Shown here: positions 1 through 64,000 of the stretch, piece after piece | Layout: each line of letters opens with the position of its first letter | How positions within the stretch are numbered: the stretch's first letter is position 1 | Origin: a bacterium | GTDB taxonomy: Bacteria > Verrucomicrobiota > Kiritimatiellia > CAIKKV01 > CAIYGI01 | Reading direction: 5' to 3' | DNA length: 64,000 nucleotides | NCBI GenBank assembly: GCA_025360745.1 | Contig: JANYBP010000043.1 | Location: 10,455 to 74,454, forward strand | Translations under genes and position numbers: made by a program | The notes under the pieces: model-generated | Database searches by the model: none | What the model saw: the letters and a program-made list of their open reading frames with translations, nothing else | What the model was told of the DNA's origin: nothing

Positions 1-424
1 CTTGCGCAAAAACGCGAACGCAAGGCTGCCTGAATCATGGCTGGAGCAATGATGCACACTTCCCGGGCGGAACGCAAACCGCGTCATCGGTGACGCGGTG
101 GAAGGGCAAGGCGGGGCGCTCGCGCCGAGAGCGCCGTCTTCGATCGCATACACCCGCCCGTCTGTTTCATCCCATGCACGGCGGTCTCGGCGAGGCCGCC
201 CTACCCTATTGATTAGACGCGCGCCGATTCGACTTGACGAAGGGATGCGTCTGCTTGAGCATCGTTGCCGTGACGGGCGACGTCAGACTCAGGATGATTT
301 CTGTCTCCAGGTAGGGTTTTACCCCACTTGGAGCCGATCGATGCGTCATATAGCCTAAACGGGACCAATGGACGATACACAACCGAATCTTTGCCCGCGT
401 TAATCGGCAGCAAAAAGGTGTCCC

Positions 425-1678
425 ATGAAATCCTATCCTATGATCATTCTGGGCGGTGGCGTCGCCGCCGGGTATGCCGCCAAAGAGTTTGTCGCCCGCA
501 ATGGCAAAGCCGGCAAGTTGTTGATCGTCACCGCGGAGAACGAACTGCCCTATGAACGTCCTCCCCTTTCCAAGGGCTTTCTGACCGGCAAGAAGCAGGC
601 CGGCGACATCAGGATTTCCGATGCCGCATTTTACCGCGATCATGGAATCGCCGTCTTCCGCAACTTCCCGGTTAAGAAAATCAACTTTCGCGAGCGTATT
701 CTTGAAGGCCCTTCAGGCCGGATGATCGGCTTCGAGCGGCTGTTGATCGCAACGGGCTCGACAGTGCGGCGTCTGAATTTACGGGGCGAAGGCCAGTCCA
801 AAATCTTATATCTCCGCGGGATCAAGGATTCCCGCACAATATTGGCGAAAATCGAAGCCGGAAAAAGGGCGGTGGTGATCGGCTCCGGCTTCATCGGCAT
901 GGAAGTGGCATCGGTCCTGGCAAGTCAGGGAGTAAATACGACCATGGTATTTCCCGACGATCGCGTCTGGAAACGCCTGTTCACGGCGCCGGTCTCGGCA
1001 TTTTTCGAGGATCAATTTGCCGGCCATGGCGTCGCATTCATGAAAAGCGACAAAGTGGTCGCCGTGAATGCCAAACCGCGCGGCTGTCAGGTAGTTTTGG
1101 CGTCGGGAAGCACGCTGGACGCGGACTTCGTGGTGGCCGGCATCGGCGTGGCGCCGGCGTTGGAACTCTTTCGACGAACAGCGCTGGAGATGCGGGACGG
1201 CATCACGGTCAACGAATTCCTCGAAACCAGCGTTCCGGAGGTATGGGCGGCCGGCGATGTCGCCAGTTATCCCGATCGCGCATTTCAACGCCGTCTGCGC
1301 GTCGAACACTGGGATAACGCCGTGGAACAGGGCCGGGTGGCGATGCGCAACATGATGGGCGCGGATCAACCGTTCATTCACGCCCCCTATTTTTTCTCCG
1401 ATGTGTTCGACCTTTCCTACGAATTCTGGGGGAACACCGGCGGCCACGATCGGGTCGTTTATCGCGGCCGCCCGGATCGAAAACAGTTGAGCGTCTGGTG
1501 GTTTAAGCGGCGCTCGCTTTGCGCCGCTTTGATCATGAACCGTCCGCAAGAGGAACGCGAGTTCGCGTCCCGCTGGATTTTGCGGCGCGCTCAATTGGAT
1601 CCGCAAGCGCTGCAACGCGCCCGCAACCTGAAATCGCTCGACGCCACCTTTGGACAACAGGCTTGTTTCAAACCATGA
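425..1678 (+). CDS. FAD/NAD(P)-dependent pyridine nucleotide-disulfide oxidoreductase (ferredoxin/rubredoxin-reductase or AIF-like)
   Basis: N-terminal Rossmann dinucleotide motif MIILGGGVAAGYAAKE and second motif VVIGSGFIGMEVA. Ends ...AAGDVASYPD. Stop overlaps next start (ATGA at 1675-1678). Confidence 0.8.
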   Translation: MKSYPMIILGGGVAAGYAAKEFVARNGKAGKLLIVTAENELPYERPPLSKGFLTGKKQAGDIRISDAAFYRDHGIAVFRNFPVKKINFRERILEGPSGRMIGFERLLIATGSTVRRLNLRGEGQSKILYLRGIKDSRTILAKIEAGKRAVVIGSGFIGMEVASVLASQGVNTTMVFPDDRVWKRLFTAPVSAFFEDQFAGHGVAFMKSDKVVAVNAKPRGCQVVLASGSTLDADFVVAGIGVAPALELFRRTALEMRDGITVNEFLETSVPEVWAAGDVASYPDRAFQRRLRVEHWDNAVEQGRVAMRNMMGADQPFIHAPYFFSDVFDLSYEFWGNTGGHDRVVYRGRPDRKQLSVWWFKRRSLCAALIMNRPQEEREFASRWILRRAQLDPQALQRARNLKSLDATFGQQACFKP

Positions 1679-3018
1679 AAATCACCGATAAGTTCGGCAT
1701 CCCGAAAATGATGACGACCTGCACGGAAACCTTCGGGTTCAGCCGTAAAGTCGCCGCCGCCGCCTTGATTTTCGTCGCGGCATTTATACTGACGCTGGTT
1801 ATCGAATTCATCCGTTTCGCGCCCCCGCGCGGCATCGTCATCACGAGCGGACCGGAGGGCAGCATCTTTAACTCGAATGCCGTCAAATATGCCGCGATTC
1901 TTGCGCGCCACGGCGTGACCTTGAAGATATTGCCGTCGCAGGGGTCGGCGGAGAATCTGGCGCGGCTGGGCGATCCCGCCGGTCGTGTCGACATCGGCTT
2001 CGTTCAAGGCGGTGTCACCAACGCCGCAAATACGGCGGAACTGGTTTCGCTCGGGAGCGTCTTTTACCAACCCATCCTGGTGTTCTATCGCGGCACGGGA
2101 ACCGTCGAATTGCTTTCCGGACTGGCCGGCAAGCGGCTGACCATCGGCTCCGCGGGCAGCGGCACGCGGGAGCTCTCGCTAAAGTTGCTGGCCGCCAACG
2201 GCATCGAACCCGGCGGAAACACGGAGTTGCTGGAGATGGAGGGGGATGCGGCGGCGATGGCGCTGATGGCGGGCATGGTTGACGCCGTGTTCCTGATGGG
2301 CGATTCCGCCTCCGCGCAGGTGATTCGCAAACTGGTGCGGACCGACGGCATTCAGATGTACGATTTTACCCAGGCCGATGCCTATACGCGCCGCATCGTT
2401 TATCTGGACAAGTTGCGGCTTCCGAAGGGCTGTCTGGATTTCGGGAAAAATCTCCCGGCGCATGACATCCAATTGATCGGTCCGACGGTGGAACTGATTG
2501 CGAAACCCGACCTGCATCCGGCCTTGACCTATTTATTACTGGACGCCGCCCGCGAAGTTCACGGTAACGCGACCTTGTTCCATGCCCGCGGTGCGTTCCC
2601 CGCGCTCCTGGAGCGCGAGTTTCCGATCAGCGCCGATGCCCGCCGGTATTTCACCACGGGCAAGAGCTTTTTCTATCGTTTTCTACCGTTCGGACTGGCC
2701 AGTCTGGTGAATCGGATGCTGGTGGTATTTGTGCCGATGCTGGTGTTGCTGATCCCCGGCCTGCGTTTGATCCCGGCGCTATACAAGTGGCGGATCACTC
2801 TGGGCATTTATCGCTGGTATCGGGCGCTGCTGGCCCTGGAACGGGAAATTTTCCGGCAGGACGCCCACCACAAGAAGGATGAATTTTTAAGACGACTGAA
2901 TCAAATCGAAGAAACGGTCAACAAAATGAAAGTGCCGGCATCTTTTGCCGATCAATTTTACGCGCTGCGCGGGCACATCGCTTTTGTGCGCGGCCGGCTG
3001 CAAAACAACAACCTGTAG
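1675..3018 (+). CDS. TAXI-family TRAP-type periplasmic solute-binding protein with C-terminal hydrophobic/membrane extension
   Basis: N-terminal TM/signal anchor. TAXI-like motifs IVITSGPEGSIF...NLARLGDPAGRVDIGFVQGGV...LTIGSAGSGT. C-terminal approx 110 aa hydrophobic plus charged tail. Start ATG 1675 is translationally coupled to the upstream gene. Confidence 0.7.
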   Translation: MKITDKFGIPKMMTTCTETFGFSRKVAAAALIFVAAFILTLVIEFIRFAPPRGIVITSGPEGSIFNSNAVKYAAILARHGVTLKILPSQGSAENLARLGDPAGRVDIGFVQGGVTNAANTAELVSLGSVFYQPILVFYRGTGTVELLSGLAGKRLTIGSAGSGTRELSLKLLAANGIEPGGNTELLEMEGDAAAMALMAGMVDAVFLMGDSASAQVIRKLVRTDGIQMYDFTQADAYTRRIVYLDKLRLPKGCLDFGKNLPAHDIQLIGPTVELIAKPDLHPALTYLLLDAAREVHGNATLFHARGAFPALLEREFPISADARRYFTTGKSFFYRFLPFGLASLVNRMLVVFVPMLVLLIPGLRLIPALYKWRITLGIYRWYRALLALEREIFRQDAHHKKDEFLRRLNQIEETVNKMKVPASFADQFYALRGHIAFVRGRLQNNNL

Positions 3019-3049
3019 CGCGCGCGGGCGGTGGCTCCGCGGAATTCGC

Positions 3050-4246
3050 TCAATATATCAGACAGCGCCCACGTTCTTCCGCAAAGTTGCGGAGGGCGGG
3101 TGTCCAACTGGCGGCGATGGCGGTGGGGGTATCGCCGGCGAGCAGCGCCTTACGAACCGTGTCGGACCCGAACAGTTTGTCGAAGAATTCAGGACGGCTT
3201 CGCGACGGCTCCCAGACGCGTTCGATACCATACAACTCCTGGAGTGTGTGAAGGATCGAAACGGCGGTCAAAGCGGGCCGAAACTCATGCGGACGGGTGA
3301 CACGCAAACGCACGCCGTCTATTGCAACGTTGTCGGCATACCCAGGATGGCTGGCGTAGCGGCAGGGCCGGAATTCGACGCCCGGCAGCCCCGCGGCCGA
3401 CAAACGGCGGGCAAGTGTTGCGCCCTTTGTCCAGACCGCGCCAAAAACGGAAAAAGGCCGGACGGTTTTACGGCCGTGATCCAGGGCGCCCAACGCTTCG
3501 AAGGCGACCAGCGCGGGATATGCCTGCGCGGCGGACCAGGAGACGATGGCGGGCGAAGGGCGACGCCAGGGCGGCCAGTGCGCGCCGCGCGCGGCGGCGC
3601 GCCGGTATCCGCGCAGTTTCGCGACACGTAACTTCAGCTCAGGCAGATGCCGGCGCTGGAACCAAAGGGCGGTTTCACCGGGTGTCATCCCGTAACTCAG
3701 CGGGACAGCGACGCAGGCAACGAAACTGCGAAAGGCTGGCTCCGTGACGGGGCCATCGAAAACGCGGGGCAGTGGAATCGGCCGATCGGCGACAATGACC
3801 TGCCTGCCCGCGGCCGCCGCGGCTTCCAGCGCGCCGCAAAGCGTGGCGATGTAGGTGTAGCAACGGCAACCCAGATCCTGCAGGTCAACCACCAGCGTAT
3901 CGATCTCCGCCAGCATGGCCGGCGTCGGAGCGCGGGTTGCGCCATAGAGCGAATGGATCGGAATGCGCCAGAGCGGATGCCGCGCGTCGGCGCATTCCAC
4001 CCCCGCCCCAGCCGCGCCGGCGAAACCATGTTCCGGGCCGAAAAGAGCCTTCAGTCGAACTCCTGGCGCATGCCACAGCCGCTCGGCGCTGGTGACGCCA
4101 TCCCTGTCGACCGCCGCCAGATGGCTCACCAGCCCGATGCGCCGCCCGGCCAGCCAGTCGCCGTGATCGGCCAGCAGGGTTTCGATACCGGGTTGAAAAC
4201 CGACGCCCATGGACATGGCCGGAATATGGCACAAGCCGGGAGCCAA
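3050..4246 (-). CDS. DUF1343 family protein (NamZ-like exo-beta-N-acetylmuramidase)
   Basis: Motifs LLADHGDWLAGRRIGLVSHLAAVDRDG and ALFGPEHGFAGAAGAG are typical of DUF1343. True start is uncertain (several in-frame Met). Convergent with the TAXI gene. Confidence 0.75.
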   Translation of the reverse strand: MAPGLCHIPAMSMGVGFQPGIETLLADHGDWLAGRRIGLVSHLAAVDRDGVTSAERLWHAPGVRLKALFGPEHGFAGAAGAGVECADARHPLWRIPIHSLYGATRAPTPAMLAEIDTLVVDLQDLGCRCYTYIATLCGALEAAAAAGRQVIVADRPIPLPRVFDGPVTEPAFRSFVACVAVPLSYGMTPGETALWFQRRHLPELKLRVAKLRGYRRAAARGAHWPPWRRPSPAIVSWSAAQAYPALVAFEALGALDHGRKTVRPFSVFGAVWTKGATLARRLSAAGLPGVEFRPCRYASHPGYADNVAIDGVRLRVTRPHEFRPALTAVSILHTLQELYGIERVWEPSRSRPEFFDKLFGSDTVRKALLAGDTPTAIAASWTPALRNFAEERGRCLIY

Positions 4247-4355
4247 TTCAACCGGCGCTCCAAACCTTCAAATCCGACCGCTTGCATTTAGAGGAGCTCT
4301 TACTCATACTGACGTGACGGCGCCGTGGGACCCATTTCCCGCGCTCGTCGAAAGT

Positions 4356-6218
4356 ATGCGCGAACACGTAGCTCCCGAACGTAGAATTTTTAAATTGAAC
4401 CTGAAGGCCAGCGATCCGCTGGCCAACCGCCTTTTTGCGCTCGTCGGCGCCCAGATCGAGCGGATGCTGTCGCTGCATCATCTCGAAAAGATCTATTCCG
4501 ACATTCTGGATCGCGGCGGCACGAAAGGTTTCCCCGAGAAGGCTCTGGAGGTCTGTAATGTCGGCTACGACATGACCGCGACGGAATGGGAGCGCATTCC
4601 GCGCACAGGACCGGTGATCGTCGTCGCCAATCATCCCTTCGGAGGCATCGAAGGCATCGTTTTGGCCTCCCTGATGCGCTCGGTGCGTCCGGACGTTAAA
4701 TTGCTCTCGAATTATCTGCTGCGCCGCATTCCCGAGATGCGCGAACTCATGATCGCCGTGGATCCCTTCGGCAGCGAGACGGCGACGCGCACGAACATCC
4801 GCCCGATGAAGGAGGCGATCAAATGGTTGCGCGAGGGACACATGCTGGGCGTGTTCCCTTCCGGCGAGGTTTCCCATCTTGACATGCGCGCGCGCTGCAT
4901 TACCGATCCCAAGTGGTCCGATAGTATTGGACGCCTGGCGCAGATCACGGGCGCGCCCGTGCTGCCGATATTCTTCGAGGGGATGAATTCGGTTTTTTTC
5001 CAGATTATGGGTTTGGTGCATCCGCGGTTACGCACCGTCATGCTGCCGAGGGAAATACTGAACAAGGCCAACCGTACGATCAAAATCAAGGTGGGGCATG
5101 TGATCCCGCCGGAGAAGCTGGGCGAATTCTCGTCCGGCGCCGAACTGACAGCCTACCTGCGTTTGCGAACCTACCTGCTTTCGAACCGCGCCGGCGCCAA
5201 ACCATCGCGCCGCATGCTTTGGAAGCCGCGCCCGCGCCCGCGGATCGAAGCGCCGCTGAGCCCCGCCGAATCCCCAGCGGCCATGGCGGCCGAAGTCGCG
5301 GCATTGCCGCCCGAGCAGACGCTGGTGAAGAGCAACGAGTTGCGCGTGCTGATCGGCGAAACGCCGCAGATTCCCTGCATTTTGCGCGAAATCGGGCGCC
5401 TGCGCGAAAGCACCTTCCGCACGGTCGGCGAGGGCACAGGACTGTGCACCGATCTGGACGCCTATGACGCCTACTACAGTCACCTCTTCATCTGGAACGA
5501 CACGACGCATGAAGTGGTCGGCGCCTACCGTCTGGGCAGAACCGATGAAATTCTGGCCCGCATGGGCGCCAAGGGCCTCTATACGCGCTCGCTCTTCGTT
5601 TTCAAACCCAGCATGCTCAACCAGTTGAATCCCGCGCTGGAACTCGGCCGCTCGTTCGTGCGCGTCGAGTATCAGAAGAGCTACACGCCATTGCTGCTGC
5701 TCTGGAAGGGACTTGGACACTACATCGGCCTGCATCCGCGCTATGCGATCCTTTTCGGACCGGTCAGCATTTCCAACGACTACCTTTCCTTCTCGCGCTA
5801 CCTGATCGCCGCCTTTCTCAGCGTCAACAACTTCCTGCCCGACCTCTCGCGGCTGGTGCGCGCCCGCAAGCCGCTGCGGCGCAGACGTTTCCGGGGCGGA
5901 CTCGACCCGAACCTGACCAGCGCCATGGTGACCGACCTTGACGATCTGGCCGCGTTGCTGGCGGATATCGAGAGCGACGAAAAAGGCGTGCCGATCCTGC
6001 TCAAGCAGTATCTGCGCCTCGGCGGGCGCATGCTGGGCTTCAATCTCGATCCGAAATTCGGCGATTGCCTCGACGGATTGATCATGGTGGATCTGCGCAA
6101 GACCGAGCCGCGCATGCTGGCGCGCTATCTGGGCAAGCATGACGCCGCCGGTTTGCTGAACTACCACGGCCTGAAGTTGCCGCCCGAACTGTTGCCGGAC
6201 GGCGACCGGCCCGCCTAA
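4356..6218 (+). CDS. Bifunctional acyltransferase, OlsF-like: N-terminal PlsC-type O-acyltransferase plus C-terminal OlsB/hemolysin-like GNAT N-acyltransferase
   Basis: N-terminal half: VIVVANHPFGGIEGIVL ... GVFPSGEVSH (PlsC-like). C-terminal half: HLFIWNDTTHEVVGAYRL ... LELGRSFVRVEYQ (OlsB-family signature). ORF opens at 4209 but overlaps the opposite-strand gene, so ATG 4356 is preferred. Confidence 0.65.
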   Translation: MREHVAPERRIFKLNLKASDPLANRLFALVGAQIERMLSLHHLEKIYSDILDRGGTKGFPEKALEVCNVGYDMTATEWERIPRTGPVIVVANHPFGGIEGIVLASLMRSVRPDVKLLSNYLLRRIPEMRELMIAVDPFGSETATRTNIRPMKEAIKWLREGHMLGVFPSGEVSHLDMRARCITDPKWSDSIGRLAQITGAPVLPIFFEGMNSVFFQIMGLVHPRLRTVMLPREILNKANRTIKIKVGHVIPPEKLGEFSSGAELTAYLRLRTYLLSNRAGAKPSRRMLWKPRPRPRIEAPLSPAESPAAMAAEVAALPPEQTLVKSNELRVLIGETPQIPCILREIGRLRESTFRTVGEGTGLCTDLDAYDAYYSHLFIWNDTTHEVVGAYRLGRTDEILARMGAKGLYTRSLFVFKPSMLNQLNPALELGRSFVRVEYQKSYTPLLLLWKGLGHYIGLHPRYAILFGPVSISNDYLSFSRYLIAAFLSVNNFLPDLSRLVRARKPLRRRRFRGGLDPNLTSAMVTDLDDLAALLADIESDEKGVPILLKQYLRLGGRMLGFNLDPKFGDCLDGLIMVDLRKTEPRMLARYLGKHDAAGLLNYHGLKLPPELLPDGDRPA

Positions 6219-6257
6219 ATGCCGGGAAGCGGAGATTTGGACCGTTAGGAGTAATCC

Positions 6258-7661
6258 ATGAGCATCAGCCTGCGTTTTCTCGGCGCCGCCCAAACCGTCA
6301 CCGGCTCGCGCTATTTGCTCGACACCGGCGCACGCCGCATTCTGGTGGACTGCGGCCTGTATCAGGAACGCGATTTTATGGCGCGGAACTGGGAGCCCTT
6401 CCCCGTGCCGCCCGCGACGATCACAGATGTAATTTTGACCCACGCCCACCTCGATCACTGCGGCTGGCTGCCGGCGCTCGCGCGCCAGGGCTTTCGCGGC
6501 CGCGTGCGCGCCACGGCCGCCACGGCCGATTTGGCCCGCATTTCGCTGCTCGACTCCGCCCGGCTGCAGGAAGAAGACATCGCCTTCAAGCAGGCCCGCC
6601 ATGAGCGCGAAGGACGCATGGGCGCCTACCCTTACACGCCGATGTACACGGTCGCCGATGTCGAGGCCTGCTGCGCCCAGTTCACAGCGGTCGCGAATTT
6701 TGGACCGCTGGACCTAGGCGACGGCGTGGAACTGCGTTTTCGCGAAGCCGGCCACATTCTCGGGGCGGTCTCGGTTGTCCTGCGCGTGGCCAATGGCGGC
6801 GATCCGCGCACGATAGTTTTTTCCGGCGACCTGGGACGCTGGGACAAACCGCTGTTGAAGGACCCGGATCTTTGCCAGGAGGCGGATTATGTGGTTATTG
6901 AGTCCACCTACGGCGACCGCATCCACGAATCTTCGACGGGCATTCAGGAGCGGCTGGCGAATGTTATCTCCGATACGCTGCAGCGCGGCGGAAATCTGCT
7001 GATTCCGACCTTCGCCATCGAGCGGGCGCAGGAAGTGCTTTTTTATTTGAGTCGCCTGCTGCGCGCCAATCGCGTTCCGCACCTGGTAACCTTTCTTGAC
7101 AGTCCGATGGCCATCCAGGTCACAGAACTTTTCGCCAAGTACGGCGCTTCGCTCGATGCCGAGACGAAGCAAATGCTGGCCGAAGGCCATTCGCCGTTCG
7201 AGTTCGCCGGGTTGACGATGGCGCGCACGGTGCCGCAGTCCAAGGCCATCAATCATGTGCACGGCACGGCGGTGATCATGGCCGGCGCCGGAATGTGTAC
7301 CGGCGGACGCATCAAGCACCATCTGGTCAATCACCTCGGCCGGCGCGACAGCACGATCCTATTCGTGGGTTACCAGGCGCAAGGCACGCTCGGCCGTCAG
7401 ATCGCGGAGGGCGACAAGGAAGTCCGCCTCTATGGCCAGACTTACAAAGTGCGCGCCCATGTCGAGCGGATCGAGGGCTTTTCCGGCCACGCCGACCGCG
7501 ACGAACTGCTGCGCTGGCTGGGCGGCGTGAGCAAGCCGCCGCGCCAGGTCTTTGTCACACACGGCGAACCCGCCGCCGCCACGGCATTTTCCGCGGCGAT
7601 CGGCGCCGCGCGCGGCTGGCCTGTTTCGGTCCCCGCCTATGGCGACACCGCAACTCTTTAA
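6258..7661 (+). CDS. MBL-fold metallo-hydrolase, beta-CASP RNA-metabolising family
   Basis: HAHLDHCG metallo-beta-lactamase motif plus beta-CASP/RMMBL C-terminal region (FSGHADRDELLRW). Confidence 0.8.
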   Translation: MSISLRFLGAAQTVTGSRYLLDTGARRILVDCGLYQERDFMARNWEPFPVPPATITDVILTHAHLDHCGWLPALARQGFRGRVRATAATADLARISLLDSARLQEEDIAFKQARHEREGRMGAYPYTPMYTVADVEACCAQFTAVANFGPLDLGDGVELRFREAGHILGAVSVVLRVANGGDPRTIVFSGDLGRWDKPLLKDPDLCQEADYVVIESTYGDRIHESSTGIQERLANVISDTLQRGGNLLIPTFAIERAQEVLFYLSRLLRANRVPHLVTFLDSPMAIQVTELFAKYGASLDAETKQMLAEGHSPFEFAGLTMARTVPQSKAINHVHGTAVIMAGAGMCTGGRIKHHLVNHLGRRDSTILFVGYQAQGTLGRQIAEGDKEVRLYGQTYKVRAHVERIEGFSGHADRDELLRWLGGVSKPPRQVFVTHGEPAAATAFSAAIGAARGWPVSVPAYGDTATL

Positions 7662-8716
7662 CAATTCTGCCGCGGTCGGCGCTCCGGTCCGGAGCATAAC
7701 ACCAGATCCACCGCTCGTTCGCATTTCAAGCAGGCGCCGGAGCGAATTCCGGTCATTTCGGTCCGATATCCGCTCCGCCTCACCAGCGTGGCGCCGCAGG
7801 CGGGACAGATTGTGTCGTGGCCCCCGCCGGTTGCGACGTTGCCCACATAGACATAGGTCAATTTTGCGCGACAGCGTACCTGTGCGTCCATCAGCGTGCT
7901 GGCCGACGTGGGCGGTTCAGAGGCGCGGAAGTCGGGATGATAGGCGCTCAGGTGCAAAGGCGTCTTTGGCCCCAATGTTTCCGCCACCCAGTCCGCCAGG
8001 CGGTCGAAAAGTTCCGGACGGTCGTTTAGTCCGGGAATCACGAGGTTCGTGAGTTCCAAATGGCATCCCGCCGTTCGAGCCTGGCGACAGAAACGCAGCA
8101 CCGGTTCCAGGGTGGCGTGGCATTGTTGCCGGTAAAATGTCTCCTCCATGCTCTTGACGTCCACATTGAGCGCATCCAATAGCGGCAGCAACTCGGCGGC
8201 GGGTTCCTGCTCGACGTAACCATTCGTCACCAACACGTTCTTGAGTCCCGCCTGCCGGGCCAGCCTGGCGCAGTCGCGAACGAATTCGAAGCCCGTCAGC
8301 GGTTCATTGTAGGTGTAGGCGATCATCCGGCAACCGGATGCCTGCGCATCGGCGACGACCGCAGACGGGGTTGATCTTGACGATATGCCGGGGGGAAACT
8401 GCTGCGAAATCTCCCAGTTCTGGCAAAATGCACAGGCAAAGTTGCAGCCCCAACCGCCGATACTGAAAACCGTTTCACCGGGCAGAAAGTGATAAAGCGG
8501 CTTCTTTTCAACGGGATCCACATGCACCGCCGAAAGCGCCCCGTATCCCAACGCGCGCAAGCGCCCCCCGCGCACACCGCGCACATGGCAGCGTCCCGAC
8601 CGGCCCTCGCCGATAACGCAGTGGTGCGGACATAGACGGCACTCGACTCGTCCGTCCGCCAGCGCCAGCGCATACTCCGCCTCCGGTTCCATAACTTGCG
8701 AGGTTTCAGAATTCAT
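7658..8716 (-). CDS. AmmeMemoRadiSam system radical SAM enzyme (AmrS-like)
   Basis: CPHHC...GRC Zn/Fe-S N-terminus. Radical-SAM CNFACAFCQNWEIS (CxxxCxxC-type) motif. Length and architecture typical of AmrS. Confidence 0.8.
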   Translation of the reverse strand: MNSETSQVMEPEAEYALALADGRVECRLCPHHCVIGEGRSGRCHVRGVRGGRLRALGYGALSAVHVDPVEKKPLYHFLPGETVFSIGGWGCNFACAFCQNWEISQQFPPGISSRSTPSAVVADAQASGCRMIAYTYNEPLTGFEFVRDCARLARQAGLKNVLVTNGYVEQEPAAELLPLLDALNVDVKSMEETFYRQQCHATLEPVLRFCRQARTAGCHLELTNLVIPGLNDRPELFDRLADWVAETLGPKTPLHLSAYHPDFRASEPPTSASTLMDAQVRCRAKLTYVYVGNVATGGGHDTICPACGATLVRRSGYRTEMTGIRSGACLKCERAVDLVLCSGPERRPRQNC

Positions 8717-8850
8717 GCCCCACCCTTCGCCTCCACAAATACGCAGATAGGTTGTCAGTCGGTATTCTGTTACACTCTAGGCGAAAAACATGCGCGCGAC
8801 CACACATAACTGACAGTCTTCAGCCTAAGCAGCCTTTTGGAGCATCGTTC

Positions 8851-9555
8851 ATGGCCGATATTCCCGTGCAATGTCCCGCCTGCGGCAATCGGTTCCAAGT
8901 CTCGGAATACGCGGATCGGGATAAATTGCTGTGCGCCAAATGCGGCGCGGCCATTCCGCCGCCGGAACAGCAGGCGGTGACAGCGGAATATCCCGCACCC
9001 AAACTGCGACTTGCCACAGCCCAACCCATCATAACGCCCGTCGTGCCGCCGCCAAGCGCGGAACTGAGCGTTACCCAGGCATGGATGCGCCGCCGGCAGC
9101 AACACGCCAAAAGCAAATCCTCGCGCCGCCATCTATCGCTCCTGACCCGGCTCAATTCCTCCACCTGGTCTAATTGGGCAATTTTCATCCTGCTCGCGGG
9201 GGTCGGCATCTACTTGCGTTTCTTTGCGCCGATGTCCGCCGCATTGCATGGCGAGTTGCGTTACTGGGGCGCCATGGCGCTGCTGGCCTGTCACATCACG
9301 ATCGTCATTTCGGCGTTTTCGGACGAGACATTTCAAGGCATACTGTGTCTGCTGGTTCCAGTCTATTCGCTGTATTATCTTTACAGTTTATCCGACGAAC
9401 ATTTTTTGCGCGCCATCATGGCGGCCCTGGCCCTGGCCTTCGGTATGGATGCCTGGCAGTATTTGAACGCCATTACCAACGATGTCTTCGACGGCGTCAA
9501 TCGCTGGATGCAGGCCGGCGGCGATACGAGCAATCAACGCATTTACGGGCGCTGA
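8851..9555 (+). CDS. Zinc-ribbon domain membrane protein (hypothetical)
   Basis: CPACGNRF...CAKCGA zinc ribbon followed by Pro-rich linker and 3-4 TM helices. ATG 8851 is preceded by GGAG. Confidence 0.6.
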   Translation: MADIPVQCPACGNRFQVSEYADRDKLLCAKCGAAIPPPEQQAVTAEYPAPKLRLATAQPIITPVVPPPSAELSVTQAWMRRRQQHAKSKSSRRHLSLLTRLNSSTWSNWAIFILLAGVGIYLRFFAPMSAALHGELRYWGAMALLACHITIVISAFSDETFQGILCLLVPVYSLYYLYSLSDEHFLRAIMAALALAFGMDAWQYLNAITNDVFDGVNRWMQAGGDTSNQRIYGR

Positions 9556-9581
9556 GCTGGAGGGTGGAAGGTGGGCCAGTT

Positions 9582-10763
9582 TCAGACTTTAACCATCACC
9601 TTGGCGCTGTTTCGCAATCCAGCCGCGCATCCGATCAAGAGCCCATAAACCAGCACCAGTTTGGCGTCGCCAAAATTATATTCCACCAACCCGTTCAGCA
9701 GCAGCGCGCAAAATCCCAGCAGCAGCGCCAGCGAGAGCATGCCTTCCGCGCCCGCGGAACGGCGGGTGCGTCGAAACAGACCGACTGCGTCCAGCAGCGC
9801 CGCGCCCATCCAGGCCAGGTAAAGCGCGAGGCCGATCCAGCCGGTGGAAACCACCATTTCAACCGGGTTGGAGTGCAGATGGTCGCGGTCCGGCTCGATT
9901 TCCGGGACGATGCGGCGGTAGTCATCGTTGGTGAGCGAACGGTACCCCGCCCCACACCACGGGTGTTCGCGCACCAGCGCCGGGGCCAGCTTCGTCCACA
10001 TCGTCATGCGTCCGCCCCGCCCCGCATCGAACTCGTCCTCCAAAGCCTGCAGGCGGTGCTGCATCGGCGGCAGCGACAGCAAAACCACAAGCGCCGCCGC
10101 CAGGCCAAGCCAGGCTTTCCAGCCACCGCGCACGGCCAGCAGAACCGCCAGCATGGCCGCGGTTGCAAACCAGGCGCCGCGCTTGAAACTCAGCGCCAGT
10201 GCCAGCCCCGTCAGCGCCGCCACCAGCCACCACCAGGCGGGGCGGCCGCCCAGCCGGCGCACCGCCATGATGAATCCCAGCGCCAGAATCAACCCCACCA
10301 TGCAGCGCTGACTGTCGGACATCGAGCCCGTGTTCACCAGAGCCGTCATGAAGTCCGGCTGTAACCCGGCCTGCCAGGTTTTCCAAGCATGCCAGGGCGC
10401 CAGCACCAGCGTTCGCAGCGCCACCAGCGACGCGCCGATCGCATAGGCGCCCAGCACGGTTGCCAGCCGATCTGAAGTCGTCACCAGCCAGCCGCCGGCC
10501 AGTGCGCCCGCAAACCAGAAAAGTTTTGTCAAACACGGCACGCCGCGGTACGGATCGACGCCATAAACCGTCACGCCAACGGCCCAGGCCAAAAACACAA
10601 GATAGAGCCAGCCGCTCGGTGCGAGTGTCACGGATGCACGCCTCCTCACGCGATCGACAACGAACATCAGCAAAGTCACCGCCAGCATAACCCGTCCAAA
10701 AGGCAGCGAGAAACCGGCGAAAAACGCCGAGGCCGCAAAACAGATGAAGAGCGTTTGTTCCAT
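9582..10763 (-). CDS. O-antigen ligase family protein (Wzy_C / WaaL-like polymerase/ligase)
   Basis: About 10 TM helices with a large periplasmic loop. Typical O-antigen ligase topology and composition. Confidence 0.75.
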   Translation of the reverse strand: MEQTLFICFAASAFFAGFSLPFGRVMLAVTLLMFVVDRVRRRASVTLAPSGWLYLVFLAWAVGVTVYGVDPYRGVPCLTKLFWFAGALAGGWLVTTSDRLATVLGAYAIGASLVALRTLVLAPWHAWKTWQAGLQPDFMTALVNTGSMSDSQRCMVGLILALGFIMAVRRLGGRPAWWWLVAALTGLALALSFKRGAWFATAAMLAVLLAVRGGWKAWLGLAAALVVLLSLPPMQHRLQALEDEFDAGRGGRMTMWTKLAPALVREHPWCGAGYRSLTNDDYRRIVPEIEPDRDHLHSNPVEMVVSTGWIGLALYLAWMGAALLDAVGLFRRTRRSAGAEGMLSLALLLGFCALLLNGLVEYNFGDAKLVLVYGLLIGCAAGLRNSAKVMVKV

Positions 10764-10786
10764 GGTTTGCCTTTAAATCGACGACC

Positions 10787-11068
10787 TCATCGTCTTACCG
10801 GCGTCTTGTAGGTAATGCGACCGTCTCGAACTGTCAAAATAACAGCTATGATTGGACCTTCTGGGTCTGTGCGAAACGCATGATTGTGCGTAATCGTCCC
10901 GTCTTCATTCGTATGAACATAAAAATCAATTCCCAGCAGAGGAGCCACTTGGACGTATTCGCTTCCCAAAACTATTCTGTCATAAACCACCTGTTCTGGA
11001 TTATTTTTCTGACCACCGCATCCGCTCGCCGTCCAGAGCAGAAGAAGGAAAATGCACAAGCGCCGCAT
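10787..11068 (-). CDS. Small lipoprotein (hypothetical)
   Basis: Signal peptide with lipobox LWTASGC. 93 aa. In the low-GC islet. Confidence 0.5.
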   Translation of the reverse strand: MRRLCIFLLLLWTASGCGGQKNNPEQVVYDRIVLGSEYVQVAPLLGIDFYVHTNEDGTITHNHAFRTDPEGPIIAVILTVRDGRITYKTPVRR

Positions 11069-11108
11069 TACGCACCTCCCACCATGGCAAATAAAACTTT
11101 TTAATTCT

Positions 11109-11537
11109 CTACTCTCTGCCGATCTTTATCGGCGCTTTCTGAGCGACACTCATTCTACCCACAAAATGCAAACAGGCTGAAAGCCCTCCGATCATCAAAG
11201 CATTTGCATACGTTGTCCAGCGCACAGTTAAGGCTGTGCTGGTATAATTATAGACCATAGCGCAAACCACACCTACAGTCAGGATAAGACCCACGGCAAG
11301 TTTACCTACAGTGTTTTCATTCACAATTGGGTTCCCTAATCCCCGTTCACGTTCAATACGATGCCGCACCAGCATCGCAATCCCGTGAATGAGCAAAACG
11401 ATTGCAGCACCACACACCACATCGATCCACATTGAACGCCTCAATGTCTCCAGCATATAGAGTGACACCCCCCCAAGAACGACTACCATTCGCCGACGAT
11501 TCGTTCTTTTTTTGCCATCACAAGTCATATTTGCCAC
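11109..11537 (-). CDS. Small multi-pass membrane protein (candidate immunity protein)
   Basis: 3-4 predicted TM segments. No recognisable domain. Downstream of the toxin-like gene on the same strand. Confidence 0.45.
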   Translation of the reverse strand: MANMTCDGKKRTNRRRMVVVLGGVSLYMLETLRRSMWIDVVCGAAIVLLIHGIAMLVRHRIERERGLGNPIVNENTVGKLAVGLILTVGVVCAMVYNYTSTALTVRWTTYANALMIGGLSACLHFVGRMSVAQKAPIKIGRE

Positions 11538-11594
11538 TCTATTTTCCTATCAGGTTATAACGAAACACCAAAAACTTTGTTCCCACCCAAACAC

Positions 11595-11897
11595 CTACTC
11601 GCAAAACATCGAGCCCGCAGTCAGCACACCCTTGACTTTTTCTCGGAGTTTTCTCAACAACGCCAAGAATAAACCTGCCATCGCCCCGATGACTGCATTC
11701 ACCAGAAAGCAGAATGGAAGAAGTCGCCATGCGAGATCCAGTCCTTTTCCGCTGTGCGCAAATTGGCACCCCCTTCGTGCCTGCATCCGACTATTTCGAG
11801 TGGCCACAATGCTTTCGTTCGCCGGTGAATGCACCAATGACGGCCCATGTGGTTTGCAAAACGCCAGAGACAACCCATCCGAAAAGTAGTGAGACAA
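11595..11897 (-). CDS. Small membrane protein (uncertain; may start at internal Met about 11786, or be fused by frameshift to 11791..12150)
   Basis: Hydrophobic C-terminal half (LLPFCFLVNAVIGAMAGLFLALL). Overlaps the upstream ORF by about 107 nt in another frame. Confidence 0.3.
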   Translation of the reverse strand: MSHYFSDGLSLAFCKPHGPSLVHSPANESIVATRNSRMQARRGCQFAHSGKGLDLAWRLLPFCFLVNAVIGAMAGLFLALLRKLREKVKGVLTAGSMFCE

Positions 11898-12150
11898 CTA
11901 CATCGATTGCTGAGAACAAGAAGGTAAAGCAAATGCCCCAAATACCCACCACAGCCTTCGGCGTGTTTCCCGAGAACACAAATAGTACATCTTCCGGAAA
12001 GCACTTCCACCACTCCAGCAGACTTGGAGGAGGTCCCTTCACTCGACTGCCGAAATCGACGAACATCAAAGTTATAAAAATCAATGTCGAGATTGTGAAC
12101 CACAGTGGTCTACATGCTATTATCTTGGATCTCAAAATTGACTGGACCAT
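11791..12150 (-). CDS. Small multi-pass membrane protein (candidate immunity protein)
   Basis: Three hydrophobic segments. Starts 13 nt downstream of the RHS-tail toxin-like gene stop. Confidence 0.45.
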   Translation of the reverse strand: MVQSILRSKIIACRPLWFTISTLIFITLMFVDFGSRVKGPPPSLLEWWKCFPEDVLFVFSGNTPKAVVGIWGICFTFLFSAIDVVVSLLFGWVVSGVLQTTWAVIGAFTGERKHCGHSK

Positions 12151-12162
12151 ACGAAAGACCTC

Positions 12163-12939
12163 TCAATGACATGGGCCAACGTCTTGCGCTGAACAACCCC
12201 CGGTTATGAGTTCCGAGAATTCTGCCCCGGGCCAGAATGCCCGTTCGGTATAAGCCCCTCCTTCTCCGACAACTTGAAGGAGATCTACCCACGAATTTCC
12301 GATCTCAAGCACCTTCACCTTTGTGTCCTGCCAGTTTGCAAGAACCGTTTGGCGCCCCGGACCTGTAGCGCCCTTGGCATATCCCCGAATCGAATCACCA
12401 AGATTATAACTCTTCGCGCTGCCAATTGTCGTATGAACTCCCGCGTAGCCGTCGTATCCGGTCCATTGGGACTGGAACTGCCAGGAACATGTCACAAGAA
12501 AAGTCCTGCAACACGAATGCCTTGCTTTGACCCAGATTCGTGTTTCAGTATCACACAAATAGTTCCTGTAAAAAGGCAACGTTGTGCATGTCACAAATGC
12601 AGCGGCCGAACTACTCTCGCGAGGTCCAGAAGCCCATGCTCGTTTGCTAACCCCCCGATTATTGTCGCAGTCTGACTGCCCCCAAGACTTCCATTCTAAC
12701 AACCCGAGGGGATCCAACATATCTATTGTTCGATTGCGGACAAAAACATACAACGTTGGCGGCGGCGGACTCTTCGGAACCCCTCTGCGAATACCCACGG
12801 AATCGGTTGCATGCCGTTCATCTCCCAACGGATCTCTATTGAGCCATCTTCCCTCGTCCGGATGGTAATACGCTAGGGCCTTAACAACCAAACTACTTAA
12901 AATCAAACAACTCAAAAGAAAATACCGTATGCTTTTCAT
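12163..12939 (-). CDS. Secreted mini-RHS-tail protein: signal peptide plus RHS core-end/DPxGL motif plus novel Cys/Trp-rich C-terminal (toxin-like) domain
   Basis: MKSIRYFLLSCLILSSLVVKALA signal peptide, then YYHPDEGRWLNRDPLGDE ... TLYVFVRNRTIDMLDPLGL. This matches the RHS repeat-associated core terminal consensus (YYDPxxGRWxxxDPxG ... LYxYVxNNPxxxxDPxGL). No YD repeats anywhere. About 170-aa C-terminal domain of unknown family. Confidence 0.6.
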   Translation of the reverse strand: MKSIRYFLLSCLILSSLVVKALAYYHPDEGRWLNRDPLGDERHATDSVGIRRGVPKSPPPPTLYVFVRNRTIDMLDPLGLLEWKSWGQSDCDNNRGVSKRAWASGPRESSSAAAFVTCTTLPFYRNYLCDTETRIWVKARHSCCRTFLVTCSWQFQSQWTGYDGYAGVHTTIGSAKSYNLGDSIRGYAKGATGPGRQTVLANWQDTKVKVLEIGNSWVDLLQVVGEGGAYTERAFWPGAEFSELITGGCSAQDVGPCH

Positions 12940-14530
12940 GACTGCCCCTTTTGTTTTCTGGATCCCTCCAGGAATTTGTATTCATCAGCGTCTGGTACAG
13001 CAATGCCGAGGCAACGGTGCCGTCTTTGGAATCTTTCTTCACTTGATCCCGCATAAGTTGATTAAGTCTAGCAATATCCACGCCCTCCTTCTTCCTCAAG
13101 TTGTCCGCATAAGTTTTCACCGTCGCATGTTGTTTTTCACGCCCGTGTTGCTTGAGACAGAGTGCCCGTAACTCCAAGAAGGCGGCCAGTTCCCTTTTTG
13201 GAGACAGGGACTTCATGTACATTCCCGTTTCGAGTTCCTCCTTGGATATAGGCCAGGGCCACTCCATGTATTCCTGATCCGGATAACAGTTCAACCCTCG
13301 ATTAGTTCCTTCGATATTGAAGCGATCCTTGGCATCTTCCCACCTTACAAATAGGTGGCCTTTGCATTCGACAAGTTTCAGGGGATACCCCAGCCGCCTG
13401 CCGACGGCAACATAGAAGACAGGTAAGGATGCGCACGTTCCCTGATGCGCGGCCTCTGTCAGGCCGTGAATAAAAAGATCATGAGAATTTCCAAAGAACG
13501 AAAAGTCATTGCGGATGACTTCCACCGGTCCAGCCCGCATCTTCGGATCCTTGTTGTAACATACCTTGAAATCTTCCTGGAGGACGCAAATCATCATCAG
13601 AACGCGAAAGTATGCTTCAGAATTATTGAACTCTTCAGGTGTTTTCTGAAATTTGTAGAGATGCCTGTCTGTCTCATGTTTGACCCAAGCCGCCAACTGA
13701 TCGAAATCATTCCGCGTTTTCTCGACATCGAGTTTCTCTGCACCAGGTAGTCCCTTGGCCGCAAGGAGATTGATTTCGGCAATATCGTAGTCTTTCGAGG
13801 ACGCCTTCTTTTCCAGCATCTCGCACAAATTGAGTTCAGCGGTGTCAAAACCCTCGCCAACGGGGTGCGGGCGAATGCCAATCGATTCCTGTTTTGGGCG
13901 AACATCCAAGCCCGGGCCCCGCATAAGCCTCAAATTTTGCTGGTTAATTTCTGCTGTCCGCTGGAGTGACACTTGTCTTAGGCGCTCATTCTGTTGCTGT
14001 ATCTTGTCAGAATATTCATCGTCCGCCGACCTTGCAGACTGCCCGTTCCCTGATGACGTCTGCTTTATGTGTTCTTGTTCCTGTATATTCAGTTGCCCTT
14101 TATTTACTTCCAGCGCTTGCTGTTGGTACTCTTGAAACTCCTTCGTTGTCGCGACCTGAAGTTCGATTCTACTGAGTTCACGTTTCATTTCTATCACGTA
14201 TTCTTGCAGATGCGGCGGAATTGCGTTCGTGTGCGTGGACGATAATGCTTCCAAATTTCTTCTTATTTTCATGGCTCGTAACTCGAACTCGTCCATAGCC
14301 ATCTGTTGATTCACGATGTTCTGTTCATCTTGTTCAAGACTCAGTCTTTTGGCGGTTATGGCAAGTTGCTCCGGGTCTGTGTAACCTGCAACTCTGCGAC
14401 TATTTTGTGCAAAGACTGGAAACTCTGCCAGAACAAGCGGTAGAATGGTTGCAAGTGCGGTTAGCAAGATGCTGACACGCGGGAGCAATCTCGGTTTTCG
14501 TCGCTCGCTACTCATAAAAGCCGTTTGCAA
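12893..14530 (-). CDS. Secreted coiled-coil protein with C-terminal transglutaminase-like cysteine-protease domain
   Basis: N-terminal signal/TM. About 250 aa Gln/Glu-rich coiled coil. C-terminal GTCASLPVFYVAVGRRLGYPLKLVECKGHLFVRWED...FNIEGT matches the transglutaminase-like core (GxC ... ALGIPAR ... HAWVE ... D). 3' end overlaps the next gene by 47 nt. Confidence 0.6.
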   Translation of the reverse strand: MQTAFMSSERRKPRLLPRVSILLTALATILPLVLAEFPVFAQNSRRVAGYTDPEQLAITAKRLSLEQDEQNIVNQQMAMDEFELRAMKIRRNLEALSSTHTNAIPPHLQEYVIEMKRELSRIELQVATTKEFQEYQQQALEVNKGQLNIQEQEHIKQTSSGNGQSARSADDEYSDKIQQQNERLRQVSLQRTAEINQQNLRLMRGPGLDVRPKQESIGIRPHPVGEGFDTAELNLCEMLEKKASSKDYDIAEINLLAAKGLPGAEKLDVEKTRNDFDQLAAWVKHETDRHLYKFQKTPEEFNNSEAYFRVLMMICVLQEDFKVCYNKDPKMRAGPVEVIRNDFSFFGNSHDLFIHGLTEAAHQGTCASLPVFYVAVGRRLGYPLKLVECKGHLFVRWEDAKDRFNIEGTNRGLNCYPDQEYMEWPWPISKEELETGMYMKSLSPKRELAAFLELRALCLKQHGREKQHATVKTYADNLRKKEGVDIARLNQLMRDQVKKDSKDGTVASALLYQTLMNTNSWRDPENKRGSHEKHTVFSFELFDFK

Positions 14531-14718
14531 AATGCGCTGGCGAACAGGTTAAAATGATCTAACTGACAAGGTGATGTGCGCTTCGAGGGCAATATACCAA
14601 GCGAAATCTACGTTAGAAGCAATAGATTGCAAGTTCTTGAACCCGTTTCTAGATGAATTCCGGTTCGGCATGCAGCCGAAATTGGCCCGTCCCCGTCGCC
14701 TTCTTCGGGTTGCCAACA

Positions 14719-15387
14719 TCAAGGGGCGGCATGTTTCCCAACGTCCAATGGAATTACAATGCGCTCTCCAATGACAAGCGCACGCTCAGCGTCAATCCTA
14801 TTGGCCTTCATGATCCCCGCACTGGTGACTCCGAAGGCTTCTGCGACTGTCCGAATGGTATCCCCCCTCTTTGCTATATAAGACATCATGACTTGCTTCA
14901 CATTTTCTGTTATTGATGTTTTGCCATAACCGCCATCGCCATTTTTTACTGGAGCGCGCCCATCGAAGTTATCGCTCAGATCGACAACCCTGGCGCTTTG
15001 TCCCTTGCCAGTTCCCAAAATATCCGTGAGCTGTCCTAGTCGACTGTCGATATCTGCTATAGCCACCTCGTTGTTGAATCCCATTTGCCGCCAACTGATG
15101 CGAATCCGCGTGCCACTTACAAGAGTTGCCTCCACATATTTTTGCGACGTCACGTCAATCTGAACCAAGCGCATGCCTCTATTCCAAGCGCGTTCATATA
15201 ACTGCAACGCCACGCAGAACGATGTCGCGCCGACTATTCTTACCCGGTCTTCTTGCGTGCTGTTCACTGCTTGAGTCGGACTGACGCGCAGACTGTCATC
15301 GTCAGTTCTCTCCACAACCCAAACCGGATCAGCTCCACAACTTACTGCACAAAGCATTACCAATAGGCACGCATGCATATGATTCAT
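14719..15387 (-). CDS. Lipoprotein with C-terminal LysM peptidoglycan-binding domain
   Basis: Lipobox AVSCG. C-terminal YIAKRGDTIRTVAEAFGVTSAGIMKANRI...GERIVIP is a LysM motif. Confidence 0.7.
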   Translation of the reverse strand: MNHMHACLLVMLCAVSCGADPVWVVERTDDDSLRVSPTQAVNSTQEDRVRIVGATSFCVALQLYERAWNRGMRLVQIDVTSQKYVEATLVSGTRIRISWRQMGFNNEVAIADIDSRLGQLTDILGTGKGQSARVVDLSDNFDGRAPVKNGDGGYGKTSITENVKQVMMSYIAKRGDTIRTVAEAFGVTSAGIMKANRIDAERALVIGERIVIPLDVGKHAAP

Positions 15388-15480
15388 ATACGTCTCCAGA
15401 AAAAGATGGATGCGGAAAGCGACCCATACATCGCTCGTTAATTTCCATGGTTATTCGCCTGTAACTGGTGTTTCAACATA

Positions 15481-16503
15481 TTACAACGCCCAGGCGATCA
15501 GTCGCCAGTATCCGGCCAGCAGGGCGCCGGCTACGCCCGCCAGGCGCGCGGACAGGCCGCCGCGCACGCCGGGGGGCGGATCAGGGCGGCCGCCGCACAG
15601 CAGTTCCCTGTCCGAAACGAGTTTGCGCGGCACGAAGGCGCGCCGCTTGCGCAGCGCCCCGGAAAGCCCGCACAGCGCATGCCAGGCGCCGCGCGCAAAT
15701 TCCCCGCCCTGCCCCTTGAACAGGAAGAATACGCCGGCGCAGGCCTGATAAAAGATCAGCGCGGGCAGCGCCAGCCAGAGGGTTTTGGAATCGTAATGCC
15801 GCACCACGAACCACCAGCGGTTGCGGGTCTGCAGCGCGATCCAGCGCGTCCCGCGCGGACGGGCCATATGATACGCCAGCGCCGCGGGCGCCGCGTAACA
15901 GGGATGACCCAGGGCCGCCATACGGAATGCCAGGTCCCCATCTTCCCATCCGAAAAACAGATCCTCGTCAAAAGCATCGGCGGCCAGGGCCGCCGACCGG
16001 TTGTAAAGCGCCGCGCCCGCGGAAACCGTGCCGACCCGCGCGGGCTCATCGCCGCGGGGCCGGTAGACCACCACCTCGGCGGCGTAGTGCAGAAAGGCCC
16101 CGCAGTACTGCATTGTTTGCGGTTCGGCATGCAGCCGGATCTGCCCCGTCACCGCACCCGCGCCGGGTTGTGCCGCGAAAACCGCCGCCAGCCGTTGAAC
16201 GTAATCCGGGGCCAGCACGAGGTCGTTGTCCATGATCAGCACGAGTTCCGTTTCCGCCGCGCGCAGCGCCGCGTTGCGCGCCGGATTCGGACCGCGGTTG
16301 TCCGGCATTTCGATCACCTGGACCCGTCCGGCATAACGCGCGCGCAGCAGTGACAGGGAATCGTCCGAGGAGTGGTTGTCCACCGCCAGAATCGAATGCA
16401 AAACGATGCCAGTCTGGGCCAGCACGGAATCGAGGGTTGGCCCGAGCACGGCTGCGCCGTTGTAGTTGATCACCGCGACGGTGATGCCGGCGGCGGCGGT
16501 CAT
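15481..16503 (-). CDS. Glycosyltransferase family 2
   Basis: VAVINYNGAAVL...DNHSSDDS...DNDLVL GT-A fold motifs (DxD). Start ATG overlaps the stop of the upstream deacetylase gene (ATGA 16500-16503). Confidence 0.85.
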   Translation of the reverse strand: MTAAAGITVAVINYNGAAVLGPTLDSVLAQTGIVLHSILAVDNHSSDDSLSLLRARYAGRVQVIEMPDNRGPNPARNAALRAAETELVLIMDNDLVLAPDYVQRLAAVFAAQPGAGAVTGQIRLHAEPQTMQYCGAFLHYAAEVVVYRPRGDEPARVGTVSAGAALYNRSAALAADAFDEDLFFGWEDGDLAFRMAALGHPCYAAPAALAYHMARPRGTRWIALQTRNRWWFVVRHYDSKTLWLALPALIFYQACAGVFFLFKGQGGEFARGAWHALCGLSGALRKRRAFVPRKLVSDRELLCGGRPDPPPGVRGGLSARLAGVAGALLAGYWRLIAWAL

Positions 16504-17843
16504 GACCGGCGGGCTCCGGCCGCGGACGGCGCGGGAAGGTGCAGGTTGGAAGGTGGAGGTTGGAGGGTGGAAGGTGGAGGGTGGAGGGTGGAAGGTGGAG
16601 GGTGGAGGGTGGAAGACGAATCGGTTCCAGCAGTACTCGGGGACGGCGCGGCGATGCGCACGGCATAGGGGAGCAGAACGGCGCGACGATGCACGGAGAG
16701 GGAACTGCTCACCGCCAGGCGGCGGGCGGCGCCCGCGCCTTCACGCCAGGTCGCGCCCACCGACAATTCGCATGCGCCCGGCGTCGCGCTGTCCGGAACG
16801 ACCAGCGGCACTTCCATAACCTGCGCCCACATGTCCGCCCCCTCCGAAAGCACATTATCCGCCTGCGCCAGCATGCGGCCACGCTGGCGCAGGTGGATGA
16901 ATCCGACCAGAGCGGAGGACTCCGCCTCCGCGGGCACGGACCAGTAACACCGCAGCAGCAGGCGTTCGCCTGGCGCGACGGGACCCTCCGGCGCGCCGAT
17001 TCCCAGCAGCGTGACGCCGCGATCGAAGGCCGCCAGCGGCGCTTCGGCGCGGGCGATCAATTCCGGCACGGTCACAAAGGTGTAACCGCGCGCCTTAAGC
17101 GCCGCCAGCACCTGTTCCAGAACCTTGACCACCACGGCGCGGTTGAATCCCAACTGGGTATCGTGTCCATCGTGCAGCAAAAGAATGGCGCCCGAACTCA
17201 CCCGCCGCAGCATGTAATCCGCCATGACTTCCGGCGGATCGTTATGCCAATCGTAGGCATGCACCGAGACGCCGACATTGATCTGGTTTTCGGCCCGGCA
17301 CAGTCCCGCCAAACCACGATAGCGGCGGTCGGCGGCGCTGACGCCAACGGCCTTGGCGCCCGCCTCCTCATCCGGCCCGAAAATGCCGAAGGGATCGCGA
17401 AATAACACCGGACGCACACCCGTCACGGCGGCGATGGCGTCGGCGCCGTGACGGATCTGGTCGCGCCGTTCCGCATACGAAATCCGGTCGAAGCGCGGAT
17501 GGTCGTAGGAGTGGTTGCCGATCGCATGGCCGGCCTGCAACATACGCCGCACCGTGTCCGGACTGCGTTCGACATTGGTGCCGACGAGGAAAAAAGTCGC
17601 CCGCACCGACTCGCGGTCGAGAACGTCGAGCACCTGCGAGGTGTAGGGTTCATTCGGACCATCATCGAAGGTAAGCGCCACCACGCGCCCCGCAACCGGC
17701 ACATAACTTACAAGATCGCCCGCTTGAGGCCTGAAGGGCAGCCGTTCCGGTCCGCGGCATCCCGCCAGCGCAAAGACAGCGATAAAAACGAGCACGGAGG
17801 CACAAAGGGCTTTAATAGCGCATCGCACAACTTTCATGCGCAC
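16500..17843 (-). CDS. Polysaccharide deacetylase (NodB/CE4) lipoprotein with Pro-rich repeat tail
   Basis: Lipobox LAGC. NodB motifs TFDDGP...HSYDHP. C-terminal (STLHPPP)n tail encoded by a GGTGGA-type tandem repeat. Confidence 0.85.
   Translation of the reverse strand: MRMKVVRCAIKALCASVLVFIAVFALAGCRGPERLPFRPQAGDLVSYVPVAGRVVALTFDDGPNEPYTSQVLDVLDRESVRATFFLVGTNVERSPDTVRRMLQAGHAIGNHSYDHPRFDRISYAERRDQIRHGADAIAAVTGVRPVLFRDPFGIFGPDEEAGAKAVGVSAADRRYRGLAGLCRAENQINVGVSVHAYDWHNDPPEVMADYMLRRVSSGAILLLHDGHDTQLGFNRAVVVKVLEQVLAALKARGYTFVTVPELIARAEAPLAAFDRGVTLLGIGAPEGPVAPGERLLLRCYWSVPAEAESSALVGFIHLRQRGRMLAQADNVLSEGADMWAQVMEVPLVVPDSATPGACELSVGATWREGAGAARRLAVSSSLSVHRRAVLLPYAVRIAAPSPSTAGTDSSSTLHPPPSTLHPPPSTLQPPPSNLHLPAPSAAGARRS
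16541..16620. repeat. Tandem GGTGGA/GGGTGGA-type repeat (coding, Pro-rich tail); a dispersed second copy of the motif lies at 47150-47200
   Basis: ttggaaggtggaggttggagggtggaaggtggagggtggagggtggaaggtggagggtggagggtggaag seen directly in the sequence. Confidence 0.8.
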
Positions 17844-17891
17844 GATTTTACTTCATTAATTCTCTGAAATCCAACAAAGTGTTCGCAAGCC

Positions 17892-18917
17892 ATGTTGAAC
17901 CCCGGACTAAAACGCACCCTGACCACCCTGGCGAAGCTGGCCTTTATCGCCGCCTGCTTCGCTTTCATCTTCCATCGCGTGCCATGGCGGGATGTGGCGC
18001 GCCAGGTCAGTTCTGTATCCCCAGTCTGGTTTGCCACCGCATTTCTGGCGGTGCTCTCGGAGCCCGTGGTGATGGCCCTGAAATGGCGACTATTGCTGCT
18101 CGACAAAGGCACGCCCATCAGGCTGGGACGGGTGGTGCGCATTATTTTCACAAGCAACTTCATGGCGGCGCTGATTCCCACCAGCTTCGGAGCGGACGCG
18201 GTGCGCGTATGGCTGATGAGCAAGGAACGTTTCAGCCTGGCCAATGCGGCCGGGGCGCTCGTGACCGACCGCGTGCTTGGCGTGCTGTCGCTGATGACGC
18301 TCTCGCTGGCGGCCACATTATGGATCGGTCCAACGCTGGCCGACCGCACCGTGGTGCTGACCGTGGTGGGGCTGGCCGGCGGCATGCTGCTGGCGCTCGC
18401 CTTGGCGCTCTCGCCGCTGCCGGTGCGTCTGGCGCCCTATGCGCAGCGCGCGCTGAGCCCCTGGCTGGCGCGTCGCCAGCCGCGGCTGGGGAACATCTTC
18501 GACAAAATACTGCTGAAATTGACCGAGATTCACGCCGCCATCGTCGAGTATCGCCGCCGTCCGCGCACGCTGGCCTGGGTCATGCTGCTTAATTTCGGCG
18601 TCCAGGGATTACGCATCTTGTCCTTCCACTGCCTCTTTCGGGCTGTGCATTACCCGGTGCCGTGGATGAGCGAAATCGCCTTCGTCCCGATGATCGTCTT
18701 CATGACACTGCTGCCGATTTCCTTCTTCGGCCTGGGCATCAAGGAGGGCGCATTCCTCTACTTTTTCGGCCGCGCCGGCGTGCCCGCGCCGGTCGGGCTG
18801 GGTGTTTCGCTGCTATCCTACCTGCTGGTCTTCGGCGCACAGATTCCCGGCGCACTACTGGTCCTGCCGGGATTTCTGGCCGACCGTCGCGCGCGCTCCG
18901 CGCGCGACAATCCTTGA
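17892..18917 (+). CDS. Lysylphosphatidylglycerol-synthase-TM-like / flippase-like domain membrane protein (UPF0104)
   Basis: 8 TM helices. Typical of flippase-like proteins co-occurring with GT2 genes. Divergent from the deacetylase gene with a 48-nt spacer. Confidence 0.7.
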   Translation: MLNPGLKRTLTTLAKLAFIAACFAFIFHRVPWRDVARQVSSVSPVWFATAFLAVLSEPVVMALKWRLLLLDKGTPIRLGRVVRIIFTSNFMAALIPTSFGADAVRVWLMSKERFSLANAAGALVTDRVLGVLSLMTLSLAATLWIGPTLADRTVVLTVVGLAGGMLLALALALSPLPVRLAPYAQRALSPWLARRQPRLGNIFDKILLKLTEIHAAIVEYRRRPRTLAWVMLLNFGVQGLRILSFHCLFRAVHYPVPWMSEIAFVPMIVFMTLLPISFFGLGIKEGAFLYFFGRAGVPAPVGLGVSLLSYLLVFGAQIPGALLVLPGFLADRRARSARDNP

Positions 18918-18948
18918 GGCGGATCGCGTTATGCGCCAACCCGGCGCA

Positions 18949-19590
18949 TCAAACGCCGGCCAACGCCAGGGCTTCGCGCGTCAGACTTTCGATTCGCGCC
19001 CAGTCGCGGCCTGCGATCAGCGATTTTTCGACCATCCAGGTGCCGCCCACGGCCGCCACCACCGGCAAAGCCAGGTAGTCGCGCAGATTCTTTTCGTTGA
19101 TCCCGCCGGTCGGCACGAATTTCACGCCCGTGTGCTCGAACGGCCCCGCCAGCGCCTTGAGCATCTTGATGCCGCCCGATGCATCCGCCGGGAAAAACTT
19201 GAGGACCTTGCACCCCACCCCGATGGCGCGATCGACCTCGGTGGGGGTCAGCACGCCTGGAATCATCGCCATGCCCCGTCGCCGGGCAGCCAGCAGGACC
19301 GCCTCGTTCAAACCCGGCGCCACACCGAAAGTTGCGCCCGCATCCGCGGCCTGCCCCACCTGCTCCACGTTCAACAAGGTGCCCGCTCCCAAACACATCT
19401 CAGGGAAGCGCTGCGCGATATTACGGATGGACTGCGCGGCCGCCGGCGTGCGAAAGGTCACCTCAATTACGTTCAATCCCGCCTTCAGCAGGGCCTCGGC
19501 CAGCGGGACCGCCAGCTCGGCATTTTCGAGCGCCACCGCGGGAAGCAGTCGTTTAGCCAGAATCTTTTCCATGAGCGAACTCCTTTCCAA
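18949..19590 (-). CDS. eda: 2-dehydro-3-deoxyphosphogluconate / 4-hydroxy-2-oxoglutarate aldolase
   Basis: VIEVTFRTP...GAGTLL...FFPA...KFVPTGGI conserved KDPG aldolase motifs. Start is Met1 or Met7. Confidence 0.85.
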   Translation of the reverse strand: MERSSLMEKILAKRLLPAVALENAELAVPLAEALLKAGLNVIEVTFRTPAAAQSIRNIAQRFPEMCLGAGTLLNVEQVGQAADAGATFGVAPGLNEAVLLAARRRGMAMIPGVLTPTEVDRAIGVGCKVLKFFPADASGGIKMLKALAGPFEHTGVKFVPTGGINEKNLRDYLALPVVAAVGGTWMVEKSLIAGRDWARIESLTREALALAGV

Positions 19591-19727
19591 TTACTTGACG
19601 ATGTGCCTGCGCGAAGATACTCTAAAACCTTTCCGCGCGTCTAGGGCGCTGAAAACCACGCGTGTTTGAATTTACCCGAGCAACGGCGCGCGCTACCGAT
19701 CCGTGAACAACTGACAGAGACCGATTT

Positions 19728-20171
19728 ATGCAGATCGCCGACCTTGCCGCCATCGGCGGACGACGTTACCCAGCGCGCCGCTTAACCCAGAATTGGGTGG
19801 GCGGACTTTCGCCCATCCAGGCCAAAAATTTCGCCGTTGGAAACGTCACCCTGGACCCGGACGGCGGCCAGGTGCCCTGGCACAACCAGGAGCAGGAGGA
19901 AGTCTACTTCATCCTGGAAGGCACGGTGGAAATTTGCCTGGGCGCGGAACGCCGCGTGCTGACCCAAGGACAGGCGGTTTTTATCCCCAGCGGAGTCTTC
20001 CACCAGGCCACCAATCTTGGAGCCGACAGCGCGCGCATGCTGTACTGCTATGGACCGGCCGGCGATGTGGCGCACTGGAAGCAGGAACTGGCGGGCGTCC
20101 TGCCAAAGGCCGGGGTGGAAGCGCCGCCGCTGCCGGACGGCGCGCGCCCGCAGTGCGTGGATAAACCCTGA
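19728..20171 (+). CDS. Cupin domain protein
   Basis: WHNQEQEEVYFILEGT...FIPSGVFHQATN two-motif cupin signature. Confidence 0.7.
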   Translation: MQIADLAAIGGRRYPARRLTQNWVGGLSPIQAKNFAVGNVTLDPDGGQVPWHNQEQEEVYFILEGTVEICLGAERRVLTQGQAVFIPSGVFHQATNLGADSARMLYCYGPAGDVAHWKQELAGVLPKAGVEAPPLPDGARPQCVDKP

Positions 20172-20211
20172 CCGGCAATCGGTCGCCCGCGATATCATCG
20201 CAAGGAGCAGC

Positions 20212-21372
20212 ATGAACAAACCCGTGATCCACAAAGTAGGCATCATCATGAACGGCGTCACCGGACGCATGGGCGCCAACCAGCACCTCTTGCGCTCGAT
20301 CGTGCCCATCATCGAGCAAGGCGGCGTCCGCATCTCGCCCACGGAATTCATCATCCCCGAACCGATCCTGGTCGGGCGCAATCCGCTCAAACTGGAGCAA
20401 CTGGCGGCACGGAGCGGCATAAGCAAATGGACCACGGATCTCGACGGCGTGCTGAAAGACTCGGCCTTTCCCGTCTATTTTGACGCACAGGGAACCCAGC
20501 AGCGCGTTCCAAGCGTCACCCGCGCGATCAAGGCCGGCAAGCACATCTACTGCGAAAAACCGACCGCGACCACCACCCGCGAGGCCTATGCGCTCTATAC
20601 CCTCGCCGTCAAGGCGGGCGTGAAACACGGGGTTGTGCAGGACAAACTATGGCTGCCGGGTTTCCTGAAACTCAAGGCGCTGATAGAGAAGGGCTTTTTC
20701 GGCCGCATCCTCTCCGTCAAGGGCGAGTTCGGATACTGGGTTTTCGAAGGCGATTTGGTTCCCGCCCAGCGCCCAAGCTGGAATTACCGCCGCGAAGAAG
20801 GAGGCGGAATGATCATCGACATGCTCTGCCACTGGCGCTACCTGATCGACAATCTCTTTGGCCCGATCAGGGCCGTGAGCTGCCTTGGCGCCACGCACAT
20901 CGCCAAGCGCTTCGACGAGCAAGGCCGGCCTTTCAAATGTACGGCCGACGATGCCGCCTATGCGACGTTCGAGCTGGACGGCGGACCGGTCTGTCACTTC
21001 AATTCCTCGTGGTGTACGCGCGTCCGCCGCGACGATCTGCTCAGCGTGCAGGTGGACGGAGAACTCGGTTCGGCCGTGGCCGGCCTGCGCGATGTCTGGA
21101 TCCAGCCCTATGGCGCAACGCCGCGGCCGGTCTGGAACCCGGACATTCCGCAAGCCGTGGATTTCTACGGCAGCTGGCAAAAACTGCCGGAACAGCAGGA
21201 ATATGCGAACGCCTTCAAGATCCAGTGGGAATTGTTCCTGCGTCACATCGTCAAAGATGAACCCTTCCGTTGGGGCTTGCTGGAAGGCGCCAAGGGCGTG
21301 CAACTGGCGGAAAAAGGCATCGAGTCATGGAAGAAACGCGCCTGGGTGACTTTGCCGAAACTGGGCGTGTGA
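20212..21372 (+). CDS. Gfo/Idh/MocA family oxidoreductase
   Basis: VGIIMNGVTGRMGANQH N-terminal NAD(P)-binding motif, and EKP catalytic region (HIYCEKP). Preceded by AGGAG RBS. Confidence 0.85.
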   Translation: MNKPVIHKVGIIMNGVTGRMGANQHLLRSIVPIIEQGGVRISPTEFIIPEPILVGRNPLKLEQLAARSGISKWTTDLDGVLKDSAFPVYFDAQGTQQRVPSVTRAIKAGKHIYCEKPTATTTREAYALYTLAVKAGVKHGVVQDKLWLPGFLKLKALIEKGFFGRILSVKGEFGYWVFEGDLVPAQRPSWNYRREEGGGMIIDMLCHWRYLIDNLFGPIRAVSCLGATHIAKRFDEQGRPFKCTADDAAYATFELDGGPVCHFNSSWCTRVRRDDLLSVQVDGELGSAVAGLRDVWIQPYGATPRPVWNPDIPQAVDFYGSWQKLPEQQEYANAFKIQWELFLRHIVKDEPFRWGLLEGAKGVQLAEKGIESWKKRAWVTLPKLGV

Positions 21373-21409
21373 GGATATTTTTCGTAATAAGGCGTAAGCA
21401 GGAGTCCGC

Positions 21410-22183
21410 ATGCAGAAAAAAGTCGCATTGATTACCGGAGCGGGGCGTGGCATCGGGCTTGGCATCGCCAGATGTCTGGCCCGGGAAGGTTGCGACATCG
21501 CCGTCTGCGACGTCCATGAGGAGTCCGTTGCGGCCGATGCCGTTAAGGCGCTCCGTGATCTCGGCGCCGAGGTGCTGTTTTGCCGCGCCGATGTCACGAA
21601 TGCCGGCGAACGCAGCCGCATGCTCGACAGCATTCGCGAAAGGTTCGGACGTCTGAACGTGCTGGTAAACAATGCCGGCGTGGCCCCAAAAGTCCGCGCC
21701 GACATCCTCGAAGCCACGGAAGAGAGCTTTGTGAGGTTGATGACGATCAACCTGCAGGGACCCTACTTCCTGACTCAGGCCGTCGCCAACTGGCTGATCG
21801 CCCAGAAGCAAGCGGATGCGGCTTTCACGGGCTGCATCGTCAACATCTCGTCCGTCTCGTCCGGCGTGGCGTCCGTCAGCCGCGGCGATTATTGCATTTC
21901 CAAGGCCGGCGTCAGCATGGCCACGAAACTCTGGGCCGCGCGGCTCGGCGAGTTCGATCTGCCCGTTTACGAGATTCGTCCGGGCATCATCAAGACCGAG
22001 ATGACCGCGCCGGTAACGGCCAAGTACGACAAGCTGATCGGGGAAGGACTGCTTGTGCAGGGTCGCTGGGGCCTTCCCGAAGACGTGGGCCGGGCGGCCG
22101 CCATGCTGGTGCGCGGGGAACTGGCCTACTCCACCGGCCAGGTCTTGTTTGTGGATGGTGGGCAGACCTTGCAGCGCCTATAA
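21410..22183 (+). CDS. SDR family oxidoreductase
   Basis: TGAGRGIGLGIA (TGxxxGIG), NNAG, and SxxxxxxYxxxK (YCISK) motifs. Confidence 0.85.
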   Translation: MQKKVALITGAGRGIGLGIARCLAREGCDIAVCDVHEESVAADAVKALRDLGAEVLFCRADVTNAGERSRMLDSIRERFGRLNVLVNNAGVAPKVRADILEATEESFVRLMTINLQGPYFLTQAVANWLIAQKQADAAFTGCIVNISSVSSGVASVSRGDYCISKAGVSMATKLWAARLGEFDLPVYEIRPGIIKTEMTAPVTAKYDKLIGEGLLVQGRWGLPEDVGRAAAMLVRGELAYSTGQVLFVDGGQTLQRL

Positions 22184-22206
22184 CAGGAAAATCAAGGACC
22201 TTAGCC

Positions 22207-24207
22207 ATGCGCAAGACAACGATTGCCTCGCCCGTCTGGGGACGCGTGCCTGTTCATACCTGCCACACGCTGGTGATCGGCAGCGGCGCCGCCGGACTCA
22301 ATGCGGCCGTGCAACTGCGCCGTCTCGGCATCGACGATCTTGTGATCGTCACCGAGGGCCTGGATCAGGGCACCTCGATCAATACCGGCAGCGACAAGCA
22401 GACGTACTACAAACTTGGCCTGTGCGGCGCCAATGGCGACAGCCCCCGCGAACTCGCCGATACTTTTTTCGACGGCGGCTCCATGCATGGGGACCTGGCG
22501 CTGGCGGAGGCCGCCAATTCCGCCCGCGCATTTCTAAGTCTTGTCGATCTGAGCGTCCCCTTCCCGCGCGACCGCTTCGGTCAATTCGTGGGATACAAGA
22601 CCGATCACGATCCGCGTCAGCGCGCCACCTCCGTCGGTCCTTACACCTCGCGCGAAATGTGCCGCGCGCTGATCGCCGAGGTGCGCCGGCTCGGCATAGC
22701 GGTGCATGAAGGCCGCACGGTCGTTTCGCTGCTCAGCCAGCCCGCGCCCGCGGCGCGCGCCGCCGGCGCGCTGGCGCTCGATGCCGGGGGACGGGCGGTG
22801 GTTTACCTGGCCGCCAATACGGTGATCGCCGTGGGTGGACCGGGCGGACTTTACCGGACCAGCGTCTACCCCACCTGCCACACGGGCGGGATCGGGCTGG
22901 CGCTCGAAGCCGGGGCGCTCGCGCAAAGCCTGCCGGAATCGCAATACGGGCTGGCTTCCATCGGGTTCCGCTGGAACGTCTCGGGCACCTACATGCAGGT
23001 CATTCCGCGTTTCGTGAGCACCGCCGCCGATGGCGTGAGCGACCCCCGAGAGTTTCTGTTGCCGTGGTTCGACACACCGTCGCAAGCCTTCGACCGGGTA
23101 TTTCTAAAGGGCTACCAGTGGCCTTTCGACACGCGCAAGATGGCCGGCGGCTCTTCGCTGGTGGACATCCTCGTCTATATCGAAAACGTCGCGCGCGGGC
23201 GTCGCGTGTTCCTCGATTTCCGCGCCAATCCGGAGGGGTTCGACTTCGCACGGCTGGGCGCGGAGGCCTCCGATTATCTGCGCAAGTCCGGCGCCACCGA
23301 CGGTGCGCCGCTGGACCGTTTACGCACCATGAACCCCGGCGCAATCCAGCTCTATCTCGACCACGGCATCGATCTCGGCCGGGAAATGCTGGAAGTGGCG
23401 GTCTGCAGCCAGCACAACAACGGCGGCCTGGCGGCTAACGAATGGTGGGAATCGCTCAACCTGCCGCACCTCTTCCCGGTGGGCGAAGTCAACGGTTCGC
23501 ACGGCGTCTACCGTCCGGGCGGCTCGGCCCTGAATTCCGGGCAGGTCGGCAGCCTGCGGGCCGCGGAATACATCGCGGCGCGCTGCCGCGAAAACGATCT
23601 CGACAGGCGCGCCGCGCGCAAAACCGCGGCGGCCGCGCTGGACACCGCCGCCGCCTGGCTTGAACTCGGCGCGCAATCCCGCCGCGACTGGCGCGCGGAA
23701 CGCGCCGAATTACAGGCGCGCATGAGCGCCGCGGGCGCGCATATTCGCTCCGCGCTGACCGTGCGCAACGCCGTGACCGAGGCGCGCGCGCAGTGGCAGC
23801 GGCTGGCGCGGCAAGGCTGCCGTTTCGCGGGCGAAGCCGAAAAGGCCGACGCCATGCGCACGCGCTCGCTGGCCTTCGCGCACTTCGTATATCTCGATGC
23901 CATCGCCTTCGCGATCGCGGGCGGCCTGGGCAGCCGCGGGTCGGCGCTGGTGCAGAGCGCGGGCGGACAAATCATTCACCCGAAACTCCCGGGCGAGTGG
24001 ACTTTCCAGCCCGAGAACCCGCTCTTTCGCGAACAGGTGCTGGAGACGCTGCCGCGGTCCGACGGGACGATAGACCATCGCTGGGTCCCGCGCCGGCCGA
24101 TCCCCGAGACCGATCTATGGTTTGAAACCGCCTGGGCCGCCTACCGCGCTGGACGGATCTACGATCGGAACGGAAACGCCCCCAAGGAACCGCAACCCAA
24201 CTCATAG
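22207..24207 (+). CDS. FAD-binding oxidoreductase (fumarate reductase/succinate dehydrogenase/L-aspartate oxidase flavoprotein family)
   Basis: VIGSGAAGLNAA dinucleotide motif and ...GEVNGSHGVYRPGGSALN C-terminal FAD motif. ATG 22207 after AAGGA. Confidence 0.75.
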   Translation: MRKTTIASPVWGRVPVHTCHTLVIGSGAAGLNAAVQLRRLGIDDLVIVTEGLDQGTSINTGSDKQTYYKLGLCGANGDSPRELADTFFDGGSMHGDLALAEAANSARAFLSLVDLSVPFPRDRFGQFVGYKTDHDPRQRATSVGPYTSREMCRALIAEVRRLGIAVHEGRTVVSLLSQPAPAARAAGALALDAGGRAVVYLAANTVIAVGGPGGLYRTSVYPTCHTGGIGLALEAGALAQSLPESQYGLASIGFRWNVSGTYMQVIPRFVSTAADGVSDPREFLLPWFDTPSQAFDRVFLKGYQWPFDTRKMAGGSSLVDILVYIENVARGRRVFLDFRANPEGFDFARLGAEASDYLRKSGATDGAPLDRLRTMNPGAIQLYLDHGIDLGREMLEVAVCSQHNNGGLAANEWWESLNLPHLFPVGEVNGSHGVYRPGGSALNSGQVGSLRAAEYIAARCRENDLDRRAARKTAAAALDTAAAWLELGAQSRRDWRAERAELQARMSAAGAHIRSALTVRNAVTEARAQWQRLARQGCRFAGEAEKADAMRTRSLAFAHFVYLDAIAFAIAGGLGSRGSALVQSAGGQIIHPKLPGEWTFQPENPLFREQVLETLPRSDGTIDHRWVPRRPIPETDLWFETAWAAYRAGRIYDRNGNAPKEPQPNS

Positions 24208-24221
24208 CGTTGACCCGCCTT

Positions 24222-25421
24222 ATGAAACTTACCCTGCACCTCAAACCCGCGCGCGACATCCCCATCATCCGCGGCCATCCCTGGGTGCTCTCCGGCGCCA
24301 TCGCGCGCACGGAAGGGGACACCGCATGCGACGAAGCCGAAATCGTCGCCGCCAACGGCCGCTGTCTTGGTTGCGCCACCGTACATCCGCAGTCATCCAT
24401 TCGCGCCCGCCTGTTTTCCAACCGCCCCGGTGTGCATTTAAATGCCGCAACCATCCGCGAACGCCTGGAGGCCGCGCTGGCGCGCCGCCGACAATGGATG
24501 CCCGCCGACGCCGAAGCCATGCGGCTGGTATTTTCGGAAAGCGACGGACTGCCGGGACTGATTGTGGACCGCTACGCCGACACGCTGGTAATCCAGTGCT
24601 CGACGGCGCCATGGGAGTCGCGGCGCGACGCGCTTGTCGAAGCTCTGGTCGCCTTGCTGAAGCCGCGCACGGTTTACGAGCGCTCGGATCTGGACGTGCG
24701 GCGCCACGAGGAATTGGAACCGCGTCAGGGACTGCTTTGGGGCGACGCTCCACCCGAGGGCGGTGTGACATTTTCCGAAAACGGCTGCCGCTTTCTGGCC
24801 GATGTGTTGCACGGGCACAAAACCGGTTTTTATCTCGACCAAAGCGCCAACCGCCTGCGCGCCGCCGCCTGGGTCCGGCGCCTGGGCGCGCCGCGGGTGC
24901 TGAATGTCTTCGCCTACACCGACGCCTTCGGCATAGCGGCCCTGGCCGCCGGCGCGCGGGAAGTGGTCGCCGTGGACTCCGCGCTCAAGGCGCAACCCCT
25001 GGCCGCCGCGCAATTGGCGCTCAATCCCGGTTGCGATCCCGCGCGACGCCGCGCGATCGTCGGCGATGCCTTCAGCGTCCTGCGCGAACTGCATCAGGCC
25101 GGCGAACTGTTCGACCTCGTGATCATCGATCCGCCGCGACTTGTGACGCGCAAGGACCGGATGCAGGAAGGACTGCGCTCTTATAAAGACGCCAACCTTT
25201 TCGGAGTCAAACTGACCCGCCCCGGCGGCGTGCTGCTGACATTTTCGTGCAGCGGACTGGTCGAACGCGAACTGTTCACCAAAGTGCTGGAAGGCGCCGT
25301 ACGCGACAGCGGCCGCGAGGCGCAGTTGATCGAAACCCTCGATGCCCCGCCCGATCACCCACGCCGCCTGGGCTTCCCGGAATCCGACTACCTCAAGGGC
25401 GCCGTGCTGGGCGTCGTTTGA
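24222..25421 (+). CDS. Class I SAM-dependent rRNA (m5C) methyltransferase, RlmI-like (PUA + MTase)
   Basis: N-terminal PUA-like region. VLNVFAYTDAFGIAA and DLVIIDPP MTase motifs. Alternative TTG start at 24210. Confidence 0.8.
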   Translation: MKLTLHLKPARDIPIIRGHPWVLSGAIARTEGDTACDEAEIVAANGRCLGCATVHPQSSIRARLFSNRPGVHLNAATIRERLEAALARRRQWMPADAEAMRLVFSESDGLPGLIVDRYADTLVIQCSTAPWESRRDALVEALVALLKPRTVYERSDLDVRRHEELEPRQGLLWGDAPPEGGVTFSENGCRFLADVLHGHKTGFYLDQSANRLRAAAWVRRLGAPRVLNVFAYTDAFGIAALAAGAREVVAVDSALKAQPLAAAQLALNPGCDPARRRAIVGDAFSVLRELHQAGELFDLVIIDPPRLVTRKDRMQEGLRSYKDANLFGVKLTRPGGVLLTFSCSGLVERELFTKVLEGAVRDSGREAQLIETLDAPPDHPRRLGFPESDYLKGAVLGVV

Positions 25422-25500
25422 TGGCGCAATAATCGGCGGGAAGAAATCCTGACCGACACGCTTATGCCAGGGATGGCGGCGAGCATGCCCGCCCAGGTTG

Positions 25501-28452
25501 TCAACCAACCGTCTTCGTGGATTCAAGCCGGGCGATCAGAGCGGGCAATTCGTCCAGCCGATCCAGGCGCACACCGATCGCGCCACCCCCTGGATGGGGC
25601 TGGACAAAGGCCGGCTGCGGCGAAAGCCCGAATCTTTCATAGAAGGCTTTTTGGATGAAATCCCTGACCTCGTCCATTTTTGCGAGACTGGAATCCACAT
25701 GCACCTGAAAGTAGTCGCCCTGCCCCGCGGCGTTGATCCGCACCGCTACCGCCTCGGCGCCAAAGGCCCGTTTCAGCATCGCTTCCGCCAGGTCAATCAG
25801 CGCCAAACCGCGAAAGAAGTTTCCGCCTTCGATGGCATGCAGGGAGAATTTAGCGGTCGTGGAAAGCGCGGCATCGTCCAGGCCGCGGTTATAATCGAAC
25901 GGCAGCGCGCCAAGTTTGCGGATCCACGCCGACAGTCTTTCGTAACCAGCCGTTCCCTTATCCCAAGCGTGCTCACGCATAAGTTCGACTCGCGCCGGAA
26001 GCCGGCTTGGATCGATCACAAAGCAGCAGTCGCCCCGCTGGGACCTGGTAACAGTCTCGATCCAGCGCCCGGGATGATGAATCAGCTGGAAATTGCGCGC
26101 CACTTCCACAAACAGATACGCCACCATCGCGCGCAGTGGAATCCCCCGCTCTTCCGCGATCGAACCGTCGGGCAGCCCCCGGCGCAGCAAAGGCTCCCGC
26201 CAGCCCGAGAACAGGGCTTTGAACAATTCATCGGTCTGAAGTCGCGCTGGCTCCGCGGCAACCGCATACGCGGACTGCAACTCTCCGCTCCACCAGTCCC
26301 GATGTTCCTCCAAACGTTCCCGTAAAGCGTCGCGGGAAATAAGCAGGGGCAGACAAAGCAGGGTTTTGCGGACAAAATCTTCCGCTTCAGCGCCCAGACG
26401 CCCGTCGCGCACAAGGTCTTCCTCGATCCTCGAAAAGAAATCGGCATTGGCGGGCAGGCGGCACAAAATGGCGGCTATTTCCGCCGCCTTGCCCGTCAGT
26501 TTCCGCATCTCCGCCGTGGTCGGAAAATTCCCATACGGAGTTCCGGCATAAACGCCGACCGACCATTTCCATGCCTCCTGATCGCGATCCACGCTGTAGG
26601 GAAAAAGAAAGCGGAAGCGATCCGTCGGTACCGGGAAGACCCCGATCAGCCGGTAATTATCGCGGGGATTCGACGAAATCAGCGCGCCCTGCCCGTACTT
26701 GCCCTTTTGTTCCGTGGCCTGATCGAGCGAGCCGGCCCGGACGCCGGTTCCATATTCGGCCTGGCAGGCGAGATGCACCAGCGTGTCGGCGGGCAGGCCC
26801 AATCCAAACAGAACATTGATGGCGTTCTTGACCGCGACCGTCAGAGCGGAGGAACTTGAAAAACCTCCCTGCGGAACATTCCCCGTTGAAGCGATGCGCA
26901 ATCCGCGAAAACCGTCGCGGCCAAGAGCGCACTGTATCCGGTCGCCTGCCGGGCCGCTGCGCATCGTCCGCAAGGAAGCGATGGCATTGCAGATCAGCGA
27001 AAACGGACGGCGCATGCTCGTTCCCACCCACAACGAGCGTGGCGGCAGCGGAATCCCCTCTTCCTTGCGTGTCCGGATTTCCGTGTCGGAAAAATAGCCC
27101 AGCGAGAGCAGAAGTTTCTCCGCCATGCGGGTACCGAACGCTTCGTATTTATACACGTCGTTGACGGCTTCGTCCGGATACATCTGCGGATCGTCCGCGG
27201 GGATCGAGTCGAGCTTCTCCCTGAATTTAGGATTGGCGGGAAAGTGGTGGATCTGGCCATCCTCGGCGGCCTGGGCCAGGAGCACGATCTGTTCCCGTCC
27301 ATGCGCATTCGCCGCGCCGGTCGGCATCTGCCAGGCGGGGCCATAGAAGCGGCCCATGTCGGGGTGCATAAAGGCGATTCGGAATCTTCCGCCGGAAATT
27401 CCGATGGCCAGCGCGCGATCGGCCTTGAAGCCCAACTCTTCGGCGCCCACGGACTCCAGCAACTCGCGCAACTGACAGGCGATCGAGGCGATTTGTCCCG
27501 CGGAGCGTTCCGCCATGATCGCCGCCGCCGCCGCGGCGGCCGCGCCGCCCGCGCTGGCGGTTCCAGGCGGAAACGCGGCGACAATGGACTCCAGACGGGC
27601 GAGGTCCGCCGGGCGCGTGACATCCGAACACAAAATTATGTATTCGGGATCTTCCTCCCCGGCTGTAACGGCACGGACAATTCCGCCATCGCGGCGGATG
27701 GATTCCACCAGATCCGTAAAATAGTACTGGCCCTGCGCGTTGTCGTTGGAGAGTTTACCCAGCCGCTCCCGCAAGGTGCGGGCGCGGACCGCGTAAAGCG
27801 GACAGTTTCCCTCCACCAACTCCTCCAGTTTCCGCCGTTCCTCAGGGTCGGCGATATCGTCGATATCCCGCTGTTCCACGATCTTCCTGACCCCTCCGTC
27901 CGGATCGCGCACAATGCGCCCCTTGCCGTGCTGCGCGGGCGGCGCGTAACGAAGCGACAGCAGCGTCAACTCCGCCTCCCGTCCTCCTTCACGATGCGTT
28001 TCCAGAAGACGCTGAAATATGGATGCCGGCACGATGCGGTCGCCCATGGTGATTACGAGCAGCGCATTGGATTCTTCCAATTCCGGCACGCACAGCGCCT
28101 CAAGCGCGGCATAAGCGGTGCCGCCCGTCGGATTGCCGCTCATCACGTAGATGTTATCGGCGCCCAGACCGGCCATCACCTCCTGATGCGCATAGCCGAC
28201 GAGGCCGATGCAGGGGGCCGGAAACAGGCTGCGAAAGGCGTCGATCGAATGGCGGCCCAGCGGCAGTCCCCGCACCGGCTGAACGCATTTGGGCGCCGTG
28301 CCGAAGCGGGTTCCCTTGCCGGCGGCCAGCACCACCAGGACGCAGTCCGCCTTCCGAACTCCGCCATAGTTGGAAAGCGCGCCCGGATTCAGCACCCGGT
28401 CGGCGCCGATTGCCACGGCATCTTGCAGTAGTATCCGATCGTTGCGCATCAT
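25501..28452 (-). CDS. Bifunctional sugar-1-phosphate nucleotidyltransferase / GHMP sugar kinase (FKP-like, L-fucokinase/GDP-fucose pyrophosphorylase-type)
   Basis: N-terminal LAAGKGTRFG nucleotidyltransferase G-loop. Central/C-terminal GHMP ATP motif PQGGFSSSSALTVAV. 983 aa, similar in size and order to Bacteroides FKP. Confidence 0.55.
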   Translation of the reverse strand: MMRNDRILLQDAVAIGADRVLNPGALSNYGGVRKADCVLVVLAAGKGTRFGTAPKCVQPVRGLPLGRHSIDAFRSLFPAPCIGLVGYAHQEVMAGLGADNIYVMSGNPTGGTAYAALEALCVPELEESNALLVITMGDRIVPASIFQRLLETHREGGREAELTLLSLRYAPPAQHGKGRIVRDPDGGVRKIVEQRDIDDIADPEERRKLEELVEGNCPLYAVRARTLRERLGKLSNDNAQGQYYFTDLVESIRRDGGIVRAVTAGEEDPEYIILCSDVTRPADLARLESIVAAFPPGTASAGGAAAAAAAAIMAERSAGQIASIACQLRELLESVGAEELGFKADRALAIGISGGRFRIAFMHPDMGRFYGPAWQMPTGAANAHGREQIVLLAQAAEDGQIHHFPANPKFREKLDSIPADDPQMYPDEAVNDVYKYEAFGTRMAEKLLLSLGYFSDTEIRTRKEEGIPLPPRSLWVGTSMRRPFSLICNAIASLRTMRSGPAGDRIQCALGRDGFRGLRIASTGNVPQGGFSSSSALTVAVKNAINVLFGLGLPADTLVHLACQAEYGTGVRAGSLDQATEQKGKYGQGALISSNPRDNYRLIGVFPVPTDRFRFLFPYSVDRDQEAWKWSVGVYAGTPYGNFPTTAEMRKLTGKAAEIAAILCRLPANADFFSRIEEDLVRDGRLGAEAEDFVRKTLLCLPLLISRDALRERLEEHRDWWSGELQSAYAVAAEPARLQTDELFKALFSGWREPLLRRGLPDGSIAEERGIPLRAMVAYLFVEVARNFQLIHHPGRWIETVTRSQRGDCCFVIDPSRLPARVELMREHAWDKGTAGYERLSAWIRKLGALPFDYNRGLDDAALSTTAKFSLHAIEGGNFFRGLALIDLAEAMLKRAFGAEAVAVRINAAGQGDYFQVHVDSSLAKMDEVRDFIQKAFYERFGLSPQPAFVQPHPGGGAIGVRLDRLDELPALIARLESTKTVG

Positions 28453-28500
28453 TTACTTCAGGCCCGCACCGATATTCGAGGGCTTCAAACCAGCGGCGTT

Positions 28501-31500
28501 TCAGACGCTTTTCTCCCCGACGGCGAGGCGGGGAAGTTTCAGGCGCGGGGAATGGCGGTGGTATTCCTGGATGCTGCACACTTCCATGCGTCCGGCCTGG
28601 CGCATGCATTCGAGCCCGCCCAGGGCGTAGCGCCAGCCGTGGATCGTGGTCGTGATCGGAATGCCGCGGATCACCGCGTGCGATCGCATGCGCACCTCGT
28701 CCATGCGCGGGGTGGCGCCGCTGGACGGGGTGTTCACGATCCACTGAATCTGCTTCTCCTCGATCAAATCGATCACGTTCGGACGGCCGTCGGAAATGCG
28801 GAACACCGCCTGGGTCTTGATGCCGTTGTTGCGCAGCAGCGTGCTGGTGCCGGCGGTCGCAAAAATGCCGTACCCGAGTTTGGTCAGCCGTTGCGCGAGC
28901 GGAATTACCGCCTGCTTGTCTTCTTCGCGAATGCTCAGGAAAACATTGCCGGAGAGCGGCAGCGGGTTGCCGGCGGCCACCTGGCTTTTGAGAAAGGCCA
29001 TTTCGGCGGAACTGTCTATGCCCATGACCTCGCCGGTGGACTTCATCTCCGGACTCAGCACCACATCGGCGCCGGGGAAGCGGGCGAAGGGGAACACGGC
29101 CTCCTTGACCGAGTAGTGGCGCGGATGCGCCTCGTTGGTAAAGCCCAAATCCCTCAGTTTGTGGCCTGCCATCACGAGCGCCGCCAGTTTGGCCAGCGGC
29201 ACCCCGATCGCCTTGCTCACAAAGGGCACGGTCCGCGAGGCGCGGGGGTTCACCTCGAGCACATAAACCTCGCCGTCCTTGATGGCGTATTGCACATTCA
29301 TCAATCCGCAGACCTGGAGCTCTTGGGCCATCGCCAGCGTCATACGCCGGATCTCTTTTTTGACATCTTCGGTCAACGTCGGCGACGGAATCGAACAGGC
29401 GCTGTCGCCGGAATGAATGCCGGCCAGTTCGACGTGCTCCATAATGGCGCCGATCACCGAAGTCTCGCCGTCGGAAATACAGTCCACATCCACCTCGACG
29501 GCATTCTCCAGATAGCGGTCAACCAGCACTGGACGGTCATCGGAGACCAGCACCGCCTCCGCCATGTAGCGGCGCAGCATTTCGACATTGTACACAATCA
29601 CCATGGCGCGCCCGCCCAGCACGAACGATGGCCGCATCAGAACCGGATAGCCGATTTTCCCGGCAATCGCCTCAGCCTGGATGGCGTTCGTGGCGATGCC
29701 GTTGTCCGGCTGGCGCAGCCCCAGGCGGCGCAGCATGAGTTGGAAAAGGTTGCGGTCCTCGGCGACCTCGATGTTGGAGGGCGATGTGCCGATGATGTGA
29801 ACGCCGTTGGCCTCCAGACCTTTCGCCAGCTTGAGCGGCGTCTGCCCGCCGAACTGCACAATCACCCCTTCGCACTGTTCGCGGCGGTAGATGCTGAGCA
29901 CATCTTCCAGCGTCAGCGGCTCGAAGTACAGGCGGTCGCTGGTGTCGTAGTCGGTGCTGACCGTTTCAGGGTTGCTGTTGACCATGATGGTCTCGAACCC
30001 AGCATCGTGCAGCGCAAAGGCGGCATGCACGCAGCAATAGTCGAATTCGATCCCCTGCCCGATCCGGTTCGGTCCGGCGCCCAGAATCATGATTTTCCTG
30101 CCGGCGCTCTTCCTTACCTCGTCGAGGCTGCCGTAACTCGAATAATAGTACGGCGTCAGGGCGGCGAACTCGGCCGCACAGGTGTCAACCAGTCCGTACA
30201 CCGGCAGCAGTCCCGTCTTTTCGCGCGCCGCGCGCACCGCGCTTTCCTCTGCGTTCAGCAGCCACGCGATCTGGCGGTCGGAATAGCCGAATTGCTTGGC
30301 CTGCCGGAAAAGCGGCGCATCGCGCACCAGCCCTTCAAGCGAACCGGCGCCGCGGATTTCCTCCTCGTAGGCGGCCAACTCCTCGAATTGGCGCAGGAAC
30401 CAGGGGTCGATTTTGGTCAAGCCAAACAGTTTTTCCACCGTCCAGCCGCGCCGCAAGGCAGCGCGCACCTGAAACAAACGCTCTGAATTAGGCCGTTTAA
30501 GTTCAGCCTCCAATTGCTGGTCGGTCAGCGCTTCAGAGCCGGCATCCTTGCCATCGGCGCCGAATCCGAAACGTCCGGTTTCGAGCGAACGGCAGGCTTT
30601 TTGCAGCGAATGCTTGAAAGTCTTACCGATGCTCATGGCCTCGCCCACGGACTTCATCTGCGTGCCGAGCGTGGTGTCGATGCCGGGAAACTTCTCGAAG
30701 GTAAAGCGTGGCATTTTGACGACCACGTAATCGATCGTCGGTTCGAAGCAGGCCGGCGTTTCGCGCGTGATGTCGTTGCGCAACTCGTCCAGGGTGTATC
30801 CGATGGCGAGTTTGGCGGCTATTTTGGCGATCGGGAAGCCGGTGGCCTTGGAGGCCAGCGCGCTGGATCGCGAAACGCGCGGGTTCATCTCGACGATCAC
30901 CATGCGCCCGTTGGCGGGATCGATCGCCCACTGTACGTTCGATCCGCCGGTATCGACGCCGATTTCGCGCATCACCGCCAGCGAACTGTCGCGCATGCGC
31001 TGATATTCGCGGTCGGTGAGTGTCTGCGCCGGCGCCACCGTGATGCTGTCGCCGGTATGCACCCCCATGGGATCCACGTTTTCGATCGAACACACGATCA
31101 CGCAGTTGTCCTTGCGGTCGCGCATGACCTCGAGTTCGAATTCCTTCCAGCCCAGCACCGATTCCTCGATCAGAATCTCGGAAGTCGGGCTGTAAAAAAT
31201 GCCGCGCTGGCCGATCTCGTCGAAATCGGCCTCGTTGTAGGCGATCCCGCCGCCGGTGCCGCCGAGGGTGAAACCCGGACGGATGATCAACGGATAGCGC
31301 CCGATCGTATCGCGCACCAGGCGCGCCTCTTCGATGGTGTGCGCCACGCCGCTGACCGGCACTTCGAGGCCGATCTTGATCATGGCCTGTTTGAACAGTT
31401 GCCGGTCCTCGGCCTTACGGATCGCCTCGGCGCTGGCGCCGATCATTTCCACGCCGTAACGCTGGAGGATGCCCTTGTCCCAGAGTTCGATCGCCAGGTT

Positions 31501-31788
31501 GAGGGCGGTCTGACCGCCCAGCGTCGGCAGCAGCGCGTCGGGACGTTCGCGGCGAATGATCTCGCGCAGGATGTCGCAGGTCAGCGGTTCGATGTAGGTG
31601 CGGTCGGCGAACTCCGGATCGGTCATGATCGTGGCCGGATTGCTGTTGACCAGCACCACCTCATAGCCCTCTTCGCGCAGGGCCTTGCAGGCCTGCACGC
31701 CGGAGTAGTCGAACTCGCAGGCCTGCCCGATCACGATCGGGCCCGAGCCGATCAGCATGACTTTCTTTATATCTGTACGTTTTGGCAT
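28501..31788 (-). CDS. carB: Carbamoyl-phosphate synthase large subunit
   Basis: [30 protein letters not shown]... canonical CarB N-terminus. Duplicated ATP-grasp halves. About 1095 aa. Confidence 0.95.
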
Positions 31789-31797
31789 TTTAATAAA

Positions 31798-31826
31798 CGA
31801 TGAACGATGAATGATGAACGATGAAG
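31798..31826. repeat. Left arm of inverted repeat, (CGATGAA)x4, bracketing the four-helix-bundle gene
   Basis: cgatgaacgatgaatgatgaacgatgaag. Its reverse complement lies at 32215-32242. Confidence 0.75.
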
Positions 31827-31845
31827 AAACTAACGAAAGACGATT

Positions 31846-32220
31846 TCATTGCTGTTTCCTTTTTTTTGCGGTAATTACGGAAGCGGTGAAGATTGCTATG
31901 AGTTCTTCCGTTTCGTCCAACAGCCCTTGCATCTCATCTGACAGAACGGTTTTACTGCCGACCAGCAGTTCCAACCAATATACAGTCTCATCCAACTCCT
32001 GCAGACCACCCTCCATCTTGCTTATGAACTCAGCCGTGGAACGCGCTCGGGACGCTTCGCGATGGTGCGCACCAACCGACGTTCCGCTTCTCAGCACTTG
32101 CTTTCCAAGAACCTGGGCCACGGACGTTTTCGCTAAAGAACAATACATTCGGATAATCCGCAGTGAATATTCCTTCAGCCTCTCTTTCAAATCCCAAGGT
32201 TTCTGTTTTTCCGCATTCAT
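31846..32220 (-). CDS. Four-helix-bundle protein (23S rRNA intervening-sequence protein family)
   Basis: EYSLRIIRMYCSLAK...QVLRSGTSVGAHHREASRARSTAEFISKMEGGLQELDETVYWLELL is typical of the family. Confidence 0.8.
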   Translation of the reverse strand: MNAEKQKPWDLKERLKEYSLRIIRMYCSLAKTSVAQVLGKQVLRSGTSVGAHHREASRARSTAEFISKMEGGLQELDETVYWLELLVGSKTVLSDEMQGLLDETEELIAIFTASVITAKKRKQQ

Positions 32221-32242
32221 CGTTCATCATTCATCGCTCATC
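32215..32242. repeat. Right arm of inverted repeat, (TTCATCG)n, overlapping the start codon of the four-helix-bundle gene
   Basis: cattcatcgttcatcattcatcgctcatc. About 21 contiguous complementary bases with the left arm. Confidence 0.75.
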
Positions 32243-32329
32243 ACGTTGGCGGAATAATGCGCGATGCGGGGAAAAAACGCAAACGAATTGCCTGAGCGTA
32301 CGGATATAATGCCGCGATGAAATGGCCGT

Positions 32330-32542
32330 TACACCGCGACTTCAGCGTGTTGGATTCTGGTTCCGAAGTGCGCATCGACTTCAGGCCGTGCGTCAAGATA
32401 GTCGCGGATGGCGCCACGGATGTTCGCCAAGGCTTCTTCGCGTGTTGCGCCTTGTGAGCAACACCCAGGCAAGGCGTCTCACCAAACGGCAAAACCTTCG
32501 TCGGATTCAACCAGTGTGACGTTGTAGCGTTCGGCATTCATG
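32330..32542 (-). pseudogene. hicB: HicB-family (UPF0150) antitoxin-like gene interrupted by an in-frame TGA
   Basis: My minus-strand translation: MNAERYNVTLVESDEGFAVW-(TGA)-DALPGCCSQGATREEALANIRGAIRDYLDARPEVDAHFGTRIQHAEVAV*. The -PGC-SQG-T-EEAL-N- pattern is HicB-like. Not in the ORF track because of the stop. No hicA partner is visible. Confidence 0.4.
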
Positions 32543-32645
32543 GCGATAAGAAAGCCAGAATGTAGTCGAAAAGTCAAGTAGCGGCGGAATGCCGGGTATC
32601 CGCACCGTACACAGCAAGTTCAAATTCCTGTTGCCTGCCACTCAT

Positions 32646-35760
<3,115 letters not shown>

Positions 35761-35779
35761 CCCCCCACTGCGCACAGGT

Positions 35780-37225
35780 TTAACGAGCCATACCGGTCCG
35801 CCGCTCAAGGTAATCACGCACCCCGTCGGCGGCGCGCCGTCCATCGGCGATCGCCCTCACCACCAGCGACGCCCCATTGGTCATGTCGCCCGCCACAAAG
35901 ACGCCGGGCACGCTGGTCATGTTACGTTCGTTCCGCGCCACATTACCACGAGCGTCAAGGGTCACGTCAAGCTCGCCGAAGAGCCGGTTGGAGCGCGGAC
36001 CGACAAACCCCATCGCCAGCAACACCAGATCGGCGGGCACGCTGAATTCGCTGCCCGGCCGCTCCCGCATTTGCGGCCGCCCACCGTCCGCCGCCGTGAT
36101 CCATTCCACCTCGACCCCCAGCAGCGCGGTCACATGTCCGGCCTCTCCCAGCAGCGCCTTGGTGGAGACGTTCCAGCGGCGTTCGCCGCCCTCTTTGTGA
36201 CTGCTCGAATCGCGGCGCTGTAGCGGCCACAGCGGCCAGGGCGTGGACTCCGCCCGCGCTGACGGCGGCTCGGGCAGAATCTCGTACTGCCGCACGCTCG
36301 CCGCGCCCTGGCGCAAGGCCGTGCCGACGCAATCCGAACCCGTATCGCCACCGCCAATCACAACCACATGCTGTCCGGCGGCGTCGATACGCTCCGCCGC
36401 CGTGATACTCTCGCCGTCGCAGCGGCAATTCATCTGCCGCAGGTATTCAAGGGCGAAGTGCACCCCCGCCAATTCCCGTCCCGGCGCCTTCAAATCGCGC
36501 GGTTCGCGCGCGCCGCCGGAGAGGCAGACGGCATCGAAGCGGCTTTGCAGATAGCGCATGGAAACGTCCTCGCCGACACGCACGCCCAGCTCGAAGACCA
36601 CGCCTTCGGACTCCATCAAGCGCACGCGGCGGTCAACCACCCGCTTCTCCAGTTTGAACTCCGGAATGCCGTAGCGCAGGATGCCACCGGCATGCGCGGC
36701 GGAATCGTAGACCACCACCCTGAATCCCATGCGGTTCAGGGAATCGGCCACCGCCAGGCCGGCCGGGCCGGAACCGATCACGGCCACCCTTTCGTCGCGC
36801 CGCACGGAAGGCGGACGCGCTTTCATGAGCCCAAGTTCAAAGGCTTTTTCGGCGATGTATACCTCCATCTGCCGGATGGTGACCGCCTCGCCGTTCAGAC
36901 CGCATACGCAGGCCGCCTCACAGGGGGCCGGACAGATACGGCCCGTGAACTCGGGAAAATTGTTCGTCGCCAGCAAAAGTTCCAACGCCTCAGGCAGACA
37001 GCCGCGGTATACGGCGTCATTCCACTCGGGAATCAAGTTCGCCAGCGGACAACCGTAGGCATGACAAAAGGGCACGCCACAGTCCATGCAGCGCGCCGAC
37101 TGTTCCAATATCAACTCCGCTTCAGGCAGCAATTCTACGGCATTGAAATCGTGGACCCGCTCCGCCTTCGAACGGTAGCCGGGTTCGCAACGGGCAAACT
37201 CCATGAAACCGGTGGGTTTACCCAT
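35780..37225 (-). CDS. gltD: Glutamate synthase small (NADPH) subunit
   Basis: Cys clusters CMDCGVPFC...CPAPCEAAC and [12 protein letters not shown] Rossmann motif. Confidence 0.9.
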
Positions 37226-40200
37226 GCACGACCTCCTCGCGCTCGGTCTCCGCGTCTTCCGGCATCATCTGGCCCAGCACACGCCGGTATTCCATCGGGA
37301 AAACCTTGACGAAACAGGGCAGGCGGTTGTCGAAATCGGCCAGAATCTCCCCCGCGCGCCGGCTGCCGGTGAAACTCAGATGCCGCTCCAACATCTTTTT
37401 GAGTTCGCCGATATCGCCCGGCCGCGCGACCGGCTCAAGGTCCACCATGCTCAGATTGCAGCGCGTATCGAACAGGCGGTCCTCGTCATATACATAGGCG
37501 ATGCCGCCGCTCATGCCGGCGGCGAAGTTGAGCCCCGTCCTGCCAAGCACCACCACGCGTCCGCCGGTCATGTATTCGCAACCGTGGTCCCCCACCCCCT
37601 CGACCACCGCCCAGGCGCCGCTGTTGCGAATCGCGAAGCGCTCGCCCACGGCCCCGCAAATATAACATTCGCCGCAACTGGCGCCGTAAAGCAGCACATT
37701 GCCGGCGATGATGTTGGCCGCTGGATCGTAATCGCTGCCGGCCGGCGGCTTGACCACGATCCGCCCGCCGGAGAGTCCCTTGCCGACATAATCGTTGGCC
37801 TCGCCTTCGAGCACTAATGTCAAACCCTTGGCGGCCCAGGCGCCGAAACTCTGACCCGCCGTGCCCTGAAAGCGCAGTGTGACCGTATCGTCAGGCAGTC
37901 CGGCATGTCCGTAACGGCGGGCGATTTCGCCTGCGATCATCGTGCCCACCGTGCGATGCACATTGCGGATCGGCGAGCGAACTTCGACCGGGCGGCGCGC
38001 CTCGATGGCGGGCAGCGCCTGGGGCAGCAATTGACGATCGAGCGCATCCTCAAGGCCGTGATTCTGCGCCTTCGTGCAATGGAAAGGTCCGTCCGACTCC
38101 GGACGGAAAAGAATCCGGCTGTAATCCAACCCGCGGGCCTTGTTAAAGGCGATGGCGTCGTTCATTTCCAGCAGGTCCGAACGGCCGACCATTTCATCCA
38201 GCGTGCGCAGGCCCAGTTGCGCCATGATTTCGCGCAGTTCCTGGGCGATGAAGCGGAAGAAATTGACCAGATATTCCGGCCGGCCCTTGAACAGTTTGCG
38301 CAGCGCCGGATCCTGGGTGGCCACGCCCACCGGGCAGGTGTTTTGATGGCACTTGCGCATCATCAGGCAGCCCAGCACCACCAGCGGCGCGGTGGCAAAG
38401 CCGAATTCTTCCGCGCCCAGCAAGGCCCCGATCGCCACGTCGCGTCCGGTCTTGAGCTGGCCGTCCACCAGCACTCGGATGCAGCCGCGCAGATTGTTCA
38501 AAACCAGCGTCTGCTGCGCTTCCGCCAGACCCAGTTCCCACGGCGCGCCCGCATGCTGGATCGAGGAAAGCGGCGCGGCGCCGGTGCCGCCGTCGTAGCC
38601 GCTGATCAGCACGGCGTCAGCCCTGGCCTTCGCCACCCCCGCCGCGACAGTGCCAACGCCCAATTCCGAGACCAGCTTCACGCTGACGCGGGCCCGCGGA
38701 TTGATATTTTTCAGGTCGTAAATCAGCTGCTTGATGTCCTCGATCGAATATATGTCGTGATGCGGCGGCGGCGAGATCAGCGTCACGCCCGGCGTCGCGT
38801 AGCGTACGCGGGCGATCTCCGCGTTGACCTTATGTCCCGGCAACTGCCCGCCCTCGCCGGGTTTTGCGCCCTGGGCGATTTTGATCTGCAATTCGCGGCA
38901 GTTGACGCAGTACTCGGCCGTCACGCCAAAGCGTCCGCTCGCCACCTGCTTGATGCCGCTGCAGCGGTTGTCGCCGTTGGGCAGCGGCGCGTACCGGGCG
39001 GGATCCTCGCCGCCCTCGCCGCTGTTGCTGAGCGCGCCGATGCGGTTCATCGCGATCGCCATGGTCTCGTGAGCCTCGCGGCTGATCGAACCGAAAGACA
39101 TGGCCCCCGTCATGAAGCGCTTGACGATCGTCTCGACCGCTTCGACCTCTTCGAGCGGCACGACGGGTTGCGCTTTGAAACGGAAAAGTCCGCGCAGCGT
39201 GGATTGCTTTTGCGTCTGATCGTTGATCAAAGCCGCGTATTGCTTGAACATCGCGTAGTCGTTCGCGCGCGTGGCCTGTTGAAGCAGGCGGATGCTGTCA
39301 GGCGACCAGAGGTGGCGCTCGCCGTCCACCCGGTACTTGTAGCGTCCGCCGTCGGCCAGCATTTGCGGCGCATCCGGCGGCGGCGCCCAGGCGGCGCGAT
39401 GGCGCGCATTGGCCTCGTCGCCGATCGTGTCGAGGCCGATGCCCTCCACGCGCGAAGCCGTGCCGGTGAAATATTTGTCCAGCACCGTCCGATTGAGTCC
39501 GACGGCCTCGAAAACCTGGGCGCTGCGGTAACTGCGCAGCGTCGAGATGCCCATCTTGGACATGATCTTGCGCAATCCCTCGTTGATCGCCGCCGTGTAA
39601 TTTTCCAGCGCCTTGGCGGGGCCGATCTCGCCCGCGAGGGCCTTGCTCTCCCCCAGAACGACCACCGTTTCGTAGGCCAGATAGGGATTGATCGCCGTCG
39701 CGCCGTAGCCCAGCAGCAGGGCCATGTGCATCACCTCGCGCGGCTCGCCCGATTCCACGATCAGGCCGGCGCCGGTGCGCAGGCGGCGCCTCAGGAGATG
39801 CTGATTCACCGCCGAAACCGCCAGCAGCGCTGGAATCGGCGCCTGCGCCTCCGGCAAATCGCGGTCGCTCAGGATCAGTATCGTCTTCCCGTCCGTCACG
39901 GCGGCTTCGGCGCCGCGACAGAGCGCGTCGAGCGCCAGTTCCAAGTCGGCGCCCGTGCCGCCCGCGGGAAATCCGGCCGGCAGAGTCTCGGCCCTGAAAC
40001 CCGGCAGGCGCAAGCCGCGCAGACGCTCCAGGTCTTCGTTCGAAAGAATCGGATGGCGCAATTTGATCAGCCGGGCATGCTGCGGCACTTCGTTCATGAT
40101 GTTCGCGGGGTTGCCGATAAAGGTCATCAGCGACATGACCAGTTCCTCGCGAATCGGGTCGATCGGCGGATTGGTCACCTGCGCGAAGAGTTGCTTGAAG

Positions 40201-41768
40201 TAGTTGAAAAGCAGTTGCGGTTTTTCCGACAGCACCGCCAGCGGAGTGTCGTTGCCCATGGACCCCGCCGGTTCGTGGGCGCGCGAGGCCATCGCCTCCA
40301 GAATGATATCCGTGTCTTCGCGGGTGTAGCCGAAGAGCTTTTGACGCTTCAAGAGTGTCTCCCGCCGCGGCGTCAGCGGGGCGATCGCGCCGAAGAGTCC
40401 CTGGATCGTCACGCGGTTTTCGTCCACCCAGCGGCGATAGGGCTGTTGCCGGGAAACGCTGGCCTTGATCTCGGCGTCGCCCATCACGCGATGGCGCAAT
40501 GTGTCCACCACAATCATCTGCCCCGGCCGCAGCGCGCCCTTGGACCGCACCTGCTCGGGCGGCAGGTCGAGCACGCCGGTCTCCGAGGCCAGCACCATGA
40601 AGCCGTCCTTGGCGATCGTGTAGCGCGCCGGGCGCAGGCCGTTGCGATCGAGCAGCGCCCCCACCAGCCGGCCATCGGTGAAAGCCACCGTGGCGGGGCC
40701 GTCCCACGGTTCCATCAGACCCGCGTGATACTCGAAAAAGCCTTTTTGATCCGGCCCCAGCGGATAGGCCTCGCCCCAGGCTTCGGGTATCGTCATCATC
40801 ATCGCATGCGGCGCCGCGCGGCCGCCGTTGATCAGCAGTTCCAGGACATTGTCGAGACAGGCCGAATCGCTGCCACCGGGGTCGATCACGGGCAGCAGTT
40901 TCTTGATGTCGGGTCCGAAGACATCCGACTCCAGCGCGTGCTCGCGCGCCGCCATCTGCTTCAGATTGCCGCGCAGGGTGTTGATTTCGCCGTTGTGCGC
41001 CAGGTAACGGAAAGGCTGGGCCAGTTCCCAGGATGGAAATGTGTTCGTACTGTAACGCTGATGGATCACCGACAGCGCGCTGGCGAAGCACTCGTCCTTC
41101 AGGTCGCCGTAAAACTCCGAGACTTGTCCGCCCATCAGCAGTCCCTTGTAAACCACCGTGCGGCAGGAACAACTGGCGATGTAAAAACGCGCATTGTCAT
41201 CGCCCAGCGCGCGCACGGCGCGCTCGGCCTGCTTGCGCAGCAGATAAAGTTTACGTTCCAGAGCCGCGCCGTTCACGCCCGGGGCTTCCAGGAAAGCCTG
41301 CATTACGAATGGCCGCATCCGGCGCGCCTCGGCGCCCAGTTCATGATCGTCCGTGGGCACGTCGCGCCAGGCGAGCAGTTTCAACCCCTCGCCCCGCGCG
41401 GCCTCGGCCAGCGCCTTCCGCACCGGCGCGCGCGCAGTCGGCGTGCGCGGCATGAAAACCATCGCCACACCGTAATTGCCGGCCGCCGGCAGAGTCACCC
41501 GCTGCGCGGCCAGTTCACGGCGGAAAAAGGCGTCGGGAATCTGCAGCAGCACGCCCGCCCCGTCGCCGGTCAGTTGATCTCCACCCACGGCGCCGCGATG
41601 CAGGAGGTTCTTGAGCACTTCGATGCTGCGCGCGACCAGTTCATGCGTCGGGCGGCCATGCAAATTGACCAGAAAACCGACGCCGCAACTGTCATGCTCG
41701 TTCGCGGGGTCGTATAACCCCTGCGCGACAGGCAACCCCATGACATTTCGCTGGCCAGATTCCAACAT
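37218..41768 (-). CDS. gltB: Glutamate synthase large subunit
   Basis: N-terminal Ntn amidotransferase (..[11 protein letters not shown]..). FMN and 3Fe-4S central domains. About 1515 aa. ATG 41768 preceded by AGGGAA. Overlaps gltD start by 8 nt. Confidence 0.9.
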
Positions 41769-42021
41769 AACTATTCCCTGGAAAATGCGTGTACCGCGTC
41801 GCCGCTCTGGCTTTGACTGTATAATTCCGGCGGGGCATTTGTCAAATGAAGGCAACCGCTCTGACGCTGCTTGTCGGTGGCGTGGCGGCCCACCCGGGTG
41901 CGAGCGGGGATGCAAGCGGGACGCTTGCACCACGAAACTTCAACCCGCATTATTGATTACGATGGCGCTTTCGTACTTTGCTTTTATGCATCATACGACT
42001 AACATCCCCGCCTCTTTCGCC

Positions 42022-43191
42022 ATGATTCAATCGAAACCCATCCGCCGCCGCCCCGCCGCCGCCAGTCAAGGCCCATCTTCGTTCGCCACAATCATGCTCT
42101 GGGCCGCCCTCGGCATCGTCGTGGCCTTCGCCATACTAATGCTGGCCGGGCGCCCCGCCCACCCGCCCGCGCATGTCCTGCCGCCGGGCGGCGTGACAAC
42201 CAACAGCGCGGCGCCAGCCGTTACCAACGCGCCGGTGCAACCGAGCCTGGGTAATGCGGGGTTCCCGACGCCGCAAACCAATCTGCTGGCCGCCAATCCG
42301 GCGGGCATCTTCATGCCCACGGGCACGGGCAACCCGAACTCCGGCCTCTTCGGCTCCGTCCGCACGCAATCCTCGGGCGCCGCGCAATTTCATGAAGGCG
42401 TCGACATCGCCCCCGTCCAAAAGGGGCGCGGCGGGCTGGCGCTCGACGATGTAACCGTCATCGCCGACGGCACGCTGGCCTATCTCAACCGCGCCACCGG
42501 CAACTCGAACTACGGCCGCTATGCGGTCGTTCTACACAGCGACCCGCTGGGCGAGGTTTATACCCTGTACGCCCACCTGGCCGATCTGACGCCCGGCCTG
42601 GCGCCCGGCCAGGCCCTGCGCCGCGGCGCGGTGTTAGGCCGCATGGGCCACAGTTCATCGGGCGCCATCCCGCTCGAACGAAGTCACCTGCATTTCGAGA
42701 TCGGCCTGCTGTTGAACCGCCGCTTCGACGCCTGGTTCCATGCCCAGCGCCTGACTCCAGACCACGGACTCTATAATGGCTGGAATCTGGCCGGCGTGGA
42801 TCCGCTGGCCTTCTATCGGGCGCGCGACGAGGAGACCGAACTTTCATTCGCGCGTTTTATGGATCGCGTGCCCGCCGCCTTCGAGGTGATTTTACGCGCC
42901 CGCGCGCTGCCCGGCTTTTTTCAGCGCTACCCCGCGCTCTGGCGGGGCGCCAGGGAAACCGGCCGGGCCATCGTGGTGCGGGCCAGCGAGAACGGCGTGC
43001 CGCTCGGCGGCCGCGCGGCCACCCCCGCGGAAGCCGGACGCCTCGGTCGCGCCGCCGCGCAAGTGCTGAGCGTCAACGCCGCCGCACTCGGCCGCAACGG
43101 CGCGCATCTCGTGGCCGGAGGACGCGGCGGCTGGACGCTGGGCAAGGCCGGCGAACAGTGGCGCCAGATCCTGCTCTACCCGCAACCTTGA
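42022..43191 (+). CDS. M23 family metallopeptidase (membrane-anchored)
   Basis: HEGVDIA ... HLHFEI M23 zinc motifs. N-terminal signal anchor. Alternative start at 41962. Confidence 0.8.
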   Translation: MIQSKPIRRRPAAASQGPSSFATIMLWAALGIVVAFAILMLAGRPAHPPAHVLPPGGVTTNSAAPAVTNAPVQPSLGNAGFPTPQTNLLAANPAGIFMPTGTGNPNSGLFGSVRTQSSGAAQFHEGVDIAPVQKGRGGLALDDVTVIADGTLAYLNRATGNSNYGRYAVVLHSDPLGEVYTLYAHLADLTPGLAPGQALRRGAVLGRMGHSSSGAIPLERSHLHFEIGLLLNRRFDAWFHAQRLTPDHGLYNGWNLAGVDPLAFYRARDEETELSFARFMDRVPAAFEVILRARALPGFFQRYPALWRGARETGRAIVVRASENGVPLGGRAATPAEAGRLGRAAAQVLSVNAAALGRNGAHLVAGGRGGWTLGKAGEQWRQILLYPQP

Positions 43192-43243
43192 AAACCAGAC
43201 GTTTCGTAGCCTGGAGGGACGACCTCCGTGTCATCCGTATCGG

Positions 43244-43645
43244 CTACTCCACCCAGGGACTCTGCCTGCTCTCCGGCGTGTAACAATGCAGTTCGATCTT
43301 GTTTCCGTCGGGATCGGCCAACCATGCCTGCCAACTCCGGTCCTTGCCCAGTTTCGGGTCGCTCACTTCCACCCCCTGGCCGCGCAGCGCCGCCACCGTC
43401 GCGGGCAGATCGTCCACCTCCAGGCAAATATGCTTAAAGGACGCTTGCGGAACCGCCGGTTGCACGACCCCCTGGAATATCTCGATGAATGAGCGCCGCC
43501 CGATTTTAAGGTAAGCGCCGAAACGCTGCCCATCCTCCTTCACGAAATCGAAAGCCGGCTTGCATCCCAGCTTGCCGCAATAAAACTCCACACTGCGGTC
43601 CAAATCAGCCGCGTTGAAACAAACATGCGCCAATCCTGTAATCAT
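43244..43645 (-). CDS. VOC family protein (glyoxalase/bleomycin-resistance fold)
   Basis: HVCFNAADLDRSVEFY ... HICLEVDD ... IELHCY paired beta-alpha-beta-beta-beta modules. Confidence 0.8.
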   Translation of the reverse strand: MITGLAHVCFNAADLDRSVEFYCGKLGCKPAFDFVKEDGQRFGAYLKIGRRSFIEIFQGVVQPAVPQASFKHICLEVDDLPATVAALRGQGVEVSDPKLGKDRSWQAWLADPDGNKIELHCYTPESRQSPWVE

Positions 43646-43661
43646 GGGGCGTTCTCCAAAA

Positions 43662-43735
43662 GGGTGCAGGGTTCAGGGTTCAGGGTTCAGTGTGCAGGGT
43701 TCAGTGTGCAGGGTTCGGGGTTCAGGGTTCGGGAA
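43662..43735. repeat. Heptanucleotide microsatellite, (GGGTTCA)n about 9-10 units with GTGTGCA variants
   Basis: cagggttcagggttcagggttcagtgtgcagggttcagtgtgcagggttcggggttcagggttcggg, immediately upstream of the VOC gene start. Confidence 0.85.
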
Positions 43736-43783
43736 ATCTTACAGGATGTTTGGAAGGCATGCTAGAGACGAATAGCGCGGAAC

Positions 43784-43917
43784 GTAATGGGTCAGTTACG
43801 CGGTGGGACCGCCTGAAGGCGGTACACCAAACGCGGGAATAATAAGAAGTAATGCCGTTTGGTGTACCGGCTTTAGCCGGTCTTTAGTCCACCTCCCCTA
43901 TGTCACTGACCCATTAC
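43784..43917. mobile_element. MITE-like miniature inverted-repeat element (134 bp) with 13-bp TIRs and 8-bp flanking direct duplication CGCGGAAC
   Basis: Left: cgcggaac|gtaatgggtcagt... Right: ...actgacccattac|cgcggaac. Internal nested hairpins (ggtacaccaaacg...cgtttggtgtacc; ccggctttagccgg). Confidence 0.6.
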
Positions 43918-43975
43918 CGCGGAACCTGGAAACCCTATTGGCGCAGGATGCCGGCGGGTGTATTCTGAGCACGCC

Positions 43976-44818
43976 ATGCGGCCACCAACTTTTACACGCC
44001 ATGTTCTCGTCGTCGCCGGTGTTCACCTGGGGATGCTGGCGCTGGTGATTCTGATTTCCGTGATCCCTGGCTGCGTCTCGCTGCCGCCGCCTAACAGCCC
44101 GGTGGAATTGATCGTCGAGATTCCCGAACATGAAATGGGACCAGATACGCCGCCGGACCAAAAGACCGATCAGAAGGCCGCGCCCGATCGGATCAAAGAG
44201 GTCAAACCGGAACCGATACCTCTAAACGACAAACCAAAGCAAGATGCTCCCAAGGACGAGGAGGCGATTCCGGAGATCAAGGACAAGCCGAAAGATACGG
44301 TCAAGTCCGATAAGGAGCCGAAGAAGACCAAGACGATCGAAATCAGCCACAAGATTGTCCGTCGCACGCTGAACCTGCCCGAAGCGACCAGCAAACGTAA
44401 AACGACGCTCACCCCGGATGAAATCCGCCAGCTGCTTATCCACGGCGCCACACCCGGAAAACGCGCCACCTTCTCCGACGCCGACATGCGCCGTCTGGCA
44501 AACTCCGACCTGCGTTTCGGACGCGGGGTCGAGATGTCGCGCGACTTGCTCAACTTTGACCAGATCAAACAGATTTTGTTAGGAGCTTGGCAGCAACCTG
44601 GATCGGTGGACATCAATGGATTGATGACAACGGTTCAAATTTCGCTGCGCGCCGACGGCAGGCTGGTCAGTAGTAGCATCGTCAAGGCTTCCGGCAATCC
44701 CCTGATGGATCAATCGGTCATGCAGGCAGTTCGTTCCGTGGTGCGCATTCCCGGCGTGCCCGCGGAATTTCTATCCGCACACCCGAATATCGAAATTGTC
44801 TTCGAATCGCGCAAATAA
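43976..44818 (+). CDS. TolA/TonB-family energy-transducer protein (probably TolA, given the adjacent tolB-pal)
   Basis: N-terminal TM anchor. Long Pro/Lys/Glu/Asp-rich spacer. C-terminal approx 90 aa TonB_C/TolA-like domain. Alternative start at 43958. Confidence 0.65.
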   Translation: MRPPTFTRHVLVVAGVHLGMLALVILISVIPGCVSLPPPNSPVELIVEIPEHEMGPDTPPDQKTDQKAAPDRIKEVKPEPIPLNDKPKQDAPKDEEAIPEIKDKPKDTVKSDKEPKKTKTIEISHKIVRRTLNLPEATSKRKTTLTPDEIRQLLIHGATPGKRATFSDADMRRLANSDLRFGRGVEMSRDLLNFDQIKQILLGAWQQPGSVDINGLMTTVQISLRADGRLVSSSIVKASGNPLMDQSVMQAVRSVVRIPGVPAEFLSAHPNIEIVFESRK

Positions 44819-44829
44819 AGGAACCTCAC

Positions 44830-46023
44830 ATGCTGAAACGTCGTACTTTGATCGCCTTAACCCTCGCCGCGCTGCCATTGCTTGCTCACGCACAGGATAT
44901 CTGGATCACCAAGAACATGTCGGCCAAGTTCTCGATAGACCTGACCGAACTGCGCGCCTCCGCCGGCGGGGGTGCGCTCTTCGTGCAGACCCTGCAAAAC
45001 GACCTGGTGCGCTCAGGCTGGTTCAGCATCGCCCGCCCGGCCACCTTCACCGTGCGCGGCAGCGCCGCAGCCGGGGCCGGCATGAGCGCGGCCTGCGAAC
45101 TTTTGGACAACAGCCGCAACCGCGCGCTGTTGAACAAAGCCTACAACGGGACCGCCGCCGAAACCCGCCGCCTGGCCCACCAGGCCGCCGACGACATCGT
45201 TTTCGCCGCCACCGGCAAGAAGGGCATGAACGGCGCGCGATTGCTGCTCGCCGGCCGCATGGGCGGCGGCAAGGAAATCTTCCTGTGCGACGCCGACGGC
45301 GGCAACTTGCGCCAGATCACCCACGACAACTCCATCAGCCTGGCGCCGCAGTGGGCGCCGAATGGCGAACTTTTCGTCTACACCTCCTTCCGCCGCAACA
45401 ACTTTCAGGAGATCAACCTCGTGGACCTGCGCACCAACCAGCGCACCGTCATCGCCGCCTATCCCGGCATCGATATGACCGGCGGCGTTTCGCCCGATGG
45501 CGGCAGTGTGCTGATGACCCTTTCCAAGGATGGCAATCCCGACATCTATGTGCAGGGCCTGCGCGGCGGCGCCCCCATCCGGCTCACCAAGTCCATCCAC
45601 GCCGGACAGGCCAGCCCCTGCTGGTCGCCCGACGGCAACGCCATCGCCTATGTCTCCGACCATTCCGGCCAGCCGCAGCTTTACCTGATAAGCCGCGGCG
45701 GCGGCGCCGGCAAACTGCTGACCAGTCGCGGCTCGCAAAACGTGGCCCCCGACTGGGGCGGCGAAGGCATCGCTTATTGCAGCCGCCGCGGCGGACGTTA
45801 TGTGGTCTGCGTCATCAACCCCGCCACGCGCGAGGACCGGCAAATCAGTCCCGGCGACTGCGATTACGAGGACCCCAGTTGGGCGCCCGACGGGCGGCAT
45901 ATTTTCTGCACCCGCACCTCGGGCTATCGGTCGACAATTTGCATGCTTGACACAATGGGAGACGCGCCTCTAGCATTGCCCCTTGGTAACGGTGATTGGA
46001 CATCGCCCGCCTGCATGCGTTAG
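44830..46023 (+). CDS. tolB: Tol-Pal system beta-propeller protein TolB
   Basis: Signal peptide. N-terminal TolB domain. Repeated beta-propeller blades (SPDG...YVS; WSPDGN..; WAPDGR..). Confidence 0.9.
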   Translation: MLKRRTLIALTLAALPLLAHAQDIWITKNMSAKFSIDLTELRASAGGGALFVQTLQNDLVRSGWFSIARPATFTVRGSAAAGAGMSAACELLDNSRNRALLNKAYNGTAAETRRLAHQAADDIVFAATGKKGMNGARLLLAGRMGGGKEIFLCDADGGNLRQITHDNSISLAPQWAPNGELFVYTSFRRNNFQEINLVDLRTNQRTVIAAYPGIDMTGGVSPDGGSVLMTLSKDGNPDIYVQGLRGGAPIRLTKSIHAGQASPCWSPDGNAIAYVSDHSGQPQLYLISRGGGAGKLLTSRGSQNVAPDWGGEGIAYCSRRGGRYVVCVINPATREDRQISPGDCDYEDPSWAPDGRHIFCTRTSGYRSTICMLDTMGDAPLALPLGNGDWTSPACMR

Positions 46024-46094
46024 CGGCGGCGTATCGGTTTTTTTGAACGGAAACTTAAGCGAACAGAGATACACGAGCAAACAGGGAGAGAATC

Positions 46095-46631
46095 ATGACG
46101 GCGAAAACTTGGATCATGGCGGCATTGGTGGTTTCGGTGGCGGTCACGTTTGGCACCGGATGCAAACGCACGAAGGTCAAACCCGGATCGGGTCTGGGGC
46201 AAAACAGCGAGCTGCTGAACGGCACGGGCGGAACCGGGCTGGATGGGAATGGCTTGCCTGGCCGTCCTGGCTTCGACGGCGCGCTCGTCAACGGCCAATT
46301 CCCGACCGTATTTTTCGATTTCGACAGCGCCCAGGTTAAGGAGGGCGAACGCGCCAAGGTCGCGCAGGTGGCCGAGTACCTGAAGGCCAACGCCGGCGCC
46401 ACGGTCGTGCTGAGCGGCCACACCGACGAACGCGGCAGCCAGGAATACAACACCTCGCTGGGCGAAAACCGCGCCCTGGCCGTGCGCGAGGCGCTGACGC
46501 AGGACGGTGTGGACGCCGCCCGTATGCAGACCCGCAGCATGGGCGAAGAGCAGCCCAAGAATCCCGGCCACGACGAAGCCGCATGGTCGCAGAACCGGCG
46601 CGTCGAGTTCCAGGTGCTGGGCAGCAAGTAA
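46095..46631 (+). CDS. pal: Peptidoglycan-associated lipoprotein Pal (OmpA family)
   Basis: Lipobox TFGTGC. OmpA-like VVLSGHTDERGSQEYNTSLGENRALAV...RVEF. Confidence 0.9.
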   Translation: MTAKTWIMAALVVSVAVTFGTGCKRTKVKPGSGLGQNSELLNGTGGTGLDGNGLPGRPGFDGALVNGQFPTVFFDFDSAQVKEGERAKVAQVAEYLKANAGATVVLSGHTDERGSQEYNTSLGENRALAVREALTQDGVDAARMQTRSMGEEQPKNPGHDEAAWSQNRRVEFQVLGSK

Positions 46632-46759
46632 CGCTCTGCGCCTCGCCTGAGGCGCACGGTCGGGGCGGAGTCCAAACGGACTTCGCCCTGCTTGTTTTAA
46701 GCTCTCGCCTGCCGTAGCATGACGGCATGAACGGTATGCCAATACCATTCCATCTGGCG

Positions 46760-47254
46760 ATGTTCTTCGGGTCCGACGGCCCCATGGAATGGATGATCGT
46801 TGCCCTGGCCGTGCTGATGCTCTTCGGCAGCCAGCGCCTGCCGGACATGATGCGCACCCTGGGTCGCCTGAGCGCCAAGCTTTACCGCGCCCGCGACGAG
46901 TTTCGCAAAGAATTTCAGAAAGCCATCGAACTGCCGGATGAATCGGAGGTCGGAGATCGGAGGCCAGAGGTCGGAGATCGGACATCGGAAGTCGGAAGTC
47001 AGCGGGCGGAGGTCGGAGAGCATCCCGATATGACATCCTGTCTACCTCAATCCAATTCTAAACTCCAACTTCCGGCATCTTCCATCCCGACGGCTGACGT
47101 TCAACATCAATCCTTCGAACTTTCGAATACCACCGCCGACCCATCACATTCCACCCTCCACCTTCCACCCTCCACCCTTTACCCTCCACCCGGCCCCGCT
47201 GACCTCAAACCTACGGCCACCGGACCAGGCCATACCTCGGAGTTCGAGGTATGA
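46760..47254 (+). CDS. tatA: Sec-independent translocase TatA/TatB-family protein with extended repeat-containing C-terminal tail
   Basis: MEWMIVALAVLMLFGSQRLPDMMRTLGRLSAKLYRARDEF is a TatA/B TM plus amphipathic helix signature. The tail has EVGDR-type repeats (46936-47010) and a STLHLPPSTLYPPP segment (47150-47200). Stop overlaps tatC start. Confidence 0.75.
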   Translation: MFFGSDGPMEWMIVALAVLMLFGSQRLPDMMRTLGRLSAKLYRARDEFRKEFQKAIELPDESEVGDRRPEVGDRTSEVGSQRAEVGEHPDMTSCLPQSNSKLQLPASSIPTADVQHQSFELSNTTADPSHSTLHLPPSTLYPPPGPADLKPTATGPGHTSEFEV

Positions 47255-48051
47255 GCATGCCGGATGCATACAATGGTCGTTTGCCGGAAGTGCCGGAGGC
47301 TCCCGTAGAGGGCGGCCCCTACAAACCTTTTTTGGGACATCTGGAGGACCTGCGCCGCATGCTCCTGCGCAGCGCCACGATCGTCGCGCTTTTGTTTTGC
47401 GCGGCCATGGCTTTTGCGCCGCAACTCTTTGCATTCTTAAAATGGCCCCTGCGCCGGGCGGCGATCGATCCTGATCGTTTCCTGCTCGCCTTCACCGTGA
47501 CGGGCGGTATTCAACTATGGATGCAGATGGCTTTTGGGGCGGCGATTGTGGCCAGCGCGCCACTTTTGCTGGCGCTCTGGACGGCCTATCTACTGCCCGC
47601 GCTGAGAAAGCGCGAGCGGCAGTTGCTGGTTCGCGGATTGTTGCTCGGCGCCCTGCTTTTTCTTGCCGGCGCCGCGCTCGCCTTCCTGGTTTTGCTGCCA
47701 CCCACCCTGCGCGTGATGCTGGATATTTACGCCTGGCTGGGCATACCGGTGACTTTCTGGACGGTGGACGATTATGCCGGCTTCTGCCTGAAACTGATGC
47801 TGGCCTTCGGCATCACTTTCGAGATGCCAGTTTTATTGCTGGCACTGGGTTATCTCGGCATCGTCACCGCCGCCCAATTGGGGCGCTTCTGGCGGCATGC
47901 CATCGTGATCGCGCTGATCGTATCCATGGTCGTCACGCCCACCACTGACCCCGTCAGCCAACTCGTGCTGGCCGCCCCGCTGGTGCTGCTCTATGCGCTC
48001 AGCATCCTGCTGCTCTGGCGGCACGAACGACGACAGGCGGCGGGGATGTGA
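47251..48051 (+). CDS. tatC: Twin-arginine translocase subunit TatC
   Basis: Six TM helices. LEDLRRMLLRS TatC N-terminal motif. Confidence 0.9.
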   Translation: MSMPDAYNGRLPEVPEAPVEGGPYKPFLGHLEDLRRMLLRSATIVALLFCAAMAFAPQLFAFLKWPLRRAAIDPDRFLLAFTVTGGIQLWMQMAFGAAIVASAPLLLALWTAYLLPALRKRERQLLVRGLLLGALLFLAGAALAFLVLLPPTLRVMLDIYAWLGIPVTFWTVDDYAGFCLKLMLAFGITFEMPVLLLALGYLGIVTAAQLGRFWRHAIVIALIVSMVVTPTTDPVSQLVLAAPLVLLYALSILLLWRHERRQAAGM

Positions 48052-49589
48052 GGAAACAATCCCATTCAACGCCTATTCTGGAGATGCGCGGCATCGGCAA
48101 GTCGTTTGCAGGTGTGCGGGTGCTGGATGATGTTCAATTGACCCTCTATGCCGGCGAGACGCATATCCTGGCCGGCGAAAACGGAGCCGGCAAAAGCACG
48201 CTGATCAAAATTCTGGCCGGCATTTATACAGAGTTCACGGGCGAAATCAGCTTCAACGGCCGGCCGGTGCGCTTCAAAAATCCGCAGGCCGCATCCGCAC
48301 TGGGCATCCGCGTAATTCATCAGGAACTCTCGCTGGTGCGCGAGATGAGCGTGCTCGACAACCTTTTTCTGGGCCGCGAGTTGTGCCGCTATTCCATGCT
48401 GCGCCGCAAGACTCAGCGCGAACAGGCCGCGGCGCTCTTGCAACGTCTGGGGCTCGATCTCGACCTTCAGCGTACCGCCGGTTCCTACCCCCTGGGTCTG
48501 CAGCAGATGATCGAAATCGCCAAGGCCCTGCTGGGCGATGCCGTCGTGCTGATTCTTGACGAACCCACCAGCGCCCTGACCGGAATCGAGGCGGAGAAGT
48601 TGTTTGCCTTCATGGCGGCGCTCAAAGAGCGCGGTTGCGCGCTGATCTATATCTCGCACAAGATGGAGGAAATCTACCGGCTGGCCGACCGGATCACCGT
48701 GCTGCGCGACGGACGTTGGATCGGCAGCGAACGGGCTGACGCTTTGCCGCGTGCGGAGATGATCCGCTGGATGGTGGGACGCGAGTTGACAGGGCATTTC
48801 CCGGCGCGTCCCGCCCTTGTGCCCGGCGCGCCGGCGCTTTTGCGAGTAACCGGCTTCAGCGTGGCCGATCCGGCCGGCAAACGCGATTTTGCCGTCAGGG
48901 ATCTATCGCTCGAAGTCCGGCGCGGGGAGATCGTGGGCTTGGCCGGACTTCAGGGCGCGGGCAACTCGGAGCTGTTGCTTGGTCTTTTTGGCGCTTACCC
49001 GGGCGGCGTGCGCGGCCTGATGGAGGTGGAAGGAAAGCGTCTGACGCCGGGCTCGCCCGCCATGGCCATCGCCGCCGGACTGGCGCTGGTCACCAACGAC
49101 CGCAAGCAGACCGGACTGATCGCCGATCACAGCATCCGCTGGAATCTCACCCTGGCGGCCTTGCGGCGCTTATCGCCCGCCGGCTGGCTGCGGCCGCGGC
49201 GCGAAAGGGCCTGCGCTGCGGATTATCTCGAACGACTGGCGATTCGCGCGGCATCGTCCGATCAACCAGTGGCGACACTATCGGGCGGCAATCAGCAAAA
49301 GGTCGTGCTAAGCAAGTGGCTCGCGACACAGCCGCGCGTGCTGTTGTTGGATGAACCGACACGCGGAGTCGACATCGGCGCCAAGCATGAAATTTACGAA
49401 TTGATGAACCAATGGACCGCGCAGGGACTGGGCATTTTGCTGATCACCTCGGAAATGCCCGAATTGCTGGCGCTGTCGGACCGGATTCTGGTAATGCATG
49501 GCGGTCGCGTCACGGCGGAACTTTCGCGCCGGACAGCCACGCCCGAAGGCATCATGCGGGCGGCCATGGGAGAGGAAGCGGCGGCATGA
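48048..49589 (+). CDS. Sugar ABC transporter ATP-binding protein (tandem ABC domains, ribose/xylose/galactose type)
   Basis: Two Walker A (GENGAGKST; GLQGAGNSE) motifs, two LSGG signatures and Walker B. Start ATG overlaps tatC stop. Confidence 0.9.
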   Translation: MRKQSHSTPILEMRGIGKSFAGVRVLDDVQLTLYAGETHILAGENGAGKSTLIKILAGIYTEFTGEISFNGRPVRFKNPQAASALGIRVIHQELSLVREMSVLDNLFLGRELCRYSMLRRKTQREQAAALLQRLGLDLDLQRTAGSYPLGLQQMIEIAKALLGDAVVLILDEPTSALTGIEAEKLFAFMAALKERGCALIYISHKMEEIYRLADRITVLRDGRWIGSERADALPRAEMIRWMVGRELTGHFPARPALVPGAPALLRVTGFSVADPAGKRDFAVRDLSLEVRRGEIVGLAGLQGAGNSELLLGLFGAYPGGVRGLMEVEGKRLTPGSPAMAIAAGLALVTNDRKQTGLIADHSIRWNLTLAALRRLSPAGWLRPRRERACAADYLERLAIRAASSDQPVATLSGGNQQKVVLSKWLATQPRVLLLDEPTRGVDIGAKHEIYELMNQWTAQGLGILLITSEMPELLALSDRILVMHGGRVTAELSRRTATPEGIMRAAMGEEAAA

Positions 49590-50590
49590 AACGATCGGAG
49601 CTGATGCAACAAGGCCGACAATGGATTCGTTCGCCATTTGCGCGGGCCTTGCTGGCGCTGATTTGCATCGCGATCCTCGGCGTAATCTTTAACGCCGACG
49701 GCGCCTTTTACAAATGGTCCACCCATCGCGATATGTTCCGGCAGATATCCGTCTTCGGTATCCTGGCCTGCGGACTGACTGTGGTCATCATCGCGGGCGG
49801 CATCGATTTGTCGGTGGGCAGTCTGGTCGGCCTGAACGCCGTGCTCTTCTCGATGCTGACGATCCATTGCGGCTGGCCGGCCGCCGCGGCGATCGCGGCC
49901 TGTCTGCTGGCCGGAACGGCGGCGGGAGTGTCGTCAGGCGGACTGGTGGCGAAGTTCCGCCTGCAGCCCTTCATCGCCACCCTGGCCATGATGGTCTTCG
50001 CGCGCGGCCTGGCCAAATGGATATCCGGCGGACAAAAGGTATCATCGGCGGTTCAGCAGGCCGACGGCGCATATAGTTATGTGGAAACACCGGCTATTTT
50101 TAACGCCTTGAATGCCAGAATCTGGCACGACAATGTGGCCGTGGTTTCGGTGGTCTTTCTGGTCTGCCTGGCCGTGACGGCGCTGATTCTTGCGCGCCTG
50201 CGCTGGGGCCGTTATGTTTACGCCATCGGCGGTAACGAGGAGGCGGCGCGACTCTCGGGCGTGCCGGTCAAGGCCACCCAGTTGCTGGCGTATGGACTGT
50301 GCGGATTGTTCAGCGCGGTGGCGGGCTTGTGCCAGGCCGCCCAGGAATTGCAGGGCGATCCCGAGGCCGGCGTCTCCTACGAATTGACGGCGATCGCGAT
50401 CGTCGTGATGGGCGGCACAAGTCTGGCCGGCGGACGCGGCGGCGTGGGACTGACGCTGCTCGGCGCCTTGACCATCGGTTATCTCGAAAAGATACTCAGC
50501 ATCAACGCGGTCGGCGAAGCCGCGCGCCTGATGCTCACGGGTACAATCATCGTGGTGGCCGTCATTTTCCAAAAGGGCGCGAAAAGATGA
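49586..50590 (+). CDS. Sugar ABC transporter permease (RbsC/XylH-like)
   Basis: About 10 TM helices. Conserved GGIDLSVGS permease motif. ATGA overlap with the ATPase gene. Confidence 0.85.
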   Translation: MKRSELMQQGRQWIRSPFARALLALICIAILGVIFNADGAFYKWSTHRDMFRQISVFGILACGLTVVIIAGGIDLSVGSLVGLNAVLFSMLTIHCGWPAAAAIAACLLAGTAAGVSSGGLVAKFRLQPFIATLAMMVFARGLAKWISGGQKVSSAVQQADGAYSYVETPAIFNALNARIWHDNVAVVSVVFLVCLAVTALILARLRWGRYVYAIGGNEEAARLSGVPVKATQLLAYGLCGLFSAVAGLCQAAQELQGDPEAGVSYELTAIAIVVMGGTSLAGGRGGVGLTLLGALTIGYLEKILSINAVGEAARLMLTGTIIVVAVIFQKGAKR

Positions 50591-50594
50591 GAGG

Positions 50595-50765
50595 CAGAAG
50601 CCAGAATTCAGAATTCAGAATGAATTCCCTGTTTTCTGGAGGGTCGGGCTTGCAACTCTGCGAAGCAGCGCTTCGCTGCGTAGCACGAGCCTTCTGACTC
50701 CTGAATTCTGCCTTCTGGATTCTGCCTTCTGGATTCTGGCTTCTGGATTCTGGCTTCTGGAACTG
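50595..50765. promoter_or_regulatory. Highly structured intra-operon spacer: long imperfect inverted repeat built from (CTTCTGGATTCTGG)n tandem units around a perfect GCGAAGC-AGC-GCTTCGC hairpin
   Basis: ccagaattcagaattcagaa ... gcgaagcagcgcttcgc ... ctgccttctggattctgccttctggattctggcttctggattctggcttctgg read directly. Confidence 0.55.
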
Positions 50766-50799
50766 TTATCTTGAAATGACCGAACCGAAAGGAAATCCG

Positions 50800-51711
50800 A
50801 TGAAAATGATCCTTGTCGTCTTGATGAGCGCTTTCCTGACCACCGGAGCGCTCGCGCAAAAGAGTTTCACCATCGGCATGAGCCAGTGCAATCTGGGCGA
50901 GCCCTGGCGTGTGCAGATGAACGCCGATATCAAGAAGAGCGCCGCGGCGCATCCGGAGTTGAAGCTGATCTACAAAGATGCCCAGAACGATACGCTCAAG
51001 CAGCGCGCGCAAATCGAGGAATTCGTCGCCGCCGGGGTCGATTTGCTGATCGTTTCTCCAAAGGAGGCCGTGCCGCTCACGCCGCCGGTGGCCGCGGCCT
51101 TTAAGAAAGGCATACCGGTGATCGTTCTCGACCGCCGCCTGGTGGGCGACCAGTTCACCTGTTTTATCGGCGCCGACAATCGCCGCATCGGCCGCGCCGC
51201 GGGCCGCTGGATCGTCGAAAAGCTCCACGGCACAGGTCAGGTGGTGGAGTTGAAAGGACTGATGACCTCCACGCCCGGTCAGGATCGCAACGCCGGGTTT
51301 CGCGAAAGCATCAAAGAGACCGGCATCAAGGTCGTCTTCGAGGCCGACATGAAATGGCTGGAGCCCGATGCGCGCAAGGAAATGGAATCCGCCTTGGCGC
51401 GCTTTCCGGACATAAAGCTGGTTTATGCCCATAACGATCCGGGCGCCCACGGGGCCTGGCTGGCCGCCAAGGCCGCGGGGCGCGAAAAGGATATTCTTTT
51501 CGTGGGCATCGACGGTTTGCCCCAGGAGGGCCGGACTTATGTGAAGCAGGGCATCCTGGCGGCAAGTTTCGAATATCCCACCGGCGGACGGGAAGCGATC
51601 GACGCCGCATTGAGTATTCTGAACGGGAAGCCGCCGGCCAAGGAGATCACGTTGAAATCCAAAGCCTTCACGCCGGAGAATATCGAAAAAGGCGGGGAAG
51701 AATTGCCGTAG
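50800..51711 (+). CDS. Sugar ABC transporter periplasmic substrate-binding protein (RbsB-like)
   Basis: Signal peptide. Peripla_BP_4-like (LLIVSP...GIPVIVLDR...). RBS AAAGGAAAT before ATG 50800. Confidence 0.85.
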   Translation: MKMILVVLMSAFLTTGALAQKSFTIGMSQCNLGEPWRVQMNADIKKSAAAHPELKLIYKDAQNDTLKQRAQIEEFVAAGVDLLIVSPKEAVPLTPPVAAAFKKGIPVIVLDRRLVGDQFTCFIGADNRRIGRAAGRWIVEKLHGTGQVVELKGLMTSTPGQDRNAGFRESIKETGIKVVFEADMKWLEPDARKEMESALARFPDIKLVYAHNDPGAHGAWLAAKAAGREKDILFVGIDGLPQEGRTYVKQGILAASFEYPTGGREAIDAALSILNGKPPAKEITLKSKAFTPENIEKGGEELP

Positions 51712-51735
51712 TCAGCGCGCCGGTTGTTACCACGT

Positions 51736-52395
51736 TCACGCTTCCCGGAGGGCGGCTATGACACGCGCCACCACCTGATCGAGGCTGAGGCCGGTGGTGT
51801 CTATGACGATGGCGCCCGGCGCCACACGCAGCGGCGCGGTCACGCGGCCGCTGTCGCGGGCGTCGCGGCGGGAAATCGCGCCCAGCACGCGCTTCACTTC
51901 GCCATCCTCTCCCTGCCCTTCCGCCGCCCGGCGGCGGGCGCGCTCCTGCGGGTCGGCATCGAGGTAGAACTTGTGCCGAGCGCCCGGGAAAACGATCGAG
52001 CCGATGTCGCGCCCTTCCATCACCAGCGGACCGAAGCCGGCCGCTTCGCGCAGCAGTCCGGTCACTTTGGCGCGGATTTCCGGCACGGCGGCGATCTCGC
52101 TGACACGTTCGGCCACCGGCGCGGTGCGAATCGCGCCGCCCGGATCGAAACCGTCGTAGGTGAATTTTACGGCCCGCTCCAGCACGCTGGCGGCCACCCG
52201 CATGCGCCCCACCGCCGCCACCACGCCCGCCACATCCCCCGACGCCACGCCCAGCGCCATCACGCGCCAGGTGATTCCGCGATAGACCGCGCCGGAATCC
52301 ACATAGACCCGCCCCAAAGCCTCGGCCACGCGGCGCGCCACAGTGGACTTGCCGGAGGCCGACGGCCCATCGATCGCAATCGCATCAGCCGGCAT
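51736..52395 (-). CDS. cmk: Cytidylate kinase
   Basis: IAIDGPSASGKST P-loop. ORF extends to 52458 but Met at 52395 gives the canonical N-terminus and overlaps aroA by 11 nt. Confidence 0.9.
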   Translation of the reverse strand: MPADAIAIDGPSASGKSTVARRVAEALGRVYVDSGAVYRGITWRVMALGVASGDVAGVVAAVGRMRVAASVLERAVKFTYDGFDPGGAIRTAPVAERVSEIAAVPEIRAKVTGLLREAAGFGPLVMEGRDIGSIVFPGARHKFYLDADPQERARRRAAEGQGEDGEVKRVLGAISRRDARDSGRVTAPLRVAPGAIVIDTTGLSLDQVVARVIAALREA

Positions 52396-53692
52396 CGCCG
52401 CCCACCTTCCTGAGATCGCGCCAGAAATCCGGATAGGACTTGGCCATGCAGCCCACATCGTCGAACTGAACCGGTCCCGTGGCGCGCAAGGCCAGCAGCG
52501 ACATGGCCATCGGCAGGCGGTGATCGCCGTAACTATCGATCCCCACCCCGCCGCGCGGCGTCACCGGCCCCTGCACGCTCAACCCGTCATCGCGCGCTTC
52601 CGCATCGGCGCCGAAACGCCGCAGGTTGTCCACCACCGAGGCGATGCGGTCGGACTCCTTCACGCGCAACTCCGCGGCATCGCGGATCGTGGTGCGTCCC
52701 TTCGCCAGCGCGCCCAGCACGGCCACCAACGGCAATTCGTCGATCAAGTCGGGAATCTCCGCACCGCCCACTTCCGTGCCATGCAACTCGGCGCCCTCCA
52801 CCTGGATCGTCGCCACCGGCTCGCCGCTGCCATCGTCCGGCTCCGGCGTCACTAGCAAGCACGCCCCCATGCGGTTCAAGACACCCAGCAGCGCCGCGCG
52901 CCGCGGATTAATCCCGACGCCCGGCAGCGTCAGGCGCGCGCCCGGCCAGGCCGCGGCCATGGCGATCCAGAAGGCCGCGCTGGAAAAGTCCCGCGGCACG
53001 GTCCAATCCCGCGCCTTCAGCCGCGGTCCGGCCGATCCATAGCCGTCCAGTTCGATCCGCGTCCCCTCGTTGCGCACCGCCACGCCCAGCGCCCGCAGCA
53101 CGCGTTCGGTATGATCGCGCGTCGCCGCCGGTTCGCTCAGCCGCGTGCGGCCCTCGGCAAAAAGCCCCGCCAGCAGCACGCAGGATTTGACCTGGGCCGA
53201 GGCCACGGGCGTATGGTATTCGATGCCGCGCAGTTCGCCGCCGATAATACGCAACGGCGCCGTGCCGCCGGGTTCGGTCAATTCCACCGTGGCGCCCATC
53301 AGGCGCAGGGGTTCGGCGATGCGCCGCATCGGCCGCGAAGAAAGCGAACGGTCGCCGGTCAGCCGCGTCGCAAAAGGTTGTCCCGCCAGCAATCCCGCCA
53401 GCAGGCGCATGCCTGTGCCGGAGTTGCCAAGGTCCAATGCCTGCTGCGGCCTCCGCCACCTGGCGCCACGGATCGTCAGTAGATCTTCAGCCCATGCGTG
53501 GCTCGCGCCCAGCGCGCTCAGGGCCTCAAGGATAATCCCCGTATCCTCGCTGCGCAGAAAGCCCCGCACATGCGAGACGCCTTCGCAGAGCGATGCCAGC
53601 AAAGCGATACGATGCGAAAGGCTCTTGTCCCCCGGCGTCAGAATCGTCCCGTTCACGGGCGCGCACGGCCGCACTATCATGCTTGTAGTCAT
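52385..53692 (-). CDS. aroA: 3-phosphoshikimate 1-carboxyvinyltransferase
   Basis: LTPGDKSLSHRIALLASLCEG EPSP synthase N-terminus and typical length. Confidence 0.9.
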   Translation of the reverse strand: MTTSMIVRPCAPVNGTILTPGDKSLSHRIALLASLCEGVSHVRGFLRSEDTGIILEALSALGASHAWAEDLLTIRGARWRRPQQALDLGNSGTGMRLLAGLLAGQPFATRLTGDRSLSSRPMRRIAEPLRLMGATVELTEPGGTAPLRIIGGELRGIEYHTPVASAQVKSCVLLAGLFAEGRTRLSEPAATRDHTERVLRALGVAVRNEGTRIELDGYGSAGPRLKARDWTVPRDFSSAAFWIAMAAAWPGARLTLPGVGINPRRAALLGVLNRMGACLLVTPEPDDGSGEPVATIQVEGAELHGTEVGGAEIPDLIDELPLVAVLGALAKGRTTIRDAAELRVKESDRIASVVDNLRRFGADAEARDDGLSVQGPVTPRGGVGIDSYGDHRLPMAMSLLALRATGPVQFDDVGCMAKSYPDFWRDLRKVGGDAG

Positions 53693-53701
53693 ATGGAATG
53701 T

Positions 53702-54448
53702 TCACCGCCTGCGTGGAACGATCAGCGTCCGGCCCACTTCCAAGTCGCCGGAGTTTTTCATCGTGGCGCGATTGGCTTCATAGATCACGCTCCAGAGATT
53801 GGGATCGCCATAACTGCGGTCCGCGATCTTGCGCAAAGTGTCGCCCGAGCGCACTGTGACGGTGCGCCCCGCCGGCGGCCTGGAAGACACAGCCGGCGTA
53901 CTCACCGACGCCGCCGTTGTGCGGACCACCGTCCCGGTTGTCGCGCTGAGGCGTTCGAGTTCCGCCACCCGCGCGCGCAAGGCGGCGTTCTCGGCCTCGA
54001 TCCGCTTCACCTGCGCATCCAGCGCGGCGGCCCGCCAGACCATATTGCTGGCATCGCGCCCGGTCAAACCGGCGAATATCAAGCGCGCCGCCAGGGCGCG
54101 CTGACGGATCATCGCGACCTTTTCGGTATCGGGGCGCAGTTCCAGATAACGGTCGTAGTGATAAACCGCCTCCACATAATCGCCATGCGGACGGTCGAGC
54201 AGAAAAGCCAGCGCCAGATGCGCCCGCGCCAGTCCCGGATCGCGCCGCAAAACGTTGCGGTAGGCCGCCTTGGCGCCCTCTTCGTCCCCGCGCTCCTCCA
54301 GCGCCTGCGCCTCACGCAGTCTGGCGTCGTTCAATTCGCTGCTATCGGCCTGCCGCGCGGCACGACCGCAACCGGACATCAGCAGCAGCGCCAGCACGAA
54401 CGCCGGCGCCACACAGCCACGCATCGCCTTGAAGTTCCCGCGCATCAT
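53702..54448 (-). CDS. Lipoprotein with TPR-like region, coiled coil and C-terminal LysM domain
   Basis: Lipobox LLMSGCG. C-terminal VTVRSGDTLRKIADRSYGDPNLWSVIYEANRATM...GRTLIVP LysM. True start ambiguous (54448/54445/54424). Confidence 0.7.
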   Translation of the reverse strand: MMRGNFKAMRGCVAPAFVLALLLMSGCGRAARQADSSELNDARLREAQALEERGDEEGAKAAYRNVLRRDPGLARAHLALAFLLDRPHGDYVEAVYHYDRYLELRPDTEKVAMIRQRALAARLIFAGLTGRDASNMVWRAAALDAQVKRIEAENAALRARVAELERLSATTGTVVRTTAASVSTPAVSSRPPAGRTVTVRSGDTLRKIADRSYGDPNLWSVIYEANRATMKNSGDLEVGRTLIVPRRR

Positions 54449-55434
54449 GATCGTGAGCGTAACATGTCGAGCGCCGTTTCGACCACCTCCGAAACGGGCA
54501 GCGCGGACAAACAATCTCCCTCACTGCGCCCGCACACGCGCAGGCGGCAGGGCTGACACGGCAGCGGGCGTTGCAGCACGCGGCGCCGCGCGCCGTAGGG
54601 ACCGGTGCGTTTGGGATCGGTCGGACCGAAGAGCGCCAGCACCGGCACGCCGCAAGCCGCCGCCATGTGCATGGGGCCCGTGTCATTGGCGATCACAAGA
54701 TCCATTTGCTTCAAAATCGCGCCGGTTTCGATCAATGAGGTTGTCCCCGCCAGGTTCACCGCCGCGCCCGGCAACTGCCCGGCAATCGCCACGCAACCGG
54801 CCGCATCGTCTCCGCCGCCAAAGAGATAAAACGTGCCGCCCGTCAGGGGCCGCAGCCGGCGGCCGGCTTCGGCAAAATTTGCCGCCGGCCAGTTTTTGGA
54901 AGGCCAGCGCGAAAATGGGATCAGACCGATGCGCGGTCCCGGCGTATCCAACTTGTGCTCGGGAAATTTGACCGGAAAAAGCGGCGTCGTCGGCTCTAAA
55001 CCGAGATAGCGCACAATGTCCAGATTCTCTTCGACCGCATGGCGGTTACGCCGCCGCGGGCCGGCCAGATGCGTGTAGAACAATCGGGAGCCCTCGCGCG
55101 CGAAGGAGGGACCGATACGCCGCCCCGCCCGCGCCAGACGCGCGATCAGCGCGCTCTTGAGCAAGCCCTGTAGATCCACCACCAGATCGTACTTCTCCGC
55201 CCGCAACTCCCGCCACAATGCGCCAAACTCGCGGACGGGCGCGCGGCGGTTGTAAACGATCGTCCGGCTCACATCCGTGAAGCATCCGACCAGTCCGGCG
55301 TACTCGCTCTGCGTCACCCAGTGGATCTCGGCGCCCAACTGTTCGCGCAGACAATGCACCGCCGGCAGGGCGTGAAAAAGGTCGCCCAGCGAACTCAGTT
55401 TGACGATCAGTATGCGCCCGGCCTTCATCCGCAT
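54445..55434 (-). CDS. Glycosyltransferase family 9 (LPS heptosyltransferase-like)
   Basis: ILIVKLSSLGDLFHALPAV N-terminal motif and C-terminal NDTGPMHMAAACGVPVLALFGPTDP. Confidence 0.8.
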   Translation of the reverse strand: MRMKAGRILIVKLSSLGDLFHALPAVHCLREQLGAEIHWVTQSEYAGLVGCFTDVSRTIVYNRRAPVREFGALWRELRAEKYDLVVDLQGLLKSALIARLARAGRRIGPSFAREGSRLFYTHLAGPRRRNRHAVEENLDIVRYLGLEPTTPLFPVKFPEHKLDTPGPRIGLIPFSRWPSKNWPAANFAEAGRRLRPLTGGTFYLFGGGDDAAGCVAIAGQLPGAAVNLAGTTSLIETGAILKQMDLVIANDTGPMHMAAACGVPVLALFGPTDPKRTGPYGARRRVLQRPLPCQPCRLRVCGRSEGDCLSALPVSEVVETALDMLRSRS

Positions 55435-55438
55435 CGCT

Positions 55439-55726
55439 TCACTTGCCGCGTATGGCTTCGCGGTCAAGCGTCTCGCGTTCGCGGATTTTTGCGATTTCGA
55501 AACGCAGTTGTCCTTCGAGCGTGGCCAGTTTCTCGGGGTCATCCGCCGCCCGCGCGGCCTCCAGTTTGGGGCGGAACATGATCTCGATCTCGGCCACCTT
55601 GGCCTTGGCCCGGCGGGCGATCTCCGCCATGGCCTCCTTCTGTTCGGCGGTCAGCGACGACATACCCTCGCCGCGTTTCGCCATCCTGTCCATCGCCAGA
55701 TCGAAAGAGCTTTTCAGTCCACTCAT
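55439..55726 (-). CDS. Small coiled-coil protein (hypothetical)
   Basis: 95 aa, helical/charged. Sits between the terpene cyclase and GT9 genes with 4-nt spacing. Confidence 0.45.
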   Translation of the reverse strand: MSGLKSSFDLAMDRMAKRGEGMSSLTAEQKEAMAEIARRAKAKVAEIEIMFRPKLEAARAADDPEKLATLEGQLRFEIAKIRERETLDREAIRGK

Positions 55727-55738
55727 GCCGGTCTCCTT

Positions 55739-57556
55739 TTATGCCATCCCCGCCGCCTTGGCCGCGGCCCGCCGCGCCCGCCGCACCGCCGCCGCCGCGA
55801 AAACCAGGGGGTAGGCCTCTTCTTCGTACCACAAACTTGAAAAATAGTATCCAATCGTGGCCGGCAAGGGAAGCCGCGTTCCAGCGGCAGTGGCATTGTC
55901 GATCCAGGCAATGCCGCGCCACACAGCATCGAGCGCGGCGGCGGCGGACGATTCCGCCAACGCCTCGACGGCCCAGGCGCTCTCTTCCAGCGTTGGCGCA
56001 CAGCCCGCCGCCCCACCCCAACCGCCGTCCGCATTCTGCGCGGCGCAAAGCCAGCCTTCGCCCGCTTCCAGCATCGCGACCGCCTCCACCGCCTCGTCCG
56101 CCAGCGCCCGCAAACCCAGCAGCACACGGGAAGTGCCGTAGGTTGGATTCCCGGCCTCCGGCGCCGTTTCGCAGCCAAACCACAACGGTATCCAGGCGCC
56201 ATCGGCGCCTTGAGATTGTTTTAGATAATTCAAGCCGCGCCGCTGCGCCCGCGCCAGACGGCCCGCGAACGCCGCCGGCAAGACCGGCCGCCACACCCGC
56301 AGTGCGCGCAGCGCATGCGCCGTCAGATCGGGACAACTCCGGTCAAAAGGCCAGCGCCCCCAGCCCCGGCAAAATGTCGGCCAACCGCCGTCGCAATTTT
56401 GCAGATCGAGCAGCCACTTCACGCCGCGCCCAGCCGCCGCCTGACTGCGCACATTTTCAGGGTCCAGCGCATGCAATGCCAGCAATGCGCCCGCGGTATC
56501 GTCCGCGTCCGGCACGGCCCCGTCGCGGTCGGTCCAGCCCCACCCGCCCGCCGCGGCCCCGGTAAAGGGATGACGGACCCGCCACTGGCGCGCCAGCAAG
56601 GCCTCGCAAACTTCCGCGCGGGCGCGATCCGTTTCCAGATTCGATGCGACACCGCCCGCGCCCCACAAACCCCGCACCGCCAGCGTAGTCACCCAACTCG
56701 ACAAATCGACATCGATCGGCCAGGCGCCGTTAGCGCGCCGGATCCCGATTAGAAATTCCGCGCCGCGCCGCGCCGCCGCTTCTCCGGCAAAGCCCGAAGC
56801 CGCGAGGCAGAGCACGACAAAGGCCGTCAACGGAACCGCCTCAAGATAGCCGCCACTGGCGGGCTGAATAGTTTCCAGACGCCGCAAGACCGCCGACACG
56901 GCCGCGGCCTGCAGGCCGCCTCCGCCGCGGCGTCGCCACTGATACAATCCAACCGCAATCAAGGCGGGCAGGGCATAACTGACCACCGGCAGGCGCAGCC
57001 AGCGGAACAGCCGCTGCGGCAAAGCCGCCAGCGCGAAGGGCAGTTGCGGACCCAGCCGGCGAACATCGCCATCGAGCGAACCGCACCAGTCCGCCAGCGC
57101 CATGATCGGCGCCGCAAACGTCCGGTCGCCGCCGTAACGCTTTGTCACGGCGGCGCTGAGCGCCGCCGCGTCCGCCCCACCCGCCGCGCGCGCCAGCCAG
57201 GCCTCGCCCGCCATGCGCACCGCCTGACTGTCGTGGATGGCCTGCTCGCCGGTGGCGCGCAGAGCCGACACCACAATCAACGTCGTGCTGAGATTGCTGC
57301 GCGCGCGCGGCGTGTCGCCCCACCCGCCGTCCGCGTTGACATGCGCCACAAGCCAGGCGCGACCTTCGGCAATAACCGGCTCGTAACGCGTTCGATCCAG
57401 CGCCGCCAAAGCCGCCACCGCCGTCGCGGTCGCCAGCGCGCTATCCGACAGCCGCCCGCGCCACCCGCCCGCCGCCCCACGCGCCGCCAGCAGTCTGCCC
57501 GACAGCCCGGCGTATAAGGCATCCAGACGTTGAATATCGATGGACGGCATAATCAT
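55739..57556 (-). CDS. Class II terpene cyclase (squalene-hopene cyclase family)
   Basis: DxDDTA motif (VPDADDTAGALLAL) and multiple QW-type repeats (DGGWG..). Length is 605 aa, shorter than typical SHC. Confidence 0.75.
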   Translation of the reverse strand: MIMPSIDIQRLDALYAGLSGRLLAARGAAGGWRGRLSDSALATATAVAALAALDRTRYEPVIAEGRAWLVAHVNADGGWGDTPRARSNLSTTLIVVSALRATGEQAIHDSQAVRMAGEAWLARAAGGADAAALSAAVTKRYGGDRTFAAPIMALADWCGSLDGDVRRLGPQLPFALAALPQRLFRWLRLPVVSYALPALIAVGLYQWRRRGGGGLQAAAVSAVLRRLETIQPASGGYLEAVPLTAFVVLCLAASGFAGEAAARRGAEFLIGIRRANGAWPIDVDLSSWVTTLAVRGLWGAGGVASNLETDRARAEVCEALLARQWRVRHPFTGAAAGGWGWTDRDGAVPDADDTAGALLALHALDPENVRSQAAAGRGVKWLLDLQNCDGGWPTFCRGWGRWPFDRSCPDLTAHALRALRVWRPVLPAAFAGRLARAQRRGLNYLKQSQGADGAWIPLWFGCETAPEAGNPTYGTSRVLLGLRALADEAVEAVAMLEAGEGWLCAAQNADGGWGGAAGCAPTLEESAWAVEALAESSAAAALDAVWRGIAWIDNATAAGTRLPLPATIGYYFSSLWYEEEAYPLVFAAAAVRRARRAAAKAAGMA

Positions 57557-57885
57557 TCGTAACCGCCATGCGCGGGAATAAGGGGTTCGACGCTCATCGC
57601 TTCAGCGCCTCACGGGACCAACGGACGCCAAGCGGTCATGGATGCGGTTTTCGACTCCTCAGGGTAAAAACGTGGCTGCATTCCATCCATGCTGTTGGAT
57701 TTTGGGGGGCACATGGCGGGGTTGCAAGCAAAAATGCGCCACACGCTGGTTATGCTAGCGGAATCACGTCCCGACATTCGACATTCGATAATGGCGGGGC
57801 GGGGACGCGCACGCTTGATTTCGTCCAACTTTCCGTTAGGCTTAACCCCATTCAGAAAACAGGCACACAATAAGAGCGTGGAAAA

Positions 57886-58956
57886 ATGACATCGAAAGAA
57901 CGCGTTCTGACAGCTTTCGTCAGGAACAAACCGGATCGAGTTCCGGTGAACTACATGGCTAATTCCGAAATCGACCGGCGGCTCAAAGAGCACTTCGGCC
58001 TGCGGTTGGATGACGCGGAAGGACTGCGGCAAGCGCTGGGCGTGGATTTCCGGGGTGTGCTTGTGCCCTACCGTGGCCAAAAACTGCACGCCGACATTCC
58101 TGAACGCGGGGTCAAGGTGGACGACTGGGGCATTCACCGGCGCTGGGTCGAACACGAAACCGGCGGCTACTGGGATTACTGCGATTTTTCGCTGCGGGAT
58201 GCCGGCGAGGAGCAGATCGCGGCCTGGCCCCTGCCCTCGCCGGACGATTTCGATTACAGCCAGGCGGCAAACGACTGCGAGCGCGACCGGAAATATGCCA
58301 TCTACGCCGGGAGTACCGGCCAGGCCGACGTGATCAACAAGGGAGGGATGCTCCGCGGGACGGAGCAATCGCTGATCGATCTGATCACCGAGGACAAGGC
58401 CGGCATGCTCCTGACCCACCGCCGCACAAACGTCCAGCTCGATATCCTGCGCCGCACCCTGGAAGCCGCCGTCGGCGCCATCGATTTCCTCTGGATGGGT
58501 GAAGACCTGGGCACACAGATTGCGCCGCTCATCAGTTTGGAACTTTACAGGAAGACCATACGTCCAATTCACCAGCGATTTGTGGACCTGGCGAAGAGTT
58601 TCGACATCCCCGTCATGATCCATTCATGCGGTTCGAGCAGTTGGGCCTACGAAGACTTTGTGGAGATGGGCATCGCGGTTGTCGATACGCTTCAGCCCGA
58701 AGCGAAAGAAATGGCGCCGGAATATCTCAAGCGACGCTTCGGCGGGCGGCTGGCCTTCCACGGTTGCATCAGCACGGCTGGCCCGGTGGCTACCGGAACC
58801 GTCCAGCAGACCATCGCCTACTGCCGGAAAACGCTGGAGATCATGATGCCCGGCGGAGGCTATTGCTTCGCGCCGACGCATCAGCTTCAGGACAACTCGC
58901 CAACGGAGAATGTGCTCGCCATGTACGATACGGCGCGCCTATACGGGAAATACTGA
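57886..58956 (+). CDS. Uroporphyrinogen-decarboxylase (URO-D/MtaA-like) family protein
   Basis: TIM-barrel URO-D family similarity (RVPVNYMAN ... FLWMGEDLG ... IHSCGS). Isolated, not in a haem operon. Confidence 0.75.
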   Translation: MTSKERVLTAFVRNKPDRVPVNYMANSEIDRRLKEHFGLRLDDAEGLRQALGVDFRGVLVPYRGQKLHADIPERGVKVDDWGIHRRWVEHETGGYWDYCDFSLRDAGEEQIAAWPLPSPDDFDYSQAANDCERDRKYAIYAGSTGQADVINKGGMLRGTEQSLIDLITEDKAGMLLTHRRTNVQLDILRRTLEAAVGAIDFLWMGEDLGTQIAPLISLELYRKTIRPIHQRFVDLAKSFDIPVMIHSCGSSSWAYEDFVEMGIAVVDTLQPEAKEMAPEYLKRRFGGRLAFHGCISTAGPVATGTVQQTIAYCRKTLEIMMPGGGYCFAPTHQLQDNSPTENVLAMYDTARLYGKY

Positions 58957-59002
58957 CCGTCCACCGCGGCGCACCGCCGCGGTCCGGGCAGGAAAGAAGC
59001 GC

Positions 59003-60058
59003 ATGGAATTGACCGCTTTAGGATTCGATGGCTGGTTCGAACAGCATTCCGCCGCCCTTTTGCAACCGGGACAGAGCCGTGCGCGCGTCACGGCGGTCGA
59101 TCGTGGCGCCTTCCTGATCCGAAATCGGGAGGCGGAGCGCCATGCGGAGCTCGCGGGCAGGTTTCGTTTCCAGGTTGAGAACGCCGGCGATCTCCCTTGC
59201 GTGGGCGACTGGGTCTGTATTCAGGGCCAGACCGCGGGCGGACCAGCCGTGATTCAGAACGTTTTTCCCAGGAAGACGCTCCTGCGCCGCAAGCGCCCCG
59301 GCAAGACGGTGGATTACCAACTGATCGCCGCCAACATCGATGTCGCCTTCATCGTCCAATCCTGTCATTTCGATTTCAACCTGCAAAGACTCGATCGTTA
59401 CCTGGCGATGGCCGACGAGGGCAAGATCGAACCCCGGATCGTCCTGAGCAAAACGGACCTGATCGCGCCGGAACAACTGGAGCGGACGATCGCGCAGATC
59501 AAGGACGCTGGCATTACCGCGCAAATCCACGCGCTCAGCAATAGGACGAATTGCGGTCTGGATCAGTTCCAGGCTTTGCTTGCTCCCGGCAGGACCTATT
59601 GTTTGCTGGGTTCCTCGGGAGTCGGCAAGACCACCCTCATAAACCGGCTGATCGGAAACGATGCCTTCGACACCAAGGCCGTCAGCGGAACCGGAGAAGG
59701 AGTCCATACCACCTCCCGCCGCCATTTGATCCTGCTCGGCTGCGGCGCCATGCTGATCGATACGCCCGGCATGCGAGAACTGGGGCTGCTTGGAACAACT
59801 GACGCTGTGAAAGAAACTTTCGCGGACCTGCACGATCTTTCACAAAACTGCCGCTTTTCCAACTGCAGCCATATCCAGGAACCCGGTTGCGCACTCCTGG
59901 GCGCGATCGAAAACGGGGAGTTGAACGAAGAACGCTACCGGAGTTACCTCAAGCTCAAGCAGGAAAACAAGTTCCACGATCTGACCTATGCCGAAAAACG
60001 CGAAAAGAACAGAATCTTCGGAAGATTCAAGCAATCGGCCAAAAAGAATCTGACGTAG
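59003..60058 (+). CDS. rsgA: Ribosome small-subunit-dependent GTPase A
   Basis: OB-fold N-terminus. Circularly permuted GTPase (SKTDL...LLGSSGVGKTTLINRL...DTPG). C-terminal Zn knuckle C..C..H..C. Confidence 0.85.
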   Translation: MELTALGFDGWFEQHSAALLQPGQSRARVTAVDRGAFLIRNREAERHAELAGRFRFQVENAGDLPCVGDWVCIQGQTAGGPAVIQNVFPRKTLLRRKRPGKTVDYQLIAANIDVAFIVQSCHFDFNLQRLDRYLAMADEGKIEPRIVLSKTDLIAPEQLERTIAQIKDAGITAQIHALSNRTNCGLDQFQALLAPGRTYCLLGSSGVGKTTLINRLIGNDAFDTKAVSGTGEGVHTTSRRHLILLGCGAMLIDTPGMRELGLLGTTDAVKETFADLHDLSQNCRFSNCSHIQEPGCALLGAIENGELNEERYRSYLKLKQENKFHDLTYAEKREKNRIFGRFKQSAKKNLT

Positions 60059-60213
60059 TGAGATACTGGCAGCGAATCATGGGAACAGGCATAGGATCTG
60101 GAAGCGCAGTTGCCAATCGGCGGCATCGTCCGGACGCTCCACGTTGTAGAAAGCCTGCAGTTGCAGGTTGATCGGCATTTTGCCGAGTTTCATAATATTT
60201 CCCAGGACACCAC

Positions 60214-60762
60214 TCAGCCTGGATCAAGTTTGATGACCCCGCGCTGTCTCTTGACGGTGATGATCCGTTGTTTCAGGGTCTCGAAGACGGGGCGTGGATT
60301 GGGCAGCGACAGGAGGTGCAACTGAGGCGTGGTTTCGTCGTGGGAGACAACGGTGATGCTGCCGATGCCCAGGATGCGGTCCAGCAAAGACTGGTGGAAT
60401 TTAATGTCCTCCACATGCCAGAGTTCGAGCGTGTCGATATCCTTGGACAACAAGCCACGCTCGTAATCGATGCGGTAATTGCTGACGCGGTAGCGCACGC
60501 TGCGAATCCGCACCACCAGCACGGTCATCAGGACCGCCGCGATTATCAAGCCGAGCAGCGGCGCCCACCAGCCATGCGCCCGCAACGCCACGGCGCCCGC
60601 GATAATGCCAACGCTTAGAAGCAAGCCGGCCAGCAACGGCCACAGCGATCCGCGCAGAGTTGGACTGCCTTCAAAATAGACGACTTCGTCAGTGTCAACC
60701 GGGATTGCGTCCGATTCGCTGGAAGCGGCGCCGGTTTGCAAAGACGGATCGATTTCGGCCAT
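60214..60762 (-). CDS. Bacterial PH-domain (bPH_2/YdbT-like) membrane protein
   Basis: Two TM helices followed by YRVSNYRIDYERGLLSKDIDTLELWHVEDI PH-like motif. Confidence 0.65.
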   Translation of the reverse strand: MAEIDPSLQTGAASSESDAIPVDTDEVVYFEGSPTLRGSLWPLLAGLLLSVGIIAGAVALRAHGWWAPLLGLIIAAVLMTVLVVRIRSVRYRVSNYRIDYERGLLSKDIDTLELWHVEDIKFHQSLLDRILGIGSITVVSHDETTPQLHLLSLPNPRPVFETLKQRIITVKRQRGVIKLDPG

Positions 60763-60928
60763 GAGTAATCTCCTTATATCGCGCATTCAGGCAACGCGAA
60801 ACTCGATACGAAGGCATCATAGCTTCAAGCAGATGAATGTCCAGCCGTTTGCGTACACCCAAAACATCGTCCGACGTCGTTCCGGCGTTTCATCCGCGAA
60901 CAGATCGCCCAGGATAGATCGCCTACCG

Positions 60929-62192
60929 TCACCAGAGCGCGCCATTTTCATCCGGGATCAGCTTGGCGAGGTAGTTTTCCAATTCGCGCCCGTACTCGGT
61001 GTCCTGGCCGGTGATGGCCAGTTGTTTATGCACCAGCAGCAGGCCCTCGGGGCCGGACTCCGCGTCGCCTGCGCTGACGAAGCGCGCGGCGGGATTTGGT
61101 TCGATCAGGCGGCGCAGCGCGCGAACGAAGGTTGTATTGCGCCGGACGTAGGGCGGGAGCAGTTCCGGCAGGCGGTGGGCCAGGTCCAGTTTCAGGCGCA
61201 GCAATTCCTCGTCCGTGGTCCGGGTGGGATCGGCCAGCGGCACGCCGCGCAGCATCTCGATGCCCACCAGGCCCGCGCTGTAAAGGTCCGAACGGATATC
61301 GGCGGGTTCCCGGCGGTGCACCTCGGGGGCCATGTAAAGCGGGGTTCCGAGCAGAAAGCCGTAGCGCTCCTGCGCCATCACGGCCCGCCCGAAGTCCACC
61401 AGCTTGACGTAACCAAGGCGGTCCACCATGAGATTGCCGGGCTTGACGTCGCCATGCACAAAGCGGGTATCGTGCAAAGCTTCCAGTCCGCGCAGGATCA
61501 TTCGCAGAATATAGACCGCGACCCCGGGTTGCACACAGACCCGTCCGTTCTCCTCACGGAAGATCACATCCGTGAAGCGCGCCCATTCGGCCGCCGTGCA
61601 GCGGGCGCGCACGGTCGCCAGATGGCTGCCGTCTAGCAGGAGGCGCAGATCCACCCCGTCAACCGGTTCCATCTGCAGATAACCGATCCCGTTGGTTTCC
61701 TCGTAGACATCGCGCGCCACCAGGTTCGGACTGCGCACAACCTGCAGCCGCGAAGTTTGCATGGCGATGCGGCCCATATCGGTCCAATACTTTTCGCTCG
61801 TCGGATAGATCGTGGGGTCGAAAAGTTTGATGGCATGGCGCGTCAGGCAACCGCGCGCGCCCTGGCGGATGCCCAGGAAGACGACACCCTGCCTGCCATG
61901 GCCCAGCGGGCGCACAAACTGGTAGGCCACGGGATAATATATCGCGGCCTGGCGGATGATCGCATGGTAATTATCGATCAAACTCGCACGGGTCATGCCG
62001 GTTTCAACCGGCGGCAGACTGGGCGCGGCCTGCTCGTGCGAGGTGTCGAGCGCCGTTTCGTTCGACTGCAACCGCAGTCCGGCGCGGGCCAGGTCACCAG
62101 GAGTTTTCACCGTCCGCCCTTCCGCATCATAAACATGCTTTCCGCCATAAATTCCCGCCTCCCGCGCGCCGCACAAACAACCGCAGGCTATT

Positions 62193-62200
<8 letters not shown>
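60929..62200 (-). CDS. Serine/threonine protein kinase
   Basis: G-loop LGHGRQGVVF. AIK lysine. HGDVKPGN catalytic loop. DFG and APE motifs. Internal alternative start near 61996. Confidence 0.8.

Positions 62201-64000
<1,800 letters not shown>

Follow-up and report, generated by a model that had tools for sequence, protein, structure and literature searches.

The stretch of DNA analysed here (64,000 nucleotides, hereafter the window) carries in a glycan operon a low-G+C islet that fills the entire slot from the stop codon of a GT2 glycosyltransferase gene to 4 nt upstream of the start codon of a Wzy gene (Table 1). Six genes, all on the minus strand, make up the islet, and a single operon is plausible. 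The initial annotation had listed six or seven genes on that strand; its list was essentially right and its orientation correct, the number being six. The flanking 'flippase' is instead an LPG_synthase_TM-family protein.

Table 1. Features of the islet and its flanks, in window coordinates.
Feature	Position	Strand	Basis or remark
Native Wzy_C / O-antigen-ligase-family gene, flank immediately downstream	9582..10763	-	Pfam Wzy_C 2.9e-19
Low-G+C islet, 4711 bp	10768..15478	.	G+C, GC3 and tetranucleotide outliers; L003 homology breaks
Predicted lipoprotein, 93 aa, last islet gene	10787..11068	-	ORF; MRRLCIFLLLLWTASGC
Small membrane protein, 107 aa (ATG 11432) or 142 aa (GTG 11537)	11109..11537	-	ORF/gene calls
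Candidate cognate immunity gene, 119-aa polytopic membrane protein	11791..12150	-	12 nt downstream of the toxin gene
Putative toxin gene, 258 aa	12163..12939	-	Domain layout; overlaps helper 3' end by 47 nt, other frame
Conserved DNA block, helper transglutaminase domain to first Rhs motif	12821..13837	-	blastn vs related loci
Helper gene, 545 aa (TTG 14530) or 540 aa (ATG 14515)	12893..14530	-	Domain layout
Predicted LysM lipoprotein, 222 aa, first islet gene	14719..15387	-	Pfam LysM E = 2.3e-8, above cutoff
Native GT2 glycosyltransferase, flank immediately upstream (transcription direction)	15481..16503	-	Pfam Glyco_tranf_2_3 1.5e-21

The composition of the islet sets it apart from its surroundings. 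Its G+C content is 0.488 (10764-15480) versus 0.631 in the remainder, with z = -8.1 against 499 other same-length windows that range from 0.596 to 0.676, and its tetranucleotide usage deviates by 0.270 versus 0.151 ± 0.016 (maximum 0.196) in the other windows. GC3 is 0.45-0.53 in the six islet genes versus 0.70-0.80 in the Wzy (0.77), GT2 (0.80), deacetylase and radical-SAM genes. The AT-richer islet and the different codon usage proposed in the initial annotation are both confirmed by these figures. A 200-nt profile shows sharp G+C edges near 10750 and 15450, and comparison with a close relative, L003, sets them at 10768 and 15478. Homology to L003 ends at position 15479 and picks up again at 10767: the GT2 DNA is 88% identical up to the stop codon, and the Wzy DNA is 89% identical from 4 nt before the ATG (90% for the protein).

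In L003, the same slot between the GT2 stop and the Wzy start holds an unrelated 2619-bp insert with a type II DNA methylase gene and one gene without an assigned function, and none of the six islet genes is present. The slot is therefore a swap hotspot. The ligase and GT2 genes of this relative flank other cargo, rather than abutting directly. We looked for a tRNA, an integrase or other mobility gene and flanking repeats at the islet and found none. Homologous helper/toxin modules elsewhere adjoin a tyrosine integrase, an MmeI restriction-modification gene or a large serine recombinase, and their G+C content tends to be below that of their surroundings. Together with the deviant composition and the exchange in L003, these neighbours support the view, already put forward from the sequence, that the islet is horizontally acquired, presumably foreign DNA. 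The adjective 'recent' holds only in so far as the composition is un-ameliorated and the content unlike that of the close relative.

Only three of the six genes, encoding the helper, the toxin and the immunity candidate, belong to a conserved module. The helper is predicted to lie outside the cytoplasm, anchored in the membrane, and to adopt a transglutaminase/menin-like fold. An N-terminal basic and hydrophobic anchor or signal (residues 18-35) precedes three long helices that make up a coiled coil (residues 53-204); residues 230-500 constitute a globular transglutaminase/menin-like domain, in which C366 and H392 are invariant. Most homologues likewise have a hydrophobic segment behind basic residues at the N-terminus. 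The identity with menin (3re2_A) is 11%, so the resemblance is one of fold only. Unlike menin and SirB1/Transglut_core2 (PF13369), the helper is extracytoplasmic, membrane-anchored and toxin-linked, and it keeps the Cys and His residues.

The toxin is read from a separate ATG, which lies within the 3' end of the helper gene and has an AAGGGG ribosome-binding site 6 nt ahead of it. Residues 1-23 (nt 12871-12939) form a signal peptide that ends in ALA|YY. The Rhs-core tip follows (residues 24-80, nt 12700-12870; YYHPDEGRWLNRDPLG...DPLGL); it corresponds to the terminal ~55 residues of an Rhs core and has two DPxG motifs but no YD-repeat shell. Alone, this tip is predicted to be disordered (AF2). 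The remainder (residues 81-258, nt 12166-12699) is a cysteine-rich, all-beta C-terminal domain with only five relatives, no Pfam match and no recognisable activity or catalytic signature. The structure model of the toxin was built from six sequences, with an overall pLDDT of 65.6. The best fold match of the C-terminal domain is Bd1399, a secreted predation protein with an elongated, disulfide-locked beta-sandwich.

The pair formed by the helper and the Rhs-tip protein is widespread, with more than 500 confirmed metagenomic loci. The tip ORF begins right after the helper gene in 63 of the 76 helper loci that could be evaluated (median 29 nt from the helper stop), and 115 of 118 tip ORFs are on the helper strand. 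The two genes also overlap at L011, P0015 and P0038, and natural helper-tip-toxin fusions are found at L040/L044 and L062/L064. TIGR03696 is matched by 91 of 94 tip proteins; as for the window's own proteins, both key family matches lie under the curated cutoffs. The first Asp-Pro (D36-P37) is invariant in the family, and D76 and G79 of the second motif are at least 90% conserved. Homologues of the 258-aa protein match only its first ~80 residues, and over 190 pairs the median identity is 43% in the N-terminal region versus 15.7% in the C-termini. The protein thus consists of a conserved export signal and Rhs-core end, followed by a C-terminal domain unrelated between family members. The C-termini of some members correspond to TNT (1.8e-25), phospholipase A2, Tle1-like, cell-wall hydrolase or M76 domains. 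Their median Cys content is 4.1%, versus 1.6% in helpers and housekeeping proteins.

The conservation extends to the DNA. The islet is 70-76% identical to related loci over about 1 kb, in a block that runs from the transglutaminase domain through the end of the helper gene into the toxin gene, where it takes in the start, the signal peptide and the first Rhs motif. The similarity stops inside the toxin gene just past the RDP motif, always at 12817-12844. Arrays elsewhere contain cassettes separated by junction repeats, which correspond to shorter sections of this block, between the 3' end of the helper gene and the first Rhs motif. These repeats are 77-97% identical within a locus, as exemplified by L010 (689-1005 vs 5142-5458, 96.8%).

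The gene downstream of the toxin co-varies with the toxin C-terminus. Among toxins of known context, just one other, P0127 (L013), has a closely related C-terminus; it is 46% identical to the window toxin in that region and is followed by a membrane ORF 30% identical to the 119-aa protein over 97 aa (E = 2e-10), with the common motif GPPxSLxxWWxCFP. At other loci, the downstream ORFs include Imm32, ankyrin, TPR, Sel1 and DUF4279 types. This co-variation, in a polymorphic family with known toxin C-termini, bears out the 'toxin/effector module' of the initial annotation. No outer-membrane secretion or delivery component was found in the islet or the 64-kb window.

The other three genes, for the LysM lipoprotein and the two small distal proteins, are orphans specific to the strain. 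The LysM lipoprotein, whose N-terminus is MNHMHACLLVMLCAVSC, carries its LysM domain towards the C-terminal end (residues 170-213, nt 14749-14880); it matched only itself in a search of 5.8 billion proteins and has no homologue among about 100 related loci. The immunity candidate is followed by a gap of at least 250 nt, in which we looked for a remnant of a junction or toxin and found none, and then by the small membrane protein gene, for which metagenome assemblies call the ATG start. The 93-aa lipoprotein gene stops 23 nt before the Wzy start codon. Neither small protein matches a Pfam, NCBIfam or PADLOC family or has a homologue in the related loci. Each may be an orphan immunity protein; small lipoproteins are found 3' of toxins in other arrays, e.g. 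L010 3009-3275, and 18 of 80 ORFs downstream of toxins have a lipobox-like N-terminus.

Published toxins that combine a transglutaminase-like domain with RHS repeats, in which the domain is proposed to hold or anchor the toxin by peptide binding, include examples in Verrucomicrobia. The L040 and L062 fusions, made of a transglutaminase domain, a tip and a toxin, link that architecture to the islet type. Unlike in the published proteins, helper and toxin are usually separate, overlapping genes, and the islet toxin has its own signal peptide and only the terminal ~55 core residues in place of an RHS/YD repeat array. The catalytic Cys and His are invariant in the helper, whereas they are lost in the published domains, and the long form of the helper has an additional coiled coil of about 150 residues. 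As for canonical Rhs/TcC/WapA proteins, they form a YD-repeat beta-cocoon with a C-terminal aspartyl-protease plug, and the islet toxin shares their terminal core signature. In Photorhabdus Rhs1, about 17 residues separate two DPLGL motifs, the second of which holds the catalytic Asp, with cleavage just after it (PMC8636562); the spacing is typically about 18 residues in the helper/tip family and 35 in the window protein. As in canonical Rhs systems, a variable C-terminal domain follows the motif, with an immunity gene immediately downstream and then additional cassettes. In contrast, the islet toxin has no encapsulating cocoon and no N-terminal PAAR, VgrG-binding or other delivery domain, its tip is at the mature N-terminus right after the Sec signal, and it is 258 aa long versus more than 1300 aa.

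In working principle, the module also resembles the myxobacterial sitBAI cassettes, which reportedly encode SitA lipoprotein toxins, a SitB accessory protein and SitI immunity proteins, the toxins being delivered by TraA/B outer-membrane exchange. Like the islet type, they reportedly run from an accessory gene through a polymorphic toxin exported by Sec, whose N-terminal escort region is conserved, to an immunity gene, in multi-copy cassettes on mobile DNA; there is no sequence relationship. Unlike SitA, the islet toxin starts with a type I signal followed by an Rhs tip, and its partner is transglutaminase-like.

Orphan rhs-CT/immunity cassettes are known at Rhs loci. Those of Salmonella Typhimurium (PMC3967940, PMC7043789) are also short, start within the end of the Rhs core, are arranged in tandem with an immunity gene after the C-terminal domain, and have homology to the 'main' gene that permits recombination. 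The Rhs-tip gene might similarly be a silent cassette, active only after recombination onto a full-length Rhs protein of which the helper would be an accessory, and the junction repeats between cassettes fit this idea. Moreover, a full-length or long RHS-repeat protein is encoded upstream on the same strand in several short-helper loci (L036, L043, L071) or nearby (L012), so the mini-toxins might depend on one elsewhere in the genome. However, no Rhs shell gene is found near long-helper loci such as the islet, L011 and L014, or in the 64-kb window. Compared with the Salmonella cassettes, islet-type cassettes are equipped with a ribosome-binding site and start codon and encode a conserved signal peptide, and they share homology with the helper 3' end, signal and tip, not with the rhs core. 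Divergent subfamilies retain the n-h-c layout of the signal peptide and the AxA site immediately ahead of the tip, although the residues differ. We therefore regard a silent cassette as unlikely.

Slightly less likely still is a secreted envelope or adhesion module, in which the LysM lipoprotein, a periplasmic scaffold and a beta-sandwich binder would remodel or decorate the surface. The C-terminal domain, without a catalytic signature and with its disulfide-locked fold match, would suit such a role, as would the LysM lipoprotein and the location within a glycan operon. Nevertheless, the family has bona fide toxin C-termini (TNT NADase, phospholipases, cell-wall hydrolase), and each of these hypervariable domains is paired with its own small gene downstream, in some cases of a known immunity type. 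The LysM gene is outside the conserved module, and with a DNA methylase in the corresponding slot of L003, location is no evidence of a glycan function.

The slot and several homologous loci adjoin restriction-modification genes, a HipA/HipB pair or recombinases, and Salmonella orphan Rhs elements can act as toxin-antitoxin modules (PMC7043789). An anti-phage defence or addiction system acting inside the producer nevertheless seems very improbable: PADLOC matches none of the six islet proteins, and the export signals of helper and toxin and the cysteine-rich C-termini point to action outside the cytoplasm. Finally, the islet might be native DNA whose composition is locally constrained, for example by membrane or secreted proteins or by expression level: secreted and membrane proteins can deviate somewhat, and mobility genes, tRNA and repeats do not flank the islet. 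This reading is close to refuted: GC3, the least constrained position, falls by about 0.25-0.3, the neighbouring membrane proteins Wzy and LPG_synthase_TM have normal G+C, all six genes are replaced by other DNA in L003, and the helper/toxin block resembles loci of other genomes.

The islet is thus probably horizontally acquired cargo in a replaceable slot of the glycan operon, with a Sec-dependent polymorphic toxin-immunity module at its core. We could not find an earlier description of this widespread type of cassette, which pairs a helper with a shell-less Rhs-tip toxin. On this view, helper and toxin would both be exported by Sec, and signal peptidase would cut after ALA, making the Rhs tip the mature N-terminus of the toxin. 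The tip would then be held in the peptide-binding cleft of the helper, whose invariant Cys-His pair may also process it. The helper would thereby replace the absent beta-cocoon of full Rhs toxins, by retaining the toxin, handing it over or releasing it at DPLGL. The disulfide-rich beta-sandwich would target the envelope of competing cells, and the 119-aa membrane protein would shield the producer. New toxin/immunity pairs could be swapped in by recombination within the block formed by the helper 3' end, the signal and the tip.

The islet, the low-G+C segment between the GT2 and Wzy genes of a glycan operon, is a sharply delimited compositional island. The drop in base composition that the initial annotation had claimed is real and large: over 10764-15480 the G+C content is 0.488 versus 0.631 for the rest of the window (z = -8.1), and the lowest value among 499 other equal-length windows is 0.596, the 64-kb window alone serving as background. 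In 1-kb windows, 11001-15000 lies at 48-50% G+C and every other kilobase at 56-70%, with abrupt edges in a 200-nt profile. Against the same 64-kb background, the deviation in strand-symmetrised tetranucleotide usage (0.270) falls outside the range of all other windows (0.151 +/- 0.016, maximum 0.196), and the six co-directional islet genes have GC3 values of 0.45-0.53 versus 0.70-0.80 for the flanking Wzy, GT2, deacetylase and radical-SAM genes. Outside the islet, the window consists of ordinary chromosomal genes, glutamate synthase and carbamoyl-phosphate synthase among them.

The one close relative in the genome collection, 'uncultured bacterium MJ-time_bin-3222' (CAIYGI010000154; locus L003), whose Wzy protein is 90% identical, lacks the islet. 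Its DNA identity of 88-89% across the deacetylase and GT2 genes ends at the GT2 stop codon (window 15479) and restarts at window 10767, 4 nt ahead of the Wzy ATG. Between these points the two genomes carry inserts without mutual similarity, that of L003 also having reduced G+C (0.51-0.57). As the GT2 stop and the Wzy start enclose an unrelated insert in L003, the gap is a replaceable site; in both genomes the cargo is oriented in the direction of the operon. Metagenome contigs of other sequencing runs also carry the islet without change: its genes agree in order and length, and the Wzy protein is identical. One of these contigs is present in 8 samples. No empty GT2-Wzy site was found: a metagenome scan with Wzy returned no relatives, and the contig with the third member of the Wzy cluster starts 113 nt before the gene. 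Two further loci, L004 and L005, were discarded as comparators, being too distant and non-syntenic, with GT9 instead of GT2; their match to the 119-aa islet protein is spurious.

As for mobility signals, there is no tRNA in the window, no meaningful repeats flank the islet, and profile searches found no recombinase among its six genes. Rfam at gathering thresholds revealed no structured RNA in the window, promoter and terminator consensus scans were not informatively above shuffled background, and PADLOC matched none of the six islet proteins. The evidence supports an event of an ordinary type, the horizontal acquisition of a conflict module in a hotspot. The acquisition of a toxin/effector module proposed initially is supported, and sharpened, by the deviant composition, the replacement of the slot in L003 and the membership of the toxin in a polymorphic family.

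Two features lie next to this region. A 21-nt tandem repeat (3.9 copies, 91% matches; alternatively a 7-nt unit, GGAGGGT) lies just ahead of the overlapping GT2 start and gives the polysaccharide deacetylase a C-terminus of PPSTLH-like repeats; its GC skew is strongly positive. Between the Wzy and radical-SAM genes, a conserved protein gene is also found in L003 and on metagenome contigs.

Coordinates of the islet genes and of related features in the window and in other loci
Locus	Feature	Coordinates	Strand	Size	Remarks
Window	Conserved protein gene	8752-9555	+	234-267 aa	N-terminal zinc ribbon, C-terminal membrane segments
Window	Wzy gene	9582-10763	-		
Window	Islet	10768-15478		4711 bp	
Window	Lipoprotein gene		-	93 aa	End 23 nt short of Wzy start
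Window	Membrane protein gene		-	107/142 aa	Preceded by a gap of at least 250 nt
Window	Membrane protein gene, immunity candidate	11791-12150	-	119 aa	
Window	Toxin gene	12163-12939	-	258 aa	Sub-threshold match to the end of TIGR03696 Rhs_assc_core
Window	Toxin C-terminal domain	12166-12699	-		
Window	Helper gene	12893-14530	-	545/540 aa	Sub-threshold Transglut_core2 match
Window	LysM lipoprotein gene	14719-15387	-	222 aa	LysM C-terminal, residues 170-213; PF01476 E = 2.3e-8, 34.3 bits vs cutoff 20.9
Window	GT2 gene	15481-16503	-		
Window	Tandem repeat	16534-16615			
L003	Insert	7378-9996		2619 bp	
L003	Insert gene 1			523 aa	Type II DNA methyltransferase; N6_N4_Mtase 2.4e-16; PADLOC MTase_II 2.4e-31
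L003	Insert gene 2			292 aa	No family; possibly cognate endonuclease
L006	Helper remnant	9719-10047			Also in L007, L009
L012	RHS-repeat gene and adjoining cassettes	6695-8722, 9664-10851			RHS-repeat gene apparently interrupted
L040	Transglutaminase-tip-toxin fusion	3330-5132			Paired with L044
L062	Transglutaminase-tip-toxin fusion	4117-6033			Paired with L064
L097	Module beside serine recombinase	3190-5288, 5743-8255			Viral contig

At the core of the islet, the 258-aa protein is predicted to be a shell-less Rhs-tip polymorphic toxin. It opens with MKSIRYFLLSCLILSSLVVKALA, a typical Sec signal ending in ALA, directly followed by the end of an Rhs core (YYHPDEGRWLNRDPLGDE, then 35 residues, then DPLGLLEW). 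This tip, YYHPDEGRWLNRDPLG...DPLGL, contains both DPxG motifs and matches TIGR03696 positions 37-76 (E = 2.8e-4; 21.3 bits, below the 32.5-bit cutoff). The toxin has no RHS_repeat (PF05593) match, and only about 57 residues separate its signal peptide from its C-terminal domain; nor is there an RHS-repeat gene in the 64-kb window. Photorhabdus Rhs1 has two DPLGL motifs at its C-terminal autocleavage site, 17 residues from each other, with the catalytic Asp in the second (PMC8636562). The catalytic-motif residues of the Rhs autoprotease are kept in the toxin, but the plug-in-shell structural context is absent.

A search of 5.8 billion proteins with the toxin returned only five other matches, of 194-281 aa, each aligned over the first ~80 residues alone. 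Four of the five have a near-identical signal peptide and tip (P0006 lacks the signal peptide), and their C-termini are unrelated. The same pattern holds in a family set of 94 tip proteins collected from related loci, 91 of which match TIGR03696 (best 2.8e-15). D36 and P37 are invariant in it, and D76 and G79 of the second motif are at least 90% conserved. In the closest subfamily, median identity is 43% over signal plus tip versus 15.7% over the C-termini, which are related in only 4 of 190 pairs. About 85 C-termini have no Pfam family; the nine or so that have one are toxins: TNT NAD-glycohydrolase (1.8e-25), phospholipases A2, a Tle1-like lipase, a cell-wall hydrolase (Hydrolase_2) and an M76 peptidase. 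The C-termini are rich in Cys (median 4.1% versus 1.6% in helpers and housekeeping proteins), which fits folding outside the cytoplasm. Type VI secretion genes (PAAR, VgrG, Hcp, adaptor) were found neither among the window genes examined nor in the related loci inspected; the toxin carries a Sec-type signal instead.

The toxin gene is tied to that of the helper, the transglutaminase/menin-like protein encoded upstream. Its ATG sits 47 nt within the 3' end of the helper gene, in a different frame and behind an AAGGGG ribosome-binding site; L011 and the loci of P0015 and P0038 show the same overlap, there of 62 nt and with a somewhat longer signal. A frameshift fusion of the two products is ruled out, since the toxin lies in the +1 frame with its own ribosome-binding site and ATG; in cassette 2 of the L010 array, moreover, a stop codon lies two codons ahead of the toxin ATG. 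A metagenome scan with the helper alignment confirmed at least 513 of 600 candidate stretches, with nine more in viral contigs. Where enough downstream sequence was available, a tip ORF directly follows the helper on the same strand in 63 of 76 loci, at a median of 29 nt from the helper stop, and 115 of 118 tip ORFs are on the helper strand. Four contigs encode transglutaminase domain, tip and toxin as one polypeptide with no internal signal peptide; two distinct proteins account for all four.

Full-length RHS-repeat genes are also present in some short-helper loci, so the toxin could depend on a large Rhs protein encoded elsewhere in the genome. In one such region, L012 (Verrucomicrobiae JAMLJH010000002), the RHS-repeat gene lies on the opposite strand and its reading frame runs into an IstB-like IS21 ATPase; two complete mini-toxin cassettes, a partial toxin 3' end and a short helper adjoin it.

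The helper itself belongs to a large family, with 923 detectable homologs, about 45 of them full length at 47-66% identity. Hundreds of others, of about 300 aa, keep the globular domain alone; named sources are few (Kiritimatiellae, Verrucomicrobiae). In 62 aligned sequences, C366 and H392 (GTCAS...KGHLF) are invariant, and the third triad position is probably E407 (at least 90% conserved), not Asp. Transglut_core2 (PF13369) matches 49 of the 62. By sequence, comparison of the helper with the PDB gave nothing beyond coiled-coil noise. In an AF2 model (pLDDT 80.9), a hydrophobic helix at the N-terminus is followed by three long helices (53-204) and then by a globular domain (230-500). Long-form helpers, including that of the window, have a coiled coil of about 150 residues between the anchor (18-35) and the globular domain, which short forms lack. 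Among helper ORFs, 8 of 13 long forms and 60 of 83 short forms have an N-terminus with a basic stretch and then a hydrophobic segment, and from this feature of most helpers the domain should face the periplasm. Of note, the public NCBI call of the helper gene (P0007) has 343 aa, without membrane anchor and coiled coil; homologs and the metagenome call favour about 540 aa.

The module appears to diversify by recombination in the manner of polymorphic toxins, the homology arm being made up of the helper 3' end, the signal and the tip. In L010, three toxin/immunity cassettes follow one another, with a fragment of the helper 3' end ahead of each extra cassette, and similar arrays occur in L011, L013, L019, L048 and L054; inside an array, the junction repeats share 77-97% identity. 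Where other loci resemble the islet in DNA, the match invariably ends at window 12817-12844, just past the RDP motif. In L006-L009, the toxin stands behind an internally deleted helper remnant. That of L006 keeps only residues ~45-88 and ~477-540, with an intact mini-toxin next to it and an adjoining HipA/HipB-type toxin-antitoxin pair. The window itself carries one toxin cassette: a degenerate second one in the 11433-11790 gap was excluded by blastn and maximum-sensitivity HMM searches, which found no junction or toxin trace.

Modules of this kind are found in mobile settings. The P0015 locus adjoins a tyrosine integrase and the P0038 locus an MmeI-type restriction-modification gene. In viral contigs (IMG/VR, L095-L099), the helper/toxin/immunity module adjoins a large serine recombinase with a DUF2924 protein, suggesting carriage by prophages or integrative elements. 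Module G+C is below that of upstream DNA in 20 of 25 loci with long flanks, and markedly so in L011 (0.556 versus 0.678).

As for the toxin's own C-terminal domain, it matches no known toxin family by Pfam, NCBIfam or exhaustive HMMER. The exhaustive HMMER search with residues 84-258 against 1.84 billion representative proteins found only five true relatives, all short (P0127-P0130, P0132), and all three of those that cover the upstream region carry the Rhs tip there. Invariant positions of this family are six Cys, T133 and E243, and it has a CDTET...CCR motif; its alignment contains no recognisable catalytic motif. AF2, from the six-sequence alignment, predicts an all-beta domain (pLDDT about 80) and a disordered tip. 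The predicted fold is similar to that of Bd1399, a predation protein of Bdellovibrio (DUF4360-like).

The closest relative, P0127 from the L013 array (46% identity), is the sole related toxin for which genomic context was retrieved. The membrane ORF that follows it is homologous to the 119-aa islet protein (30% over 97 residues, E = 2e-10), with a shared GPPxSLxxWWxCFP motif. In other cassettes the downstream genes are unrelated, encoding Imm32, ankyrin, TPR, Sel1, WG-repeat and DUF4279 proteins; 28 of 80 downstream ORFs have transmembrane segments, and 18 of 80 have lipobox-like N-termini. In the one independent pair, the 119-aa protein co-varies with the toxin C-terminus and is thus the candidate cognate immunity protein. 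The combination of a polytopic membrane immunity protein and a disulfide-rich C-terminus suggests that the toxin would act on the envelope.

The other three islet genes appear to lie outside this system. The LysM lipoprotein found only itself in the search of 5.8 billion proteins and, like the 107/142-aa and 93-aa proteins, does not occur in about 100 related loci. It is ruled out as a component of the system, as no homolog was found anywhere searched. By composition all three genes belong to the imported segment, but they are not part of the conserved system; our guess is that the 107/142-aa and 93-aa genes may be orphan immunity genes.

Sec-dependent Rhs toxins whose N-terminal transglutaminase domain is inactive were described by Zhang et al. 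(2012), who proposed this domain to be a peptide-binding toxin anchor and listed transglutaminase-RHS toxins in Verrucomicrobia (PMC3482391). The system described here is a derivative of that architecture. In the short-form helpers, too, the transglutaminase domain directly follows the signal peptide or transmembrane helix. In contrast to those toxins, the genes are separate here, no repeats remain, the Cys and His of the catalytic site, lost there, are retained, the toxin has its own signal, and the long-form helper adds a coiled coil. The rare repeat-less fusions in L040 and L062 look like intermediates between the toxins of Zhang et al. and the split system. Compared with Rhs/YD-repeat toxins, the two-DPxG end of the core is kept, whereas the repeat array that forms the beta-cocoon is absent. 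Of the features of polymorphic toxins in the sense of Zhang et al. (2012), the system shows a conserved N-terminal part with unrelated C-termini, a co-varying downstream gene and, elsewhere in the family, arrays with shared junctions. We found no description of the helper/tip-toxin arrangement in the full-text literature, a corpus that leaves out most subscription journals, and no text in it that links Transglut_core2 to toxins. Among Rhs-type polymorphic toxins, the module is a widespread variant without a published description that we could find.

Sequence comparison establishes the architecture, the conserved gene pair, the polymorphic C-termini, the repeats at cassette junctions and the co-variation of the downstream gene; on these a mechanism can be proposed. 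Both helper and toxin would be exported by Sec, and the mature toxin would begin with the tip. The cleft of the helper might then bind the tip and, as the Cys-His pair is retained, may also cleave it. The toxin C-terminus would act on the envelope of a competitor, and the 119-aa protein would protect the producer. It is tempting to speculate, although we hold it to be rather unlikely in this full form, that the freed Rhs plug now serves Sec-exported toxins as a movable handle or pro-peptide at their N-terminus, which an extracytoplasmic transglutaminase/menin-like enzyme with its Cys-His pair kept recognises, anchors, processes or hands over. This would be a distinct two-component route of delivery or activation, independent of type VI secretion and of encapsulation, and widespread in environmental bacteria, apparently Verrucomicrobiota, Kiritimatiellota and Lentisphaerota.

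For genome annotation, the finding shows an intergenic slot of a glycan operon to be a swap site for conflict systems, occupied by a toxin module here and by a restriction-modification-type insert in the L003 lineage. Rhs toxins are understood as cocoons in which a YD-repeat shell encloses the toxin, and a C-terminal plug cuts the toxin free. In hundreds of loci, the plug motif alone is kept, right after a secretion signal and genetically tied to a transglutaminase-like protein, to which it is sometimes fused. If the pair works as proposed, it would reveal what the conserved Rhs tip can do without the shell and assign a role to the many hypothetical proteins of the 'SirB1/Transglut_core2-like' group. 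It would also give access to a large stock of toxin and immunity domains, most of them unknown, from environmental phyla that have been little studied.

Follow-up and report, generated by a model that had tools for sequence, protein, structure and literature searches.

Immunity to pore-forming colicins and to membrane-targeting T6SS effectors is provided by small proteins of the inner membrane, which are about 110-180 aa long, contain three to four transmembrane (TM) segments and are encoded beside an envelope-acting toxin. In the Rhs/YD-repeat cassettes of polymorphic toxin systems the pre-toxin region ends in the RHS-core cleavage motif DPxGL and is followed by a hypervariable C-terminal toxin domain and by a small immunity gene directly downstream; orphan cassettes with a 5' homology arm and displaced immunity genes also belong to such systems (Zhang et al. 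2012, PMC3482391). The locus described here appears to resemble them in these points, with ORF D as the displaced immunity gene. The same authors (PMC3482391, section 19) described RHS toxins that depend on Sec and carry an inactive transglutaminase domain at the N-terminus. Our locus has its parts in the same order as these toxins: the TM or signal anchor comes first, the transglutaminase-like domain second, and RHS-derived sequence precedes the variable toxin. A different type of immunity protein is represented by BtiO from the T6SS of Bacteroides fragilis, which is a periplasmic lipoprotein of the BLIP/BamE/DUF3862 fold (PDB 9uu1; PMC12541434).

The stretch of bacterial DNA that was analysed, which belongs to a probable Verrucomicrobiota genome and is referred to in its full length of 64,000 nucleotides as the window, contains a low-GC island with a polymorphic-toxin cassette (approximately 10780 to 15480; GC near 0.49 versus about 0.62 in the flanks). 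The island is flanked by a Wzy_C gene on one side and a GT2 glycosyltransferase gene on the other. Its minus strand encodes, in this order, a LysM protein, a 545-aa protein with a transglutaminase-like (TG-like) domain, the 258-aa protein carrying the RHS-core tail, and the ORFs A, B, C and D (Table 1). The sequence-only reading of this DNA had already placed the four small ORFs on the same strand behind the gene with the RHS tail, and all of their coordinates proved to be exact. The spacer behind the toxin stop codon, given there as 13 nt, measures 12 nt (12151..12162) up to the ATG of ORF A, which is preceded by a GAGAGG motif. No RNA families were detected in the window (Rfam), and a scan for promoters and terminators between the ORFs revealed nothing decisive. 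Partner genes of the T6SS, T5SS or Tc type were not seen among the ORFs of window positions 8000-18000, and neither a second copy of the toxin N-terminal/core-tail region nor a second TG-like gene was found in the window.

Table 1. Features of the island in the analysed window (positions refer to the window).
Feature	Position	Strand	Properties
LysM protein	14719..15387	(-)	precedes the TG-like gene
545-aa TG-like partner gene	12893..14530	(-)	N-terminal TM anchor, predicted coiled-coil, transglutaminase-like domain
258-aa putative polymorphic toxin	12163..12939	(-)	Sec-type signal peptide, RHS-core tail, unique C-terminal domain
ORF A	11791..12150	(-)	119 aa, ATG start, probable small polytopic membrane protein
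ORF B	11595..11897	(-)	100 aa, TTG start
ORF B'	11595..11786	(-)	63 aa from ATG 11786; corresponds to ORF B minus the overlap with ORF A
ORF C	11109..11537	(-)	142 aa from GTG 11537, or 107 aa from ATG 11432
Putative lost-toxin scar	11075..11096	(-)	YLPW codons, former stop codon now TGG, GGAGG of ORF D
ORF D	10787..11068	(-)	93-aa lipoprotein, lipobox ASGC

In the 258-aa protein a signal peptide (MKSIRYFLLSCLILSSLVVKALA) is followed by the final ~45 residues of an RHS core (YYHPDEGRWLNRDPLG...DPLGL) and by a C-terminal domain of 175 aa with ten cysteines. It carries the motif YYHPDEGRW..RDP...DPLGL and is matched by the profile TIGR03696 (E = 2.8e-4, 21.3 bits) under the cut-off of 32.5 and only over profile positions 37-76 of 76. 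YD/RHS repeats are absent from the protein, in which the core tail directly follows the signal peptide, and no RHS repeat family was detected by the Pfam search. Its relatives are proteins of 180-280 aa whose match is limited to the N-terminal 22-31% of the query. An alignment of 12 sequences revealed that residues 1-80 are conserved, with Y24, Y25, H26, P27, G30, R31, D36, P37, Y64, D76 and G79 being invariant, and that nothing is conserved past DPxGL. Since a conserved N-terminus combined with unrelated C-termini is the signature of polymorphic toxins, the 258-aa protein is, as judged from its sequence, a member of a polymorphic toxin family; lacking RHS repeats, it does not qualify as a canonical Rhs protein. 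Neither Pfam nor the PDB sequences contained a match to the C-terminal domain, and an AF2 model built from its single sequence (pLDDT 35) was unusable. The signal peptide and the ten cysteines would fit an action in an oxidising compartment, and the envelope is the probable site of action of this cysteine-rich toxin exported by Sec.

The gene of the TG-like partner overlaps the start of the toxin gene by 47 nt in the window and by 62 nt in related loci. The Pfam domain Transglut_core2 remained just below the cut-off in the 545-aa protein as well as in two of its homologues. Homologues sharing 49-60% identity were found in four MAGs, two of which are labelled Verrucomicrobiota, and the Cys/His motif GTCASLP...KGHLFVRW appears to be kept in all TG-like homologues when the sequences are read side by side. 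A mini-toxin that belongs to the family of the 258-aa protein but has another C-terminus overlaps the 3' end of the TG-like gene in three of the four MAGs and in a JGI contig (L006); the contig of the fourth MAG (L009) ends at the TG-like match. The last ~60 codons of the TG-like gene form part of a conserved 5' recombination arm. Orphan cassettes keep the last ~55 codons of this gene, and their DNA homology begins about 200 nt ahead of the toxin ATG. A PDB sequence search with the TG-like protein was uninformative, and viral contigs contained no match to the TG-like protein or to the family of ORF D.

In the related loci the gene after each mini-toxin nearly always encodes an exported or membrane protein. 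Behind the toxin of L007 lie the genes of a four-TM protein of 118 aa and a TM protein of 94 aa, and then an orphan cassette with a 243-aa lipoprotein. In L008 a 177-aa lipoprotein is followed by an orphan toxin and its membrane-anchored neighbour of 139 aa, and L010 encodes a 171-aa lipoprotein after its toxin. The proteins found in the three cassettes of L006 are a TM protein of 64 aa, a lipoprotein of 88 aa and an Imm32 protein. A co-directional small gene is located right after eight of the nine toxin genes in these five related loci, the exception being L002, where an 84-aa three-TM ORF lies directly after the toxin in convergent orientation (opposite strand). Furthermore, the protein encoded in this slot differs whenever the toxin C-terminus differs, and such a turnover together with the toxin C-terminus is expected of immunity genes.

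The array in the window fits this recurrent architecture, given that the related loci carry small exported or membrane proteins after the toxin. Based on their position and on the analogy to these loci, A, B' and C probably protect against the 258-aa toxin, ORF A being the strongest candidate for a cognate immunity gene and ORF C the second. We assign a probability of approximately 0.55 to the explanation as a whole, which combines membrane immunity by A, B' and C with an envelope-acting toxin, an orphan ORF D and a cassette swap. According to this model the toxin would be exported by Sec and its toxin domain would act in the envelope, either in the periplasm or at the membrane. The product of ORF A, possibly also that of C or B', would neutralise the toxin from the inner membrane, either through binding on the periplasmic side or by keeping the target of the toxin shielded, and as a result the producer and its kin would be protected.

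Among the competing explanations the one that survives best regards A, B' and C as real membrane proteins that do not confer immunity. As holin-like proteins or export helpers they could assist when the toxin is released or matures, or they could be carried by the island as unrelated cargo. This would be compatible with the presence of three candidates for one toxin and with the small TM gene of L002, which is encoded on the strand opposite its toxin, and the function of A, B' and C is one that we infer. However, the slot after the variable toxin domain is the site of the immunity gene in this family, as illustrated by the Imm32 gene of L006, and the slot proteins change with the toxin C-terminus, unlike a conserved export machinery. 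An unrelated or merely assisting role of all three proteins therefore seems unlikely, and we continue to favour their function in immunity.

The individual ORFs of the array differ in their properties. ORF A encodes two strong TM segments and a weaker one. ORF C encodes two strong and one or two weaker TM segments (three to four in all), has a GAGG motif ahead of the ATG at 11432 with a spacing of 6 nt, and shows the strongest codon periodicity in the array. B' contains one TM segment (residues 28-44), which is located downstream of the overlap with ORF A; a Shine-Dalgarno motif is not visible upstream of B', and the codon model was slightly positive for this 63-aa form. The sequence-only description of an array of multi-TM ORFs is thus appropriate for A and C and does not apply to B with its single TM segment. 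We conclude that the region 11109..12150 probably comprises two or three small inner-membrane protein genes, namely A, C and B', the last of which is uncertain as a real gene. For a single toxin, three candidates are more than needed.

ORFs A and C matched only themselves in an indexed search of 5.8 billion proteins, and no match was obtained in metagenome contigs or among PDB sequences. Searches of Pfam, NCBIfam and PADLOC with ORFs A, B, C and D revealed nothing below E = 0.01, ORF B being represented by its 100-aa form in Pfam and NCBIfam and by the 63-aa form in PADLOC. Known immunity families (Pfam Imm*, SUKH, colicin immunity and others) gave no significant profile match for any of the four. 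ORFs A and C share no similarity with the 118-aa slot protein of L007 or with the other slot proteins of the related loci, for which in turn no Pfam family was identified. According to an all-against-all BLASTP comparison the four ORFs are not paralogues, and a DNA self-comparison detected no repeats. Clustering of the ORFs with each other and with immunity families, as proposed in the sequence-only reading, consequently revealed neither paralogy nor family membership. Among the arguments against an immunity role named there, membership in a known transporter family was not observed, all hits being at noise level (MscS_TM, E = 0.057, 12.7 bits, cut-off 28). A lack of conservation does apply to ORFs A and C; it is, though, common for the immunity genes of polymorphic systems. 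Since no homologue of A or C was detectable, the case for their immunity role is one of position and analogy. The broader proposal of a polymorphic-toxin locus with cognate and orphan immunity genes is supported for the locus itself by the toxin family and the related loci and is positional for A, B' and C; an orphan immunity-type gene was demonstrated in the lipoprotein ORF D and not among the three membrane ORFs.

The base composition of the array requires some caution. Around the array the minus strand is G+T-rich (GC skew -0.24 to -0.28), and since such a composition depletes stop codons in all frames, ORF length alone is weak evidence. Around 11800..11890 five of the six frames are open, and one off-frame ORF of 134 aa in this region exceeds ORF A in length. 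The second and third longest open segments are longer than expected from simulation (P = 0.0025 and 0 of 2000 simulations, respectively), and the second longest is this off-frame 134-aa ORF without a TM segment. It could thus be argued that the ORFs do not code for proteins and arose by chance on a stop-poor strand rich in hydrophobic codons, in line with the weak codon signal of ORF A and B'. However, five strong TM-like segments, defined by a mean Kyte-Doolittle value >= 2.0 in a 17-residue window, were observed on the minus strand of 11069..12162, while first-order Markov simulations of the same composition (n = 1000) predicted 0.31 +/- 0.57 and in none of the 1000 cases reached five (P<0.001). 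These segments are restricted to two frames, that of ORF A (two segments) and that of B and C (three segments), and the third frame has none. Moreover, T is specifically enriched at the second codon position of ORF A (41%), B' (38%) and ORF C (37%). Codon-position periodicity is significant in ORF C (p = 5e-4), marginal in ORF A (p = 0.03) and not significant in the 63-aa B'.

A codon model trained on three larger genes of the island favoured the annotated frame for ORFs A, B', C and D, the signal of ORF A being weak (LLR of 0.037 per codon versus 0.09-0.16 in neighbouring genes). Among existing gene calls, for which the look-ups of ORFs with TTG or GTG start used V or L as first residue, the 107-aa form of ORF C and ORF D are present in both the NCBI and the Logan records. 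ORF A is called on the Logan contig and is without a call in the NCBI record, and ORF B, B' and the off-frame ORFs are called by neither pipeline. Taken together, it is improbable that chance produced the array; for B' alone a non-coding chance origin is plausible, though we would put it short of even odds.

A further question concerned the overlap of ORFs A and B, estimated at about 107 nt in the sequence-only reading, which offered two solutions: a start of B at the internal Met near 11786, or a single membrane protein of about 185 aa that has been frameshifted. The overlap amounts to exactly 107 nt (11791..11897) in different frames, and the ATG at 11786 is located 4 nt past the stop codon of ORF A. 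Within the overlap the frame of ORF A encodes a TM helix and the frame of B is non-hydrophobic. Furthermore, inside 11794..11897 the in-frame codon model gave the B frame a negative score, and the score from the off-frame (+1) model was positive. We therefore favour two separate reading frames, with B starting most simply at ATG 11786.

The fusion of A and B into one gene of ~185 codons with a frameshift near 11790..11800, either as a recent pseudogene or as programmed frameshifting, would explain why the hydrophobic coding signal switches from the A frame to the B frame exactly at the stop codon of A and why the TM segment of B is located just downstream of it, and it would be consistent with the lack of both a Shine-Dalgarno motif and a pipeline call for B'. 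On the other hand, an independent Logan assembly is 100% identical over window positions 5660..16590 and is reported in 8 samples, which may stem from one study and are to that extent of limited independence; a one-off assembly error is thus unlikely, and this check of the region 11780-11900 provided nothing in favour of a frameshift. The junction contains no homopolymer or slippery run, and an ATG 4 nt after the stop codon of A represents a normal coupled arrangement. An uninterrupted A+B homologue was found neither among the 5.8 billion proteins nor in the metagenome contigs. In addition, the fused product would have a strongly positive loop (ERKHCGHSK...RRGCQFAHSGKG) following three TM segments of an N-in protein, which would break the positive-inside rule. 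A frameshifted A+B gene accordingly has little probability, and the start at the internal Met remains the favoured of the two solutions.

That A, B' and C represent decayed pieces of one gene of ~340 aa with 7-8 TM segments, i.e. a pseudogene with one frameshift and three stops, is doubtful to a similar degree, because, even if B' and C share a frame in which they are split by a hydrophobic 14-codon stretch and three stops, and every TM segment falls into two frames of one strand, pieces of 119 and 142 aa from an established membrane-protein family would usually be expected to find relatives and none were found, ORF C has its own start with GAGG and the best periodicity, and a pair of separate small TM genes likewise occupies the slot in the related locus L007.

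The history of the locus can be approached via ORF D. An exhaustive HMMER search with ORF D identified three small homologues, P0012 (E = 5.9e-9), P0015 and P0020, in addition to long repetitive proteins which look like compositional matches. All three homologues are located 4-34 nt downstream of members of one toxin domain family ('...GCKCCV...Y[LIR]PW*'), the C-termini of which read PVYLPW*, PVYIPW* and YRPW*. The toxin gene of L012 additionally shows an RHS-core tail (RWTARDP...). No Pfam match was obtained for the 'CKCCV...PW' toxin domain. In the window the 22 nt upstream of ORF D align with the toxin-immunity junctions of L011 and L012: the codons TAT TTG CCA TGG (YLPW) are followed by TGG at the position of the TAG stop codon of L011 and L012, and then by GGAGG and the ATG of ORF D. 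The TTT codon before YLPW, inside 11075..11096, is not conserved. The same-frame translation of this scar is RIKKFYLPWWEV. A tblastn search for the 'CKCCV' domain elsewhere in the window found only the YLPW scar, and a comparison of the 'CKCCV' profile with the resident toxin yielded an hhalign probability of 0.5%.

Since the homologues of ORF D pair with one toxin, which has been lost here except for four codons, and since the resident toxin is unrelated to it, ORF D is, on the evidence of these homologies, an orphan immunity-type gene that is not cognate to the 258-aa toxin. Its predicted fold appears to be BLIP/BamE-like. The opposite assignment of ORF D as cognate to the resident toxin was rejected in view of the unrelated 'CKCCV' profile. 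An origin of ORF C as a degenerate copy of the lost toxin of ORF D was also rejected, as tblastn finds only the YLPW scar.

The ancestral order presumably was TG-like gene, 'CKCCV' toxin and ORF D. A cassette consisting of a new toxin C-terminal domain together with A, B' and C would then have been introduced by recombination, with the 5' crossover in the conserved arm and the 3' junction just before the old stop codon. Only four codons from the end of the old toxin gene would have survived, along with the ribosome-binding site of ORF D, and ORF D itself would have been left behind.

If the role of A or C is confirmed, sequence-unique membrane immunity proteins would join the repertoire of polymorphic toxin systems, and this would point to an envelope-acting toxin domain without known relatives. 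ORF D and its 'CKCCV' partner represent a putative toxin-immunity pair that is absent from Pfam, and the scar at ORF D may be regarded as a clean molecular trace of the cassette replacement by which orphan immunity genes are left behind. The family context, i.e. the TG-like partner and a Sec-exported RHS-tail toxin without shell, may even outweigh the array itself, and it raises the question of how the RHS cleavage tail works without a cocoon. Interbacterial antagonism has been little studied in the phylum Verrucomicrobiota, and within the library searched no paper was identified that links these features in Verrucomicrobiota.

Only tentatively do we propose that the locus belongs to an undescribed, shell-less and Sec-dependent branch of polymorphic toxins in Verrucomicrobiota. 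In such a branch the membrane-anchored TG-like protein could serve in the processing or display of a mini-toxin whose RHS core is reduced to the self-cleavage tail. The recombination arm spans the gene boundary, immunity may be conferred by the lineage-unique A and C instead of known families, and the 'CKCCV' domain together with the BLIP-like lipoprotein may constitute a further new toxin-immunity pair. The class of locus as such is already known; its members are new and sequence-unique.

Compared to the known systems, ORFs A and C are similar to the membrane immunity proteins against colicins and T6SS effectors in size, in TM segments and in having a toxin as neighbour, without matching a colicin-immunity family of Pfam or NCBIfam. 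ORF D seems to resemble the BLIP/BamE/DUF3862 (PF12978) lipoproteins including BtiO in its predicted fold, at an identity of 7-16% and without reaching the threshold of a Pfam family. In contrast to the Sec-dependent RHS toxins with an inactive transglutaminase domain, the transglutaminase-like module is encoded here by a separate, overlapping gene, its Cys/His motif seems to be kept, and RHS repeats are missing. The locus also differs from the Rhs/YD-repeat cassettes, since it has neither YD/RHS repeats nor a shell and the whole toxin comprises 258 aa. Each cassette brings its own Sec signal peptide, and the homology arm spans the gene boundary, including both the 3' end of the TG-like gene and the 5' end of the toxin gene.

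The cassette formed by the transglutaminase-like (TG-like) gene and the mini-toxin gene is located in a low-GC island (GC about 0.49 vs about 0.62), which starts with a LysM protein and in which no integrase was seen. The genomic contexts of related TG-like and toxin cassettes are quite unlike one another, which suggests that these cassettes are mobile. The DNA homology between cassettes already begins some 200 nt before the start codon (ATG) of the toxin gene, so that the recombination arm crosses the boundary between the TG-like and the toxin gene. The two genes use different frames where they overlap; this shared stretch measures 47 nt in the window and 62 nt in four related loci (loci compared: L002, L006, L007, L008, L010), and it shows conservation of both frames. 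A 447-aa ORF of the window carries proline-rich heptad-like repeats at its C-terminus (PPPSTLH PPPSTLH PPPSTLQ PPPSNLH).

Coordinates of features in the window and in other loci
Feature	Location	Remark
Low-GC island	window 10780-15480	insertion between Wzy_C (O-antigen ligase-like) gene and GT2 glycosyltransferase gene
Interval between B' and C	window 11538-11594	
TG-like/toxin overlap region	window 12893-13100	
RFNIEGT-containing motif	window 13340-13480	TG-like residues ~350-410
447-aa ORF	window 16500..17843 (-)	repeats at 16500-16640
Two-ORF TG-like genes	L006 3768-5389; L010 4485-6122	related MAG contigs
'GCKCCV...Y.PW' toxin domain + BLIP-like lipoprotein	L011 43-765; L012 3-873; L013 1-700	
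84-aa three-TM ORF	L002 8739-8993	opposite strand to mini-toxin

Downstream of the toxin gene, the single-TM ORF B' and the polytopic membrane ORF C, a candidate immunity gene, share one reading frame; all that lies between them is three stop codons and a stretch of 14 codons that encodes hydrophobic sequence (VFGWEQSFWCFVIT). The common frame may be due to chance or may represent the remnant of a formerly longer ORF.

L011, L012 and L013 encode a toxin-immunity pair: a C-terminal toxin domain of roughly 95 aa, carried by an RHS-core tail in L012, and after it a BLIP-like lipoprotein of about 100 aa; Pfam contains no family for either partner. The 84-aa ORF directly behind the L002 mini-toxin P0003 is encoded on the other strand, and such an orientation is unusual for an immunity gene.

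In two related contigs the TG-like gene consists of two overlapping ORFs. These apparent frameshifts could be assembly errors or pseudogenes.

The GTCASLPVFYVAVGRRLGYPLKLVECKGHLFVRWED..RFNIEGT motif of the TG-like protein is nearly invariant across all homologues and coincides with a weak Transglut_core2 match. In contrast to the 'inactive transglutaminase' domains that have been described for RHS toxins, the TG-like protein appears, based on its sequence, to have kept the catalytic-type Cys and His.

Follow-up and report, generated by a model that had tools for sequence, protein, structure and literature searches.

The locus

Two overlapping genes lie on the minus strand of the window, the whole 64 kb stretch of DNA that was analysed. 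The upstream gene (12893..14530, −), assigned from its open reading frame (ORF), domain matches and an AF2 model, encodes an exported protein of the PF13369 type, with a transglutaminase (TGase) fold and TPR-like helices. The downstream gene (12163..12939, −), recognized by its ORF, RHS tail motif and signal peptide, encodes a Sec-exported `RHS-tail' polymorphic toxin of 258 amino acids. The first-pass annotation had called the upstream ORF and placed its stop 47 nt inside the downstream one, both of which are exact: according to the ORF coordinates, the overlap (12893..12939, −) is read in two different frames: it holds the final 15 codons and the stop of the TGase-like gene together with the 16 codons at which the toxin signal peptide begins. 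A hydrophobic ORF of 119 amino acids (11791..12150, −) follows 13 nt past the toxin gene and is, by its position, a candidate for the toxin immunity protein. A promoter and terminator scan of the region from 10.5 to 15.6 kb gave no signal above shuffled sequences worth interpreting.

Read from its TTG start, the TGase-like ORF spans 545 amino acids; an ATG at nt 14515 (codon 6), giving 540 amino acids, is the probable true start, and an independent gene call of the same length (P0127) falls in the same 90% cluster. The N-terminus carries a predicted Sec-type signal or signal-anchor (aa 1–41; 14408..14530, −), defined by hydrophobicity and a conserved AxA↓Q, in which a basic n-region (RRKPR) precedes a hydrophobic segment (aa 19–41, modelled by AF2 as a helix over 19–35) that terminates in VFA↓Q; here and below, cleavage sites (arrows) were assigned by eye and from hydrophobicity. 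The signal or transmembrane (TM) segment anticipated in the first reading is thus present, and AxA↓Q is kept at the equivalent place in full-length homologues. An N-terminal hydrophobic segment, with AxA↓Q, a lipobox-like LxxC or a TM anchor, was found in 76 of 97 homologues, lipobox-like and TM-anchor-like N-termini being common among them.

The signal is followed by a Q/E-rich region (aa 50–205; 13916..14383, −), which the AF2 model folds into three long helices (53–97, 106–161 and 169–204) and whose structural matches are helical hairpins such as that of prefoldin. This region, found solely in what we term the long-form subfamily, had initially been described as about 250 residues of heptad-like sequence. 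Its Q/E-rich, helical character stands, but it spans only about 155 residues and a simple Fourier test gave no significant 3.5-residue hydrophobic periodicity, so that the model supports long helices and a heptad coiled coil is not borne out.

Fold, family and putative catalytic triad of the TGase-like protein

The remainder of the protein comprises a TGase-like α/β core followed by TPR-like helices (aa 226–500; 13031..13855, −), delimited by the homologue profile and by a pLDDT above 90 throughout the AF2 model of this stretch; this is the architecture of PF13369. The window protein itself scores 20.0 bits (E = 5e-4) against PF13369, below the gathering cut-off of 23.5, whereas 93 of the 97 aligned homologues match at E ≤ 0.01 (the best at 7e-11), 34 of them also matching TPR_2. 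The TGase/papain-type fold proposed earlier is therefore upheld by the homologue matches, the AF2 model and structural matches, although not through PF01841 (Transglut_core), the family suggested for the search: PF13369 alone was reported by Pfam at E ≤ 1, with no match to PF01841 or to PF06035 (LapG-type BTLCP) and no peptidoglycan-binding domain. Sequence searches of the PDB, with the protein and with the 97-sequence profile, yielded no relative and merely weak TPR similarity. The top structural match was menin (PDB entries 3re2 and 3u85; about 10% identity), and Foldseek matches to catalytic TGase-fold enzymes (PNGase) were weak and not significant.

A putative triad is formed by Cys366 (codon 13433..13435, −), the presumed nucleophile in QGTCAS at the N-terminus of helix 369–379, His392 (13355..13357, −), the first residue of strand 392–398 in KGHLFVRWED, and Glu407 (13310..13312, −), on strand 402–409 in RFNIEGT. 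In the AF2 model these residues lie canonically on helix, strand and strand, the placement expected of TGase/papain-fold cysteine enzymes. The earlier assignment had been made to depend on a Cys–His pair conserved in homologues, and the triad proved to be essentially invariant across 379 homologous domains (Cys in 369/370, His in 369/372 and Glu or Asp in 371/371); Asn405 is likewise conserved.

PF13369 (Transglut_core2), which includes E. coli SirB1/YchA and human FBXO21, is a family of unknown function (PMC10318531) that shares with the window protein the same HMM and the same core and TPR-like helices; the long helical N-terminal region is an addition of the latter. E. coli YchA, encoded within the prfA–prmC–ychQ–ychA–kdsA gene row, has Ala and Gln at the positions aligned with Cys and His. 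Because this member lacks both residues, the toxin-linked clade is taken to be under selection for the triad, and it differs further from PF13369 at large in being exported and in being coupled or fused to RHS-tail toxins.

A shell-less RHS toxin

The toxin consists of a signal peptide (aa 1–23; 12871..12939, −), identified by its N-terminal features and ending in …KALA↓YY, a remnant of the RHS C-terminal core (aa 24–80; 12700..12870, −; YYHPDEGRWLNRDPLG…DMLDPLGL) and a variable, Cys-rich C-terminal domain of its own (aa 81–258; 12166..12699, −). The remnant corresponds to the last ~57 residues of the RHS core (YYxPxxGRWxxRDP…DPxGL) and was recognized by motif, by alignment and by a sub-threshold match to TIGR03696 (21.3 bits, E = 2.8e-4; cut-off 32.5). 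Both aspartyl-protease positions of RHS proteins are kept as Asp36 and Asp76; among 117 aligned tails, Asp36 and Gly79 are invariant and Asp76 is at least 90% conserved, and residues of the tail correspond to Asp1324, Asp1346 and Trp1350 of RhsA. In a homologue search the toxin found matches through its signal peptide and tail alone, its C-terminal domain having none, and Pfam gave nothing for this domain or for the candidate immunity ORF.

The downstream gene had been labelled an RHS-tail toxin, a name justified by the RHS C-terminal core motif and its DPLGL, but the protein has no RHS shell at all: there is no RHS_repeat Pfam match and the signal peptide abuts the tail, replacing the RHS protein through residue −13 from the first Asp, a position at which the full-length RHS proteins encoded at the related loci have Arg. 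The 64 kb window contains this single RHS tail and no long RHS ORF.

With canonical RHS/YD-repeat toxins (T6SS Rhs effectors, TcB–TcC and WapA) the protein shares the Asp-dyad C-terminal core, a conserved PxxxxDPxG[L/W/F] boundary at which recombination occurs, a hypervariable toxin beyond it and the existence of orphan cassettes. Unlike them, it has no YD-repeat cocoon and no PAAR/VgrG or TcA context, and its conserved partner is a TGase-fold protein.

A conserved two-gene module

The functional link between the two genes, first proposed from their overlap, is supported by their neighbourhoods elsewhere. The related loci number 78 and come mostly from the PVC superphylum; MAGs related to Prosthecobacter and Lacunisphaera (L045 and L036) are represented. 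At 64 of the 78 a tail-toxin lies immediately downstream of the TGase-like gene (start at most 250 nt past its stop, on the same strand), whereas random placement, tried 2000 times, gave 4.8 such pairs on average and never more than 12; the other 14 TGase-like genes have no immediately downstream tail gene. A reciprocal search starting from the tail recovered TGase-like genes in 10 contigs. All-against-all clustering of the ORFs of 81 loci detected no third conserved component, the TGase-like and tail-toxin families alone being shared. At every long-form locus the tail motif begins exactly 23 nt past the TGase-like stop, in an identical overlap register, while at short-form loci the two genes are separated by an intergenic gap instead of overlapping.

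The two proteins also occur as single chains, in the order TGase-like domain (triad intact), linker, RHS tail and variable C-terminus. This fusion family includes P0154, P0156, P0157, P0167, P0171, P0174 and P0317, among others, the last of which carries a WHH/colicin-DNase C-terminus. No recognisable Sec signal was found in the fusion clade, and an AF2 model of a natural fusion gave a pLDDT below 50 for linker and tail, with no confident docking. A MacB-type ABC exporter adjoining P0154 was considered as a secretion route and rejected, being absent at all other loci.

Toxin cassettes are often arranged in arrays of two to four, and 102 of 131 carry a signal peptide of 20–28 amino acids ending in AxA right before the tail. 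Sequence similarity among cassettes stops right after D..GL: 107 toxin C-termini fell into 94 clusters, 84 of the 107 being singletons, and the known toxin domains among them are PLA2, Ntox44, a Tle1-like lipase, HNH and Peptidase_M91. C-terminal domain families are common to the tail-toxins and the true RHS proteins of the same loci, and at L040 the TGase-like gene lies directly upstream of a full-length RHS gene whose product bears a signal peptide. Orphan cassettes at L001, L004 and L006 keep a remnant of the 3′ end of the TGase gene. Directly after the toxin, L002 encodes an ankyrin-repeat protein, and small unrelated ORFs follow the toxins at other loci. The cassettes thus display the hallmarks of polymorphic toxins, namely a conserved leader with hypervariable C-termini, known toxin domains and displaced copies with recombination scars. 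The pair in the window is one example of a large polymorphic-toxin module made up of two genes.

Clustered at 50% identity, the signal-peptide–tail toxins make up no fewer than 1343 protein clusters. No published description of a TGase-like/RHS-tail toxin module was found in the literature, an apparent match on Shewanella vesicles proving unrelated, and the small secreted RHS-tail toxins are apparently a widespread and undescribed family. The closest precedent is the `inactive transglutaminase' domain that follows the signal peptide at the N-terminus of Sec-dependent RHS toxins and was described as an inactive anchor (Zhang, de Souza, Anantharaman, Iyer & Aravind, 2012; PMC3482391). Such domains form one chain with a complete array of RHS repeats and have lost at least one triad residue (PMC3482391), whereas here the domain is encoded by a separate, translationally coupled gene or belongs to a tail-only fusion, all three triad residues are invariant and the partner toxins are shell-less.

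A possible role in toxin maturation

The adjacency, the fusions, the diverse arrays and the lack of any other shared family therefore point to an accessory role for the TGase-like protein, which most likely binds and processes the conserved toxin tail. Our preferred reading, to which we give slightly less than an even chance, is that it serves as a conserved extracytoplasmic accessory and tail-processing cysteine peptidase of Sec-dependent, shell-less RHS toxins. Its cellular location, its binding to the tail, its proteolytic chemistry and the cleavage site are what we infer in the following scheme. Both proteins would leave the cytoplasm via Sec, and signal peptidase would bare the toxin N-terminus exactly where the ~55-residue RHS tail starts ([YF]YxPxxGRWxxRDP…DPxGL). 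The TGase-fold/TPR domain would then recognise this tail, and Cys366–His392–Glu407 may act on it as a cysteine peptidase, so that the variable toxin domain is set free or matured. In the long-form subfamily, to which the window protein belongs, the ~155-residue helical region would form a stalk separating the signal sequence from the enzyme domain. Several results weigh against this scheme: the sub-threshold Pfam score of the window protein, the non-significant matches to PNGase, the inactivity attributed to the TGase domains of earlier RHS toxins (PMC3482391), the low pLDDT of linker and tail in the modelled fusion, the fusion clade without a recognisable Sec signal and the 14 TGase-like genes that no tail gene directly follows.

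LapG is a periplasmic protease that cuts the N-terminal retention module of LapA. Together with the releasing peptidases described for polymorphic toxins (PMC3482391), it offers a working analogy, that of a periplasmic TGase-fold protease with a Cys–His–acid triad cutting the N-terminal module of an exported partner, although the TGase-like protein, with no PF06035 or PF01841 match, is not a member of the LapG/BTLCP family.

The more far-reaching view, that these pairs form an undescribed toxin-maturation or delivery system of PVC bacteria in which a catalytically intact PF13369 enzyme replaces the RHS cocoon, captures the ~55-residue plug/aspartyl-protease remnant at the N-terminus of the mature toxin and triggers or performs release extracytoplasmically, is rather doubtful but deserves to be taken seriously.

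Menin, a eukaryotic nuclear scaffold, has no catalytic triad and binds MLL and JunD peptides in a central cavity. At about 10% identity the resemblance to the TGase-like protein is a structural analogy alone; menin, the best structural match, and E. coli SirB1 are both non-catalytic, which counts against catalysis. It is conceivable, if on balance unlikely, that the TGase-fold/TPR domain is likewise a non-catalytic scaffold, chaperone or anchor that merely binds the tail, holding the toxin at the envelope, preventing it from acting or folding while in the periplasm, or passing it on to an outer-membrane export route. Since the tail retains the two RHS autoprotease aspartates, together with the DPxGL site, a separate protease may be unnecessary and release could be achieved by aspartyl autoproteolysis of the tail itself at DPxGL. 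The rank of menin among the structural matches, the triad-less SirB1 and the membrane- or lipid-anchored look of many homologues are consistent with such a role, as is the peptide-binding anchoring proposed for the TGase domains of RHS toxins (PMC3482391). That Cys, His and Glu are kept almost without exception across 379 domains is, however, difficult to account for if no chemistry is involved, and the anchoring domains described previously had lost triad residues (PMC3482391).

The conserved triad might instead serve another chemistry on another substrate, such as acyl transfer, transamidation or amidase activity, by which the toxin N-terminus might be cross-linked to a carrier or some component of the envelope, or peptidoglycan remodelled for toxin passage. 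Papain/TGase-fold transglutaminases, PNGase and NlpC/P60 are precedents, the TGase fold is compatible with a number of chemistries (PMC10318531; PMC3482391), a weak Foldseek match leads to PNGase, and the precise signal-peptidase site would give every toxin the same free N-terminus, [YF]Y. We nevertheless regard this as improbable: neither a Gln nor a Lys that could act as a transglutaminase substrate is invariant in the tail, the protein has no peptidoglycan-binding domain and the fusions to the tail indicate the tail-toxin itself as the partner.

TGase-fold toxin domains exist (PMC3482391), and many toxin-free genomes carry PF13369 proteins, for example that of E. coli, where ychA is part of the prfA operon, so that the gene might instead encode an independent effector (a Tox-TGase-like toxin), an immunity protein or a SirB1-like housekeeping neighbour. 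This is very improbable, being largely refuted by the neighbourhood statistics; the fusions, the conserved overlap and the remnant of the TGase gene 3′ end carried along by displaced cassettes also argue against it, and a polymorphic toxin or an immunity protein would be expected to vary, whereas here the protein is conserved and its partners are hypervariable. Among the roles contemplated in the first-pass annotation, which also named a processing protease and an adaptor, the co-secreted effector is the one disfavoured, given this conservation beside hypervariable partners and the lipobox-like or TM-anchor-like N-termini of many homologues. Least probable of all is that ribosomes pass from the TGase frame to the +1 toxin frame within the overlap to make a single polypeptide, as the U-rich runs in the overlap, the 14 open codons in the toxin frame upstream of its ATG and the fused architectures at other loci could suggest, because each cassette, even a distant orphan, has its own ATG, basic n-region, hydrophobic core and AxA site, most long-form loci have an SD-like GGAGG 5′ of the toxin ATG, short-form loci have gaps and no conserved slippery heptamer was identified.

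Conclusions

The toxins described here define a minimal, Sec-dependent and cocoon-less form of RHS toxins, which casts doubt on the idea that the C-terminal core of RHS proteins acts solely within its shell, and their variable C-termini are a rich source of toxin domains yet to be characterised. They are carried by Verrucomicrobiota, Planctomycetota, Kiritimatiellia and Poribacteria, lineages in which interbacterial weaponry has been little studied. Through its tight coupling to toxins, overwhelming by the statistics of the loci, PF13369, a large family of unknown function extending from E. coli to humans, gains its first testable functional context. If an enzyme does indeed stand in place of the cocoon, this would be the first biochemical function for the family of SirB1/YchA and FBXO21, and RHS toxins would be able to work unencapsulated.

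Gene and genomic setting

The TGase-like gene at 12893..14530 of the minus strand is a real open reading frame, as the first-pass annotation had held, and encodes 545 residues from a TTG start, or 540 if translation begins at the ATG at nt 14515, six codons further on. The NCBI call (P0001, 343 residues), which begins at an internal methionine and lacks the signal sequence and the helical region, is probably truncated; the long form is backed by an independent 540-residue gene call (P0127), in the same 90% cluster as the window protein, and by more than 30 full-length homologues. The next ORF on this strand (12163..12939) encodes a 258-residue RHS-tail toxin and starts 47 nt before the stop of the TGase-like gene, an overlap already recorded in that annotation. 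The translational coupling suggested there is consistent with a GGAGGG sequence that, in most long-form loci, precedes the toxin's ATG by 10–13 nt and lies within the conserved NSWR codons, close to where the TGase gene ends.

Both genes lie in a low-G+C island of approximately 4.5 kb (10787-15387; 0.50–0.54 versus about 0.62), probably horizontally acquired, which also contains, on the minus strand, a lipoprotein-like ORF (10787..11068, 93 residues), a multi-TM ORF (11109..11537, 142 residues), a hydrophobic ORF (11791..12150, 119 residues) and the gene for a LysM-domain protein (14719..15387). No integrase was seen at this island; the module has flanking integrases in locus L002 and in the contig of homologue P0009. 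Beyond the island, a 447-residue ORF (16500..17843, minus strand) has a proline-rich tandem repeat, STLHPPPSTLHPPPSTLQPPPSNLH, at its C-terminus (window 16500-16640), and the opposite strand of the same segment reads as GGGWRVE repeats.

Architecture of the TGase-like protein

The window protein starts with a basic stretch, followed by a hydrophobic core (residues 19–41) and VFA|Q, at which position full-length homologues keep AxA|Q, in agreement with the signal or transmembrane segment originally noticed. In an AF2 model built on 97 aligned sequences (mean pLDDT 81.7), the predicted elements are three long helices (residues 53–97, 106–161 and 169–204), a disordered linker (207–225) and a compact domain (226–500) with pLDDT above 90. 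The helical region is indeed rich in Gln (14.7%) and Glu (11.5%), but spans about 155 residues and not the roughly 250 heptad-like residues first described; since a Fourier test gave no significant heptad periodicity, 'coiled coil' is here a description and not a result.

PF13369 (Transglut_core2) matches residues 362–412 with 20.0 bits, under the gathering score of 23.5; the match recurs in 93 of the 97 homologues, TPR_2 being also found in 34, and at the family level the protein probably belongs to PF13369. No sequence-related solved structure was found for it. In the model, Cys366 lies just ahead of helix 369–379, His392 is the first residue of strand 392–398 and Glu407 is on strand 402–409, a predicted placement that is the canonical transglutaminase/papain-fold topology. 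Cys366 and His392 are 26 residues apart and His392 and Glu407 are 15 apart, similar to the spacings in PNGase (27 and 17). Across 379 domain instances, which take in representatives of 50%-identity clusters, the triad is kept (Cys in 369 of 370, His in 369 of 372, Glu or Asp in 371 of 371), and this conserved Cys–His pair, with the PF13369 fold match, bears out the transglutaminase-like core aligned by eye. Escherichia coli YchA/SirB1, a named PF13369 member, has Ala in place of the Cys and Gln in place of the His in a weak alignment that covers the Pfam core. In the 734-residue homologue P0132 the TGase-like/TPR domain is duplicated in tandem, with Arg replacing the nucleophile Cys in the second copy.

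The RHS-tail toxin and its polymorphism

A typical signal peptide, MKSIRYFLLSCLILSSLVVKALA, opens the toxin and is directly followed by YYHPDEGRWLNRDPLG…DMLDPLGL and 178 Cys-rich residues. The motif is the extreme end of the RHS core (TIGR03696, E=2.8e-4, sub-threshold); the toxin has no YD repeats and no long RHS gene was found within the 64-kb window. Pseudomonas protegens RhsA has aspartates D1324 and D1346 and is cleaved after W1350 (PMC8765631), and the window tail likewise retains both aspartates and the DPxG[L/W/F] boundary. The C-terminal domain (12166-12699, 178 residues), for which a search of 5.8 billion proteins gave no homologue and Pfam no match, is an orphan putative toxin domain.

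All full-length homologues with readable context (L001, L002/L003, L004–L006, L008 and the contig of P0009) precede an overlapping gene whose product starts with the same signal peptide and tail and ends in an unrelated C-terminal region, and the tail motif begins 23 nt past the TGase-like stop in every such locus read. Short homologues (about 300–400 residues, without the helical region) show the same arrangement with a downstream tail gene, in MAGs labelled Verrucomicrobiota, Planctomycetota, Poribacteria, Lentisphaeraceae and a few others. Labels at L015, L018, L025, L030, L047, L050, L073 and other loci include Bifidobacteriaceae, Chloroflexia, Desulfobacterales and Nitrospiraceae; these non-PVC labels may be binning errors, because the distribution is otherwise PVC-restricted. 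With a tail HMM, a tail was detected within 250 nt past the stop, on the same strand, for 64 of the 78 TGase-like genes having enough downstream sequence, whereas random placement within the same loci (2000 trials) gave a mean of 4.8 (sd 2.1, maximum 12). At least 1343 clusters at 50% identity match the family at E<=1e-30, and all-against-all ORF clustering of 81 loci revealed no third shared family.

A signal peptide of 20–28 residues ending in AxA stands right before [YF]Y in 102 of 131 cassettes, a further 14 being the termini of genuine RHS proteins. Thirteen positions ahead of the first Asp, the full-length RHS proteins of these loci carry Arg (…YYGYR), and the cassettes carry Ala, at -1 of their signal-peptidase site. 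A tail-side metagenome search recovered signal-peptide tails as well as the ends of canonical RHS proteins; a TGase-like gene was present on ten contigs with signal-peptide tails and absent from five others within their available 1.6–5.7 kb. A common array runs from RHS through signal-peptide-tail cassettes and the TGase-like gene to a further such cassette. At L040 8742-13688 the TGase-like gene directly precedes a 1649-residue full-length RHS ORF with a signal peptide, and L164 5454-6959 is an intermediate 'mini-RHS' (signal peptide, few YD repeats, tail, lipase-like C-terminus), and with the tail-only cassettes these two make up a gradation from the complete shell down to the bare tail.

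Likeness between cassettes ends directly past D..GL, and 107 C-termini fall into 94 clusters, 84 of them singletons, a minority matching families already known as toxins or effectors (PLA2, Ntox44, Tle1-like lipase, HNH and Peptidase_M91). The L002 toxin is followed by an ankyrin-repeat protein, ankyrin repeats being one class of immunity proteins in Zhang et al. 2012 (PMC3482391). Orphan cassettes in L004, L006 and L001 retain a decayed fragment of the TGase gene's 3' end, and this end, with the signal peptide and the tail, is thus the substrate for toxin-swapping recombination. C-terminal families are common to L014:1468-2271 and L050:4280-5035, and to L040:3287-4210 and the L035/L039 cassettes, with canonical RHS repeats ahead in one locus and a signal-peptide tail in another, indicating that toxin modules move between the two carriers. 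In kind, the module is an RHS-lineage polymorphic toxin system.

In a single-chain family (P0154, P0156, P0157, P0167, P0171, P0174, P0282 and P0317 among its members) the triad-intact TGase-like/TPR domain is joined through a linker to RYRNYHPTLGRWIERDP…DPxGL and a variable C-terminus; P0317 has WHH/colicin-DNase domains; L057 holds a further in-frame fusion. Such fusions are classic evidence of two proteins acting together. No Sec signal was recognisable in this clade, even with the ORF extended (L164 7707-9830, P0154: 707 residues); a MacB-type ABC exporter adjoins P0154 and was not found in other loci.

Role of the module

The analysis shows an exported, triad-intact TGase-fold/TPR protein that across its family is strictly coupled, and occasionally fused, to signal-peptide-bearing RHS-tail toxins that are polymorphic; it is very probably their dedicated partner, whatever its chemistry. 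We tentatively favour a mechanism in which the two proteins would come together beyond the cytoplasm, the TGase/TPR domain would recognise the one constant segment of the toxins, their invariant tail, and the triad would act on this tail, in the simplest case as a cysteine peptidase for toxin release or maturation. The main rival, a menin-like non-catalytic scaffold or anchor that binds the tail and leaves release to the tail's own Asp dyad, is a weaker contender: a menin match, the retained aspartates and the precedent of inactive transglutaminases in RHS toxins (PMC3482391) speak for it, but conservation of the triad argues against it. Acyl-transfer or amidase chemistry is doubtful, an unrelated or independent protein very improbable and a frameshift fusion more improbable still. 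The original observation is confirmed, and its interpretation is supported in part.

The closest described arrangement is that of the 'inactive transglutaminase' domains of Sec-dependent RHS toxins (PMC3482391), from which the present module differs in its intact triad, in the placement of the domain in a separate gene or fused solely to the tail, and in having no RHS shell. A full-text literature search found no published description of a TGase/RHS-tail module, which does not prove its absence. For PF13369 (SirB1/YchA-type), the function of which is stated as unknown (PMC10318531), the module offers this uncharacterised enzyme family a specific hypothesis that can be tested.

Follow-up and report, generated by a model that had tools for sequence, protein, structure and literature searches.

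Heptanucleotide repeat arrays at gene junctions as the probable source of proline-rich tails in two unrelated proteins of a PVC-group bacterium

According to PMC4692102, heptameric simple sequence repeats (SSRs) are over-represented in many bacterial genomes, for which polymerase slippage has been proposed; they are mostly intergenic and near ORF ends, and vary in length between close relatives. The prokaryotic heptanucleotide long SSRs of Mrazek and co-workers (2007), as summarised in PMC4692102 and PMC4679880, consist of 7-nt tandem units, show an excess of period 7, comprise many units per genome and change in 7-nt steps, all of which was also found for the arrays reported here; unlike the cases in these summaries, two of our arrays are read as ORF tails and the host belongs to the PVC group. 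The GGGAATC repeats of Xanthomonas and the GGGGA(C/T)T repeats of Nostoc (Rehm et al., 2015; PMC4692102) are about 90% intergenic near an ORF end and have strands that are likewise asymmetric in G and C, and an AGGGTTC array in our sequence is very similar to them in type. Those genomes contain one dominant unit with more than 100 dispersed copies, for which G-quadruplex formation was shown (PMC4692102), whereas several units coexist here. The TAACTGA repeats of marine Beggiatoaceae, cyanobacteria, and Bacteroidetes (MacGregor, 2015; PMC4679880) end a few nt before start codons and show strain indels in 7-nt increments, as here, and 14 sets overlap the end of the upstream ORF, which is the geometry of the deacetylase/GT2 and tatA/tatC junctions described below. 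However, the TAACTGA unit contains stop codons and is present in 2–6 copies, whereas the units at our two junctions are stop-free and reach 11–12 copies; the start-proximal position shared with our arrays (8–60 nt to the starts) is a likeness of geometry alone, not of family membership. Several tandem heptanucleotides per genome, non-coding as here, are furthermore described for the STRR of the cyanobacterium Calothrix PCC 7601, from another phylum (cited in PMC4692102).

Two further systems share single properties with our arrays. Borg tandem repeats are, according to PMC9879509, fast-evolving in place and add disordered low-complexity segments to proteins, as here; strong selection for the disordered regions was described there, whereas here the unit is 7 nt, the frame is restored only by multiples of 21 nt, and translation seems to be incidental. 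SSR contingency loci, for example in Haemophilus influenzae (PMC12721329, PMC2651432), change frame with unit number, just as TatA goes from 175 to 95 aa in our comparison; in contrast to these loci, our arrays are located 3′ of the functional domain (after residue 397 of 447 in the deacetylase and after the TatA_B_E match at residues 18–47), where a frame change alters the tail only and the carrier gene is not switched off.

The arrays described here show at least three tandem copies, an excess of period 7, a junction location and length differences in multiples of the unit, as long SSRs do. It is likely that they belong to this known class and are neither an element that seeks gene 3′ ends nor a selected periplasmic spacer. 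We found no description in the literature of heptameric SSRs in this PVC-group lineage, to which the phenomenon is now extended.

An earlier sequence-only reading of the window (the whole stretch of DNA analysed, 64 kb) had reported one repeat in the 3′ ends of two ORFs, and both its presence and the translations given for it were correct. The following features were found at the two loci and at a third site:

16500–17843, minus strand: polysaccharide deacetylase ORF of 447 aa; its stop overlaps the GT2 start (ATGA)
15481–16503, minus strand: family-2 glycosyltransferase (GT2) gene, adjoining the deacetylase on its 3′ side with a 4-nt overlap with its stop
16534–16613, minus strand: heptamer array of the deacetylase tail, CCACCCT/CCACCTT on the coding strand; TRF period 7, 11.4 copies
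46727–47254, plus strand: tatA ORF of 175 aa, TatA_B_E match at residues 18–47 only; its end overlaps the tatC start (ATGA)
47251–48051, plus strand: tatC gene
46943–47018, plus strand: array A inside the tatA tail, GGAGGTC/GGAGATC type, 10.9 copies; reads EVGDR...
47019–47149, plus strand: spacer between arrays A and B, 49% GC; no stops in the tatA frame versus 1 and 2 in the others
47150–47191, plus strand: array B in the tatA tail, TCCACCC/TCCACCT, TRF period 7, 6 copies; read as STLHLPPSTLYPPP
9556–9574, minus strand: third short array of the same CCACCYT unit, CCACCTT CCACCCT CCAGC, about 2.7 copies; non-coding

The sequence common to the tails was shown to be a tandem array of the 7-nt unit CCACCCT/CCACCTT, present at 16534–16613, 47150–47191, and 9556–9574, and not a repeat of the 12-mer CCACCCTCCACC that had been taken as the unit. 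With up to one mismatch, the 12-mer matched 14 times in the window (0.27 expected; 0 of 100 shuffles reached 14). The matches were grouped, with successive ones 7 nt apart, at 16552–16612 (minus), 47151–47176 (plus), and 9556–9574 (minus), and a lone match with one mismatch was found outside these clusters at 32006–32017. Both sites noted earlier are thus real, and array A and the third copy had been missed. The third copy occupies a 26-nt gap between convergent genes, encoding a Zn-ribbon protein (8752–9555, plus) and Wzy_C (9582–10763, minus).

Neither CCACCCT, which encodes PPSTLHP, nor GGAGGTC, which encodes GGRRSEV, has a stop in any frame of either strand. As three units make up 21 nt, the 7-aa repeat peptide is identical in all frames, and the C-rich strand gives STLHPPP. 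Read in this way from the sequence, the proline richness of the tails is a necessary outcome of a C-rich heptamer read in three frames, which supports an explanation of the shared tail by repetitive DNA and not by homology at the protein level. The deacetylase array also showed a 21-nt super-period (91% match by TRF), with a self-identity of 0.92 at lag 21 compared to 0.82 at lag 7; two intergenic arrays in the window had their identity peak at lag 14, and in arrays A and B of tatA, lag identity gave no clear sign of the 21-nt super-period. Frame constraint was considered as the meaning of this super-period, and with a clear signal in the deacetylase array and an unclear one in arrays A and B it was left as a suggestion.

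The deacetylase array stops 31 nt short of the GT2 start codon and is read as about four STLHPPP repeats. In the AlphaFold2 model, the last confident strand comprises residues 388–397, the fold ends at about residue 397, and residues 403–447 have a pLDDT below 50; these residues (about 16503–16637) also form the non-conserved tail in an ortholog alignment. Distant deacetylase orthologues are shorter by about 45 aa at the C-terminal end. The tail of an 85% relative (P0002), compared at protein level only, is shorter than that in the window by 14 aa, equal to 42 nt or 6 units. In a 76% relative (L002) the corresponding junction contains a related heptamer in about 6 units, in a 75% relative only traces of an array and in a 70% relative none. 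The deacetylase tails contain no stop in any of the three frames.

For tatA, the codon-position GC signal stops at about 46900–46920, before the arrays, and 60 nt separate the end of array B from the tatC start. The two closest relatives are L179 and L180 (TatC of the same 90% cluster). They have two more units (14 nt) in array A than the window, so that TatA stops at 95 aa instead of 175 aa and the CCACCCT array is untranslated; it is located there in a gap of 275–375 nt, with 4 units in one relative and 6 + 4 in the other. Besides, L179 contains a 99-nt tandem duplication spanning array and flank. Four tatA relatives at a greater distance have a tail ORF that is open to the tatC start, with 13 stops in the other frames, and translation through the tatA/tatC junction may, judged from these frames, be favoured in part of the lineage. 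The comparison with L179 and L180 provides a natural example of how a two-unit change turns an intergenic array into coding sequence.

We regard it as probable that the tails are incidental translation of slippage-prone heptanucleotide microsatellites at gene junctions. This PVC-group lineage, probably Kiritimatiellota to judge by the names of homologues (Kiritimatiellae/Verrucomicrobiota), bears many short 7-nt arrays at its junctions, each site with its own unit, and these would lengthen and shorten in place by 7-nt steps. Growth in place is suggested by the presence in relatives of arrays at the same junctions whose units have diverged and whose copy numbers differ, and replication slippage as the most likely cause by length differences in multiples of 7 nt: at array A, array B and the deacetylase tail, copy number at the same locus differed among relatives in unit multiples. 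A stop-free array that follows the last conserved codon and precedes the next in-frame stop would be read through, giving an unstructured tail of junction DNA, the translation of which would depend on the copy number of the array upstream. The C-terminal extensions of both ORFs should not be taken for domains in annotation. The length of an ORF at these junctions varies with the number of array copies, and this number is poorly resolved by short-read assemblies.

The possibility that an assembly error in this metagenome-assembled genome, with repeats collapsed or expanded, had produced the arrays or the open frame was also considered. Two short-read assemblies (L126 and L127) break in the deacetylase array at a perfect 21-nt duplication, as an assembly problem would predict, but as far as they reach they are identical to the array in the window, and the copy number of the deacetylase array is made uncertain in 21-nt steps only, i.e., steps that preserve the frame. 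At tatA, the locus with both arrays was identical base for base in an independent assembly (L001), the contig of which is present in 8 samples, and the same arrays were found in relatives from other studies. An artefact is hardly credible on these grounds.

The earlier reading had also proposed a short repetitive element that inserts into or extends gene 3′ ends. The arrays are indeed repetitive DNA that lengthens both ORFs; insertion, however, was not supported. A MITE- or REP-like mobile element carrying CCACCCT would agree with the finding of one unit at three sites in 64 kb and in many phyla, and with the L179 duplication that includes array and flank. On the other hand, no flanking sequence was common to the three CCACCCT sites, no terminal repeats or target duplications were found at the arrays and no inverted repeats bracketing those at 16534 or 47150, so that nothing like the conserved body with terminal inverted repeats, target-site duplication and common flanks of MITE or REP sequences was present. 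Arrays in relatives were found at orthologous positions, at the same junctions, with diverged units and graded copy numbers, and BLAST of array cores with flanks retrieved orthologous loci only. A mobile element inserting at gene 3′ ends is very unlikely.

A proline-rich periplasmic tail under selection, such as a spacer or linker that had evolved convergently in two envelope proteins, was the other proposal. Both ORFs truly encode the repeat, the 21-nt super-period of the deacetylase array fits in-frame growth, and the four more distant tatA relatives keep the tail frame open. Against this, the tail is missing, shorter or different in orthologues, translation does not reach the CCACCCT array in the closest tatA relatives, the same unit is found in non-coding DNA, and a C-rich heptamer gives this peptide whatever the frame; nor do a pLDDT below 50 and the lack of a codon-position GC signal point to a selected tail. 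The compartments would differ as well. An N-terminal helix and an LAGC lipobox were read from the deacetylase sequence, which fits an exported protein with a lipoprotein-type signal, whereas the TatA C-tail is presumably cytoplasmic according to the established topology of TatA. The description of both proteins as exported therefore holds for the deacetylase and not for the TatA tail, and the two unstructured tails would be located in different compartments. Selection for such a spacer is largely refuted by these observations and very unlikely.

Microsatellites at gene junctions, our preferred explanation, were found beyond these two loci. The window contained about nine arrays, three of which have one common unit, including:

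43661–43730, plus strand: AGGGTTC array of 10 copies; 15 nt separate it from the start codon of a minus-strand glyoxalase-family gene, upstream of which it lies
50592–50760, plus strand: inverted array pair, CAGAAGC/CAGAATT ... ATTCTGC/CTTCTGG, taking up the intergenic space that separates an ABC permease gene from a periplasmic-binding-protein gene

Five strong arrays in the window had period 7, compared to at most one for each of the other periods between 4 and 13, and in 25 kb of contigs of relatives, reached via proteins, 9 arrays had period 7 and 0 had other periods; period 7 is the sole enriched repeat period in the window and these contigs. The units varied by site (CCACCCT, GGAGGTC, AGGGTTC, CTTCTGG, and AACGATG by TRF) and none was TAACTGA. 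The STRR units of Calothrix PCC 7601 reportedly differ from those found here as well. Without exception, the arrays in the window are situated at gene boundaries or within ORF tails that are not conserved; besides gene 3′ ends, they are found upstream of start codons and between convergent genes. By inspection of the sequence, G runs are regularly spaced in (AGGGTGG)n as well as in (AGGGTTC)n. A predicted hairpin was obtained for 50592–50760 (z = −5.2), the arm 50691–50760 of which comprises 10 copies by TRF. For the tatA-tail arrays of the window, pairing of GGAGGUC with CCUCCAC in RNA was discarded, being no better than in shuffles (z = +0.33); the tatA tails of relatives contain true inverted arrays, with a predicted fold of z about −4. 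Rfam gave no match in the whole window at the gathering threshold.

Arrays of (CCACCYT)3 were found in at least 117 loci of many phyla, in addition to at least 68 arrays of other heptamer units. Among the matches listed, 111 CCACCYT arrays were compared to a positional null: 36% were inside long ORFs versus 72% expected, with about threefold enrichment in intergenic DNA and about twofold enrichment at both 5′ and 3′ gene boundaries. These 111 arrays, from many phyla, thus showed no special preference for gene 3′ ends, which together with the positions in the window does not support the 3′-end preference proposed earlier. Upstream of ORFs, array orientation was weakly biased (15 C-rich versus 8 G-rich), and the cases in C-terminal tails were mostly G-rich. 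The use of one unit at three of about nine sites in the window and its recurrence across phyla may reflect a mutational, structural or functional bias toward this unit.

Five arrays that are pyrimidine-rich in the mRNA sense end 8–60 nt upstream of the starts of carB, Peripla_BP_4, glyoxalase, GT2, and tatC, which hints at a role in cis beyond that of a neutral microsatellite. The arrays might act as leader or coupling elements, or their 7-nt changes as a slow frame switch, similar to phase variation, that affects translational coupling. This would be in line with their predicted unpaired state, with the two-unit difference that moves TatA from 95 aa and a 275–375-nt gap to 175 aa overlapping tatC, and with the deacetylase, where a slip of −2 units would fuse the protein in frame to GT2 and one of −1 unit would lead out of frame across GT2; the TAACTGA repeats found a few nt before starts were proposed to be translational regulators (PMC4679880). 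But the copy at 9556–9574 has no downstream gene, the upstream orientation bias across phyla is weak and the C-terminal-tail cases are mostly G-rich, and rapid switching was not evident at the tatA locus, identical in the independent assembly, the contig of which is present in 8 samples. Sequestration of the downstream ribosome-binding site by a CCUCC-rich array was rejected, as the arrays stay unpaired in predicted folds. We consider such a role doubtful, although it would be compatible with a microsatellite origin.

It is also conceivable, but improbable, that the heptamer arrays are paired or orphaned arms of widespread, undescribed hairpin cassettes with a dedicated mechanism and a 23S_rRNA_IVP gene as usual cargo. 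If so, pairs without cargo (50592–50760 and the tatA tails of relatives) and solo arrays would be relatives or remnants of such cassettes, and the arrays would be made, bound or processed, e.g., by an RNase III-type excision like that of rRNA intervening sequences, or by IVP binding. No IVP homologues were found by tblastn beside the CCACCYT arrays in the 117 listed loci, and decayed IVP genes as cores between paired arrays were ruled out, since no similarity was found. According to bioRxiv 10.1101/2024.02.27.582315, genes of the IVP four-helix-bundle family are very common and functionally uncharacterised. A conserved bracket of heptamer arrays would offer a concrete handle on the nature of IVP cassettes, and could matter more than the tails.

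One such gene was present in the window:

31796–32242, minus strand: 23S_rRNA_IVP (four-helix-bundle) gene at 31846–32220 with inverted heptamer arrays at 31799–31825 and 32216–32242

The two arrays bracketing this gene are 27 nt long and 96% complementary, and the 3′ arm is followed after 8 nt by the carB start codon. Inverted heptamer arrays were also found to bracket 28 of 40 metagenomic IVP homologues, and the IVP loci contained 40 arrays of period 7 compared to 0 of other periods. In the cassette reading, the layout would consist of a purine-rich array with ATG and TGA in every unit, the ORF, and a complementary pyrimidine-rich array that usually abuts the next start codon.

The repeat that the sequence-only reading had reported in the polysaccharide deacetylase and tatA regions was confirmed on the sequence at both sites, and the translations quoted for the two ORFs were correct. 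The 12-mer CCACCCTCCACC was found 14 times in the window with at most one mismatch (0.27 expected; shuffled sequences came nowhere near 14), the matches being spaced in 7-nt steps, and Tandem Repeats Finder gave a period of 7 at the deacetylase and tatA sites alike. The arrays of this unit, and an array of a different heptamer in the tatA tail overlooked by the earlier reading, are listed below.

CCACCCT-type arrays and the second array of the tatA tail
9556-9574: third array of the CCACCCT unit, short and non-coding, occupying the whole 26-nt gap that separates convergent genes
16534-16613: deacetylase array, unit GGAGGGT on the plus strand and CCACCCT on the coding minus strand, 11.4 copies, with a 21-nt super-period at 91% match (Tandem Repeats Finder)
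46943-47018: tatA array A, different heptamer of GGAGGTC type, 10.9 copies, in the tail of the tatA ORF
47150-47191, plus strand: tatA array B, TCCACCC, 6 copies (Tandem Repeats Finder)

The best self-match of the deacetylase array was at lag 21 (0.92), which is at most suggestive of frame-preserving growth steps; two intergenic arrays peaked at lag 14. Two short-read assemblies break at a perfect 21-nt duplication within the deacetylase array, so that the number of 21-nt units there lacks independent confirmation; a copy-number error would come in 21-nt steps and thus preserve the reading frame. The tatA locus was confirmed base for base by an independent assembly. The two breaks are the ends of short-read (Logan) contigs of this organism (L126 and L127, both at 1-36, corresponding to about 16555-16590 of the window). 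Heptamer arrays fragment assemblies, and ORF lengths at such junctions are unreliable.

The CCACCCT repeat is one case of a genome-general heptamer-array feature. A periodicity scan of the window detected five strong period-7 arrays and at most one array at each other period from 4 to 13, and 25 kb of contigs from relatives, fetched via proteins and not via repeats, contained nine period-7 arrays and no array at the other periods of the 4-12 range. All window arrays of other heptamers were positioned at gene boundaries.

Arrays of other heptamers in the window
31796-31825 and 32216-32242: AACGATG and CATCGTT as an inverted pair on either side of a small gene that lies between pyrG and carB
43661-43730: AGGGTTC, 10 copies, 15 nt upstream of the start of a glyoxalase-family gene
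50592-50760: inverted pair CAGAAGC/CAGAATT and ATTCTGC/CTTCTGG, occupying the intergenic DNA that separates an ABC permease gene from a periplasmic-binding-protein gene
57772-57788: short CGACATT array

Adjoining the AGGGTTC array, the glyoxalase-tonB intergenic region contains a 27-nt inverted repeat (GACCGCCTGAAGGCGGTACACCAAACG / CGTTTGGTGTACCGGCTTTAGCCGGTC; 43807-43882; 89% complementary, 22-nt loop) that may be a REP- or terminator-like element. Elsewhere in the window, no ORF in 10764-15480 passed a crude GC3-based gene filter and the composition is unlike that of the rest; a LysM-domain gene (14719-15387) is called within this stretch in another assembly.

The peptide follows from the unit. 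As 7 is not a multiple of 3, three units (21 nt) cover all three frames, and each frame gives the same 7-residue repeat, P-P-S-T-L-H-P for CCACCCT and G-G-R-R-S-E-V for GGAGGTC. Neither heptamer has a stop codon in any frame of either strand, unlike, e.g., AACGATG and GAACCCT. The proline-rich tail therefore follows arithmetically from the presence of a C-rich, stop-free heptamer on the coding strand. None of the three frames of the deacetylase tail contains a stop, which suggests that it would stay open without selection.

In both ORFs, the codon-position GC signal fades upstream of the arrays (around 16700-16760 in the deacetylase and 46900-46920 in tatA), and the Pfam matches cover residues 51-169 of the deacetylase and 18-47 of TatA. 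An AlphaFold2 model of the deacetylase (15 homologues) was confident up to the last strand at residues 388-397, with pLDDT below 50 at 403-447, and alignment showed that distant orthologues from Kiritimatiellae/Verrucomicrobiota (~380 aa) end about 45 residues sooner. In position the arrays do not match a phase-variable contingency locus, being 3′-terminal and beyond the fold. Compared to the window, the repeat was 14 residues (42 nt, six heptamers) shorter in the 85% relative; in protein alignments the 76% relative showed a degenerate repeat, which the 75% and 70% relatives lacked. In the DNA of the 76% relative, about six units of the related heptamer CCACCTC lie at the junction with the next gene; the 75% relative has array traces there, and the 70% relative has no array. 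This graded presence at one junction argues that the deacetylase array arose and expanded in place. It is suggestive only that the loss of two units would join the deacetylase in frame with the family-2 glycosyltransferase (GT2) gene just downstream, and that a slip of −1 unit would read across GT2 out of frame. For this region (16500-16640, minus strand), many homologues of other phyla carry Polysacc_deac_1 and GT2 domains in one protein.

The decisive case on the tails is tatA. The closest relatives found (loci L179 and L180), whose TatC belongs to the same 90% cluster as that of the window, likewise have array A, a spacer and CCACCCT array B in this order. Array A is two units (14 nt) longer in these loci (12.4 versus 10.9 copies), which shifts the frame so that TatA stops at a TGA right after array A, at 95 aa. 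The gap before tatC is untranslated (275-375 nt), and the CCACCCT array is plain intergenic DNA of variable size: L180 has 4 units, and L179 has 6+4 and a 99-nt tandem duplication. Array copy number thus decides whether the DNA of the tatA-tatC junction is translated, partly translated or untranslated. In three more distant relatives (L005, 1418-1505; L007, 296-428; L008, 525-585), the tatA tail carries an inverted pair, (GAGGTCG)n, loop, (CGACCTC)n, with a significant fold (z = −3.95 to −4.2) inside an ORF open as far as the tatC start, which is predicted to form a translated hairpin between tatA and tatC; window arrays A and B folded no better than shuffles (z = +0.33). In L179 (3166-3205) and L180 (2028-2064), tatC is also separated from an ABC ATPase gene by roughly 300 nt that contain a (TAGGTGG)5 array; the window has no array at this place, and its tatC and ATPase genes overlap.

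The arrays are tandem heptamers, at junctions and stop-free; at fixed loci their lengths differ among relatives by multiples of 7 nt, probably through replication slippage, and their translation is not conserved. Most probably, the shared tail comes from repeats of a familiar and ordinary class, met here in a new lineage and translated by accident. Judging by the names that homologues carry, the host would be of the PVC group and probably of Kiritimatiellota. The sequence-only reading was right that repeat DNA underlies both tails. The inserting element that it proposed was not supported, as the shared flanks or termini of a MITE/REP-type element were not found and the arrays have grown in place; nor was selection for a conserved proline-rich linker, the tails being variable or missing in orthologues and their translation not conserved. 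No Rfam family matched. The window arrays showed each testable defining feature of prokaryotic heptanucleotide SSRs, and resemble the G-rich heptamers of Xanthomonas/Nostoc and the TAACTGA repeats of Beggiatoa in position and evolutionary behaviour, whereas the units differ. In Beggiatoaceae, 14 sets of TAACTGA repeats reach back into the end of the preceding ORF (PMC4679880).

A cis role near downstream starts is possible. All arrays in the window that are pyrimidine-rich in the mRNA sense stop 8-60 nt before a start codon (carB, the binding-protein gene, the glyoxalase gene, GT2 and tatC) and are predicted to be unstructured there, the same geometry as that of the Beggiatoaceae repeats (PMC4679880). 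However, no gene lies downstream of the 9556 copy, which sits between convergent genes; among the matches listed, arrays of different phyla showed a weak bias in orientation; and the tatA locus was identical across assemblies and samples.

A scan for (CCACCYT)3 with one genome per species gave more than 117 loci among the matches listed, from phyla including Omnitrophota, Bacteroidota (Prevotella), Gemmatimonadota, Planctomycetota, Chloroflexota, Verrucomicrobiota, Kiritimatiellota, Acidobacteriota, and Proteobacteria; the window's own species was not among these matches. They hold 111 arrays of the CCACCYT unit and 68 of other heptamers, and at most 13 arrays of any other period. Array context was compared with a positional null in the same loci.

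Context of arrays among the matches listed, observed versus null
Inside a long ORF: 36% versus 72%
No long ORF: 32% versus 10%
Immediately 5′ of a long ORF or at its N-terminus: 21% versus 11%
C-terminal tail of a long ORF: 11% versus 6%

Among these matches, arrays were enriched at gene boundaries generally, and they did not specifically favour 3′ ends. In three loci of the Omnitrophota MAG nzgw332 (L026, L046, and L066), CCTTCCA/AGGTGGA arrays of about 30 nt are repeated in very long open frames that run past the locus ends (spacing ~630-1650 nt in L026), possibly as linkers of a giant repetitive protein.

The item most deserving separate study is the bracket around the 23S_rRNA_IVP (four-helix-bundle) gene (31846-32220, minus strand), the arms of which (27 nt, 96% complementary; span 31796-32242) are themselves heptamer arrays. 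The IVP domain is described as functionally uncharacterised and as occurring in rRNA intervening sequences, which RNase III cuts out (bioRxiv 10.1101/2024.02.27.582315); no description of the heptamer bracket was found in the searchable literature. The same tight bracket was present in 28 of 40 distinct metagenomic relatives of the IVP protein (40-91% identity; loci L128-L178). The 5′ arm is purine-rich, with units of GATGAAC, GATGAAT, GATGAAG, and GCAGAAT types that typically contain ATG and often also TGA, and in most loci it ends within about 40 nt on either side of the IVP start codon. The complementary 3′ arm begins 0-30 nt past the IVP stop. For 14 of 25 testable loci, no more than 30 nt separate the end of this arm from the start of a downstream ORF in the same orientation (loci with this arrangement include L136, L143, L160, L170, and L177); in the window, the distance from this arm (31788-31825 region) to the carB start is 8 nt. 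No obvious Shine-Dalgarno sequence was found between the 3′ arm and the downstream start. The inverted pair at 50592-50760, with a core of about 70 nt that has no similarity to IVP, resembles a gene-less bracket of this type, and its predicted fold is a long hairpin (−82 kcal/mol, z = −5.2).
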